Part shown: positions 1 through 64,000 of the stretch, one piece after another
Numbering within the stretch: position 1 is the stretch's first letter
Layout of the letters: the number at the start of each line of letters is the position of its first letter
NCBI RefSeq assembly: GCF_002113885.1
Contig: NW_018404940.1
Coordinates: 286,146 to 350,145 of the forward strand
Length of the DNA: 64,000 bases
Origin: Mizuhopecten yessoensis
Lineage: Eukaryota
Direction: 5' to 3'
The notes under the pieces: generated by a model
The model's database searches: none
What the model was told of the DNA's origin: nothing
Seen by the model: the letters and a program-made list of their open reading frames with translations, nothing else
Program-made: the position numbers and the translations under genes

Positions 1-205
1 AGTACGTGTAGACAGGTATTATAGTACGTGTAGACAGGTATTATAGTACGTGTAGACAGGTATTACAGTACATGTAGACAGGTATTATAGTACGTGTAGA
101 CTGGTATTATAGTACGTACATGTAGACAGGTATTATAGTACGTGTAGACAGGTATTATAGTACGTGTAAGAAGGTGGTACATTTAGACAGTTATTATAGT
201 ACGTG
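1..205. repeat. 22-bp tandem minisatellite (AGTACGTGTAGACAGGTATTAT)n, truncated by window start
   Basis: About 9 near-identical copies read directly, decaying after ~170. Confidence 0.95.
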
Positions 206-628
206 TTAAATGTATTATAAGGTATTAAATACATTTTACTTGATTTATCTGATTTTATCTAAATTAAAGATGATGAATTCTAAATGACGATGCACAATGA
301 GACAAACCTGTAAATCGTCTGATTTCAACCCATGCCTCGTTTACCGGCGTTATGCTCATTTTGATTTTTAAATGAAGCGTAAAAGTATTTAAATAATCTC
401 TTCATTCATTCTTCGTTCACCTGTTTTGTGCACTTTTCGCTATAGAAGAGCTGATGTATCCGCGGGCAATCTACCAGAGCGGGAAATCTGCAGATTTTAT
501 TTTTTAAAACGATATTTTGAGGTGTGCAGGCAATATAACGGAGCGAGCAACATATCGGAAATTACGGTAGTAGTCAGCTAAAGTATTGGCTTTAGGGATA
601 CATGACGTTTCTAGTCTCCAAAGACCTG

Positions 629-893
629 GGCCCGTATTCATCAAACCGTTATCGTGCTCAAGCATGGAGTCTGTGCTCAAACCAACTTTCTGGTTACTCG
701 CTTAGATCATGTCAAACAATCAAAAAAGTCAAATGTAAACATTGAAAACAGTATTTGGCTTTAAGTCTTTTTAATATTTTTCAAAATCATTGACAAAATA
801 AGATTTGTTTATTAAATTATAACCAGAACAAGAAATTAGGCTCGAGCACAAAATCCATACTTGAGCACGAGAACGGTTTCATGAATACGGGCC
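629..893. mobile_element. MITE, PIF/Harbinger-like
   Basis: Long imperfect TIRs: GGCCCGTATTCATCAAACCGTTATCGTGCTCAAGCATGGA ... TCCATACTTGAGCACGAGAACGGTTTCATGAATACGGGCC. Flanks CTG/CTA fit a 3-bp TSD with one mismatch. No coding capacity. Confidence 0.85.
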
Positions 894-1411
894 CTAGTGT
901 ATTTCCCAAGCCGAGAGAGATAGGCCTAGTCGATAGGAACCAGAAACTTGCTACACAGTATATTCCGTAGTCACCTACTTAAACTGTTTCATCATGCTGA
1001 AACATAACACACAGACATTTATATTAACTATATTCAAATCGCAATTTAGAAAGTTTTTAAATATCGTCTGCATTAATTTTGTTGTTTTAAGATACATCTG
1101 TAGTTGACAAATTGGTGGGTTCAAGTCATTACGAGCTTCGTTCACCTTTAACTTGGTTGATTAGACCGTAGACGCAGATGGGAGTAGTTTGTCTTGAAAA
1201 GACAACACGTGAATATTTTCCGAATACTGTTACAAACCAAAACCTGTCGACATTTCCCTGCTGTCATTTCAATGTTGTTTTTATATACTTGTCCACACCT
1301 CTAAAAATAGACCTGAACGAGGGGAACTGAAATTAATATCACGAAATTCCGACCTTGAACTGTACCAATATGCCACTGTTAACTTTAGAAACATCTTCAA
1401 TGAGTGGTTAC

Positions 1412-1607
1412 ACTCGGATAGTAGCTCCGCCCACCAATCACCAAACTCGGATAGTAGCTCCGCCCTCTTATCGCCAAACTCGGATAGTAGCTCCGCCCTC
1501 CAATCACCAAACTCGGATAGTAGCTCCGCCCACCAATCACCAAACTTGGATAGTAGCTCCGCCCTCCAATCACCAAACTCGGATAGTAGCTCCGCCCTCC
1601 AATCACC
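1412..1607. repeat. 33-bp tandem repeat x6, each unit with a GC-box and usually a CCAAT-box
   Basis: Unit AACTCGGATAGTAGCTCCGCCC(T/A)CCAATCACCA. It explains the 11-aa periodic ORFs at 1281-1633. Confidence 0.95.
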
Positions 1608-4534
1608 TAATTGGCTCAGTCCATGTAGCATGATGATTTTAAGTGGGTGTGGTTATTTGCGTTTGGTCTATGTGTAATGTTTTGATTGGTTCTTCATTTA
1701 GGGAAGTGTTAATGACGTTATAGCCAGGTAAAGCATCTTTTTATCCGGGACATATCACCTTTCTTTTGTAATACTTTTATGTGGGCAAACAATGATGTTG
1801 TGTACTCGCATTAAACAATTGCAGTAGTGTTAAGTGTACAGTATATACTATGTACTCTTACTATCGACCAACTGCTCATTGCTTACGAGGAATATAATAA
1901 AGCTGATAACCCAAACATGCTGACGGGTTGTCAAACTTGACAACATTGCGGGAAACCTTGTAATGATTTTTTTTATCATGACGTCACCAAAAAACAAATA
2001 ACCACAGGGCAAGACCGTTCCATTATTTATCTGTGTCTACCCTTAAGCTTTTGGATAATCGGGGACACGGTCAATATTCTGATTGTCTTAGAAAAAAAAT
2101 GAGCCGATTCTGCACTGGTTTTGCAAGGAGCCAAAGTCGAATTCCTAAGACTGCGCAAGCGCCGAGTTGTCGAAGTATGTCTGTACCATGTTGAAAACGA
2201 CACACATAACTTACCTCCGTAAACAGCTTTCCAGACCATGTTCGGTGTCAGTTTTATTTGTAACATTACAGCACAAGCTGTGAAATACTGTTTGGTCTCT
2301 TCTTTATGATAATGACGACAGGTGTACTGTTTAAGCCTGCTGTTCTCTTGGTGATGTCTATGTTTGTGTGAATCTCCTTCAAAGGGAGGCCCCTTACAAC
2401 TGAAGTGATATCATGTGATAATGGTTGTCTCTTTAGTTAGCACTGAAAACATTACTAATCCGTAATTATCTGACTACTTAATTGACCTCATGTGTTTTGC
2501 CGTTATTTCTCCATATTTTTAAAAGCAACATTTTTTTTTTTTAAAGGACCAGAGTATCCTAACTCTGTCCGAATAACCCCCATTCCCCCGACCGTCAGCC
2601 CCACCAACTCAACCACCTTCAAAAAGAAATGGCTGTACCTAATGATTGTATTGGTTAACAATTCTTCTCCCGGAGTTAATCATATTGATGCTTTTCATAT
2701 GACTTTACTCTGACCTCCAAATACATATAATATCAATACCAGATAACCTGTATTTCCGGCCCTTGTGGGATGTACGGAATCGGAAACATACCCTCTGGCA
2801 TATATAACGGGGACATACAGGCACCTTGATGTTCCAACAAACTTATAGCTTAGCTAAGTCATTTACATGTATTGTACATTTATGTGTACTGTGTTTATTG
2901 TCTGCTTTCCCGTTTGACATTTGTTGTAGACGTATTTCCCCCGATATGATAAATAACACGAGTATCTGTTAATCTATTTCTACCTGAGTTATATATACAC
3001 ATGATATCAGTATTGTTTCGCCCGCGGTGTTGTTATGTCGGCAACCGGAAACACGAGGTACAAACTAAATACCGACCATTGGTGAAATGCCGTATATGTT
3101 TTTGTGTTTTGGTCGGAACGTATTCCCGATATTCAGAATAAATGTGATTTTTGCACGTGTAAAATACATCAGGCAGAATATATTAAATGTTGTGAAATGT
3201 ATTAAATACACACGAATATGTCGTGACGTAACGATCAAGCCGGCGGCATGATAAGGGAAGGAATTCATGGCTGAAAACACCACTAGAATCAAAAACAAAT
3301 ATATTTAAAAAAAAACACATGGACGTGCTAAGCCAAAAGCAGCGGTTTATGAAGAGAGCATTGACCAGTTTTTGTGAACTGAAGAAATGGTAAATATATA
3401 TTGCGCAATGAGTGAAAATGAATTTGTAATAGCATGCTGCCAAAATGCAATAAGTTGTCGGCAACGTTTACGCATAACCGGAAGTCGTTAACACAACCCT
3501 TAACAAACGCGTTCAGTGCTAAATGTCACGAGGTGTGGTCCACATCGATGACAAGCGCATAGAGAAGGTCTACTTTGTATTTATCCGTAGCTTCCAGAAA
3601 ATGTGAATCCCTAAAATGACAGCTATCACGCATCTATGGGAACGGAAACCTATGTGTGATGTCAGAGATCGTTCCGTGTTAAATAAGTCAAATAAACCCG
3701 GAATTGCAAACAAGATTGCAGTAATGAACGTTTTCGAAGACCAAAAACATGAAACATGAGTTAACAATACCTTAAGGTTGGGATGGCCGATGCCATTACA
3801 TCTGTTACATATTCTCGTCGTTAGACTCGCTCACAAGTGTCGTTATGCTAAGTCGACCAGCACCATCTGTGATCAGGATAATCACCTTAGGTTATTATGG
3901 TTCTATTGCCAAGGTCGTCGGGAGCATGTGTATTTTACCCACAAAACGATACAATAGGCTTTCCATGCTATATAAGGGTATTTATCAACCAAATAAGCCC
4001 TATATACTATAAAGGATATACTGCGCTTCAATCCGATATGTATTGGAACTTTTTTCTTTCAATGGTAGCAATACTATCCCAAGTCCTATTTGATGTTGTA
4101 TAAACAGACGTAATAAGGGTTAGTACTGTACAAAGCAAGCTCCATTCCGTCGTACTGAGTAAAGAAGTATTCTGTGACCGGATTGCCGGAGTATTTACCT
4201 ATCACTGACCACATGTCTACTGCCAAATCTGATTACTTGTTTATAAGTATAAGTATATATATTTTTTATCTCAGTAATCACATTCGCAAACAACCAATAT
4301 TTATAATAGCTCGAAACATCAGTACCCTTAGCCAATAAGAAATATTATAAGTATTTATATAAATAAATAATGTCGGTTGGCACTATGTATACGACTTATA
4401 AGGCATGTTAAGGTATGTTACCATATATTTTACTGTTTTAACATATGACTTGAAATTGTTTTACATCTTGTATTTTGTATACAAATATGTCACATTGCCA
4501 CAGAGTCAAAGAGACAATAGCAGAGTTTACTCAT

Positions 4535-4890
4535 CCACTCTATCGTCCTCTCTGTTCTCGCCCTGCCCGTCTCCCGTCCTGCCTTCCCTATCTCCCTCTC
4601 CTGTTCTCCACACTCCTCTCCTGCATTGTCGCCACTGCCATGCGTTTCCGGTCTTCCTCTCGCCCTGCTCCTTTCCTGCCTATCACCTTCCGCTCCCGAC
4701 CTGCCCGTTTCACCTCATCCTTCCCCGTCTTCCTCTCCTGTCCTCCACCCTCTCCTCTCCTCTCCTCTCTCTGTTCTCGCCCTATACGTCTCACCTCCTG
4801 CCTTCCCAATCCTCCTCGTTTGTTCTCCACGCTCCACCTGCCTTGTCGCCCATTTCCTGCCTTTCCTGGCTTCATGTTCCTCTGCTCCCA
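4535..4890. repeat. Polypyrimidine (C/T-rich) low-complexity tract with a degenerate internal duplication
   Basis: Strong strand asymmetry. TCTGTTCTCGCCCT...CCTGCCTTCCC...TGTTCTCCAC occurs at ~4551 and ~4770. Confidence 0.85.
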
Positions 4891-4988
4891 ACGTCATGTC
4901 ATTATTTTCCATTTTAGGAAGATCAGATACATGTTTCATCGGACATTTGAAACAGAGTTTTGCATATATTGGTATTAACAAGTATGTT

Positions 4989-4991
<3 letters not shown>

Positions 4992-5021
<30 letters not shown>
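4992..5021. repeat. (TA)15 microsatellite
   Basis: Direct reading. Confidence 0.97.
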
Positions 5022-5023
<2 letters not shown>

Positions 5024-5843
5024 ATTATTTTACACCGCGCTTTGCATAGTTTAACTTACATGCATATTTACCATTAATGTTTTCGGATTCATCAAAGAGT
5101 GTACCATTACGTGTTCATATTTATATTCATTTCCCACTGTCATATCATGTCAGTCATGCTCAAAGGGAAACTTTTGGAGTTTTATAAATTTTCCATCATC
5201 TGTTTTTTTTATTTTATTCAAATACAAAACTGAGTATCAGAACACAGATAGTGACTAAGGTCAAACACCGACAAGGCAGTGCTGACGATTGCAACAACAC
5301 GAAATACGGTCAGCTTGGGCGGTGTAGTGGAAAACATCTGCAAGTCCCAAATATGGAACCCAAACAGTTTATTATTACTGGCCATTGTGCTTGCTGGCAG
5401 TCAGATTCAGAAAACAATGTGTTACTTTTTATCAGAATTCAAACTTGATTTTAGAGGAGGTTGATATTGTTAATGTAAGCTTACTGAAATACAGCAACTA
5501 TTTGTAATCCTGGCCAAACCGGTGTGGATCCTGGCCATGTTGGTGTGTTGCTAGGATGCACAGGGTGTCCCTATTGTTCTATATTTAAACCTCGTCAAAA
5601 GAACAAATGAGCGATTAATTTACCGATAAGGTATTGAAATAAACTCACATCAAAGTAAACGTAGTTAGTCAGACACCAAACGTATATTATATTTAGACCT
5701 CATTCTTATTTCTGTCTTGTGGTGTTCAAATCGCAATTCAGAACCTCTAAAGAGATACATCTTTTCTATTTGCTAGAATATTTTCATTCGTCAAAAGTTT
5801 TTAACAAATGTTTATATTGCTTTGTAGACTTTGAATCATCATC

Positions 5844-6105
5844 ATGACGTCAACAGACGGTCGAGAAAATTATAAATTGGAACAAGAACATTTGACTAAT
5901 AATCATCGTGATCATGGTTGTTGTCCTGATGCCATCTCCTCGGACACATCCGGGTCCTCCACGGAAAGCGACAATCCCAAAAAGGAGCTACACCAGAGGG
6001 AAGTTTGGACCCGAAAAATCGACTTTCTCTTGGCTTGTGTTGGATTTTCCGTTGGTCTTGGGAATGTGTGGAGATTTCCTTTTCTTTGTTATAAAAACGG
6101 CGGAG
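5844..6105 (+). CDS. SLC6 coding exon 1 (N-terminus, TM1)
   Basis: ATG at 5844 preceded by acceptor TTTGTAG| at 5827, so an upstream non-coding exon probably exists. Ends NGG G|GTAAGT, phase 1. Confidence 0.93.
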
Positions 6106-9100
6106 GTAAGTTAAATATGTTAACGAAGTAACCATTTAAGTATTAACGTGACTTCTTGGCATTGCTTTCTTAACATGTATAAGACCGATTTGTCTAGTTT
6201 GCATCCATTACAGTTTACACAAACCAATGTGGAATACTAACCCATAAATCGAGTTAACAAAAACCGACAGACAGCTTGATTACTAGTATACATGTAGTCC
6301 AATGACTACATTTTACTGTACAGACGTATCAGGAAAAATTCAAGATTTATTGATTTCTCGATCCGAGAATCAAATTTAGGTTGAGTATGTCCTGTCGACA
6401 GCTAACACACTGCTTTGGAAGTTTGCGATAAAACTTATTATCGTAAGGTATTAAACATTATCCTTTGTCAAGTAAATATGACCACTTTACACACACAAAA
6501 AAAGTTTATACATCTACATGCCAAGGTGCGGCTTACACAACATGTCGCTACTGTATTATTGGTTCTGGTAAGTTTGACAAAATGATTATATAGCTTCAAC
6601 AAATATGGACACAATTTACCACAATGTAAACATACAAATAGCAACACGAAAGGATAGTGATCCTAGCTCATTGTCGATGAAAAAAGACAACAACCACGGG
6701 ACCTGATGAGAAAACAAAAAATAAAGTTAAAGGCATCTAAAATGGTTTCAAAATAACTGGTTGACTAGTTCATGTCTTGCGACCGATCTGTACCAACAGT
6801 GCAATACAAAGCATAGTAAATAAACAATAGATTCTTTAACATTGAGTTTACCTGAAGTTTGGCAATGATAACATTTTAGTGATTTACAACTTACATCATC
6901 TAGTGTAGTGGAATTTAACCTAGTGAAAAGCATCTGCTACTAACAGTACAACACTACACACATTACAAACTCGGGATTTTCTGTCATTATAATCTCATTA
7001 GCGCATGCCTTTCATATCAAGAAAAGATATATACATATATATAACATTATTTCATCTCGATATAAAATATCGATATTAAAGGCAACATCTGGCTTAAAGA
7101 TAAGTACACACTGGACTTGTAAATATTTTGTTTTAAATCAACCAATGGGTAAGACTGTTAACAAAGTAACATGTAATTGACGGATCGAATACATGTACTG
7201 TGTAATTTACGTCGGGCCCAAATTTCGTGATACAGAGACAAAACACCATTTCGTTGGTACATGAATTCGTGGAATGCGAATACCCATTCAAACAGCGAAT
7301 TGCTTCATAGCAAAAATACTAAAAAAAAAAATCTACGGTAAATGTTTACGTTGAAGATGCCATTTTTAAGATCGTAGACGAAGTACAAATTGTGTCCACG
7401 TTTTATTAGACTTGACAAAGTAAATTATGGCAATAATTCTAAGTAATGTCTAATAGTTTGTTCCCCGTCACTAACAATCAAGAAACCAAACTGCTCGACT
7501 TAAAATGTATGTCAGAATTAAGCAATCAGTCTTTTCTATTTAGTACCATTCGCTTTATATTGACAGTACTGTAGAATACATATCGCCTTTGATTGATGCT
7601 ACTACGTTTGTTCACAAGACTTAATAACATCATCAAGTAAGACCTTTTGGATATATTCAGATTTATTAATACTCTTGGAGAGATACGATCCACTATTTTT
7701 TCAGACAAGTTATTAAACAGTATTTTGTTTTCACTTGATCTCTCCTATTTTCCAATACCAACTGTCATCCGTAAACTAGTTTCCTCCTTGTCTTAAAAGT
7801 ATATGAGAGCATATCTCTCAATGATATGTTTTCGATGTAAGTAACTTCTACTTTGAAATCATCAAAACTAACGTATACTCGAGTCATAGACACTGTCGTG
7901 GTCAGGGTAGCGCTGATTTTGTGGACACACACGTAGGCTTGTCTGGGGTATCGTCTGTCGGTTATCTATAGCGTCAAACTGCAATTACTTTACGTAACAA
8001 CCATTTCTTCCATATCTCCAGTTTTTGTTTGTACCCATTAGGTTTATAATCACCTATTAGCTCACTGCGTCCTATCCCCTAAGTCAGATTGTATGCCTGA
8101 ATAAGAATACGTCTAGGATATTAACCTCAGTTGAGCGAGTTAACCAGTCAACCGGATTCCTCTTTGATGCGTTTCCTGTTTTAAGCCCCATTTTAGAGCA
8201 TCAAATTGTCTAGTAAAATAGCACATCCAAGAATGCTCTGGTGCCAAGAACATGTCAGAATGGAACGGATGAGCTCTTTGATCTCGCCGCAGAATGTTTG
8301 TTCGTCATTGGCGCTTATCCGTCATTTGCCTGCCAACCGACGCCGACTATTTATACAAATTAGATAAACACCCAATGTCAGAAACGTATTTGAGTTCTAC
8401 AGTAGCTAAACATAGACCTTACTCCTAGTCTGCGCGTGTTTTGATAACATTTATGTGTGTTTATTATAGGATTTTTTTACGGAAAAATAATTCTATAACA
8501 GATGTGAATCCAAGCAGACGGTAAATCCCACTGATTGAGATGCTTGATTTCGTAATTCATACCTAAAAGAAATGTGGTTCCAAACATCTGGGGGTTTGTG
8601 AAGATGTTTTCCCTCTCTAATACTCTATGAAATATAAAATATACGACTGTTGAAAATTTATTCTGGAAAATCGGACATTCTTCAAGGGATTCAAAACTTT
8701 CCGAGTTGTAATCCTCTACATTACGTACTACGGCTGTTGATATTTTAAGTCAAGAATCTGTCAAATGTTTCGAAACTCACGCAACACATCCGCAAACAGT
8801 TATTGCCTCTAAAGCTATCGTTATCTATAAGTGGAGATTAAAGTGCAGGCGTGCTGTTGCGAGTGTCTAGCAAAGCTTTTACGATTAGTCTTGATTTGTG
8901 TCGTGTGTTTTGTGTTGGCCTGTAATCCGCCTCCAGGTAACAGGAATCAGGAAACAGTCTTGATTTAAGTCCAAATTATTTTAGAAATCAGTTCAAGTGT
9001 AGTGAAATTATTCAAAATAAGGGAAAATGTCGATATCGAAGTTGAAGAAATGTAGATAATGAGTTCTCCCTGTGTCAGAACAGTTACCGAGAATAGAATA

Positions 9101-12100
9101 AAAATAGTGATAACGACATGGCCTGAAATGACTAATTTATCATTAGCCGAGACAAATCTTACTGTTAATATAAATATCCCACCTGATAAATTAACATTAT
9201 AATGCCCTTAAGTTATTTCTTTTAAATAATGTTGATGGGGTAATAGGGAAAATTGGCATTTCAGATTTACGATATTTCTTTGTACAACAATAAATATCCT
9301 TGCTTTGTCTGGAAAGTAAATAAAATGTCTGCCCTGTGTTTGTCCTTAAATGAGGCCATTTCAAGTTCGATCTTCCTTCTCCCAGGAAGTTGGCGTCCCC
9401 GTAGCTTGATTTACCAATATTATGTTGGCTCACTATATGATGTTGCCTGATGTATCTCGTGACGATACATCCATTAAAAGTAGCCGAAAAATAACTTGCC
9501 ACGTGACATCGTATGGCGATATTTCCCCACACAAAGCACTGGAGTATTATCTTTAGAGCAAGGCAATGGCTTCTTATTTTGTAAATGCCACAGAAAATCG
9601 ATAAGATCGTCGTCTGCTAAAATGTCGGATTTTGTCTAGAACTGATATTCCGCTATGCTGGAATTGATAAGCTAATTCGTTTTTATCACTAACACAAATA
9701 CAAATTTTCATTAACTAATTAAACTAAACATTTGTCGAAATTTGAAAGCTAACTGTGTGTTGATAGAGGCATAAAGTCGATGGAATAGTACTGCTTGTGC
9801 TTTGGTATTGTATCGATGACCCTGGAGGAGTGTCGGGCTGGCCTAATGTCGGCACAGCACGACTAACCACAGCTGGCCTCTAGTTAGTCGTCAAACATGC
9901 CAACACACAGTCAACATAGAATTGAAAACGTTTGTCAGAGGAATAGGCGGTGTGCCAAAAACCTCTAAAAAGTAATCCCAACATGTGTTCCATACAGTGT
10001 GTTGCCTTGTAAATATTATATGACAAGTATGTTCAAACCAAAAAGACCTCTTGTATTATTTCTGCTCAGCACAAAGGTCACTCTGGGTAAACAACTCATT
10101 ATTATACTCAAAAACGTGAATGGTTACGCATCAACACTGTTCACTGTAATGCTATCTGCAGAAAATCAAACTAGTAGGTCATGCTGTTCAGTGTTTTATT
10201 GCATTTTTATAATAACACAAGTTATTTCATGGCAATTCCTAGAAAAACAGACAAGAACTATACAAATGCAGGTATTCAGAACCAGCGAGCTAGACTATTC
10301 TTCTGTTTTTGCGACAGTTTTAAATATTTGAAACACTGATAACTGCTCAGTATATAATGACAGATGAGTATCTACTTTTTAAAAACATGTTTACAAAGTC
10401 TGATACTCCAATTAACATTGGTTATGTGTCCTGTTGCCAGCCCTGGCTCTTGTTCAGATAAACACTTTTTTCGGAAAGCTTTTTCAAATTAAAATATCAG
10501 TACTATCGATCCACATCTATGTATGTTTGAACGGTCATTACAGATAAGAAATAATATCTGAACATTTGATTCTGGCATGCTAATATCTTACTTTTATTTT
10601 CTGTTATCATCCTACTAGGCTAGGTGGTATAATGTTAAACAAAACTTTTAGTAGGCATCATACATATTATCAGGTTATAAACTTAACGCTCTCCAACTGA
10701 ATACCTTACTTATGTTAGAGTATGGCATACTACTGACGTTTTTGTACGCGTGCAGACATGAATGAAAATATTTGTAGTTTCTTCCATACTATTTGACTCA
10801 ACGGGGAACTATTAAATTTTCTGTTTATTACAATCTTAAGATAAAAGGAAGAGAAATATGGTTGCATCGAAAACGTGTCGAAATAAGTAGGGTACTATTT
10901 GATGTCGGGTTCTAATGACGTCATCCTTACAAGCGGGCTTTTCGCCATTTTGAATGGGTTGCTGAACACAATTATACCGTTTGCTGCTACACTCTGGTAA
11001 GATGCCCTAATAAAATGCTAAATCAATTGCATCAATTAAGAAATTTTTAGTTTGTTTGGAATGATGTACCAGCCAACCACTGTTTATGTCGCTTCATCTG
11101 TCTTTGGATATACATGTAGGTGCAGTGACAAGAAAGTACCTTTCTGATTGATCATTACTAAAGGTTCCTCGTTATTTGTTAATATTTTCACTTTTGTGAA
11201 CATATCTTCACTGCAGTTAATGTAGTGGTATTGTCATACCTCTATCAACAAAACAGTTTAGTCATCGTATTTCTTTGGTAATGCAATGGTCATAATTCAA
11301 TTAAAGCAAATCTACATAACTTAAAAAAGAAATATCAATTAACATTTTGATAATTTGTGATATTTCACTGTTAAAAACATTATATGAAACAACGATGCAA
11401 TCATCATCGGTAATTCGACTATTAACGCTTAGTTTTTACCCAAATCATTGACACCTACCCTTCAAAAGTTTATTAATCTTCAAACAAGCAGTTTTTTGTT
11501 TCTCATATAATACATGATGAGCAGTGAGTGAACAACGAAACAATTTATTATCCTAAAGAAAGAATTACATAACCACCAGGAGGACGTAGTCATGCAGTAG
11601 GCTCCATTGAGATAACCATCCATTAAGATAGGGGAGTACATTACGGTGTGAACAACAACAGAAACGTGCGGGATGTGACCCGAGGTGTGCTGGTGTTTAC
11701 TAGCATCTCACATGATACTTCATTGATCATCATTGCTAGCAGCTGTGGGGGAGCCTAATGTATTCCAGGGATATCGGATTATACTTCTAGACGCACATAC
11801 TTTCGTGTAATATTCATCGGATAAATATTCATAAATGTGTGTGTGAAAAATTGTTTATAGAATACAAGATAAATACAATAAAACAAGCTGAATGTGAACT
11901 TACTGTAACGATTCTACCTTTCTTAGCCCCCTTTAAAGTCACCCCCAATTACTCACCTGAACTTAATATGTGATAGCGTGCGGAGGGAGGGAGGTAAATT
12001 ACCTGTGACGTTGGATTCCCAGCCTACCAAGAACCATCGCCATGCACGTCAACCGTCCAGCAGCTGTCTCAGTATTGTTGTGTATGCTGTAGTGTGTAAC

Positions 12101-15100
12101 ATGTTCATACACTTATGGCCCGTAATACATAATGAAAATATATTAATAGAACTGAAAAATTTCAGGACAAAAATATGGTACATGCGAAGAAATCCAATCT
12201 ACAAAACTAGTACACGTGTTCGTTTTATTGCATTGTCAAAACATGCCTGAAAGGTAAATAATGGAAGAATATAATTCACAGCATTTCCAAAACAACTTTT
12301 TTTTAACTAAGATAACATACCAAAACAGTTACTGGACGATGGCCTGCTAAGTAGTGTGTTCAACATAGCGACCGTGTACATGTACAAAGATATCAGTATT
12401 CAGACGTAGACTGTATTTATGAGATGTCCACAGTAGCATCTGGAAGTCTTCCAATTGGACATTAGTGGAGAACTACTGCTGAGATCTAGCCTGGTCAAAA
12501 TGTATGGTGTTCTGTGGGCCTGAACATACCAACGTTTATAATTGTAATACGCCAAGCATATAAATTGACGTCTTTTAAGTCAATTTTAAGGAAAACTAAA
12601 TCTAACGAGAAACTACATCCAGGGATCTAGGCTTGTGGAGCACATGTCCTTCCGTTAGGGTTGGGTATTGATAGATTATCTGGCGTAGTCGTTTTGAATC
12701 ACGCCTCAAGAAATAGGATTTAAACTTAAACAGAACAAATTTGCCGTCTATATATACGTGTACAAACCTGGTTATTCACAACTTTGCCAACGACAACGCA
12801 TTCAATCGTCTTAGTTTTTAAATACTGACCTAACCTCTATCTATAGGTACAGTAGTAATCGGATCCTGATTGGGAGGCCGATTAAATAATAATTAATTCG
12901 GACTACCGAGCGCTTTGTGATTATCATCACCCCTTACAGCAGACGTCAACAGAGACTTAAGTGTGTGTTACACAGTAAAATATTGATAATAAAAACCAAC
13001 ATAGAATTAAAGCAACAATCGATGAATGAGAAATAATTGCACCATAGAGTGAATAAGCATAATACACCGACAACTAGTTTGCCAACGTGGTTAACCATGA
13101 GTTTATTTTTGAGTTCAGAGGTTAATAGTAAGGAGATAAAACAAACGAAACATATACATTGCAAATTCAAATTCAAAATTTTGTATTTGCACATTTGTAA
13201 CAACAAAGTAGTTAAAGGAAAAACAGTGAAACACAGTGAAATACATACATAGACATGTACATGTAGAAAAGTCGCAAAGTGATTGCTTATATAAACATGA
13301 ACTAACTAAACATAGCTTCAAATAGAAAACTCGATTTAAGCATTGTTAGCTTCAAAGTCCATACCCTATACTGTCAGCAAGCCTACTCTCCTCAGTTCTA
13401 GAGACTGTTTAATGAATAAGCAAGAGTCCAGTATAACATATAATCAGACCACAAGGACAAGCTCTGAGCTAAGGGGATACATACAGCACAGGACGAATTT
13501 AAGTTTTGAATATAAATTATTGGGAAAATAATCTGTTGGAAACACACATTTCAATCAAAAGATATATTGAATTATGGACTTTGTGTTGATAAAATCGTGA
13601 AAGTGCGTGCTGTTGCTACCATTCTTTTTCAAATGCTTGAATTCGCGTCGTAGTCATCAAAAATTAAATGATATATGATATACAAAGGTTTACCAGTGCT
13701 TTATATCAGCCTGGTATATGTAATGCATATCCGAAATGAGATGCTTAATTGAAATTCTAACGGTATGGAGCTATTATGTCGGCTTTGTTAGACGTTGACA
13801 TGCAACGGGATCCTTGGGAACAGCTTAAAGTTTAGTTATCACATAACGACACGCACACACGAATATTACATCTTATATACGTACAAATTATAGGAGTTTA
13901 TATTTATAACTGCATGCACATGTATATGCGGCATATTAAAAAGGTTAAATATGACTCTACATGAAGACAGGAAATATTTGTGAAATATTCAAAGCCAGGT
14001 CACAAATTAATTTAAAATGAGTCATTTTTAGCTCACCTGTTCGTGCCAGGTGAGCTTATGTCGTGGTGCGGCGTCCGTCGTCCGGCGTCAATATTTTACT
14101 TTAAACGACTTCTTCTTAATAACCGAAAGGCCTAGGGTGATGATATTTGGCCAGAAGCAAACTGGGATGAAGGGCTACCAAGTTTGTTCAAATAAATGAC
14201 CTTCATCTATTTTCAAGGTCACAGGGGTCAAATATGTTAAAAACTTTAAACAACTTCTTCTCAATAACCAAACTGCCCAGGGAGATGATATTTGGTCAGT
14301 AGCATGCTAGGGTGAAGGGCTACCAAGTTTGTTCAAATGAATGACCTTCAATTATATTCAAGGTCACAGGGTTCAATTGTCTTAAAAAAAACTTTAAATA
14401 ACTTCTTCTTAATAACCAAAATGTCTAGGGTGATGATATTTGGCCAGAAGCATGCTGAGATGAAGGGCTACAAAGTTTGTTCAAATGAATGACCTTTACC
14501 CATATTCAAGGTCACAGGGGTCAAATATGTTAAAAACTTTAACAACTTCTTCTGAATAACCAAAATGCCCTGGGTGATGATATTTTGTCAGTAGCATACT
14601 AGGATCAAGGGCTACCAAGTTTGTTTAAATGTATGACCTTGAATCATATTCAAGGTCACAAGGAGCAAATATGTTTAAAATATTTCAACAACTTGTTCTG
14701 AATAACCAAAAGGCTCAGGATGTTGATATTTAGTTAGTAGCATATGCCGGGATCAAGGACTACTATATGTTTGTTAAAGTGAATGACTTTGACTTATATT
14801 CAAGGTCACAGGGGTCACATTTGTTTAAAATCTTTAAACAACCTCTTATGAATAACCATGGGTCCCAGGATGTTTATACTTTGCAAGTTTCATCCTGAGA
14901 TGAAAGGCTATACAATGTGTTCAACATAATGACTTTGTTTGACTTTCAATCACATGGGTGAAATGTTTTAAAAAAAATAACTGGGTCTTTTGAACGAATT
15001 TTAATCATAACTACTGATATTTTGCCTGTAGCTTTATTTTTGATCACTTTTAAGGTTACAAGAGTTTTATACCAGGTGAGCGATGCAGGCCCATTGGGCC

Positions 15101-18100
15101 TCTTGTTATAAGCTTACCAGACTTTGAACAGTGGGCCCCTATCCCAAGCTGTTGTATAGGAGCCACACAACCACACACAACCACACACATCTCGGTGCAG
15201 TGAAGTAGTACGCCGAGTCCTAGTGCATTCAGGCATGTCTACTAGGTAGGAGGATAGCTGGCGTATCACTACTCTAGAATATCGTTATAAATATTAAAAC
15301 TAAAAATTACTGTTATAATTATCAGGACCTCATAGATGTATTATGTTATGAGTAGATAACAATAATAATGGTCGTAAATTAAATTATACAACCTATTTAA
15401 ATAAACAATTATGTGATACTGTTAAACAGAAGTTTCCTGTTTGAACAATTCGATAAGATTCGATAAGAGGTTAAAGGTTAGCTTTGTCGAGGTTTATTGC
15501 GTTATTTTGTAGATTTTTAGCATTATCGACATATAGTATATTTAAATATGACGGCTGTTCTAAATTCTAAAACAGTTTATCCAGAAATGAGGACAGCCAA
15601 CCTACTCCGGAACATTAAGTAGACTTTGCAGATTGCAAACATCCGAAAGAATCGGAATATTAAGGTATACATCTGGCCTTGCTGAAGTTTTGATAACCCC
15701 CAACAACATATTAAAAAGAAATACTTTAAGCTGTGAAAAGGCGTAGGTAGTGCCGATTTTTAAACTAATATGTGATCACTAACAGGGTACAGGCGCAGCT
15801 AGCTCCTTTGTAAATAACAAGGTACGCACGCTGTCACTTCTGCATTGAACTGTCAGAAGCCTGAGTTGTAGGGCACCGGCAACGCCCTTGTGTCGACACA
15901 GAGATCATTCTTTGTTTGAAGACATTGAAATTATAAAGCACGTTTCAGAACAGCACACATTCCGTAGTATTATTGACAGAGTAAAATACACATGTGTGTG
16001 CGGTGGTCTGAGGCGAATGTCGTTTCATTAAATGAGTTGGGCAAATATCCATGTCTTGAGCGCCATGCCAAAAATAAGTGCAGCTTGTCATGTGTATCTG
16101 ACATTTTCACAAATGTGTTTACAGTCGGGATATGGGCACCATGTTCAAACATACTGTCAACAAACGATGTTTATATAAAACATAAAAACACCATAGTAAT
16201 GTCTCTGTCGAGTAATTGTGGATCACCTACTCTGCCTCCTGAATTAATTTCAATTTCCCTTATTGCAAAATCCCATTTTGAGTTTAAGCATATAGTTGAC
16301 GGGTATTAACGAATTTGTTAGGATAAAATGTCAGGTTATAATGTCTTTATTGATTGTTTAGTTTAGTTTGGTTTCGTTTTGTTTAATGTCCTATTAACAG
16401 CTATGGTCATCTCCATGTGTGTTGTTTAAGTGTGCATGTGTGTATGTGTGCTGGAGACAGGGTCAGAGATTCAAGGATGGCGTTATTGCAGATAATGTAT
16501 GTCTGATTTTTTGTATCCCCATAAGCTACGTCATATATAGATAAACTAAGCTATCTCAACTGTTTGTAGAGGGGCATTGTATTAATACCAAGTGAGGTGT
16601 TACGGGAAAACAAGGGGATCTGTAACGATTGTGGAGGGACATTGCTATTAAATTAGGGGAGGTTGGCAATATTGATTGACATTCAGATACCTGCATTTAA
16701 AAAAATAATTCTTAACATTGAAACTAATCCTTCAAAGTTCCACAGAGCAGAAAACAAATCGTTGTGATGACCCCAAACAGTTGAATTACCTTTAACGGGC
16801 CTTAACATTGGCAAGTAGACAATAGTTTCTTTGTTGACGAACCGCATGGTTATCGCGACACCTAAACCAATCTATCGGACATTTAAAGCGACATTTAGAC
16901 GATTTCATACTGAATTTTTATGGTGTTTCCATATCCTTGTGACAGTGGGGGACTGGACAGAGATAATCATATTTAACTTAAGGGCACGGTCATTTGTCAT
17001 CTAAGCAAACGTCATTGACCCTTCGTTATTCTAAAGGTTAATGACTCTGCGCTGTAAATCATTGACCCACCTTCTTACTGTAAATAATTGACCTCCTCTT
17101 TACTGTAAATTATTGACCCTCTTCGTTAATGTAAAGTTTTAACCCTCCGAGGCCTTTACTGGTAATCATCGACCCTCCTCTAAACTGTAATTCATTGATT
17201 CCCTTCTTTACTGTTAATTATTGACTCCTCTTTACTGTAAATTTTTGACCCTCTTCTTTAATGTAATGCACATCCTTAAACCTTCTCTTTTCTGGAAAAC
17301 ATTGATTCACTTAGTAGTTGCTTTGAGAATAACTACCTTCAAAGTATTATATATATATAATTTTGTTTAGGGGGGTTCAACTTGGAGAAAGGAACATCAT
17401 ATCTGTTGTTTCGTTTTTTCTTCCGTAAAAATTCTAGAAAGATATTGGAACACGCGAAGGGCTCTCCTGGTAATAATTCATATCTTGAAAGCTTTTGCAG
17501 TAAGATAGTTATCACTAATGGAGTTACCTATTGTGTTATAGGTGCGTTCCTGATACCGTATTTCATAGCCGTATTGCTGGGTGGTATACCTACATTTTTC
17601 CTGGAAGTAAGCTTGGGTCAGTTCATGGCTGAAGGAGGGATAGGATGTTGGAAGATTGCTCCATTGTTCCAAGGTGAGTTCAATCTCTTACGTTAACGAT
17701 GAAATATTGTTATAACAAAACTTGCGTGTAAATTTGTACGCGTTAGGACTAATATCTTTTTTTTTTCAGCTCACTTAGCGAATTGAGTTTGTGTAATGCT
17801 GGATGAATCAAGAGGTAACATTTTATTATTATTTTAGATTTGTATCTCGTTGATTCTCTATTTGTATATTTTACAGTTATCAATTAAGTGTTCCGGTATA
17901 TCAGAATGAACGGAATACTTGATTTGTCATCAAAGTGGTATAGAAATATTATAAAAACATCGTTAGTAATACACTTGCTAAAATTCATTGCCGTTCGAGG
18001 TTTGTTTCAGCATCTGTCATTCTGTTTTTCCTTATAGGTATTGGATACGCATGCGCCATTATCGTCTTTTTGCTTAACTGCGAGTACAACATCATCCTAA

Positions 18101-21100
18101 CATGGGCGCTGTACTATCTCTTCTCCTCATTCACTGCGGTCCTTCCGTGGTCCCATGGCAATAACGAATGGAATTCCCCTGCGTGCAGAGAAATGTATTC
18201 GGAGAAACAGACTAACTGGACGACGTTAAACATGACGGACGTCACCACCACTGTTGCTGCATTTGTGACCAAACTGGGTGACAAAGCAACCGAGGCGGCG
18301 GCCAAACCACCAGCGTGCGACCCTGTTACAGAATTTTGGGAGTAAGTAGGGTTTTCATCCTTACGTGACGGAGAAGCTCTTCTGCCGACGTTCATTTTAC
18401 ATCATGTATGGGTTTTTTTGAAGATTTTTGTTACAGGTCATCCCTCTCCGGACAACGCCCTCCCAAACCCTTCAACGACTTGCCCGCGACTAAGTACGGT
18501 AACTTAGAGCCTTCCATAATATAGAACGAACACACCCATCTACAAACCTGCCCGCCCCAACACACCTTTCCTTGTGTAAAACAGCCGAATGCATCCCCAC
18601 CTTCAGCATTAGGAAAATTTCCGAAGAAGATCGTAATGCGTTGACAACGCAAAGATTTATCGTAGATATTTTGCAAAGATATATTAACTCAAAAGTTAAC
18701 AATGTCTGGCCCTATTCCCTATTACAAGGTTTTTTCTAGACATTTTGTGGGGAAAAGAACTGAAGTAATAGAAAAATGAAAATGAGATATAGTGTGATGA
18801 GTTTCAGAAGAATAAGGTTGTAGACAGACTTTGATTCAATGCGTGTTAGTTCTCTTTCAATCTTAAGCATGCATTTGTGTGTTACGTCATAGCTTGTAGG
18901 TTAATGCTGCTCAACACTCGTTAAGATAATACCGGATGCCCACACTGATCTATAATGGAAACATATTTGAGTTCTGCTATGTTGCAACAAAGATATTCAG
19001 TTGTTTCGTCACGTTTAAAGATTGTTCCTTTGTTAGAGAAATAGAGTTATAACAATGATGCTTACCGTATTTACTTTAATTTATCAAACATCTGATGCAA
19101 AACTCAAATCTGTTTTCATTTTGGATGTATGTTTGGTTACTCCAATGTTCATGTTAAGCTAAGGAATTTAAAATTTGGTAATAATGGTGTATTTACAATG
19201 CATTCAGCTGACAGGCTCAACTATAGACAAAAGTTTTTGACCTTGATTGAAATGGTACATTTTGTGTATTTAGTACTGCATGCCGCCAACTGTTCACACG
19301 ACCCGTAAAAAGGCTTATCTATACTTCTTTTAGTAGGAATGTTTCATATTTTGGTGAGAATCCCGTTAATAGCCTGAAAGAGGAATGTTTACTGTTTTTG
19401 GAAGAGGAATGTTTTGTCAGCTAGATGTTATTCTAATGAACATCAGTATTAATGTGTGAGCATATGAATTGTGTACGTAATTCACCATTTGAAGGACAAT
19501 GAATAACGTCGGCTGTTGTTGATGTAACATTGTGTATGACATATCGTATGCTCACATACTAATAAATCATTCTGTGCCACATGGTTAGATGTGAGCTATC
19601 AAAGTCAAATATGTTGATTTTGAAAATAATATAAATAAGAAAATATGATAAACACATTGTTCTGTCTTTCTACATATTTCATTTTCAGTTGAATTGCCTG
19701 GTTGGGTGCTAGCTGCTGATGGGCGTTTCACCTGTTAATAAACGTTATGTTGGTTTGTTTATTAGATTTGCACTAACAAGGTCGTTTGGCCAACACGAAG
19801 CTGTCGTCGGAGCAATGCGATGGGGAGTTTTTTTATTTCTGCATTTTGGCTATCACTACTACGTATTCGCTTTCTCAGACTTAACCAAGTATGAAAACAT
19901 TATATTTTTTATTATCTATCAGAAAATATTTTTCATTTATTACGGCATATTTCGCAGATATTTCAAACGAATGAATATGTTTTTGACTTTTAGAAATCAT
20001 TTCGTTCTTGTGTAATACTACTAGGTGAAGTCGAGAAACCCTTACTGTTATGCAAAGCAGCATATGGCTCGTAAACGGATGATTAATCGTTGCCGCTTCA
20101 CACGAAATAAGCTGTATCATTATGACATGACAATGCACTGTGTGAACATTAAAAAGGCAGGCAATATGTAAAATTGATACGATATTATTGCGTGTTATTG
20201 ACGTTTTGCCGGATATTACCTTGGTCTAGACGAATCATGTGTTGCTTTGTATAGTTTTACATCATGTTTAAGCTATTCATCTGGAAAGTACGTATTCGAA
20301 TTATACATAAGTATATATACCTATATCACACATATACATCCATTGTAACCATGTACTTAGTAAGTGTCTCTCCTGCCCTGGCGCCGATCCTGATATAGCC
20401 TTATATGTTGATATATGCACATTGCAATTGAAATTCTTCTATCGTATTAATGTACAGAGAACAGCATATATGTGTTACAATTAATAATTGGAGATGTGGA
20501 TTTCAACAAAATTTGATTTTGACCGCACAAGGCAAACTTTGAACAGAAAAACACATTTATTATGTATACGTAATAGACAAACCGTTGTAAAGCACGGGTA
20601 ACAACTTAGAAAAATGTTGTATTGTTTATAAAAGAATGACCATCAGCACTCTCCACCGACTCAATGAATAATTGATGTCCCCACATGGCTTGTGTTGTAC
20701 ATAAAGCTGTGAGCATCTGCTTCTCCATATATAGTTCACCTCCACGGTGACGCGGTAGCCATAGCTACCTTGACGTGGAAAATTACCACATTCGGGAATT
20801 TTCCATCGTAGAGATCACACTGTGCGGTCTTAACAACTTTTGTTTTATGGACACTTTAACAATACTTATCAATAAAACAGTCCCTTTTTTCGTCGTATTT
20901 TCCTTAAGGATAAAACGAAAAACAAAGGGATGAAACGTTACATATAGGTTTGCTTAATTCAGTTTATAATAAAATCATATTTGGCAAACGATTTTGTTGA
21001 GCAAAAAAGATCTAGACAAAAATGGCGTTTGGAATTGTTCAAATTTTATGATAAAATTCGCGAATAGCGTATACGAAACTTCCGTAATGTGCATGGCGTT

Positions 21101-24100
21101 TTAGTACACGTATTAAGATAAAAGTTAAGGTAAATTAGATTTTCATAATACCTCCAACAAAAACTTAATTCCATTGGAATGCTTCAACAACTTCCTGCAT
21201 CCTTTTTAATTAATGTTTTAGCAAATAAATTTCCTTGTAATGAATAAGAGTTTATTTATTTGCATTTTTTTATATATATATAAAGCAATATCTAAAAGGG
21301 TTATTTGCTTTCTAGACTAGTTCGTGTCCCCGATATGAAAGGAGATGATTTTGAAAGCCACATCCTTGTTATTTGACTGTTTGCTTAATAATATTTTGAT
21401 TCCAAATGTTCCGAAATGCCCTCAGAGTTATATTTTCTAATAAATAGTAAAATGACACTTTCTATCTAATCATTTTCATTTCAAAATAGAGATAGCTGCG
21501 AATGGTTTCTGTTGTGCTGGTGAGGATGTGGTTAGCACACTTGTCTCCTCCAAACTTCTCCTGTATGCTTGTAGTCAAGACCAGTTATCGATTGCTGGTC
21601 TGTGAGACTGTCTAGTTTTATGCATGCTAGAATTCTTTGGAATTCGTCCTTTGGGAAATTAATTATTTGAAATGGTAAATGGAAAGACTTGACTTTCCAG
21701 ACCCATATCCTTTGTTTCTCCGTCGCACCTGCTTCATATCGGCGCCAGTAGGGATTGAAACTTACTGCGAGCAGCATTAACCACAGGTTTTCGAAAATAT
21801 AATGGAAAATATATAATACGAAATATACATTTATTAAATTTTGTACTTTATATTTATACACCTTCAAATTACGATATTACCAACTATAGCTTTAAAAACT
21901 ATTCTGCCACGTCATTTCCGGTTTGCACAGTCTAAGTCTCTGGCAAAACTGGTTGACAACAAGTGGTAAGTGTCAATGATTGGGCGACCTAACACCTCTT
22001 GGCACTCGTTGTTCAGTTTGATTCATGATATGCAATAGCCAGGATCACACCGCATGAGTTTCTCTTTGCGACGTGAAATGGCTCCAAATACTCTATCGCC
22101 TAAACTTTCTACAGGCGGAAAGTCCTGCAGCTCTCCGACGGGGTGGACCACCCTGGCAACATCAAGTGGGACCTCGCCCTGTGCCTCTTACTAGCATGGA
22201 TCATCATCTATTTCTGCATATGGAAAGGCATTAAATCATCCGGAAAGGTGATATTTCGGGCTGAGGCAAACAACCCTGATATAGAGGGCAAGATACCCAG
22301 CCTCGTATTTTCAATTTTAGAATTTAAAAAAAAAAAAGAAAGAAAAGAAAAATATTATTTAGCACTCGATCAATCCAAGGAGGGTTACTCATCCAACAGG
22401 TCCTATCAACGCTTAATGGATATCTTCTAAATAAAGCCCCGAGGATCCCGTCCTAACCACTTTCTTTGCACAGCTCAGCGTGGGATCTTGACTGCATATT
22501 GTAGTTGCCTTTTCATTATAAATTCATCTAAATGATAATAGTAAAAACTGATACATAGGTATCATTTCATTCTATATTCAGATAAAAGTTCAAAGTAATT
22601 ACAAATGTTATTGATATTACGTTATAACTGCACTCGATTTTAGTCTGCATTTGGTCTGCCCAGTTCACGTTCAGCGTTATGCCTATCATTTCCCCTGTCT
22701 ATGTGGTCCTTGCCTGTTGTCTTATCCATTGCTTCCCTTTCCGTGCAGGTGATGTACTTCACGGCCACCAGCCCCTATGTGCTCATGTTCGTGTTGCTTA
22801 TCCGTGGCGTCACATTGGACGGGGCCATCGACGGTATCCGTTACTACCTGATCCCTGACTGGCAGAGACTCCTGGACCCACAGGTACATACATGCTTTGC
22901 CGCTTGGTTTGTTATGAATGTTGAGTCTACATACAGAGTTGTTCATCTCATGCAGAGTTTATAGAAAAAGTGCATGTCGAGTATGATTTAGAGAGTGATT
23001 CGTTGCATTTCGAGCAGAGCAGTAAGGTTTATGAAGGAACAAATGTACGTGCATGTCCAGTGAGATTAGGTTTTACTTGTGTTTCGTGTAAAGTTTGAAG
23101 AATACTTTAAAAAAAACATTCTCCCGTGAATTTAAATACATTCTTGATATAATTTTAGTTACACTTATATTGATAAAAGTGAAATTTGGAGAAATCATAC
23201 TTACCAAAATGTACATCAAATGCTTTTTGTTTTGAAAGTCACGAAAACGAAAAAAGTTTATGATGGCTGTCTTTGATGGCTGTCTTTTTCTTATTTCAAA
23301 AAATAGCCATATCGTATTTTCTGGAAAAAAAAGTGTACAGTTTCCTCATTTGAAGTATTTCACTTGAAGGATAAAGATTTATCGAAGTGTGAAAAAAAAT
23401 CTAAATGCTTCTGTAAGATTTTTCTGGTCAATGCTTTCGCCAATATATCAAATAATGTTGAAATATATCGTTAGTTAGTAATGAAAAGAAATGTCTTCCT
23501 TATACAGTTTATCGTAATATTATAATTGATTTATTCTAATTTTCCGTGTTCTAATTTCTAATTTACTGTGCATCATGTTCGATGAAACCTTGCCAATGTT
23601 GTTTATTTCCTTCAAGTTATTATGTAAATAGAAAAGAGCAGTAGATATTGAATTGAGGTGTAATTGCTGCACTGGATCCATTATTAATGTAGGAGATGTT
23701 TGTTGTGTCGAACGTCAATTATTTGTTCAATTGATTATAAATTCGTGCTAGCGAGTTGTGGAAGTAGCGTGATAGTAGTCCGCATTGTACTGTTCGTGTA
23801 GTGAGACGGTCTGAATAATATGTGAAGGGGGAAGCAATAGACTTGGTCATAAGGTATCAATCACATTATGATTCATGTCTTGTCTGAATGAGCGATACAC
23901 CTTTATGATGACAATGTCGTCTCTAGTGGAACACTGTCATGTCACTTCAGTTGTGCATACATTCAGTAGCGTGCATACGATGGTGTCAAAATGTGCGTTA
24001 GGCTGATCAGCAAATGTCGGGAGGGAGGGATGCTATGTATCGATTTGGCACAAACTCGACGAGGCAATGCAAGATTTTTCGAGATTAGGTGAAACAAATT

Positions 24101-27100
24101 TGATGCGGCACACAGATTTGTGTTGCCATCTATACAAATCAGTAGAGTGGAAACCAATCGATGACAATAAAGCCGCAACGGTTACAAAGGATTTGGGCTG
24201 TCGGTCTGGACAGAATCCCCACCAGTTCTGGCGTGGTTGTTATCATAGCTAAACATGGCGGATGCAGCTTCTCTGAATCCCAACCAATGCTTGTCTTGTG
24301 GTTAGGAAGAAAAATAAGGCGGACTGTGTACATGTACATCATAATATCATTGAAGTAAATTACCGACTATTTTTTTATTTTGATATCAGTTTTAACTGAG
24401 GTGGTTCGTTTGGAGTCTGACATCGGTTTTAACTGAGGTGGTTCGTTTGGAGTCTTACATGATTCGATTTTATAACCATAAACAACTGAGTTGCTGGATC
24501 AATTGAAACCATTTTATAACCATATATAAACAACTGCGTGGCTGGGTCAATTGAAACCAGTTTATAGCCATAAACAACTGATTGGCTGGATCAATTGAAA
24601 CCTGTTTATAGCCAAAAACAACTGAGTGGCTTTATCAATTGAAACCCGTTAATAACCATAAACAACTGATTGGCTGGATCAATTGAAACCTGTTTATAGC
24701 CAAAAACAACTGAGTATCTGGATCAATTGAAACCAGTTTATAGCCATAAACAACTGGGTAGCTGGATCAATTGAAACCTGTTTATAGCCATAAATAACTG
24801 GGTAGCTGGATCAATTGAAACCAGTTTATAGCCATAAACAACTGGGTAGCTGGATCAATTGAAACCAGTTTATAACAATAAACAACTGGGTAGCTGGATC
24901 AATTGAAGCCAGTTTATAGCCATAAACATCTGAGTAGCTGGATCAATTGAAACCAGTTTGTAACCATAAACAACTGGGTAGCTGGATCAATTAAAACCAG
25001 TTTATAGCCATAAACAACTGGGAAGCTGGATCAATCGAAACCAGTTTATAGCCATACACAACTTGGTAGCTGGGTCAATCGAAACAAGTTTATAACCATA
25101 AATAACTGAGTAGCTGGATCAATTCAAACCAGTTTATAGCCATAAACAACTGGGCAGCTGGGTCAATCAAAACCAGTTTATAACCATAAATAACTGAGTA
25201 GCTAGATCAATCGAAACCAGTTTAAAGCCATAAACAACTGAGTAGCTGGATCAATCGAAGCCAGTTTATAGCCATAAATAGCTGAGTAGCTGGATCAATT
25301 GAAACCAGTTTATAACAATAAACAACTGGGTAGCTGGATCAATTGAAGCCAGTTTATAACCATAAACAACTGGGTAGATGGATCAATTGAAACCAGTTTA
25401 TAACCATAAACAGCTGAATAGCTAGATAAATTGAAACCTGTTTATAGCCATAAACAACTGAGTAGCTGCATCAATCGAAACCAGTTTATAGCCATAAACA
25501 ACTGGGCAGCTGGGTCAATCAAAACCAGTTTATAACCATAAATAACTGAGTAGCTAGATCAATCGAAACCAGTTTATAGCCATAAACAACTGGGAAGCTG
25601 GATCAATCGAAACCAGTTTATAGCCATACACAACTTGGTAGCTGGGTCAATCGAAACCAGTTTATAACCATAAGTAACTGAGTAGCTAGATCAATCGAAA
25701 CCAGTTTATAGCCATAAACGACTGAGTAGCTGGATCAATTGAAACCAGTTTGTAACCATAAACAACTGGGTAGCTGGATCAACTGAAACCAGTTTATAAC
25801 CATAAACAACTGGGTAGCTGGATCAACTGAAACCAGTTTATAACCATAAACAACTGAGTAGCTGGATCAATCGAAGCCAGTTTATAGCCATAAACATCTG
25901 AGTAGCTGGATCAATTGAAACCAGTTTATAACCATACACAACTGGGTAGCTGGATCAATTGAAACCTGTTTAAAGCCATAAACAACTGAGTAGCTGGGTC
26001 AATCGAAACCAGTTTAAAGCCATACACAACTTGGTAGCTGGGTCAATCGAAACCAGTTTATAACCATAAGTAACTGAGTAGCTAGATCAATCGAAACCAG
26101 TTTATAGCCATAAACGACTGAGTAGCTGGATCAATTGAAACCAGTTTGTAGCCATAAACAACTGGGTAGCTGGGTCAATTGAAACCAGTTTATAACCATA
26201 AACAACTGGGTAGCTGGATCAACTGAAACCAGTTTATAACCATAAACAACTGAGTAGCTGGGTCAATTGAAACCAGTTTATAACCATAAACAGCTGAGTA
26301 GCTGGATCAATTGAAACCTGTTTAAAGCCATAAACAACTGAGTAGCTGGATCAATCGAAGCCAGTTTATAGCCATAAATAACTGAGTAGCTGGATCAATC
26401 GAAACCAGTTTATAGCCATACACAACTTGGTAGCTGGGTCAATCGAAACAAGTTTATAACCATAAATAACTGAGTAGCTAGATCAATTGAAACCAGTTTA
26501 TAGCCATAACCAACTGAGTAGCTGGCTCAATTGAAACCTGTTTATAGCCATAACCAACTGGGTAGCTGGGTCAATTGAAACCAGTTTATAACCATAAACA
26601 GCTGAATAGCTAGATAAATTGAAACCTGTTTATAGCCATAAACAACTGAGTAGCTGCATCAATCGAAACCAGTTTATAGCCATAAACGACTGAGTAGCTG
26701 GATCAATTGAAACCAGTTTGTAGCCATAAACAACTGGGTAGCTGGGTCAATGAAAACCAGTTTATAACCATAAACAACTGAGTAGCTGGATCAATCGAAG
26801 CCAGTTTATAGCCATAAATAACTGAGTAGCTTGATCAATTGAAACCAGTTTATAGCCATAACCAACTGGGTAGCTGGGTCAATTGAAACCAGTTTATAAC
26901 CATAAACGACTGGGTAGCTGGATCAATTGAAACCAGTTTATAACCACAAACAACTGGGTAGCTGGATCAATTGAAACCAGTTTATAACTATAAACAACTG
27001 GGTAGCTGGATCAATTGAAGCCAGTTTATAACCATAAACAACTGGGTAGCTGGATCAACTGAAACCAGTTTATAACCATAAACAACTGGGTAGCTGGATC

Positions 27101-30100
27101 AACTGAAACCAGTTTATAACCATAAACAACTGGGTAGCTGGATCAGTTGAAACCAGTTTATAACCATAAACAACTGTGTAGCTGGATCAATTGAAACCAG
27201 TTTATAACCACAAACAACTGGGTAGCTGGATCAATTGAAACCTGTTTAGAGCCATAAATAACTGGGTAGCTGGATCAATTGAAACCAGTTTATAATCATA
27301 AACAACTGGGTAGCTGGATCAATTGAAGCCAGTTTATAACCATAAACAACTGGGTAGCTGAATCAATTGAAACCAGTTTATAGCCATAAATAACTGAGTG
27401 GCTGGATCAATTGAAACAAGTTAATAGCCATAAATAACTGCGTGGCTGGATACATTGAAACCAGTTTATAGCCATAAATAACTGAGTAGCTGGATCAATT
27501 AAAACCAGTTTATAACCATAAACAACTGGGTAGCTGAATCAATTGAAACCAGTTTATAACCATAAACGACTGGGTAGCTGGATCAATTGAAACCAGTTTA
27601 TAACCATACACAACTGGGTAGCTGGATCAATTGAAACCTGTTTAGAGCCATAAATAACTGGGTAGCTGGATCAATTGCAACCAGTTTATAGCCATAAACA
27701 ACTGGGTGGCTGGATCAATTGAAACCTGTTTATAGCCAAAAACAACTGGGTATCTGGATCAATTGAAACCAGTTTATAGCCATTAAAACAACTGAGTAGC
27801 TGGATCAATCGAAGCCAGTTTATAGCCATAAATAGCTGAGTAGCTGGATCAATTGAAACCAGTTTATAACCATAGACAACTGTGTAGCTGGATCAATTGA
27901 AACCAGTTTATAACTATAAACAACTGGGTAGCTGGATCAATTGATACCAGTTTATAGCCATAAACAACTGAGTAGATGGATCAATTGAAACCAGTTTATA
28001 ACCATACACAACTGGGTAGCTGGATCAATTGAAACCAGTTTATAGCCATAAACAACTGAGCGGCTGGGTCAATTGAAACCAGTTTATAGTCATGCACAAC
28101 TGTGTGGCTGGGTCAATTGAAACCAGTTTATAGCCATACACAACTGCGTGGCTGTATCAATTGAAACCAGTGTATAGCCATACACAACTGAGTGGCTGGG
28201 TCAATTGAAACCAGTTAATAGCCATACACAACTGTGTGGCTGTATCAATTGAAACCAGTTTATAGCCATACACAACTGCGTGGCTGTATCAATTAAAAAC
28301 CAGTTTATATCCACAAACAACTGCGTGGCTGGATCAATTGAAACCAGTTAATAGCCATAAATAACTGCGTCGCTGGATCAATTGAAACCAGTTTATAGCC
28401 ATACACAACTGAGTGTTGTATCAATTGAAACCAGTTTATAGCCATAAATAACTGAGTAGCTGGATCAATTGAAACCAGTTTATAGCCATAAATAACTGCG
28501 TGGCTGGATCAATTGAAACCAGTTAATAGCCATAAATAACTGCGTCGCTGGATAAATTGAAACCAGTTTATAGCCATACACAACTGAGTATTGGATCAAT
28601 TGAAACCAGTTTATAGCCATACACAACCGAGTGTTGGATCAATTGAAACCAGTTTATAGCCATACACAACTGAGTGTTGTATCAATTGAAACCAGTTTAT
28701 AGCCATACCCAACTGAGTGTTGGATCAATTGAAACCAGTTAATAGCCATACACAACTGCGTGGCTGTATCAATTACAAACAAGTTTATATCCACAAACAA
28801 CTGCGTGGCTGGATCAATTGAAACCAGTTTATAGCCATTAACAACTGCGTGGCTGGATCAATTGAAACCAGTTTATAGCCATACACAACTGCGTGGCTGT
28901 ATCAATTAAAAACCAGTTTATATCCAAAAACAACTGCGTGGCTGGATCAATTGAAACCAGTTTATAGCCATAAGTAACTGAGTGTTGGATCAATTGAAAC
29001 CAGTTTATAGCCATAAATAACTGCGTGGCTGGATCAATTGAAACCAGTTTATAGCCATAAATAACTGCGTGGCTGGATACATTGAAACCAGTTAATAGCC
29101 ATAAATAACTGCGTGGCTGGATACATTGAAACCAGTTTATAGCCATAAATAACTGCGTGGCTGGATCAATTGAAACCAGTTAATAGCCATAAATAACTGC
29201 GTGGCTGGATCAATTGAAACCAGTTTATAGCCATACACAACTGAGTGGCTGGGTCAATTGAAACCAGTTTATAGCCAAAAACAACTGAGTGGCTGGGGCA
29301 ATTGAAACAAGTTTATAGCTATAAACAACTGAGTGGCTGGATCAATTGAAACCAGTTTATAGCCATAAACAACTGCGTGGCTGGATCAATTGAAACCAGT
29401 TTATAGCCATACACAACTGAGTGGCTGGGGCAATTGAAACCAGTTTATAGCCAAAAACAACTGAGTGGCTGGGTCAATTGAAACAAGTTTATAGCTATAA
29501 ACAACTGAGTGGCTGGAACAATTGAAACCAGTTTATAGCTATACACAACTGAGTGGCTGGATCAATTGAATCAAAGACAGACAATCTTCGATCAAATCAT
29601 TGTGAAAATTAACTGATGTTGATGAGATTTTTTTAGCTTGATTTAAAATTTAAAAGTGTTTAGCGTGATATATCTTTAAACTGTTTTCGAGAGTATTTCA
29701 AAACAATGTACATCTTAGGAGTGTAATTTTTGTAGCGAGCTATACTTTTACCCTTTGTCTATATAGTATTTTGTAGTGGGATGTACATTTACCCTTTGTT
29801 TATATAGTATTTTGTAGTGAGCTATACGTTTACCCTTTGTTTATATAGTATTTTGTAGTGGGATGTACTTTTTAACTGGTTCATGGAGTACTTGTTGCGG
29901 GATGGATGTTTAAACATTTGGTTAATTGAACGTTGTTTTAGCATGACATATCTTGTAACTATGGATTACCGAGTATTTTAGCGAAACATATATTATGACT
30001 TAAGTTTATTTAGAGTTTTGTAGCGGGATAAGTCTTCGAACTGGTTAAAGGACTATTTTATGGAGGGATATAACTTACCTGTGGTTAACGTAATAGAATG

Positions 30101-33100
30101 AATATATCGTTGCGTTGTGGCTTTAATTTGGTGATTGATCTTGACATTAACATCACCCTTTTGAAAATTGACTTAAAATGTTAAGAGTAGGTAAAACAAT
30201 AGGGTATGTAGGGTTACTAGAATCACAAAATGTTTTTGCATGGCCTAAACAATAAGTTTCTGTACGTATGTAACATAAAAAACTGGACATACTTGGAACA
30301 TTTTACTTTACCTCTATGACCACCAGGTATCTAAAGTTTGACTTAATAAAATCACATGCAAGCATACAGGTACGTGTTTATTCAGTAAAGGCTCAAAACA
30401 TTAAGTGTTAATTCTTAAACTCTAGAATTTAGAGAACTATGAACTATTAACCGTAGGCCATTAAGTTATTTAAATGTTTCGTTGGGGGATGACTATTAAA
30501 TTGTGCTTTATAGAGTATTTTGCAGCGAGATTGCCATTATAGATGTTTATAGATTAACATGTAGCGAGGTGTATATTAGCTGTAGTTTACAGTGTATTTC
30601 AGTGGAATGATTTAAAATTATAATTATAAAAAAGTATTGTACATTGATATTATTGTCATTTTATGTGATTATCATGCTCGACTGTGAAAGGAGATAAGAT
30701 TGATTGTTTGTCTTTACAGGTGTGGGTAGATGCAGGAACTCAAATCTTCTTCAGCTACTCCATCAGTCTGGGAACTCTAACAGCCCTGGGAAGTTACAAC
30801 AGATTCAAACATAACTCGTTTAGGTAATTTTATACAAAACAAAAACCAAGACATTTACACTCTATGCTTTTGTTATATGTCTAGGTATTAATATCTATAT
30901 TTAGCTTTATTGATTCATTAGTGTGGTCTTGATTTGTATTTATTCATCGGTTATAATTTTTAAGTTTATGTTGTTGGGTTTCGCTTGTCAGATGAAATTA
31001 TAACCATTTTTTTTACAGGGATAGCATGGGTTTCGCAGCTGTCAACAGTTTCACCAGCATTCTGGCTGGGCTTGTGATATTTTCCGTCTTAGGTTTTATG
31101 GCTAAACAACAAGGTACCACCGTGGACAAGGTTGCCGAATCAGGTTAGCAGAACATTTATATTGTAAGAGAGGTAACTCTTCATCAATGAAAAATGACAG
31201 TTGATATATACATGTGTTGAAATGACCAGACTATTTGCCTTCTCAATCTTACGAAACAAGCAGTGCATTACAACATATATATTAATAAGGTCCTTGTTTA
31301 TTCCTATTTATTTGATAACCCAAGTGAAAAAGGAATTTCGCGACCGTTACCTTGTATGATGACAGGGCTCAGTAGACGAATAAGAGTCCAAAGTTTCCAA
31401 AACATAGCTTATACAACCGTACGTACCGAATAGTCTTGATAAGAACCTCACAGATTTTTTCAACGGTGAGAAATACTCTGTCATTTTGCGCTCCTAAAAA
31501 AACATTGTTGTTCGACACTCGCCGTCCCTAAGAGCTTTTTCCCTATGTCAGTGGTGAAGACCAACTCCGAAGTACCGGCATAACTCCCCTTGGCCACGTA
31601 CCGAACTACTCTTGTCATTTTCGGCTCCTAAAAATATATTTTCCCAAACACATTTTGTTTTCTTCGCAGTTTTCCCTCGTAAAAAACGTCAAAATCACTT
31701 GCTACTGATGCAATGATAATCAAATTTAATTAGAATCACACCGGTCAAATTCTCACATTAGCATTATTATTCTTTAATCATTATTAACCCTTTCACCACT
31801 GTAGACCATAATGGACTAATCCTGATAAATGCATGGTAGAGTCCATTAAAGTTACCTAGAGTTGAAAGGAGTAATGTTTGCAAGCAACGTCCTCAGATTT
31901 TACTTTATGTATTTCAGGACCCGGATTGGCATTCATCGCCTACCCTGAGGCAGTCAGACAGATGCCAGTTGCGCCCCTTTGGGCTGTTCTGTTCTTTGCA
32001 ATGGTGTTATTACTTGGTCTTGATAGTCAGGTAGGTAAACTCTCAATGACCATATTAACCTAAACCATAAAGTTATTTCAACTTGTTTCCGGATCCCATT
32101 CCTCTGTACTTTGTATGTTATGTGATGAAATGCAACTTAGTTTGGAATGAAGTAAAGTTTATATTAACCTAAATAAAACTTACCTTGGTTATAAGAGGTA
32201 TATATGTGTATGTCAGATAAGCCCAATACATTTTAATTGGACAATAATAATGTTTTATGAAATTGATTTAAATAGTTTCAGTTTCAATGTATCCTTTGGA
32301 AATAAGCCATGACCGCTTAAAGGGGTTATCCAATGTTTTAAAGGCAAAACATTTCTTTTAAGCAGTAATTCATTCATATAATCATATCTTATAGCTTAAC
32401 TTGACCGATTTGATTTTGAATTATTTCATTCAATGTATGCATTTCTACAATATGTGATATTTTTTTATAACTAAGTATCTTTAACTAATGTAATATGTAC
32501 ATCCTTAACCAATATTAATAACATCCTATGTTCAGTTTTGTTGATTTCTAAGGAATGTAATTTTCTCATGTGATATAATAATGTCAGAAATTATGCTGTG
32601 TCTATATGCCTTTTACCTGAAAACTTCAGGATCTTTTGGTATTTAGTGTTTGTTCCAAACTCCATGTTTGTTTTACAGTTTGTGGGTGTGGAAGGGTTTG
32701 TCACTGCCGTCGTTGACGGTTACCCACAGTACCTTAGACGAGGCCGGAGGAGAGAAATATTTATTGCCATTGTCTGTGTGATATGTTTCTTTATCGGCTT
32801 GTCGATGGTGACAGAGGTAAGGTTGTGTTGTATATTGTCTGCATGATCTCAAACATTATCTCAGGGTTGTAGCGCTTATGTTAGAAAAATAATTAGTCAC
32901 GATGCATACATCGTGTAGTATAGGGGGATGGGAATGGTATTTTAGGTTTTTTTCAATAGGAAAATACTAGGGAAGGAAATTACATGTTCAGGTATATGTA
33001 CGCTTATGGGGAGAGTGATACGCTATAACTAGTGGCGTATTGGAAGACTGGTACACAATTTAGCTAACTACTAATCTGCCGTGTGCGGAAATGCTAGCCG

Positions 33101-36100
33101 ACTGTTAGGCAAACATAGATTTAATGATAAAGATACATGAATTGTTTATGTTGTGTTTAACTAAAGGATGACTCCGTCCCACAGGGCGGAATGTATGTAT
33201 TTCAGTTATTCGACTACTACTCTGCCAGCCGAATTGTTCTCGTTGTTGCCTTCTTCGAGTGCATCGTGGTAGCTTACATCTACGGTATGTTGTACCCCTA
33301 GGAGATTCATCTGGTTAAAACAAACAATGGGTGTGGCATGTCTACACAGCATGCACATCTTATGACTAATATTCAAAAAAGATAACGCGTGTTACCAAAA
33401 CAACCAAATAACAAAATTTACTTCAATGTTTGAAGACCTGGCGTGAATTAATAAGAATACGTATGATTTTGGCTTAACATCTTAACATAAGTCATGTTGC
33501 TGTTGAGGGCACCAAAGCAATAACCACATGGATCTCCCGTAACAATGGCGGCACCATCTATTTTTGGCCCCAAAACAATTCCCCATTTCGCCTGCCGTCG
33601 TGCCTGTTAGGTTCCCGTTTGTTTACCCATTTCGCCCTTAGACCAGTTTACGGTTAGGATTTACACGGAAACTGTATAATCAAAAAGCAGGTAGCTAAGT
33701 TTCCATTGCACCCAACTTCTGCAGAATTTGATGTACTAATGAAGAGTAATCATGGTTTACATGTACTTCACTAACTACTCCAAGTGTTTTTTTATCTTGC
33801 ATAACCACAAATTGTTTCTCTTTTCATTGTGTGGATTAAAGAAATTTTCTACTTTTTTCTTCTTAATCAATTTAATATTGTAAGATTTATACAATAAATA
33901 GGCTCTCGCTTTGTTACACTCAGCCTCTAAGTAAATGCGATTCTTGTCATTTAAATAAATTCACTATAATCATAAATGCACTGTAACACTTTCACCTTAA
34001 ATGATCATCGACTAATTTCACCACCAGTACGAGGTTTAAAGGCTGAAGTGAAACTCAAGGACAGGTTGATCCTCAGAGACTTTGCGCTGGAGAAATATAT
34101 TACTGCAAAATTATTAACATTTTTTCTGTAATACAACATGTGACCTTTTGTACTTTCCATTTTTGGTTTTCAGAGAGGGTGTTGCTTACCTATACTCACA
34201 GTTATATGATAGCCGATGTAATCACTCAGTTATAAATATCATTATGTTTGTTTTCTTTCTTTTAATAATATATAACTAATGCACATCTTTACAACGTAAC
34301 TTTTCTATCAATTAAATTCTGGTTTTAATTAAAGGGTCAGAGTTTAACTCATTGCAAATTAAAAGTTTCAAAAGCACAGGTACATATGAGCGGTACCTCT
34401 ATTAGTAGTTACCGCTATCAAATCTACCAGCGACTCTGTGATTGGATAACCTAATTATCATGATTCTTTAGGGGATCCCTAATAACAAAAACCTGTTTCT
34501 TACTGATGTTCCGAAGGAGTGACCAGGCCGTCCCACGCAAACTACCAATGTTTTTAATCTTGACTCAATACTTTCCCAATGCAACCCTTTGACTTATTCA
34601 CCCCTGAAGACACATTTGAACTCCTCCAATTCAAAGGATGGAATAGTTTATTATGAGATTTGAGGGGTGAAAGAGTTGATATGATTCAGTAATGATTATA
34701 ATTCATTTACAAATGTACCTTCGTGAATTATTTTGCAAACATAATTTTGTAGTTCACGGTATCATTCAATTATTACTCGTTATAATTTATCAAATTCTCT
34801 GTATTGTAACATATTTGTATTGACTAACCACACTTGTAAAATGTGTATTTTACTGGACGTATTTTTTTTTTTTTTGACAATTGTTAAATCGTTTCACGGC
34901 GATCCATTTAAATCTTCTTAGTGCAGCTTAAGATAAAAGCAATCGTGAGGAAGTTTGTACAAAAGTGCTGATTTTTTTACCCAGATAATTTTTGATTGTG
35001 ACTTTGTGTAATTTTGTGTCGTTAAACATTGTGTTGACTGCTACAGTAAGTGACGGCAGTATCGGAATATGGCATAAATTATACTTCATGTCATCGCTAT
35101 ATAATTATAGAAGTTTCATTATCATTAAAACGATATCTCGCGTTGATGCAATTGATCTATAGATAGACTGTTCCTTATTCGTTAGAGTTAAGACAACGTG
35201 TAGAAGTGGTCTGTTTAATAGTTGATGTAGGGGAACAGGTTTTGCTTGATCAATAACTAAAATGTTGTTATTTCGTTTAGACCAAATCTGTCCACACGGG
35301 GTAAGTATATAGCACCATTCCGTAGGCCTTGATAGAATATTTAGTATCACACAGATCGCATAGGAAATCATAATACTCGCGCGGAAATGATGGTAATTAC
35401 AGGCGATAAGAGGAGGAGAGGGTGTGTCGCATTCTGTAATAGTTGTACTTACATGTGTTTTTATTGTATTTGGCAGGTATTGATCGATTCTATGACAACA
35501 TAGAAATGATGTTCGGGTTCCAATTACCCTTCTGGACCAAAATTTTCTGGATGTTCATTACACCAGCCTTCACTATGGTATGTAGACTGATTCAGGGTAA
35601 CGTGGTATATACCATAATATAACATAGTGTGTTTACCGGTACGTGGTAACATGGTATATACCATCATATAGCGTGGTGAGTAAACCATACTATACCATGG
35701 TGTGTATACCGATACAGGGTAACGTGGTATATACCATCATATAACGTGGTGAGTAAACCATACTATACCATGGTGTGTATACCGATACAGGGTAACGGGG
35801 TATATATCATAATATAACATAGTGTGTTTACCGATACATGGTAACATGGTATATACCATCATATAACGTGGTGAGTAAACCCTACTATAACACGATGGTG
35901 TGTATACCGATACAGGGTAACGTGGTATATACCATCATATAACATATAGTGTTTACCGGTACGTGGTAACATGGTATATACCAGCATATAACGTGGTAAG
36001 TAAACCATACTATACCATGGTGTGTGTATACCGATACAGGGTAACGGGGTATATATCATAATATAACATAGTGTGTTTACCGATACATGGTAACATGGTA

Positions 36101-37273
36101 TATATCATAATATAACATGGAGTGTTTACCGATACAGGGCAACGTGGTATATACCATAATATACCATGGTATGTTTACCGATACAGGGTAACCTGGTATA
36201 TATCATGTTATAACAAGTTGTGTATAACGAAACAGGGTAACAGGTTTAGGTTTATTCTGTTACATTGTTCGTAAAGTGAAAATGTAGACAACTTGACTGA
36301 TTCGAGTTAATGGAGCTACTGGCAAACATTAACCAGGAAAGCTTTTATCATTTAATACATAATTAGACACAGTGTACACTCGAGCATATAATGTTATGCA
36401 GAAGTCGGGACAACATGACACTTACAGTATTTTTCTCAACATCTGTTCTTATTCTGGTCGTTTCCTTTAATAAGAATACCAACTAAATGTAAGGTGACAT
36501 AATATGTCGGCAGATATCATTTGAGAAAACAGACCATTTGAACGGTTAAAATGCAATGCCCGTTATCAAACAATTCCGTCTATTACAGACTATCTTCATC
36601 ATGGGAGCCATCAGTTACTCCGAGTTGGAATACAAGAGGAAGCATATAACATACACCTACCCATCATGGGCAATCGGTATCGGATGGACGCTTGCTATGA
36701 TCTCTGTCATCTGGATTCCAATCATAATAATCAAGCGTATTTATGAAGCAAAGGGCACGATACATGAGGTAAGAATGAAGATTATGATTGTCATATTTTA
36801 ACTCATACCATGTTTTCTTGTGCCTTATCCGTTTCAACATTTCTACTGCTTTAATATCACTACATGGACCGAAAACTGCTGTATTTGATTTATAAAGGGA
36901 ATTCCAATAAAGAAAACATGAAATTTATACTTTTAATATATTTAAGAAAAGGAAACAAAACTGTGTGAAATAAATATGACCTTCGGCATTTTCTTGGAAA
37001 TTTGATTAAATTAAACTTAATTCGTATTCTACTAAACAAGCTGATGTATTTCAAATTGTTATGGAACTGCTTCTGTTTCAGCGATTCATTGCATGTACTA
37101 CTCCACAACTGAAAGAGGAACAGATACGGAAAGGAGAAGACCTCAGTAAAATCAAGCTAATTACCGACCACTATAGCATTAAAGAAACCACGTCAACACA
37201 GGACAATCTTCTGCCAAAATATTCCTCTAGCAGTGCAAGTGTAGAGTTTAATAAATCGCCGAACAACCTATAG
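5844..37273 (+). CDS. SLC6 sodium/chloride-dependent transporter (taurine/creatine/GABA subgroup; probably a molluscan taurine transporter), 13 coding exons, 672 aa
   Basis: join(5844-6105,17542-17673,18038-18341,22115-22247,22749-22883,30720-30823,31019-31143,31918-32030,32679-32816,33185-33284,35477-35577,36589-36768,37082-37273) = 2019 nt. All introns are GT-AG, phases are compatible and there is no internal stop. NSS motifs: [75 protein letters not shown]. Na2 (DS) and Cl- site residues (Y, Q, S, S) are intact. Confidence 0.95.
14025..15107 (+). mobile_element. Complete non-autonomous Helentron-type element (HINE/DINE-1-like) carrying an internal ~146-bp satellite array
   Basis: 5' TTTTAGCTCACCTG..CAGGTGAGCT hairpin/subTIR, (GTCC/GTC)n microsatellite, ~6 copies of a ~146-bp unit (ACTTCTTCTCAATAACC...CAAGGTCACAGGGGTCAAA). 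3' CAGGTGAGCG plus palindrome AGGCCCATTGGGCCT, then CTTGTT. Confidence 0.85.
16356..16465 (-). mobile_element. SINE-like 3' end fragment
   Basis: (GTTTA/G)n tail followed by TGTTTAATGTCCTATTAACAGCTATGGTCAT and a GT-rich segment. Resembles the 3' tail of an abundant bivalve SINE (recognised from memory, not searched). Confidence 0.5.
17015..17310. repeat. Degenerate ~29-30-bp tandem repeat (ATTGACCCTCTTCTTACTGTAAATT-like)
   Basis: About 9 recurring TTGACC...TACTGTAAA units. Confidence 0.8.
17542..17673 (+). CDS. SLC6 exon 2 (TM2)
   Basis: ATAG|GT GCG TTC: AFLIPYF...[10 protein letters not shown]...PLFQ G|GTGAGT, 132 nt. Confidence 0.95.
18038..18341 (+). CDS. SLC6 exon 3 (TM3, EL2)
   Basis: CTTATAG|GT ATT GGA: GIGYA...[11 protein letters not shown]...PVTEFW GA|GTAAGT, 304 nt. 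N-glycosylation sequons NWT and NMT. Confidence 0.95.
20771..20805. promoter_or_regulatory. Candidate osmotic response module: inverted TonE/ORE (NFAT5) pair plus overlapping TGACGTGG
   Basis: TGGAAAATTAC (20776-20786, +) and TGGAAAATTCC (20795-20805, -) both fit TGGAAANNYNY. The motif match is seen; function is inferred. Confidence 0.4.
22115..22247 (+). CDS. SLC6 exon 4 (TM4)
   Basis: CTACAG|G CGG: RKVLQLS...[11 protein letters not shown]...WKGIKSSGK|GTGATA, 133 nt. Confidence 0.95.
22749..22883 (+). CDS. SLC6 exon 5 (TM5)
   Basis: GTGCAG|[10 protein letters not shown]...RGVTLDGA...LLDPQ|GTACAT, 135 nt. Confidence 0.95.
24386..24460. repeat. ~37-bp direct duplication abutting the large array
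   Basis: TC(A/G)GTTTTAACTGAGGTGGTTCGTTTGGAGTCT(G/T)ACAT x2. Confidence 0.9.
24470..29570. repeat. 44-bp satellite array, ~115 copies, inside SLC6 intron 5
   Basis: Consensus ATAAACAACTG(G/A)GTAGCTGGATCAATTGAAACCAGTTTATAGCC. Period checked (24721 to 24765). No spacers. Confidence 0.98.
29725..29870. repeat. ~41-bp tandem repeat x3-4 with decayed flanking copies
   Basis: TTTACCCTTTGT(C/T)TATATAGTATTTTGTAGTG(G/A)G repeated. Confidence 0.85.
30720..30823 (+). CDS. SLC6 exon 6 (TM6); not in ORF track
   Basis: TTTACAG|[36 protein letters not shown]|GTAATT, 104 nt. Confidence 0.95.
31019..31143 (+). CDS. SLC6 exon 7 (TM7); not in ORF track
   Basis: TTTTACAG|G: [40 protein letters not shown]|GTTAGC, 125 nt. 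Confidence 0.95.
31788..31871. mobile_element. ~85-bp palindromic piggyBac-like MITE
   Basis: TTAA|CCCTTTCAC...AATGGACT...AGTCCATT...TTGAAAGGAG|TAA. Ends ~45 bp upstream of the exon 8 acceptor. Confidence 0.6.
31918..32030 (+). CDS. SLC6 exon 8 (EL4, TM8)
   Basis: TTTCAG|GA: [12 protein letters not shown]...LLLGLDSQ|GTAGGT, 113 nt. Confidence 0.95.
32679..32816 (+). CDS. SLC6 exon 9 (TM8-TM9)
   Basis: TTTTACAG|[13 protein letters not shown]...RREIF...MVTE|GTAAGG, 138 nt. Confidence 0.95.
33185..33284 (+). CDS. SLC6 exon 10 (TM10); not in ORF track
   Basis: CCACAG|[34 protein letters not shown]|GTATGT, 100 nt. Confidence 0.95.
34593..34675. mobile_element. ~85-bp palindromic piggyBac-like MITE (related to 31788)
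   Basis: TTGA|CTTATTCACCCCTGAA...TTGAGGGGTGAAAGAG|TTGA: 4-bp duplicated flanks and TIRs. Confidence 0.65.
35477..35577 (+). CDS. SLC6 exon 11 (TM11); not in ORF track
   Basis: GGCAG|GT: [13 protein letters not shown]...[13 protein letters not shown]|GTATGT, 101 nt. Confidence 0.95.
35593..36245. repeat. Palindrome-rich compound tandem repeat (49- and 73-bp units, ~122-bp higher order)
   Basis: CAGGG(T/C)AAC anchors at 35593, 35715, 35788, 35913, 36037, 36135, 36184 and 36233. GGTATATACC and CCATGG palindromes throughout. Confidence 0.9.
36589..36768 (+). CDS. SLC6 exon 12 (TM12)
   Basis: TTACAG|TIFIMG...[15 protein letters not shown]...IWIP...GTIHE|GTAAGA, 180 nt. Confidence 0.93.
37082..37273 (+). 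CDS. SLC6 terminal exon 13 (cytoplasmic tail)
   Basis: TGTTTCAG|RFIACTTP...KSPNNL* gives the typical 'GT..ER....TP' junction. Stop TAG ends at 37273. Confidence 0.88.
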   Translation, partial: RFIACTTPQLKEEQIRKGEDLSKIKLITDHYSIKETTSTQDNLLPKYSSSSASVEFNKSPNNL

Positions 37274-38989
37274 AAATGACACAGCGGTCCCTTACTGCTA
37301 TCTCGGGTCATTGTTATTGGGATTGTAAAGCTCGAACTAGTTCTCTGTCGACATTAAGTCTAGCTTTGAAATATATTAGCTCGAGTCATGTGTCCATGGT
37401 GTGTGGCTGAAAATAGCTTATAAAGAATAGAACAGAAGCGAACATCGCATTCACCATTAGCACCAGAAGCTGATGTAACCATGATGGTAAAATGGACATT
37501 CCTTGCTAGAATTTGAAATGCAGCCAGATCAAAAACAGTTAAAGCAGTTCTAAAACAACTCTTTCATTGAAATTTCTCAATGAGTGTTAAAGAAAACACA
37601 GGCGACGTAGGAGTTTACCAAACTGAAAGCCGAAACAAATGTGAATGTTGGAGTATCTTTTCATAGGGTTGTAGTTTAATGTAAAAAAACCTTAATGGTT
37701 AGTATTTGGTGATTTTTGTATAAATAATGACCGTAAATTCACATTCAAAGATAATAATTGTTGCAAGAAAGTTATTTTTGTATATCTGTAAGTCTCAATA
37801 ATGTATATGTATGTATTTCTTGACCATGATTTAATCAGATCGAAGAATTCCTTTAAACGTCGTCTGAAATGCACCTTTTGTTATTCGTTAATAAACACCT
37901 ACAGTAATGGTAGTCGGGCACCAACACAACTGTCATTTCATCTGGTGAGCTAGCACCATCACTCTGAATGGTTTAATCTACCATCGAGAAGTTGCACATA
38001 ACGTTGTGCAGTAACAAAGCTAGAGTTGATGATGTCCCATAACACTGTGTAATGATTATAGAGTGTATGTTATGACAAAATAAGGATATATAAATAACGT
38101 CAAATATGATTTTATTCCAGGTCTCTGAGAACAAATACTAAGTTATTTTTTATCTTTTAAAATAAGCATAGAGGAAACTAAATAAAAAGTAGTCTGAGGA
38201 TTTCCCTGAGATTCCTGTTCTAAATATTCTGATGCGCTCATTATTGTAAGATGTGTTTCTATGTGTAACCATTACACAAGCGACGTCTTCAATGATAAAC
38301 CACGAAACAGTATTGTAAACACATAAATTGACAATCAAAACTGTATTAAGGTTGTATATGTTTATTGATAAATTTTAACAACACTTGCTAAAATGTTCCG
38401 TTTCAGTTCGCTTTGGTGATAACAAAATTACGATAAGAGCCTGAACATTATTTACAACGAAGAAAAACGATATTAAACAACTTTTGATATAAAAATCAAA
38501 CTTTGTTTTTCAATGTATGAAAAGTAGTTTCTAATGAAATCTGTTATTTTATAATTTAACTGCATATTGTCGAAAATTCACCAGACATTTTACGATTTGG
38601 TATGATCGCCGTAATATGTTTAAGGAATCTGAAGTTTTGTTATAACAACTTTAGGTATCGTTGACTTTCAGTGTTGGATGTCAATTACATTATTTTCCTT
38701 TATTAAATGAAAACTTTAGTGCATATCAATATAGTGTGTGGTTGTTGATCTTCTGTGTATCATATACACAATATGCAATACAGCTTTCATACGATCATTT
38801 GTATATAACACGTGACCTTCTGATCGGTGAGAAGTAAGGTATTGCTTGTAGAGTCACTTTTTGATTTCAAATAATTTTATGTAACGTGTTAAACAGTGAC
38901 TCCATACTAAAACATAGACAAACATTTAAGATAAAAAGATATACAATAATATACAACGTACAGCTCGAACGACGAAGAACTTGTGTATA

Positions 38990-40100
38990 TACATACATGA
39001 ACAAAGTAAAATATATAAATGTTCCAACAAACAAAGTAGAACACATAAATATACAAAAATAAACAAAGTAGAATATTTAATTTTACAAACATAAACAAAG
39101 TAGAACATATACTTTTACAAACAAACAAAGAATATATAATTATTAAATATAAACAAAGTAGAATATATGATTTTACAAACAAACAAAGTAGAATATATGA
39201 TTTTACAAACAAACAAAGTAGAATATATGATTTTACAAACAAACAAAGTAGAATATATGATTTTACAAACAAACAAAGTAGAATATATGATTTTACAAAC
39301 AAACAAAGTAGAATATATGATTTTACAAACAAACAAAGTAGAATATATGATTTTACAAACAAACAAAGTAGAATATATGATTTTACAAACAAACAAAGTA
39401 GAATATATGATTTTACAAACAAACAAAGTAGAATATATGATTTTACAAACAAACAAAGTAGAATATATGATTTTACAAACAAACAAAGTAGAATATATGA
39501 TTTTACAAACAAACAAAGTAGAATATATGATTTTACAAATAAACAAAGTAGAATATATGATTTTACAAACAAACAAAGTAGAATATATGATTTTACAAAC
39601 AAAGAAGAGTATATAATTATTAAACATAAACAAAGTAGAACATATACTTTTACAAACAAACAAAGAATATATAATTATTAAATATAAACAAAGTAGAATA
39701 TATGATTTTACAAACAAAGAAGAATATATGATTTTACAAACAAACAAAGTAGAGTATATAATTATTAAACATAAACAAAGTAGAATATATGATTTTACAA
39801 ACAAACAAAGAAGAATATATGATTTTACAAACAAAGAAGAGTATATAATTATTAAACATAAACAAAGTAGAATATATGATTTTACAAACAAGCAAAGAAG
39901 AATATATGATTTTACAAACAAACAAAGAAGAATATATGATTTTACAAACAAAGAAGAATATATAATTATTAAACATAAACAAAGTAGAATATAAGATTTT
40001 ACAAACAAACAAAGTAGAATATATGATTTTACAAACAAACAAAGTAGAAAATATATATAATTATTAAACATAAACAAAGTAGAATACATATTCAAAGTAG
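38990..40100. repeat. 30-bp AT-rich satellite with compound flanks
   Basis: (ACAAACAAACAAAGTAGAATATATGATTTT)n, near-perfect x15 at ~39150-39600. Variant units with ATAATTATTAAAC lie on both sides. Confidence 0.97.
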
Positions 40101-42324
40101 AAGATATAAATTTACAAACGTATACAAAGATGAAGATATGTACAAACACCATTTCAATTTATACAATTGTATATACAATATTTTAGGTAAAGGGTACCTG
40201 TGCTCCAGCTGTAATCGCGAAAGTGTTTTTTGAACTTCGAATATTCTCCCATAAAATGGTATATTTATATATGTGTACACATGTTTTATAAATAAACAAA
40301 AATCGGGTTAGAGTTAATTCCCTAGCACTACTAATACACTATAGTACATTAACGAGTTATAAATGCACGGAATGGCCCTATGGTGCAGTTGATTGTTTGC
40401 TTTGTTTGGCTTTCTGAATTGACAACCCAAATGCTAAACAGGTGCTTCCCTACTTCATATTTTTAGTAATGAATAGCATTTTGCAAGTAGGGTTCGAGTT
40501 TGATACCTGTAGTTTTACTTATTTGTTCTTCTTTTGTTAATATATATTTTTGTTTTAAAATTTCAAACAACTATAACTTCCTAAAATGCGTATGAAACAT
40601 TTCCGTAGAAATGGATTTCAAAGACTAAATAATTCATGATAATGACCAACATACATTATTACGTGATGGTACTCTTTACCTAAAGCATCGACTTGTATTA
40701 TAAGAACTGTTATAAAAATAATCATTAGTACACTTAAAAGGTCGAAAAAAAACTTAATTCGAATTTATTTTTCACCATCACGTTTCCCATTGAGACTGTT
40801 TAAACTGTTCCGGTTTAAGTATTTCCATGTTGTGTATCGTCGGTGAAGTAAACTCCACAGGAATCGTCACTCCGAGGTGTCTCATTTCCTTGTTTTTAAT
40901 CTTATTTTAATGTACAAATTTAGGGTTGATAATATACTGTATGTCACTGTTAGAAAATAGCAAGGTACATTTGATACAGCCGCTATTTTGTGTATGTTCA
41001 TTCTTAGGGGAACAACCATAAATATGTATATTATACATGTTATATTGATGGAACTTTAGGTTGCTTTAAGATTTTTTAAATTTTTATACAGACATCATTC
41101 ATGTATGGTACCAACGTTTTCTCTGATTTTTTAATTTGTCCGTTTTCAAAGGAATATGGAGATAAATAAACTGTATTGATATCTGAAACCAGTAACACCA
41201 ATTATCCAGCCATCAATATTGATTATAAGTCCACCAGTTTCTCACTATACAGTAATGTGATCAATCATAAAACCAGAAACAATTCAACCTAGCAATGCAA
41301 GTCGCTATACCAATATATCACCGTATTAGTAGCAACCGTAAGCGTCTTCTCATCTAAGTGTTAAATATCATGTCCCACATACAATTTCATTACAGAGAAG
41401 TTCATCTCGTGCCATGCTATATATAATATAAATTCACATTTTGCCAACAATCAAAATGGAATATTTAAATGTTCTGGCCATTTTGTATCAAATGTTCACA
41501 GAACACGTTGTTAAGTTACTTAACACAATTCCAGTCTATTCATATTTTGATTGTACAACGTTGTTCATTTTCGTCTGTTTGATGTTCCTTTTGTCATTTC
41601 ATGAAAATATGTTTTGTTTGTTTAATAATAGATTTTTCACCAGTAGAGACATTAGAGTTTAATATTCATGCAGAAACAATTTCAGTTATATGAGTATGGT
41701 AAAAGTAAGTTAGAAAGGTTGTTTTTAATACATGTTGCACATTCACCTACACAAAAATTTAGATCCCCCAAGCTGAAACCAAATATAAGTGTTTTGTGAA
41801 ATTGCATAATTTTATGCCAAAAATTGTTAGTTAAAAAAAAACCATTCTTATTAATTAATAAGTTATTTAATTATTGGCGAATTCGCGAAGTTTAAATGAA
41901 AACAATTTGTTCTGTCGGTTATATTATATCACATACCTATCAAACAATGTTTTATTCGTTTTAAACCTTTCAACAAATAAAATATCATGACGATCAAAAT
42001 GTGTTGGTGTCATTTTTAATGGTGTAACACAATAGTTTCCAGTGGCGGTAAATAGCAAGAGGCCAAAACGACCTCCATCACTCGACTGTTTTATGGACAT
42101 CCGGGAGAGATACACTTCCTTTCCACAACAATCAATTCCTATGAACCAAAGATGCTTCATATATGATCCGTATACTTGATATGACGGAGGGGATCCCAAT
42201 CGTTTCCCTGTTCTGATTCAACGATTACGTCCCCAATGGCAGATTAAATTCGTGAGGGGTGGGGCAGTCATGGAAGCATAATTCAACAGGTTCCATATAT
42301 GATTATTGAGTTAATATAGAGCTA

Positions 42325-42795
42325 TTTTCGGCCTGACTGCAACGTAATCAGGGCTTATAGATTGGCGATTCCCGTCCGGACGTCTTTCCGTCTGTCTGCA
42401 CTAACTATAAGGTTAAGGGGAATGGTTCAGCTCCGTTTCCAAGTTATGAATTATCCCACAACTTCGATTGCATGGCTTATGTATCTAAGGATGCTTATCA
42501 CATGCGATGCTTCGGATGCTGGTTCTGACCTTCAGTTTCCGCTTCAGTGGCCTGGTCAAGAAGATTGGTTAATGTCAGTTACTAAGTAACTACTTGTACA
42601 TTAATTTAACGGATGCTGCTTCAGACCTACATTTTCCGCTTGACCGACCTGGTTAAGATTAGTGACTAAGTAACTACTTGTACACCAACTAAGCTTGCAT
42701 GGCTTCTGTATATAAGGATGCTAATCACATGTGATGCTTTGGATGCTGCTTCTTACCTATATTTTCCGCTTCACTTTGGTTAAGAAGATTGGTTT
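42325..42795 (+). mobile_element. 5' part of a Helentron/HINE-type element with internal tandem units
   Basis: TTTTCGGCCTGA..TCAGGGC hairpin, (CGTC/TGTC)n tract, then repeated TTGCATGGCTT..GGATGCT..TTTCCGCTT..AAGAAGATTGGTT..TAAGTAACTACTTGTAC. The same unit resumes at 44362-44415. Confidence 0.65.
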
Positions 42796-42799
42796 AACT

Positions 42800-44360
42800 A
42801 TGATAAAAGATTAGTGAAACTTATGTCAATTATCAAAATTTGGAGTAGAAGAATATTAACACTAAATCTTTATTAATATCCCAATTTAATCATCTATTTA
42901 GCTCCTTACCAAATCCAAATGTTTATTTTATTAAAAAAATAAATTCAGAACTTTTTAATATGGAAAAGTAAAGTAGAAAAAACAAAACGGGATATAATTA
43001 GCAAAAACTATCAGGAAGGGGGTCTTAAAATGATACACATCAAGTCTTTTATTGAAGCCTTGAAACTAACTTTGATACGTAGATTGTTTACGTCAGGGGG
43101 TAAATGGCAAGTAAATGGCAAGTGTTATCTAAAAAAAATAGCAGATAAAGAAGATTGTATAAGAGAGATAAAAAAAAACCTCCAATACAAGTAGAATGAA
43201 AATGCCTATACAAGCAATGGTTTGAAAATGGTGTTATATTTATAAATGACTTATTAAAAGATAATAGGTCTGGTATTTTTTATAGTTTTATAGAATTTTC
43301 ATATAAATTTGATGTAAAAACTAACTTTTTCACATATCAAGGTATTATTAATGCTATAAAAACTATATATCCAATGATTATACTTCAAATACTTTGATTA
43401 GTTATCCATACGTACCCTGAAATTTAAAAATATGTATGAAGCATAAAAAAGGAACCCGAGATTTTTATAAGTTGTTGTGCCAAAATAGTACCATATCCAC
43501 TGGGAAAAATAAATGGAATGAATTGTTTGAAATTGATGATGACACATGGAAATTGATATACATGATTCCTTTTACAGTAACTAGAAATTCAAAATTACAA
43601 TGTCTCAAACACAGAATAAATCAACACATTTTAACAACAAACCCCTATCTTCTTAAAGCAGCTTTTACCTTTAGTGCTCTTTGTTTTCAATGTAAGACAG
43701 AAATAGAAACAATAATTCACACACTATGGGAACGTGAAAAAGTACAAGACTTTCTGCAAAATTTTGAGTTCCTTCTTGATGCATTGTTAATCCCATTTGG
43801 TTTTAACAAGGAAACCTTCAGTTTCGATCTATTTAATCAAAATAGTATCAGTAGTAGGGTAGATAATATTATAATTCTAATTATAAATTATAAAACAATC
43901 TATTTATAAATCGAGATATTTACAAATGTCATTGTCAGAAGTTGCACTTATGAACCTTATCAAGGACACATTTCATACTCGGAGATATATTGCTGTTGGT
44001 AAAAGTGACCTATTTTTATTGAAATTTAATACTGAATGGGGAAAATGGGAAAGACTACTTGGTATTGCTTAAACCCTGTCTTTGTCAAAATATGTACACT
44101 TATCTATAGAATATACTTATATAAACGTGTACTTCTAAATATCTATGTAAAACTCCTTGAACTTTCCGACACATCTATATAGCGTCTTTGTTTCGCAACC
44201 CCCCTCCAAATAATAGAGAAGTACCATGGCCATATTTGCAGGTTATTATTATTGAATGTATAATGAATGAATGGTAATGTGTGAGAGTAATAATGTTTAT
44301 GTATGATATATTTGCATTGTTATAAACTTGGGAATAAAATACAAAAAAAAATCCAAAACA
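42800..44360 (+). mobile_element. 5'-truncated, decayed L1/Tx1-clade LINE (ORF2 C-terminus, 3'UTR, A-rich tail)
   Basis: Frameshifted peptides ISQFNHLFSSLPNP, KNYQEGGLKMIHIKSF, and ORF 43436-43909 with a zf-RVT-like C..C...ETIIH.LWE. AATAAA at ~44333 followed by an A-rich tail. Confidence 0.85.
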
Positions 44361-44415
44361 AAGAAGACTTACCAAGTAACTAATTGTCCTACATCGACTA
44401 AACTTGCATGGCTTT

Positions 44416-45200
44416 TAATGTGGACACATCATTTGCAGGAATTTGCGTGTTGTTAGTGTGAGATCTCTTTCAGCTGCGCCCCCGTAATGGACAAATGGAT
44501 ATTTCAAATTCCACAAAATGAATATAGTGTAATAACACAAAAACAATGGATAAACTTCATATTTTTCTTTGAACTAACATCTACTCTTTAAGTAGCTAGA
44601 GATTTACCAGCTGAAAAAACACACAATCTCAGATAAACTATTGCTATCAAAGTAGGTGGACATTACATGCTAGCACATAATGTTGACACCACTGATGGAC
44701 TAACAAATGGAGCACTGTGTAAGGTCATGAACTTTGATGCAGTTCCAGCAAATGTGATTTGGGTCAAGTTTGATGATTGTGATTTTGGTGTTAAATGCAT
44801 GAATAGTAAACGATGCTTATAGAATAGGCATACTGATCTACTGTATCTCATACACCATATTGACTATTGACAAACAGTTTCAAGTCGGAAGGAACAGAGA
44901 CATCCAGGTACTTCGCCGTCAGTTCCCATTAAAATTTTGTGCTGCCTTGACAATTTACAAGTCAGAAGGAAGTTCTCTGACTTTAGCAGTTGTTTCCTTT
45001 GCAGGAAAGCGTGCACCGGGACCACATATTGTATATGTTGCATTAAGTCGTGTTACTCATTAAGAGGGTCTACACTTGCTGGTCTTCAAACATATAAAGG
45101 TTGTTGCATCAGTAACAACAGAAATGCAGATAAATCTTGCACGCGCAAAAGAACAGCGTTTTATTTGCATATCGAATTAGCTAGGTCATGTCGCCTTATA
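44416..45200 (+). pseudogene. PIF1-family helicase remnant of a Helitron/Helentron
   Basis: SFAGICVLLV*DLFQLRP/V (motif III), ELT, NVDTTDGLTNGA, RRQFPLKFCAALTIYKSEGSSL (motif V), YVALSRVTH*EGLHL (motif VI). Contains stops, frameshifts and an internal deletion. Confidence 0.88.
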
Positions 45201-45240
45201 AGACAGCAAAACTTTACAGTTAGTTACATTTGACATGGTA

Positions 45241-45366
45241 GAATAAAAATAATCAACTTATGTGCGTGCGTGCCGAAGCGGCCTTCGTTAATTATTTTTA
45301 CCAACATTTTCTCACCCTCGTTATATATTCCACCATAATGCACGCACACATGTTGATTATTTATTC
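45241..45366. mobile_element. Small inverted-repeat-ended non-autonomous element (possibly Crypton-derived)
   Basis: GAATAAAAATAATCAAC.TATGTGCGTGC ... GCACGCACACATGTTGATTATTTATTC. Confidence 0.55.
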
Positions 45367-46149
45367 AATAACATACATTGGGCCCGGTAGAAACATCTAG
45401 GCTCTTTGCAGTGGAAATGTAAATATTTCCATGTAATAAACTGACACTGATTAATTCCGTATTGTTTTCTTAAAAAAGCAGTGTTAAGAATTTATGACAC
45501 AAAGTGATAAGCAATATAGTGTTGATGATTCCGTAAGATACATTCACCGGAAGTACTTTTCAATCGTAAACATAGGCTTATGTCAACGAAAATGGTTTAC
45601 TAAAATGGTCCATTTCGCGGAATTCAGGTCTCGGGCCATGGGACAATGAGCTGTATGTTAATTTGTTTATGTAACTTAATTGTGTGATTTTTGATAAAAT
45701 TGATTGTCATATGATTTGTTTTTCTCGAAAACAAACGGCCAACGGGAATCACTAAAATGAATTTGAAAATATCACAATACAAACCACAGTGTGTTAATAA
45801 AACAACTTTTGTTATTTCTGTCTATGTTCGATGTTCATGTTTTCTGAGTCGAAGTCCCGATGTTTCGATTTTTTCCCGATGGTCCCGCAAAGTTTGAAAC
45901 ATCGAAGTTTGACTTTAGTTTAAAAGATGGGAGAGGCAGAAATTTTATATTATTATCTAAAATGTTCCAGTTATTTAATGTAGAAGGTACGAAAGATTTT
46001 TTGTAGTAGAAAGTCGATAATTTGGAATTATATAGTTGTCTTTATTTCTTAAAGCATATGTATTGTTTTCACCTACTGAGGGGGGTAATTGACTTGATAG
46101 ATAGGTTGGAGTCATTTTCATGTTCATCTAATATAATAATTGAAGTTTA

Positions 46150-46995
46150 CTTCTAGCTTTTCTATCCGAAAGTAATTCTTATTTTGATTCGATATATAAA
46201 GATTCATTTTGGCATAGGATAGTAATCTAGTAATTGTTCTTGCTGCTTCACGCTGAGCTCGCTCTTACTTTTCTGAATCTAGTTGAAAGCATCCATCCCA
46301 AACCTCACACGCATATTCGAGAACAGGTATTATAAATGATTTGTAAATTCTTAATAGAGTATCACGCTTTAACATATTTCACTAATGTGATCAGGCTATA
46401 CTGAAATTAAAAAAAAAAAATGTCAATCAAAAATTAAATCAAGCTCTTAAAACAACCTCAGTTTGGTTGGATTAAAAGTAACAAGCCAAGTTTTTGCCAA
46501 CTTATTTAGTTTTTCTAAATCTCTATTTAAAATGAATTATATTTCTCGACATGTAGCAGAAGATTTTTTGAGAGAAGTATCATCAGCAAATAGACGTACT
46601 GTTGATTCTAGTTCATCAGCTATATCATTTATATAAATAAGAAAACGAAGAGGCCCGAGAATTGAGCCTTGGGGAATTCCGGCCCCAATCATACCGAACT
46701 ATTAATAGATACTTTTTGTTGTCTATTACTTAAGTAGTTTTTTAACCAGGACAAGAAGTCACCCGACATACCATATGGTTTTAATTTGACCAGTAGACCT
46801 TTATGCCTGACTCTGACAAAGGCTTTAGAAATGTCACTGAATATCACACAAGTGTGTTTCTTTTCTTCTAGGTCTAAACAAAAGTTGTGATATATTTCTA
46901 TTAGTTGATGAACTGTTGAATGACCGGGCATAAAACCTGCTTGGTACTGATGAAATAAATCTTTTTCAAAAAAATAATTGTGCAATTGCTTAAAA
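46150..46995 (-). mobile_element. CR1/L2-group LINE reverse-transcriptase remnant
   Basis: [74 protein letters not shown], with stops and frameshifts. Confidence 0.92.
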
Positions 46996-47067
46996 AACAG
47001 GATAGTTGTAATAACATATAACAGAGTCTGGAAGCTTGTTGATGAACGCCAACATACTAATTGTGAC

Positions 47068-47460
47068 ACAGTCAGTGTTGCGACGTTGTGTAATTGCTTA
47101 CGTATATCGGGAATATCTCGGTGAATCCAGGAATACATAGATATGACCTTAAAGTCTCAACTGACCATTTATTATGAGGGGCTTATGGACCTTTGACAGT
47201 CAGTGTTACGACGTTGTGTAATTGATTACGTATATCGGGAATATCTCGGTGAATCCAGGAATACATAGATATGACCTTAAAATCTCAACTGACCATTTAT
47301 TATGTGGGGCTTATGGACCTTTGACAGTCAGTGTTACGACGTTGTGTAATTGATTACGTATATCAGGAAAAGCTCGGACAACGTTGTGTAATTGATTACG
47401 TATATCGGGAATATTAATCCAGGATTACATAGATATGATCTTCAAGTCTCAACTGACCAT
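47068..47460. repeat. 128-bp tandem repeat x~3 between two divergent LINE remnants
   Basis: CAGTCAGTGTT(G/A)CGACGTTGTGTAATTG... at ~47069, 47197 and 47325. The third copy is rearranged. Confidence 0.92.
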
Positions 47461-47474
47461 CGATGCACGTAACA

Positions 47475-49190
47475 ATAGATTAACTGAATCTGTAATCTTC
47501 TCGAGGAAAAGGGAACTAAATCATCAAGATATATTATTTGGTAATGAAACTGTAACTAACAAACAAACTCATAAGCATCTTGGTTTAACTTTTAGTAGTG
47601 ATGGAAAATGGACATATCATATTGACAATATTTATGAGCTAGCTTATAAAAAGAATGAATATATTGAGAATGTTAAAACACAAATTGGATAGAAAAAGCC
47701 TTATAACAATAAATACCTCTTTTATTAGACCAATACTTGAATATGAGGATGTAGTATGGGATAAATGTAGTAACCAAAATAAAAATATTCTTGAGTCAAT
47801 CCAGCTAGAGGCATTAAGGATTATTACAGGATTGCGTAGAGGGACCTCTCATTGTAAGCTTTATGCAGAAACTGGACTTATTCACTTTGTTGTAGGCGAA
47901 AAGTCATAAATTAGCACTTATGTTCAAAATTTAAATAATGAATCGCCTAAGTACTTAGAAGACATCATTGAACCATACCTTCACAGCAATATAAATGTAA
48001 GATACCCACTAAGGTCCTCCTTTCTGTAGAACTGAGAATTATTTCAATAATTAGTTTCCCTCAAAGTGTAGAAAATTTAACCTTCTCTCTGCAGAAACTT
48101 TAAATGCTATTTCCCTTCAACAATTTAAAAATTTCATCAAGTCTGATAATATGAACAACACTGAAGAAATTGCTAGCACATTTAAATACTATGGGCCAAG
48201 AAAATTCAATATCATAATTTGTCAGCTGAGAAATCATGCTAGCAACCTAAATAGTGACTTATATATGGATCATCTGAATGACAAACCAGCATGTAGATGT
48301 GGACATGAAAATGAAAATGCGTTTCATTTTATATTTGAAAGCCCACTCTTTAACAACTGTAGAATGCAATTAGTAATAAAAATTTCTCAATTTGGTATAA
48401 CTGGTAATCATGATCATTTTAATATAAAAACTCTATTAAAGTGATGCTTGATATGCAGCGCTGATGTTAACATATCCATTTTAAAAAGTATATCTGACTA
48501 TATTTGTCAAACTAATAGGCTTGATATGTAATCTCACTCACAGCAAAACTTTACATTGAAAGTGATGCTATTATTTATAGTGTTATGATCACTCTGCTAA
48601 TAAGTATTGATACTGGTGTATATTTATCTTCACAACATCTCTGGTATTCGGCTGGACTGGATGGAATTTATGAGTGTACTATTTTATAACCTGTTCTAAC
48701 TATTTCAGAGATACATGAATATTCTATAGTGCCTTGTTAAATAAATTTTAAGAGAATCAACTCCAATAATATATAATGATAACTACATTTTCCTATATGA
48801 ATCCATATCATATTCTGAAATTTTACAAAATGTTTATTTCTTGGTAACTTATCCTATATATCCAGTGAGTGGATGGCCAATGTGTTTATACACAAGGTCT
48901 TTTGGGCCTGTATCCCTTGGATTTCATGTAGGATGGGTTGTCAATAAATATACATGATTTATTTAATTATTAATATCTAAAACATAAACAGAAAATGATT
49001 AAAGCAAAGTTGAAAATGTTCATTTCACAAGCTAAATTGGAGATATCTCCCCTGCACTGTTTAATTGGATTGTTATGACAGAATATATGTAATGTTTGTA
49101 AATAAGTTTAGAAAGGACTTAAATAGGCCTAGCCTGATGTCCAATCCAATTGACATATATAAAGTCAATAAAATCTGATGAAATGAAACA
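47475..49190 (+). mobile_element. 5'-truncated CR1/L2-group LINE (post-RT ORF2 C-terminus and 3'UTR)
   Basis: HKHLGLTFSSDGKW..HI, FIRPILEY..VVWD, LESIQ..A.RIITG, QLR...SNLN.DL....L...P.CRCG..NENAFHF.F..P. AATAAA at ~49167 followed by (TGAAA)-like repeats; the 3' boundary is approximate. Confidence 0.85.
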
Positions 49191-50779
49191 ATAGATTATA
49201 ATAGAGTAAAAATATAACCTAGAAAGGGGATAATGTGAGAGAACACAGCAGGACGGCTAGAGAAGATGTAAGAGGAGCAAGGGACGGCGGGAGAAGAGAC
49301 TAGAAGGGCTAGGAACGTTAAGAGACTGCACTAGGGTACAGATACCAACGACAGAGACCGATCCCAACCCTTGAGGTTACCAGAATAAACTTCTAACCAA
49401 CCATCAACCCTTGTCACTCGTGTTGTGTCACATAAAGCGTAGTCAGGAAAGAAGAGAAATAATTGTTTTTTTCCCTCTAGTGTCAGCTTTCAAAGGCTTT
49501 TTAGTTAAAGTTTGTTATCAAAACAATGAAAGTGACGACAAAACAAACCTATATATGGGTCGACAAAAGTGAACATAATCGGAATACGTACTTGTAAGTT
49601 TATGTATCCGGCAGTTTATTACTACACTTACTTGGTACCAACCTGACGCTTGGACCTAGGTCGCTTGGCCCTGCTTTGTCTTATCTTAACTCGTCTGGCT
49701 TCTCGTGCTCGAAAGAGAGATAGCACATCACATTAGTGCTATATAATGTACTGATTGTAGTATGTTTTGTCCTTGTGAAGTTCACAGTGTAGTATATTTC
49801 GATTCTCCCTTTGTAGACTTTTGTAACTGTCGGTCCGCCATATATACTCATCCGTTAGATAATATATGTCTAAAATTAAGTCGGCTCGAAACAATTTAGT
49901 AAGATAAAAGGTCCCATTAGGCTCTAACTAGGTACAACTTACAATAGATACTGTCATATCTCCTAACGTAAGGTCAGTATGTGTGGATAAAGAAACCATC
50001 AGACTTAGAATAAAGTACAAACAGTGTCGACCTAAAAGAGAAAAACGTTCCACGACTGAACAGCAACTATTAAAGCAGAATAGAGCGAAGAAAGCAGGAA
50101 ATATGTGATTGGTTAACGTGTTAAAAGACTTAATTGCAACCAGTAATGCTTGTATCTGTCACACTGAAAATGAAAGTCCAGATTTCTGATTAGTCAAGGG
50201 TGTTACTGTACTTAGTATTAATTTTAATTTGTGTGTAGCAAGCGGAATAACTCTAACATCAGGTTGTGTCTTATTTATAAAAGCCCTGCATAAAGCTACA
50301 TGTAAGTTAATTAAAGAGATCAATTTATAAATGTTCGAATGTTGACTGTTCACCAATAACTTCGCTTGCAATTATGATATATGCGAAGATAGATACATCG
50401 CTAAAAATATTTTCAATATCTGCACTTTTTCTATTTCGGGTTCCGTCACACCAAACTTACACTTCCATTTATACTGAACAGAATCCTTCCATCACAGAGA
50501 TGATTGGTATCAATTTCGATAAACTGCGCTTTGGGTAGACAACGACCTTCGTCTCGATGAACTACAAATCAGCTCTCATTTATAAAACTTGAGAAGATTA
50601 CCATTGTTTGGGGCACTTTCTAAGCATTACAATCGCCCTACTAGCCACATCAGTGTAGGGTACTTTTTAACGTTGACAGAAGTGCGATCATAAGGAAGGT
50701 TATGTGTGCTATGTACTGTTTGGCTCCATATCAGTTTTGGTCCAAAAAGGTTTCAAAATAATACAAATCGGTTTTGAGA

Positions 50780-51160
50780 TATTCTTCGATTTCTTGTGAT
50801 GTTTTGATGCCATCCTTTATAAGTTTTTTGTGTCTGTTGGGATGAGGATTTTTGGATGGTGCTTGGGTCTATTGCGACATAATGATGTATAGCTTTGTAG
50901 ATTCGTACGAGTGTGATTTGAAATCTACATGTTTTAATGAGGACATGCCCATCATGTATACTTTACTACAGAGTTTGTGGTACGTATATCTGTTGTGTAT
51001 CAGGCTGCTCTGCGCTGTATTTTCTCTATTCGGTTGATTTGGGTATAGCGCTGTTCGAGTCCCATATGAAGAGTGTGGGTCTGAAAAAAGGCATTGTTTC
51101 TTTCAGATCGTTTTAGAAATCCAAAAGATCTGTTCACAGGTATAAGCTTTGTCTGCCGAT
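50780..51160 (-). mobile_element. Heavily decayed CR1/Jockey-type LINE C-terminal fragment
   Basis: Manual minus-strand translation gives NRSFGFLKR..., RPTL..IWD, TQINRIEKIQRRAA*, IYKAIHHYVAID. Confidence 0.65.
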
Positions 51161-51494
51161 ACACATATACTTTATATTGTACATGTATTTGCAGACAAGA
51201 CTAGCACAGAACTTTTATTTGTTGGAGGCGATGTTGCTATGCGTGTCCCACTTCAGATTGTGCCGGATACTACTTGCTATAATGTGATGTTGCGGAGTTA
51301 GCGGGTGCTTTTTTGTGCATTTGTTTTTGTAGAATGAAGTTGCATTTGTCGGGGTGCGCAATACCTTAAAAACACAAAAGTCGTTGGTTTTTCATATAGA
51401 CATAGATTTATTCTGACAATATATACATAAACATATGAAGGACATACGATTCTGCAGCTCGTATTATACATATACATTATTGAAATGTCGTTCA

Positions 51495-51590
51495 ACAAGA
51501 CATGTCACCAGTCCTCTTTGTGAACGACAAGACATGTCACCAGTCCTCTTTGTGAACGACAAGACATGTCATCAGTCCTCTTTGTGAACG
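51495..51590. repeat. 32-bp tandem repeat x3
   Basis: AAGACATGTCACCAGTCCTCTTTGTGAACGAC. Confidence 0.95.
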
Positions 51591-52059
51591 AATTGATTCT
51601 AATATTTAACCTTGCTATATGACTTTGTGGGTCTGAACCCTCTTTAATTATAAATAAGTCTGCAACTTCTTTGTCATATTTTCCTAAACATTATTGTATT
51701 CACCTCTACCATATCACTACATGTCTTAAATGAATATCGATATTGTCCCAGGCAATGGTCAGGATAAATGGAGTGTGACCAATAATTCGTGGTCAAGATT
51801 GATAAAGTGTGATGCATTTACTTTTGATCAGAGTTGTGTGGACCTCTAAATCCATTGTTATGATTAATGTTTTGTCATCTCTTAATTTATTATCAGATCA
51901 ACAGTCTTGACCTCTCATACACATCCAGAGCTCATGGAGTGGGACGTTTTATCTCATGACCAGGTTGATGGAATGTGACCGTCTGTTCGTTTTTCTTTTA
52001 CTTTAAAGCCTCTTTGTGAATGGTTCAAAGGATTGAGAAATTTAAGAAAGAATTGTGAG

Positions 52060-53270
52060 GAGGTGGGACCTCTTCATCAATTGTCTGGGCTGATAGAGTG
52101 GGACCTCTTCATCAATTGTCTGGGCTGATAGAGTGGGACCTTATTAATTGTCTGGGCTGATAGAGTGGGACCTCTTCATCAATTGTCTGGGCTGATAGAG
52201 TGGGACCTCTACATAAATTGTATGGACTGATAGAGTGGAACTTCTCTATCAATTGTCTGGGCTGATAGAGTGGAACTTCTCTATCAATTGTCTGGGCTGA
52301 TAGAGTGGAACTTCTCTATCAATTGTCTGGACTGATAGAGTGGAACTTCGCTATCAATTGTCTGGGCTGATAGAGTGGAACTTCTCTATCAATTGTCTGG
52401 GCTGATAGAGTGGAACTTCTCTATCAATTGTCTGGGCTGATAGAGTGGAACCTCTTTATAACTTGTCTGGGCTGATAGAGTGGAACCACCTCTTCAATTA
52501 TAATCTGGGCTGATAGAGTGGGGCCTCTTTATTATTGGTCTGGGCTGATAGGGTGAGGCCTACTTATTATTTCCTCTTCATTTATTGTCTGGGCTGATAG
52601 GGTGGGGCCTACTTATTACTTCCTCTTCATTAATTGTCTGGGAAGATAGAGTGGGGCCTCTTTATTATTTGTCTGGGCTGATAGGGTGAGGCCTACTTAT
52701 TACTTCCTCTTCATTTATTGTCTGGGCTGATAGGGTGGGGCCTACTTATTACTTCCTCTTCATTAATTGTCTGGGCTGATAGGGTGGGGCCTCTACATAA
52801 GTTGTCTGGGCTGATAGAGTGGGATCTCTTCATTAATTGTCTTGGATGATACAGTGGGACCTTATTAATTGTCTGGGCTGATAGAGTGGGACCTCTACAT
52901 TAATTGTCTGGGCTGATAGAGTGGGACCTCTTCATTAACTTTCTGGGCTGATAGAGTGGGACCTTATTAATTGTCTGGGCTGATAGAGTGGGACCTCTAT
53001 ATTAATTGTCTGGGCTGATAGAGTGGGACCTCTTCATTAATTGTCTGGGCTGATAGAGTGGGACCTTATTAATTGTCTGGGCTGATAGAGTGGGACCTCT
53101 TCATTAATTGGCTGGGCTGATAGAGTGGGACCTCTATACTAATTGTCTGGGCTGATAGAGTGGGTCCTCTATATTAATTGTCTGGGCTGATAGAGTGTGA
53201 CCTTATTAATTGTCTGGGCTGATAGAGTGGGACCTTATTAATTGTTTGGGTTGATAGAGTGGGACCTTTG
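52060..53270. repeat. 35-bp minisatellite (~33 copies, decayed copies extend to ~51760 and ~53500) just 3' of ZNF gene 1
   Basis: AATTGTCTGGGCTGATAGAGTGGGACCTCTTCAT(C/T). Period checked (52251 to 52286). Confidence 0.96.
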
Positions 53271-53693
53271 AATCATTGGTCAGGATTTATTGAGCATGAT
53301 CTCCAATTTATAATCAGGCTTGATGGAGTGTAACCTTTCATTTTTGGGTAGGTTTTGATGGATTAATTACGACACATTTGCATTTTTTTTTTCACCAGGT
53401 TTCCTGAAAGGAAACTATTGAATTACGGCCAGGATCTATAGAGTCTGACCTTTTAATAATGGTCATGAATGGTGGATTGTAACCATTTGTGCCTGGTCAA
53501 GGTTGAAGACTGTAAAAGTTGATTTGTTGTAAGGGCTGATTAATTGACAGAAGAACTATTAGATACAAATCAAAATTTACAGGAGTTCTGGCCATTTACA
53601 TTAAAATGAATATGATTACTTCGCTCCTAGTAAAAGTTAACAGAAAGTGACCCCTTTATACTTGCAAGTCAGGGTGTTGGAACTTGACCCATT

Positions 53694-56150
53694 TTACTCC
53701 TGATCAGGAGTAATGGAATCTGCCCCGCCGTAACCTTGATATTGAGAAGCGTTGAGATATTGTGATGCTAGACTTGTGTAGTATGCATATAGTGAGGATA
53801 TAGACAAGTTGTCAGGAGGCTCCATGTCATGTAGACATTTATTTAAAACATTGTCAACCCTTGGCAAGCTGAGATTGTTAGGCTCAGTCTGAGTTAATGT
53901 ATAACGTGCGTCGGCAACAATACCAACAGTCTGTTGAGAGCAGGCCATGGGGTAGTGGTATCTTGTTGGGTCCATGTGACTAGAGGTTGGAGGATTCAGG
54001 TAGGGGGAGTGTTGGTGAGGGTGTAAACTATACGATGCAACATTGTCTCCTTGATTACTGCCCAGGGGAGGTAACTGTGGGGGCAGGGGTAAGGGGCGGC
54101 AGTAGTCAATGGTGATGAAGGACTGGGCATCAGGAAGGCAGGTTGGATCAGAAGTTCCCTGCAGCATGTTTGGGGATGGGGACTCGTTAGTTGGACACGG
54201 GGGGAGTGCCTCAAGGTTACCTGTGTCAGGAGAAGGTTGTACAGCTGTATCTGAAACACAACCTTCCTGATATTTCAACTGAGAAATGCTTGACTGATTA
54301 GTGTCATTGTCTGCTTGTTCAATGATATTCTGTTTTTGGGATTCATTTGTTTTTGTATCCCTTAGATCAAAATCTTCCCCTAAATCCACAACGACATCCT
54401 CCTCTGCACTATCATGGTTCTCCTCTCCTGGGTTCTTTCGCCCCTTTTCAACAATATCTTCCCTCCAGGATTTGGTATCTTTATTGATTTTATGAACCAT
54501 TATTAAATGACGACGAATTATTCCTGAATCACCAAAAGATCGACCACAAACTTTGCAACAAAAAGGTTTCTCTCCCTTGTGTGACCGTTCATGTCTCTGC
54601 AGAGACTGTTTTTGTATAAAAGCACGTCCGCAGTCTTTACACTCATAAGCCTTCTTTTCCTGATGAATTTTTGCATGCATCTGTAAACCAGATCTTTGCT
54701 GAAATGCTTTTTTGCATATTTCACATTCAAATATTTTTTTACCTGAATGTACGAATTTATGATCTCGGAGAGCCGAGTCATACGTGAAACTTTTCCCACA
54801 AATATTACATGTAAATGGACGACTTCCAGAGTGGACATTCTGGTGCATATTTAGAGAGTGTTTAGTTGTGAAGCTTTTGCCGCACACAGGACACAGATAT
54901 GTACGATTTTCCCCATAATGTATAGACTTGATGTGGCATTTAAGGACATAATGAGAGGAAAATGTCTTCTCGCACATTCCGCAAGGAAAATCAGGTTTTA
55001 TATAACCATCCTTGTGAGATTTCAGATGGTCTTCCAGGGTTCGCAAAATCTTGTACGTCTTACCACAGACATCACAGCAGTATTGGGTGTCTCTGTGTAC
55101 CAGACGACAGTGGCGCTTGGCATACCTTTCACTTGGAAACAACTTCTGGCAGACGTTACATTTGGTGGGCTTTGCTCGATGCATGCGTGAATAGTGTTCT
55201 CTTATAGCAGTGTTACTTTTGTGAATAAAATTACATTCAACACATTGATACATCTTCAGGTCATTTTGTGATCTACTCTGTGTATTGTTTCCTCGATGAC
55301 TTGGATCAACTATTTCACACATATCCTCATTGACGACTATATAACACTTTTCAGTTGAAACTGCCTTTTTGTCATTTTCTTCCAGGAGTTCTTTTGAATT
55401 TGGGGAAGTGTGGGTATTGTTCTTGCATTTTTTCTTTTTTGAAAAAGATTTGCTACGTTTGTTTTCATTATTTCTCCTATTTGATGACGGTAAAGTAAAT
55501 TCCGTCTTAAAACAATCGACATTACTCCCAACGAATGAAATATATTTCTTTGCTACTGGTACTTCTTTGAATTCTTCCTCTCCAAGTGAGTCTTTTACTT
55601 TTGAGATGTCATCGTTGTGCTGCTTAACACTGGCGAACTCCTCTTCTTTACCAAGTGACGAGCAAATGTCAGATATCGTGTTTTTCAGCGAGTTATATTC
55701 ATGATTTTCGTAGTCACAATCATCATCAGGGTCCATATCCTTGACATCGACTGTAGCTTCCTTGCAAACCATGACGTTTGATGGTATATGCAACTCGGCA
55801 CCAGAATTAATATTAATCCGTGGAGTAGGCGTGTCTCTAGTTTTTATTTTCGTGGTATTGACACCATACTGGTCCGACGTACCGTAGATGTCCAGTGTCC
55901 TTGACAGCGTGTCATAAATCTGGCCTATCGGTGACCACTGACCCTCTAATCGGTAGTAGTTTGGTCTTTTAATCACACGAACACCGGAATTTTCACTTAC
56001 ACGACGCAACATGCCAACAAAATCAAAATGTTCGGGAAATTTCCCTACGAAATCTTTAGCGACATCTGCCCGAATTTTGGAGAAAATTGGTGTTGTGATG
56101 CTTCCTGGTAATTGCCTACTATGCATTTCACTAGACACTAGTGTCATCAT
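53694..56150 (-). CDS. C2H2 zinc-finger protein 1 (818 aa): N-terminal KH-like domain, 9 fingers, Pro/Gln/Ser/Tyr-rich tail
   Basis: Uninterrupted ORF with an in-frame TAA 5 codons upstream of the ATG. Nine C-x2-C-x12-H-x3/4-H fingers at 54492-55250, with SGSRPF and KGEKPF linkers. Confidence 0.93.
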   Translation of the reverse strand: MMTLVSSEMHSRQLPGSITTPIFSKIRADVAKDFVGKFPEHFDFVGMLRRVSENSGVRVIKRPNYYRLEGQWSPIGQIYDTLSRTLDIYGTSDQYGVNTTKIKTRDTPTPRININSGAELHIPSNVMVCKEATVDVKDMDPDDDCDYENHEYNSLKNTISDICSSLGKEEEFASVKQHNDDISKVKDSLGEEEFKEVPVAKKYISFVGSNVDCFKTEFTLPSSNRRNNENKRSKSFSKKKKCKNNTHTSPNSKELLEENDKKAVSTEKCYIVVNEDMCEIVDPSHRGNNTQSRSQNDLKMYQCVECNFIHKSNTAIREHYSRMHRAKPTKCNVCQKLFPSERYAKRHCRLVHRDTQYCCDVCGKTYKILRTLEDHLKSHKDGYIKPDFPCGMCEKTFSSHYVLKCHIKSIHYGENRTYLCPVCGKSFTTKHSLNMHQNVHSGSRPFTCNICGKSFTYDSALRDHKFVHSGKKIFECEICKKAFQQRSGLQMHAKIHQEKKAYECKDCGRAFIQKQSLQRHERSHKGEKPFCCKVCGRSFGDSGIIRRHLIMVHKINKDTKSWREDIVEKGRKNPGEENHDSAEEDVVVDLGEDFDLRDTKTNESQKQNIIEQADNDTNQSSISQLKYQEGCVSDTAVQPSPDTGNLEALPPCPTNESPSPNMLQGTSDPTCLPDAQSFITIDYCRPLPLPPQLPPLGSNQGDNVASYSLHPHQHSPYLNPPTSSHMDPTRYHYPMACSQQTVGIVADARYTLTQTEPNNLSLPRVDNVLNKCLHDMEPPDNLSISSLYAYYTSLASQYLNASQYQGYGGADSITPDQE

Positions 56151-56917
56151 GGAGTCAAAACATTATTCCGACAACGATAGCGACGAATCTTTCTATGTAC
56201 ACAAAACATCATCAAACCATTTTGACTCTTTTCTTCCTTTTTTGTGTGTGAAGAGCTACATCAAAAGGGAAATAACTCCTACTCTCAATTTATTAAGGAA
56301 GACTGTCCAGTATTATTTAAATTTTAAAACATTGAATCAAATATCTCATTTTGCTCTAAAAGCAAAGATCATTATTTTTTATGGTAAGTTTTCAAAAAAG
56401 AATACTTAAATAAATATATCAGAAGATTGATCATGAGATAAAACAAACAAGATGTATCAAAGCTGAACCAAATGATTCCTTTAAAAAATATTTTGCTCAC
56501 TAGAAGCAGAAATGTATTATACATCTCTGCTTGAAGGTTTCATTGTAAAGCATTGTCATGTGATGTCATAATTTTAGAGATTGGCCAATGACATTATGTC
56601 CAGGGTGCTTCCCATTTGTTTACCAACCAAATCTCAAATAGCAGGTCTATCCAATGAACCATAAGTGAGGAAACCTATAGTGGTTGTGGGAGAAGTTCTG
56701 CTCTGCCACAGCTGATGTGTCACAAATTGGTGTCGTTAACCATTTATGCTACAAAGTAAATATGCTTTAAAGAAAAAGGTTGCTCATGCTCAGTTGATGG
56801 AAATGGAGCTTATATAAGTTACCTACATTCTATATATTGGTATACTGTAAGTACTCAAGAGGTCTCCATATATTAAGTTTGATGATGGTTATACTTCTAC
56901 CAACCACGGATAATAAT

Positions 56918-57000
56918 TTGTGAACCGCTTTGAGACGACCTAAGAACTAGGTTGTGATAAAGCGGTATATAAGAACCTCAAATTAACATTATTTTTATTA
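56918..57000 (+). mobile_element. L2-type LINE/SINE 3' end
   Basis: TGTGAACCGCTTTGAG...TAAAGCGGTATATAAG stem-loop followed by an (ATT)n-like tail, typical of L2 3' termini. Confidence 0.55.
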
Positions 57001-57719
57001 CTAATGGTATTAGAGTAATGGGGCTAAACGTAAAGCTTTAACCAAGATGTTTTACCAACAGTAAATACCAACATTTAATGTCCTTACCACTATGTGGCAG
57101 CAGTACAAACATTTAAAAGTTTTAATTTTGAACCAATATACCAGCTAATTAAGAACTAACCACAAAAATTGGTTTGTTCATATGTTTTGTTTATTTCATT
57201 GTACAATACATGTCCTCTAATGCAAAGTGCATGTAATTAAATGACATGAGAGCTAGTTCACACCAAACTAAAAGATTATATCAAGCATATATGCATATAT
57301 AGGTACACAGTAAATGTAGATGTAGACAGTAATCATAGCACATATGAATATAATACATACATTGTATATTTCCTTTTAACAAACACTCCATATCAATGAT
57401 TGAAATGTTACACTTAGATGCATAATAAAGCCATCCTGCATCTCTATGTCTTAGAACAACATAGTTATTTGTATACATATGGCCCAAAACAAAGCATAGG
57501 CTAGATTCAACAGAATTTGACAAACTTGTCAATAACCATTCATTAATTAATATTATATAGGGTCAAATACTGTTGCAGCAAATATCTCAGATCCCACGAA
57601 GTGTATTTTATTTTTACATATTTAAGTGCAAAACAAAAAGCCACAATTGTTGCTATTGTTCTCCTGGACACTTAAGCAATCAGTGCAACATACCCTCTTA
57701 ATTATTGCAAATAATAAAT

Positions 57720-58330
57720 GTCTCAAGGGGAAGGGCCATACCCTGGAGCTTATCCTGTCAGCATGTCTGTTTACAATTCTTTAATGCCTGCAAGCAAGCA
57801 GTGGTTATTGGGTGGGAATCTGAACAGTTTTTATGTTATAATATGATCAAAGGCTTTAAAGTCCCTCGGAGCAGGGTCAGATCTCGGGGCCAATTCTAAC
57901 AGTATGATCATGTTCATCTGTTCATACCTTGAATTTGTAAAGTTATTGGGTGGGAATCTTAAATGTTTGCATTCCATGACTTATGGTTCCAAGTCCTCTG
58001 AGGTAAGGCAAGACCCCAGGGCAAATCCTGGTTACATACATATATGTACATGTATCTCTTCATGTTCAGAAATTGTGTACAATGTATATAGTTATTGGTT
58101 GGGGATCTCACTGTTTCCATTTCATGACCATAGTCCCCAGGTGATTATGAGCAGACCCTGCAGCCAATCCCCATAGCATACACGTATGTATTTGTCCCTT
58201 CATTCCCATTAGTTGAATAGCTGGTTAAAGGAGGTTGGGGGAGTGTTAAAATTCCATTCTGTGGTCCAGAAGGTCATTTTGAGAAAATGTTGATGGACGG
58301 ATGACAGACAGATGGATGAAAGATATTCCA
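57720..58330 (-). mobile_element. Decayed HINE-type element with ~140-150-bp internal units
   Basis: GTTATTGG(G/T)TGGG(A/G)ATCT recurs at ~57804, 57941 and 58091. GACGGATGACAGACAGA microsatellite at ~58300. Confidence 0.5.
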
Positions 58331-61195
58331 AAGTAAAAATATTGCCACATTATATATACATACATTAAAGTGAATGATCAGAATGGTCCTTCACCTGCTT
58401 TTCTAAAATACATATTGTATCTGGTTTTGAAAACAGAATAGCACCATGTCCATGTATGAATGACAACCAATATCACTTAACTGGTATCTGAAACTTCTGG
58501 TGTTAGCTACGGAATAATTCCTGGTAATGTAAGGTCATAACACAAAGATCTGTGACACACCAAACACTTCTCATAATGTTTTACATTGCAATTTATGTGT
58601 TGGGCCTATATGCACTTTAAAAAACACACTGTAGATTTCTGCATAATTCTTCTACAGAAATATATACATCTGATAGACTCGAGTGTTTGCCAAAAAATAA
58701 CAACTAAAGGAATCAGCTAGGAAACATGCAGTGACAAGAAACTTGCAGTGAAAAATCTCATTCTACGTTTACAGTATAGATACATGTATACAGTTACAAC
58801 TTCTGATGTGTAAATAAAATCAGAATATAGAATAATAATGCAATAGCACAGAAAATTATAAAAATCTTAATCCATTGTCAGGTTCTCAAGTTTAGGCAAT
58901 ATATGGTATTTATCTATATAAAATAAATGTATGATAGGAATAAACAAAACAATTAAATGGTTACTATTTTTGAAGTCACAGATATGCAATGTAGGTAGCA
59001 AAATATGGTGTTTAAAATGTTCAAACAGTAAGCTCTTCTAGTAGACAGGGAGCTTATTGTAGATAGATATATGTATATGTTTTATTAAAATTTGCATGCT
59101 GTGGTAAACTGTGACAGGAAGCCCTCTGCTATGTACCCCCATACCCAAGTCTGGTGATTGTCAGAGGGGTTAATCAGGGAAAATATGTCAAATAGAACTC
59201 AAACTGATCAAATATTGACAAATATGAAACGTTTCCAAAACACACAACATCTTTCCAAAAGTAATGCTACAGATAGTGTAAGAGCAGAGCGTCATTAGAA
59301 TATCTTCTGTAATATAAGAAATTATGTCCTTATGCCAGACGAAACCATTTTGACCTTCAATTTCAATTTCAAGCCTCAAGCTTTAAATAGGAAATGAAGC
59401 AAGGGCCTAAAAATGTTATGAAACACATCATTAATGGAAGATTTGTTATGCTTTTATATTTGAAGCAATGAATTTATTTGAAACTTCAAGATCAGGTGAC
59501 AGCTAGGTCGACATGGAGTAATGGTACAATGTCTATGCAGTTTCATCAATATATGTTTAACTTTTTAAAAAAAAAAGGAGAAGAAGGAGATGCTCCAACA
59601 GATTATCACAGATTTCATCATGTAGCACATTCTCTGTGTAGTCTAAATGATAAAATGCATGGACCTGCATGTTGCAGGCATATGCGGTCAGGAATTGATA
59701 GCGTAACCACTATTCAAGAATTGAAAGTATGTAACTTGAATTCATGGTTTTTGTACTTTAATTATTTTTCCATTTTTAGGGAATTATTGAAGAAGACACT
59801 GAAGCACATTGTACTTCATAAATGGCACAGATGGAAAGGCAATGGTATATTATGAATACCTTGAAGAGACAGGAAGACAGGTGTATAAAAGGAGGGGGAG
59901 GGGCGTTGTTGAGTTTACTGAAAAAAAAGGTGCTTTTTTTGTTTACCTTTTTAACCATCCCAATCAAATTTTCTATGGGGGAATTTTCAATTTTCAGCTA
60001 ACTTGGATCCTATCTTATATATACATTGTATATAGACATTTATAATAAACGTTGATGCACAATGATAATATTGACAATCCCCATGTGATTAAGATATATC
60101 TGCAACCACAAGAAGTTGAAATATTTGGGACAACTGTAACACCTTTGATGATAGTAAGATAGTCCAGAGTACCTTTACAGTTTACAGTTTAAATAGTTTC
60201 TATAGTACATAGACTTAGATCTAAATTAAAAATGTCACTTTCACAAACAAATTTCAATTCAAAGCAAAAACCACAAAAAAAGTGTGAAGAATAAAGGTTT
60301 ACAGATTACATGCATGTATGTATACTTTGCATAGAATTTATGATACACAAACCATAAAATATCCAACATCTTAATTCTTCAGTCACTAACAAAAATGAAG
60401 GACCATGTTAAATTAGATTGCCTTGGTAGGATGCCAATTTGGTCTCAGCTAGCTATATAGGTAATATCGGTTTGTAAGTTCAATCTGGAGACAATTTTGC
60501 CTAATGTTACAATATGGCCAAACATAATTTCTGTATGAGCCTTATGTTGAATCCACTTCATCCAAAAGGTTTTTACACAGAATGTTAAAGCACTTACAAA
60601 ATCCTGTTATTTATAAGAAAATACATTTTAAAATACTGGGTACTAATCCACATATTTAATAGATGCACAATTACAGCTTACGCATCATATTTAATCTTCT
60701 TTTTTATAAAAAAAATCTTTGTTCAAGAAAAAATAAATTGGTTTACAACGTCTAATTCACAATCTTGGTTAACATCTAATTCACAGTGAGAACTATTAGG
60801 TGTAGATTATAATGTGAATCACACTGTGTACAGGCTGTGTTAGTGAGGTGCTGGACTGCTAATTGGTACACTATAATTCCAAAATTGAGGCAATAAGCAT
60901 ATACACACTTATATGTGTAATGCATGTTATATTGATGCATTAACACAAGTTTAGGCATTAAGGGTCTAACGGGTGTCCCAAGCAAGTGATCGGTTACACA
61001 TTGGAATATGGGACAAAACTGTCAAATAATAGGGGTCCCTTTAAAGTTTTTGCTGTTTTGATAGAAAAACCTTGTAAGCACATATACAATCACTGTGTTG
61101 TAATGCTGATGAGAAGTTGTCAACTTAGGTATAAGCTGTCGACATCTACTTGTAAGCTAATGCTGTGAATATATATGGACCGGGCTATATATGGG

Positions 61196-63486
61196 TTATG
61201 TTGTGATACTGGCGAGAAGTTCTGTGTCCACAACAATGTCCTCGCGCCACACACTGGAGTCTTTCTGAAGCTTGTGTACAAGGATGACGTGACGACGGAT
61301 GGTAGAGATTGAGTTAAATGCCTGACCACAAAGCTTACACGAGTATGGCTTCTCTCCACGGTGGATAATTTCGTGGCGCCTGAGTGACTGACGTTGAGTA
61401 AAGCCACGACCACAGTGTCCACACAAGAACTTCTTCTCCATGTGAATTGCCTGGTGGATGGTCATGCATGACTTCTGCTTGAAGGCTTTACCGCAGATTT
61501 TGCACACAAAGTTCTTGGCTGAGGAGTGGATGAGCTTGTGTGTGGCTAGAGACTTCTCATACCCAAACACCTTACCACACTGATCACACTGGTGGTCATA
61601 AATTCTCATGTGGATGATTTTGGTGTGTTCTTGTAATGCTGCTTTGGAAGAAAATGTTTTATGACAGATATAACAAAAGTGCTTCACCTCCCTGACTTCA
61701 CGATCAAACTCCGACTCAGGTTCATGTTTTCGTCGAGAGTGTGTTCGGAGAAGGCTGGGGTTAGCGAAAGACTTATCACAAGATGAGCAAGGATATATAG
61801 GCTTCACATAGCCCGGTTCATGGGATTTGACATGAAGTTTTAAACTTGTGTTGACTTTATAGCGCTTGCCACAAATGTCGCAACAATACTTGGGAGGATT
61901 ATGAATCAATATGCGATGTCTCTTCATATCAAAAAGACTAGGGTACAATTTCCCACAAATATTGCAGTTCGTTGCTACATTTAGATGAGCTCTTCGATTG
62001 TGTGCATACAAACTTTTTCTATCCTTGGCAATGAATTCACACTCAGGACACTTTATATTGGTATCAGGGCCTGTGTTTTTTCTGGGTCGACCACGCTTTC
62101 TTTTGCCCTCCATAGATGTTTCTTGTTTTAGCATGTTTTTTTTCATTTTTTTCATTTTGGTGTACCGCTTTGGTGGCCTTTCAACCCTCCGCTTCCTGTA
62201 TTTCCTTTTTTTCACCTTCACAGATACTATACTTTCTTCAGACACCTCAGAATCAAAATTCTCAACTTCTTCAGACTGTTCTGTGTCGGAATCTAAATGG
62301 TAGTCTGCATCACCATGGTCAGATTTAGTTGCTTCTTCATTTACATCATCATCTGGCTCATCCCCATCATCCTGTTTTTGCTCATCACTTGCTTCATGAG
62401 GAGATTCACTGATTGGTTCAGAAACTGACTCTGATGTCCTTTTGTCTCTTGAATTCTCTGGAGTTTCCAGCGATTTTTTTGTCACTGTGACACTTTCGTC
62501 CTGCTCATCTTTAATCTTCACTTCCATCTCCCCATCCTTCTGTCCAGTGACCTGTGTTGGAGTTGTCATTCTCTGACTAGCAGATCCTTCTTGAACTCCA
62601 CTAATTTGGCTCAGTAGATCTAGATTTGTCACTAATTCTTTTCCTGGTAAACCGTGGCTAGACTGAGTTGCCTCCCCTTGATGTACAAGATTATCTCCTG
62701 CAATGTTAGCAGTTGTTTCTAGTCTATCTATGGTCCCTTCTATATCGCCACCAGTTGGTGCTGAACTGTTACCAAGGGAAGGTAGATCTAAGCTATCTCC
62801 CACATTCATTGGATTTTTTTCATTTATATTGGCAGATGGCAGTCCAACATTTGAATCGTATTGCCTATCTCCTATGTTTGCTGGGGTGTAAGATCTTTCC
62901 CGATTGTCAAAGTGTCTGTCCATCATGTTTGGCTGTGTGTATGGTCCCATTCTTGGATCATAATGACGTTCCCCACTATACCCAGGGGTGTAAGGTCCAC
63001 CTCTGGTATCGTAAAATTTATCTCCACTGTTTGTTTGCATGTATGATGTTCCCCTTGGATCATGTACTCTATCAGCCATGTTTCCAGCATATAAATACCA
63101 TCCCCGGTTGTCGAAATTCCTATTACCTGTTGTACCTGGTGTATAAGGACTGCCTCTGCTGTCATAGAAACGATCACCATTGTTGCCAGTATATGACCCA
63201 ACCCTTGAATCATAGTAACGGTCAGCTGTGTTCCCCGATGTATAAGACCGATCCCGCAGGTCTGGTTGGTCACTCATTCCGCCATGCCCATCCCGCACAC
63301 TGGGATTATTGATGTTTGTATCAGGGGTCATCATACGTTTGTTATGTGATATCTTTAGATCTTTAGCAGGTGAGTAGGCACTGGATACCATGGCAACCGC
63401 ACCATATATGGCCATAGTGTTTTCCAGCATGCTGTGGACGAAGGTCATCTGTGACCAGTCACCAACTATCTCAAAGTTGCTGTTTC
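61196..63486 (-). CDS. C2H2 zinc-finger protein 2, large terminal exon (5' exon(s) probably outside window): end of KH-like domain, 17-aa repeats, acidic tract, AT-hook, 9 fingers
   Basis: The ORF-track N-terminus (MKLYTF..) looks intronic. Acceptor TATATATTTCAG|GA AAC at 63487/63486 (phase 1). KRGRPRK AT-hook at ~62075-62098. Nine fingers at 61274-62056. Stop at 61196. Confidence 0.9.
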
Positions 63487-63664
63487 CTGAAATATATACA
63501 GAACAGTATGTTACCACAAAAGTGTACAATTTCATATTCAGTCATAAAATGCAGGCAGACTTTAAGAAATACTTCTAGCCCAACTTATAATTGCATAGCA
63601 AGCACTGAAAACTTCCACATGGCAAAAGGTGAGCAAAGTAGCATTCTATGGTTGGTAGGTGATT

Positions 63665-63805
63665 AATGAAATCTTCCACAACCTTGAAGGTGTGGCAGAA
63701 ATCGCCAACCCAAGCCTGAGTGATTTATTTGGTTGTTCATCCAAAGGCTTTGCCGAAGGTTAGACAATCAAATAACACCTCAAGGTTCACCCCCAAGGAT
63801 TGGAA
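63665..63805. repeat. Hairpin-rich interspersed repeat fragment in ZNF2 intron
   Basis: TTATTTGGTTGT..CCAAAGGCTTTGCCGAAGG..ACAATCAAATAA inverted repeat. Confidence 0.4.
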
Positions 63806-64000
63806 ACAAAAATGTATCTGATTTTTTTTTTACCATTAGTCATATCCGTCAGGATTTGTGCTTTGTCATTAGTGTCATTATGTAGCTCAAGATAAGGGAT
63901 GATAATTTTTCTCCCATCCCTCTGTTTTAGTCACAATCCATCTGATAGGGTGCCACAGTAGCCATGATTGCTAATGCCCGCAGTCAATGTACTATTGTGT

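What the first reader, a model, noticed from the sequence alone, without database searches (positions are those of the whole stretch)
55881..63486. Shared GXXG-less KH-like N-terminal domain on two tandem C2H2-ZNF paralogs: candidate undescribed effector domain
Seen: ZNF1 aa 22-90 (55881-56087) read IFSKIRADVAKDFVGKFPEHFDFVGMLRRVSENSGVRVIKRPNYYRLEGQWSPIGQIYDTLSRTLDIYG. The start of the ZNF2 exon (63401-63486) reads NSNFEIVGDWSQMTFVHSMLENTMAIYG. These align gap-free as G-x-W-S-x10-T-h-x-I-Y-G-type (G.WS.h..h...L..Th.IYG), although the linkers downstream are unalignable, so the segment appears to be under selection. Knowledge: type I KH domains follow h.h.h..hVG.hIGxxG..I+.I.E.SGA.I.h...h.h.G...h..A...h. 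ZNF1 matches this pattern (VAKDFVGKF / LRRVSENSGVRV / YRLEG / terminal helix), but the RNA-binding GXXG loop is replaced by PEHFDF. Inference: a degenerate KH fold reused as a protein-interaction module on poly-ZF proteins, occupying the position KRAB, SCAN, ZAD or BTB hold in other lineages. I know of no named domain of this kind.
Basis: partly seen in the sequence, partly recalled or inferred. Interest (0 to 1): 0.85.

Follow-up and report, generated by a model that had tools for sequence, protein, structure and literature searches.

The report
Mollusc zinc fingers with KH-fold cap
A small, ancient family of mollusc DNA-binding zinc-finger proteins starts with an unnamed 70-residue module shaped like an RNA-binding KH domain that has lost its RNA clamp and most likely serves to pair proteins together.

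Summary
The window is Yesso scallop (Mizuhopecten yessoensis). Two tandem 9-finger C2H2 genes share a 70-aa N-terminal domain; ZNF2's exon beyond the window encodes the missing first half (36-38% identity). The domain is under purifying selection and has no Pfam name. It caps one family of C2H2 proteins in bivalves, gastropods and a chiton (two old subfamilies, at least three genes in scallop). Two AlphaFold models (pLDDT 86-88) give a type I KH topology; Foldseek's top hits are all KH domains. None of 80 sequences has GxxG and most are acidic, so canonical RNA binding is unlikely. The invariant N-terminal Phe aligns, by structure and weakly by sequence (E 0.4, not reproduced with other profiles), to Phe135 of DTX3L D2, a GxxG-less KH domain that dimerises through that residue. 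Best reading: a self-association module, analogous to BTB/SCAN/ZAD; inferred, not shown. Correction: this is a small conserved family, not a KRAB/ZAD-style expansion. Many bivalve members carry a separate Sin3-type motif behind the domain; these two genes do not. The scan had not noted this domain on other DNA.

The parts
53694..56150 (-). ZNF1: intronless ORF, 818 codons from the first ATG (database protein P0001, 810 aa, starts at the ATG ending at 56126); subfamily A
   Evidence: RNA-library contigs cover it up to 56232-56234
55881..56087 (-). [quoted passage not shown]
56082..56087 (-). Ile-Phe of the N-terminal arm; Phe invariant in 80 of 80 sequences; aligns to DTX3L Ile134-Phe135, the dimer-interface residues
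56019..56036 (-). alpha1-alpha2 loop that replaces the GxxG clasp
55935..55943 (-). G-x-W at the beta3-alpha3 junction (Gly 100%, Trp 95% conserved)
54486..55244 (-). ZNF1 array of nine C2H2 fingers, close to the family's conserved fingerprint
53751..53801 (-). conserved C-terminal tyrosine-rich motif of subfamily A (S.LYAYY..LA.QY), function unknown, amphipathic-helix-like
61196..63486 (-). ZNF2 last coding exon (P0003 aa 44/45-806); first coding exon lies beyond the window in L002 10001-10130
63401..63486 (-). second half of the ZNF2 KH-like domain (beta3 and alpha3)
62078..62104 (-). AT-hook-like motif (R-G-R-P) just before the ZNF2 fingers; found in 41 family proteins, absent from ZNF1
61265..62050 (-). 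ZNF2 array of nine C2H2 fingers with a strongly diverged base-contacting fingerprint

Best explanation
The segment is a GxxG-less type I KH-fold domain that caps an old mollusc family of 9-finger C2H2 transcription factors and works as a protein-pairing module, not an RNA reader. Shown here: the fold (predicted, high confidence), the loss of the clasp, conservation, and the architecture. Inferred: the short arm in front of beta1, with its invariant [IV]-Phe, extends beta1 and pairs antiparallel with beta1 of a second copy, the Phe dropping into a hydrophobic cleft of the partner as Ile134-Phe135 do in the DTX3L D2 dimer. The proteins would then bind DNA as homodimers or paralog heterodimers, bridging two sites or reading a composite site, the job BTB, SCAN and ZAD do elsewhere. 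Activation or repression is supplied by separate short motifs (a Sin3-type motif in many bivalve members, a C-terminal Tyr-rich motif in subfamily A). My odds: KH-type fold 0.9; not a canonical nucleic-acid binder 0.8; self-association through the beta1 arm about 0.5.
For: AF2 models of ZNF1 and ZNF2 domains: pLDDT 87.9 and 86.1, same topology. Foldseek: ranks 1-17 (ZNF1) and 1-46 (ZNF2) are KH domains or KH-bearing chains, probability 0.94-1.00. An independent subfamily B member gives 10 of 10 KH_1 clusters, TM 0.63-0.72. ESM Atlas best matches for ZNF1 are RBM43/DTX3L/PARP14-type KH-like clusters, TM 0.63-0.70. DTX3L D2 (8r79): Z 6.5 and 6.2, rmsd 2.3 A over 58 of 60 residues, 17-19% identity; both ranges start in the register that puts the invariant Phe on Phe135, and the 61-sequence profile aligns 8r79 end to end in the same register. 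D2 dimerises by beta1-beta1' with Ile134 and Phe135 in the partner's cleft (PMC10955461). In both monomer models the arm holding the Phe is coil, not strand, as in the AF2 monomer model of D2, whose beta1 is three residues shorter than in the crystal. No GxxG in 80 sequences; median pI 5.0, 47 of 61 acidic; KH folds without GxxG have not been shown to bind nucleic acid (PMC12127562; PMC11997328; PMC11080071). dN/dS 0.13 in the domain versus 0.41 in the linker.
Against: No structural match is formally significant (best Foldseek E 0.003-0.005; VIA Z under 8, with ACT and ferredoxin-like folds tied). The sequence link to DTX3L D2 is E 0.4 and did not appear with three other profiles. No dimer could be modelled, and I had no coordinates to test whether the Phe is buried within the monomer against the conserved Trp and alpha3. 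The ZNF1 domain itself is basic (pI 9.1), as are the oyster ones. Canonical KH domains can also dimerise through beta1 while binding RNA (own knowledge: PCBP KH1).
Confidence: 0.52

Rival explanations
1. The domain is a monomeric docking surface for a cofactor (corepressor, coactivator, ubiquitin ligase, or a PARP14/DTX3L-type protein through KH-KH contact), a true effector domain in the KRAB sense.
For: KH-like domains mediate heterotypic contacts among PARP9, PARP14 and DTX3L and a protein site is proposed for KHNYN. Exposed-looking conserved residues exist beyond the arm: the F-P-x-x-F-D-F loop of subfamily A and G-x-W. ZNF2 has no C-terminal tail and no Sin3-type motif, so the domain is its only conserved non-DNA-binding part.
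Against: Many bivalve members carry a dedicated Sin3-type motif right after the domain (21 of 92, 0.5 expected), which suggests cofactor recruitment is handled separately. The most conserved residue maps on a known homodimer interface.
Confidence: 0.25
2. The domain still binds single-stranded DNA or RNA in a non-canonical way and cooperates with the fingers at melted promoters or nascent transcripts.
For: Best Foldseek hits are nucleic-acid-binding KH domains of PCBP and hnRNP K; the scallop ZNF1 and oyster domains are basic.
Against: No GxxG and almost no glycine in the loop in any member; family mostly acidic; charge is not conserved; no GxxG-less KH has been shown to bind nucleic acid.
Confidence: 0.1
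3. The domain is a small alpha/beta sandwich unrelated to KH by descent (ACT or ferredoxin-like look-alike), possibly binding a small ligand.
For: VIA Z scores for ACT, ferredoxin-like and designed proteins tie with KH (6.3-7.3); no significant sequence hit to any KH family (best Pfam KH hits E 0.009-0.2 in single members).
Against: Strand and helix order is that of type I KH; Foldseek, Atlas structure search and Atlas language-model features all rank KH first; weak profile hits fall on KH domains of FUBP1/2, vigilin, PARP14, N4BP1 and DTX3L.
Confidence: 0.1

Closest known systems
DTX3L D2 / KHL1 domain (PDB 8R79) and the KH-like domains of PARP9, PARP14 and RBM43 (Pfam PF26774 KH_I_RBM43)
   Same: Type I KH-like fold without GxxG; rmsd 2.3 A to D2; Ile-Phe arm in the same register; Gly-x-aromatic motif before the last helix; best Atlas matches.
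   Different: Here a single copy at the extreme N-terminus of a DNA-binding C2H2 protein rather than in tandem arrays on ubiquitin ligases and ADP-ribosyltransferases; keeps two helices before beta2; homology is suggested, not statistically proven; no Pfam model of these families is met.
Canonical type I KH domains (PCBP1 KH1, hnRNP K KH3, FUBP1, Nova)
   Same: Topology and hydrophobic pattern; top Foldseek hits; [ST]-G-[AV] turn before beta2.
   Different: No GxxG clasp, mostly acidic, no Pfam KH_1 match.
C2H2-associated N-terminal domains BTB/POZ, SCAN, ZAD (dimerisation) and KRAB (corepressor docking)
   Same: Position at the extreme N-terminus, long disordered linker, then a C2H2 array; lineage-restricted (PMC5509000).
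   Different: Unrelated fold; found on only 2-3 genes per genome with a deeply conserved finger array, not on a fast-expanding family.
KHNYN / N4BP1 extended di-KH domain
   Same: KH fold with the GxxG replaced by a proline-containing link and no RNA binding.
   Different: Tandem di-KH with helical extension on a nuclease; only a faint Pfam trace here (E 0.21).

Membership tests
Type I KH domain (canonical) | [quoted passage not shown] | tested here: met
   two AF2 models, pLDDT 86-88; Foldseek KH hits
Type I KH domain (canonical) | GxxG clasp between alpha1 and alpha2 | tested here: not met
   0 of 80 and 0 of 61 sequences
Type I KH domain (canonical) | match to Pfam KH_1 or related KH models at the curated cut-off | tested here: not met
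   precomputed newer Pfam hits list only finger families
Type I KH domain (canonical) | binds single-stranded RNA or DNA | not testable with these tools
   needs EMSA or Bind-n-Seq; charge and loop argue against
DTX3L/PARP14/RBM43 KH-like domains | KH fold lacking GxxG | tested here: met
DTX3L/PARP14/RBM43 KH-like domains | statistically significant sequence homology | tested here: inconclusive
   8r79 at E 0.4 end to end with A4, absent with A2, A3, A6; KH_PARP14_8 E 0.062 in one member; Atlas feature score 0.81 to RBM43
DTX3L/PARP14/RBM43 KH-like domains | Ile-Phe arm before beta1 as in the D2 dimer interface | tested here: met
   register; invariance; interface
DTX3L/PARP14/RBM43 KH-like domains | homo-oligomerisation or KH-KH protein contact | not testable with these tools
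   structure tool folds single chains only
KRAB / SCAN / ZAD / BTB zinc-finger families | sequence or fold of KRAB, SCAN, ZAD or BTB | tested here: not met
   no Pfam match; alpha/beta KH topology
KRAB / SCAN / ZAD / BTB zinc-finger families | N-terminal module, linker, C2H2 array | tested here: met
   domain starts within residues 1-12 in all full matches
KRAB / SCAN / ZAD / BTB zinc-finger families | large lineage-specific expansion over many unrelated finger arrays | tested here: not met
   all full-length carriers share one finger array; one search round only, so remote carriers could be missed

The most novel reading that the evidence does not exclude
A further class of C2H2-associated dimerisation domain, captured before the mollusc radiation from the DTX3L/PARP14/RBM43 group of ADP-ribosylation and antiviral genes. 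It lets paralogs with different DNA fingerprints (ZNF1, ZNF2, subfamily B) form homo- and heterodimers through a conserved beta1 arm, acting as mollusc architectural or combinatorial factors, and could dock KH-like domains of PARP14/DTX3L-type proteins onto chromatin.
Probability: 0.3. Interest if true: 0.75.

Novelty: new variant of a known kind. Interest (0 to 1): 0.56.

Why it matters
Only a handful of N-terminal modules are known for C2H2 proteins, the largest class of animal transcription factors, and none is specific to molluscs or lophotrochozoans in the literature I could search. This adds an unnamed, foldable 70-residue domain conserved across bivalves, gastropods and a chiton, with a precise one-residue hypothesis (the invariant Phe) that a week of biochemistry can test. 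It would also be a clear case of an RNA-binding fold recycled for protein pairing on a DNA-binding factor. Its weight is limited by the small family size and the absence of any phenotype.

Tried and rejected
Named Pfam family: none for the domain. Viral or transposon origin (as for SCAN): BFVD gave nothing better than E 0.03. P0010 (leafhopper, 7 stretches) is a repeat-derived false hit and was excluded. A KRAB-like expansion: rejected on finger fingerprints. A third copy in the window or nearby: none. Chance similarity of the two scallop segments: rejected by shuffles and the upstream exon. PDB sequence search of the Sin3-like motif gave no hit, so it rests on the published consensus. PDB sequence hits to a lysozyme repeat, S12 and T4 topoisomerase are short partial matches and were set aside. 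The origin of ZNF2 (from A or B) is unresolved: long branch in the finger tree, weakly with A in the domain tree (quick trees only). A metagenome locus scan could not run for lack of conserved words. The two 2026 raw-read runs had almost no depth on these genes, so no start site or strand was read.
Full report
Source and observation. The ZNF2 exon matches a protein annotated in Mizuhopecten yessoensis at 100% on contig NEDP02001613.1, which also carries ZNF1. ZNF1 is one ORF at 53694-56150 (-) and ZNF2's last coding exon is 61196-63486 (-). Each has nine C2H2 fingers, 44% identical between them. The quoted peptides are at the quoted places. The 26-residue match beats all 5000 shuffles. The decisive check is the exon outside the window: L002 10001-10130 encodes the first 43 residues of ZNF2, which align with ZNF1 at 36-38% over the whole domain with a single one-residue gap. 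The intron is GT-AG, phase 1, 2,060 nt here and 905 nt in Pecten maximus (gene ranges). Gene order ZNF2 then ZNF1 is kept in P. maximus. Between the two scallops dN/dS is 0.13 for the ZNF1 domain, 0.41 for its linker and 0.04 for its fingers; for ZNF2 it is 0.12 and 0.02 for the two domain halves and 0.19 for the linker. Contigs from two RNA-type libraries cover ZNF1 up to 56232-56234 and the ZNF2 3' region down to about 57316, with zero depth at 56373-56569, as expected for two separate transcripts; contigs cannot prove transcription.

The family. A profile search of 1.84 billion representatives returned 29 proteins; 28 are real and match at the extreme N-terminus, one is a repeat artefact. 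A second search with the finger array brought more members. Of 92 proteins defined by the finger fingerprint (near-duplicates included), 72 carry the whole domain, 12 begin inside it (truncated models) and 8 lack it; it starts within residues 1-12 in every full match; none of the unrelated vertebrate or insect finger proteins in the same set scores. Named carriers are bivalves (scallops, oysters, Mytilus, unionids, venerids, Mactra, Dreissena), gastropods (Patella, Haliotis, Gigantopelta, Littorina, Pomacea, Aplysia, Elysia, Biomphalaria and others) and the chiton Liolophura. No named non-mollusc and no cephalopod turned up, but many hits are unnamed and only one search round was possible. Two subfamilies, A and B, differ in fingerprint and separate in the finger tree (B support 98). 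They are neighbours in Patella and Mactra. B sits tail to tail with an ALKBH8-like gene in both Pecten and the chiton, so the family predates the split of these classes. Scallop has at least three genes: ZNF1 (A), P0133 (B) and ZNF2, whose fingers are strongly diverged yet conserved among scallops and whose origin is unresolved. Most members checked are intronless; the ZNF2 intron looks like a later gain (inference). This is a small, conserved family, not an expansion.

Fold. No Pfam model fits, and newer precomputed Pfam hits show only finger families. [quoted passage not shown] Foldseek ranks KH domains first for both (best E 0.0047 and 0.0031, probability 1.0, TM about 0.55). VIA-align gives KH chains Z 6.2-7.1, tied with ACT and ferredoxin-like folds, so that method alone does not decide. 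In the ESM Atlas the ZNF1 domain is nearest to RBM43, DTX3L-like and PARP14-like clusters (TM 0.63-0.70), and an abalone subfamily B domain gives ten KH_1 clusters by structure and KH or RBM43 clusters by features. The alpha1-alpha2 loop never holds GxxG and the domain is usually acidic (median pI 5.0), though ZNF1's own is basic. The GxxG clasp is central to nucleic-acid binding and KH folds without it have not been shown to bind (PMC12127562); such domains mediate protein contacts in PARP9, PARP14 and DTX3L (PMC11080071) and do not bind RNA in KHNYN (PMC11997328).

Mechanism. Two residues are invariant: a Phe in the arm before beta1 and the Gly of G-x-W. DTX3L D2, a GxxG-less KH-like domain, crystallises as a dimer of dimers; its main interface is antiparallel beta1-beta1' with Ile134 and Phe135 in a cleft of the partner (PMC10955461). 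D2 superposes on both models at 2.3 A over 58 of 60 residues; the ranges (model 2-67 and 1-67 against 132-191) put the mollusc [IV]-Phe on 134-135 if the start is gap-free. The 61-sequence profile independently aligns D2 end to end in that register, but at E 0.4, and three other profiles did not find it. In both monomer models the arm is coil, as expected of a strand that needs a partner, but the Phe could equally pack inside the monomer; I could not test this. I therefore infer, at about even odds, a self-association module that makes these factors homo- or heterodimers, as SCAN and ZAD do (PMC5509000). Regulatory output seems to come from separate motifs: 21 of 92 proteins, all subfamily A and bivalve where named, have a motif 3-12 residues behind the domain that fits the Mad-type Sin3 PAH2 consensus (0.5 expected from shuffles); subfamily A also shares a C-terminal Tyr-rich motif, and 41 proteins have an AT-hook-like motif. 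ZNF1 keeps only the C-terminal motif and ZNF2 only the AT-hook.

Comparison and verdict. It works like (inferred) BTB, SCAN or ZAD, but belongs to none of them. It has the fold of type I KH but fails the GxxG test, so it is not a canonical KH domain. Membership of the DTX3L/PARP14/RBM43 KH-like group is plausible and unproven. Literature searches found no description of this domain or architecture; the library lacks most subscription journals. Both ingredients are known kinds; the combination is new. Novelty: new variant of a known kind. Interest 0.56: real, ancient and sharply testable, but a small family with function only inferred.

Noticed in passing
P0008, P0009, P0077, P0103 and 17 others, residues about 84-106: Mad/Pf1-type Sin3-interaction-like motif (R-P-F-x-A-L-V-E-A-A) directly behind the KH-like domain in bivalve subfamily A; lost in scallop ZNF1 and ZNF2.
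   Followed up: partly
window 56088-56150 versus L001 about 9950-10003: M. yessoensis ZNF1 has lost the ATG used by P. maximus through a small deletion and has an in-frame ATG 10 codons further upstream, lengthening the arm in front of the invariant Phe; RNA contigs list no difference from the genome there.
   Followed up: partly
window 53751-53801: Tyr-rich C-terminal motif conserved in 31 subfamily A proteins from gastropods and bivalves; candidate cofactor-binding helix.
   Followed up: partly
window about 62750-63250 (ZNF2 aa 120-240): ZNF2 linker holds imperfect Tyr/Asp/Arg/Gly repeats (R-x-Y-D-x-R-x-G-x-Y), conserved in four scallops, low-complexity or condensate-like.
   Followed up: no
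L007 10001-22925 and L009 10001-22928: Subfamily B gene convergent with an ALKBH8-like gene (RRM, 2OG-FeII, methyltransferase) in both scallop and chiton: very old microsynteny.
   Followed up: partly
L002 1-2406: A calpain-15/SOL-like gene (RanBP zinc ribbons, peptidase C2) lies upstream of ZNF2 on the same strand.
   Followed up: no
P0019, P0026, P0029, P0033 and proteins starting at the last helix (P0055-57, P0063-66): Many gastropod models break at the G-x-W codon, pointing to an intron there, six codons from the ZNF2 intron: probably independent intron gains inside the domain.
   Followed up: no
window 56900-56990 and 56664-56694: Short high-copy repeat fragments between the two genes that attract most reads.
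   Followed up: no
window 24469-29570, 39000-40054, 52063-53267: Long minisatellites (44-bp x116, 30-bp x36, 35-bp x35); the 30-bp array makes the spurious long ORFs at 38.9-40.2 kb.
   Followed up: no
window 43436-43909 and 46689-47138: ORFs that look like decayed LINE reverse-transcriptase fragments (own reading of the translations).
   Followed up: no
window 57316-61195: RNA-library contigs run about 3.9 kb past the ZNF2 stop, suggesting a long 3' UTR ending about 1 kb before ZNF1.
   Followed up: no
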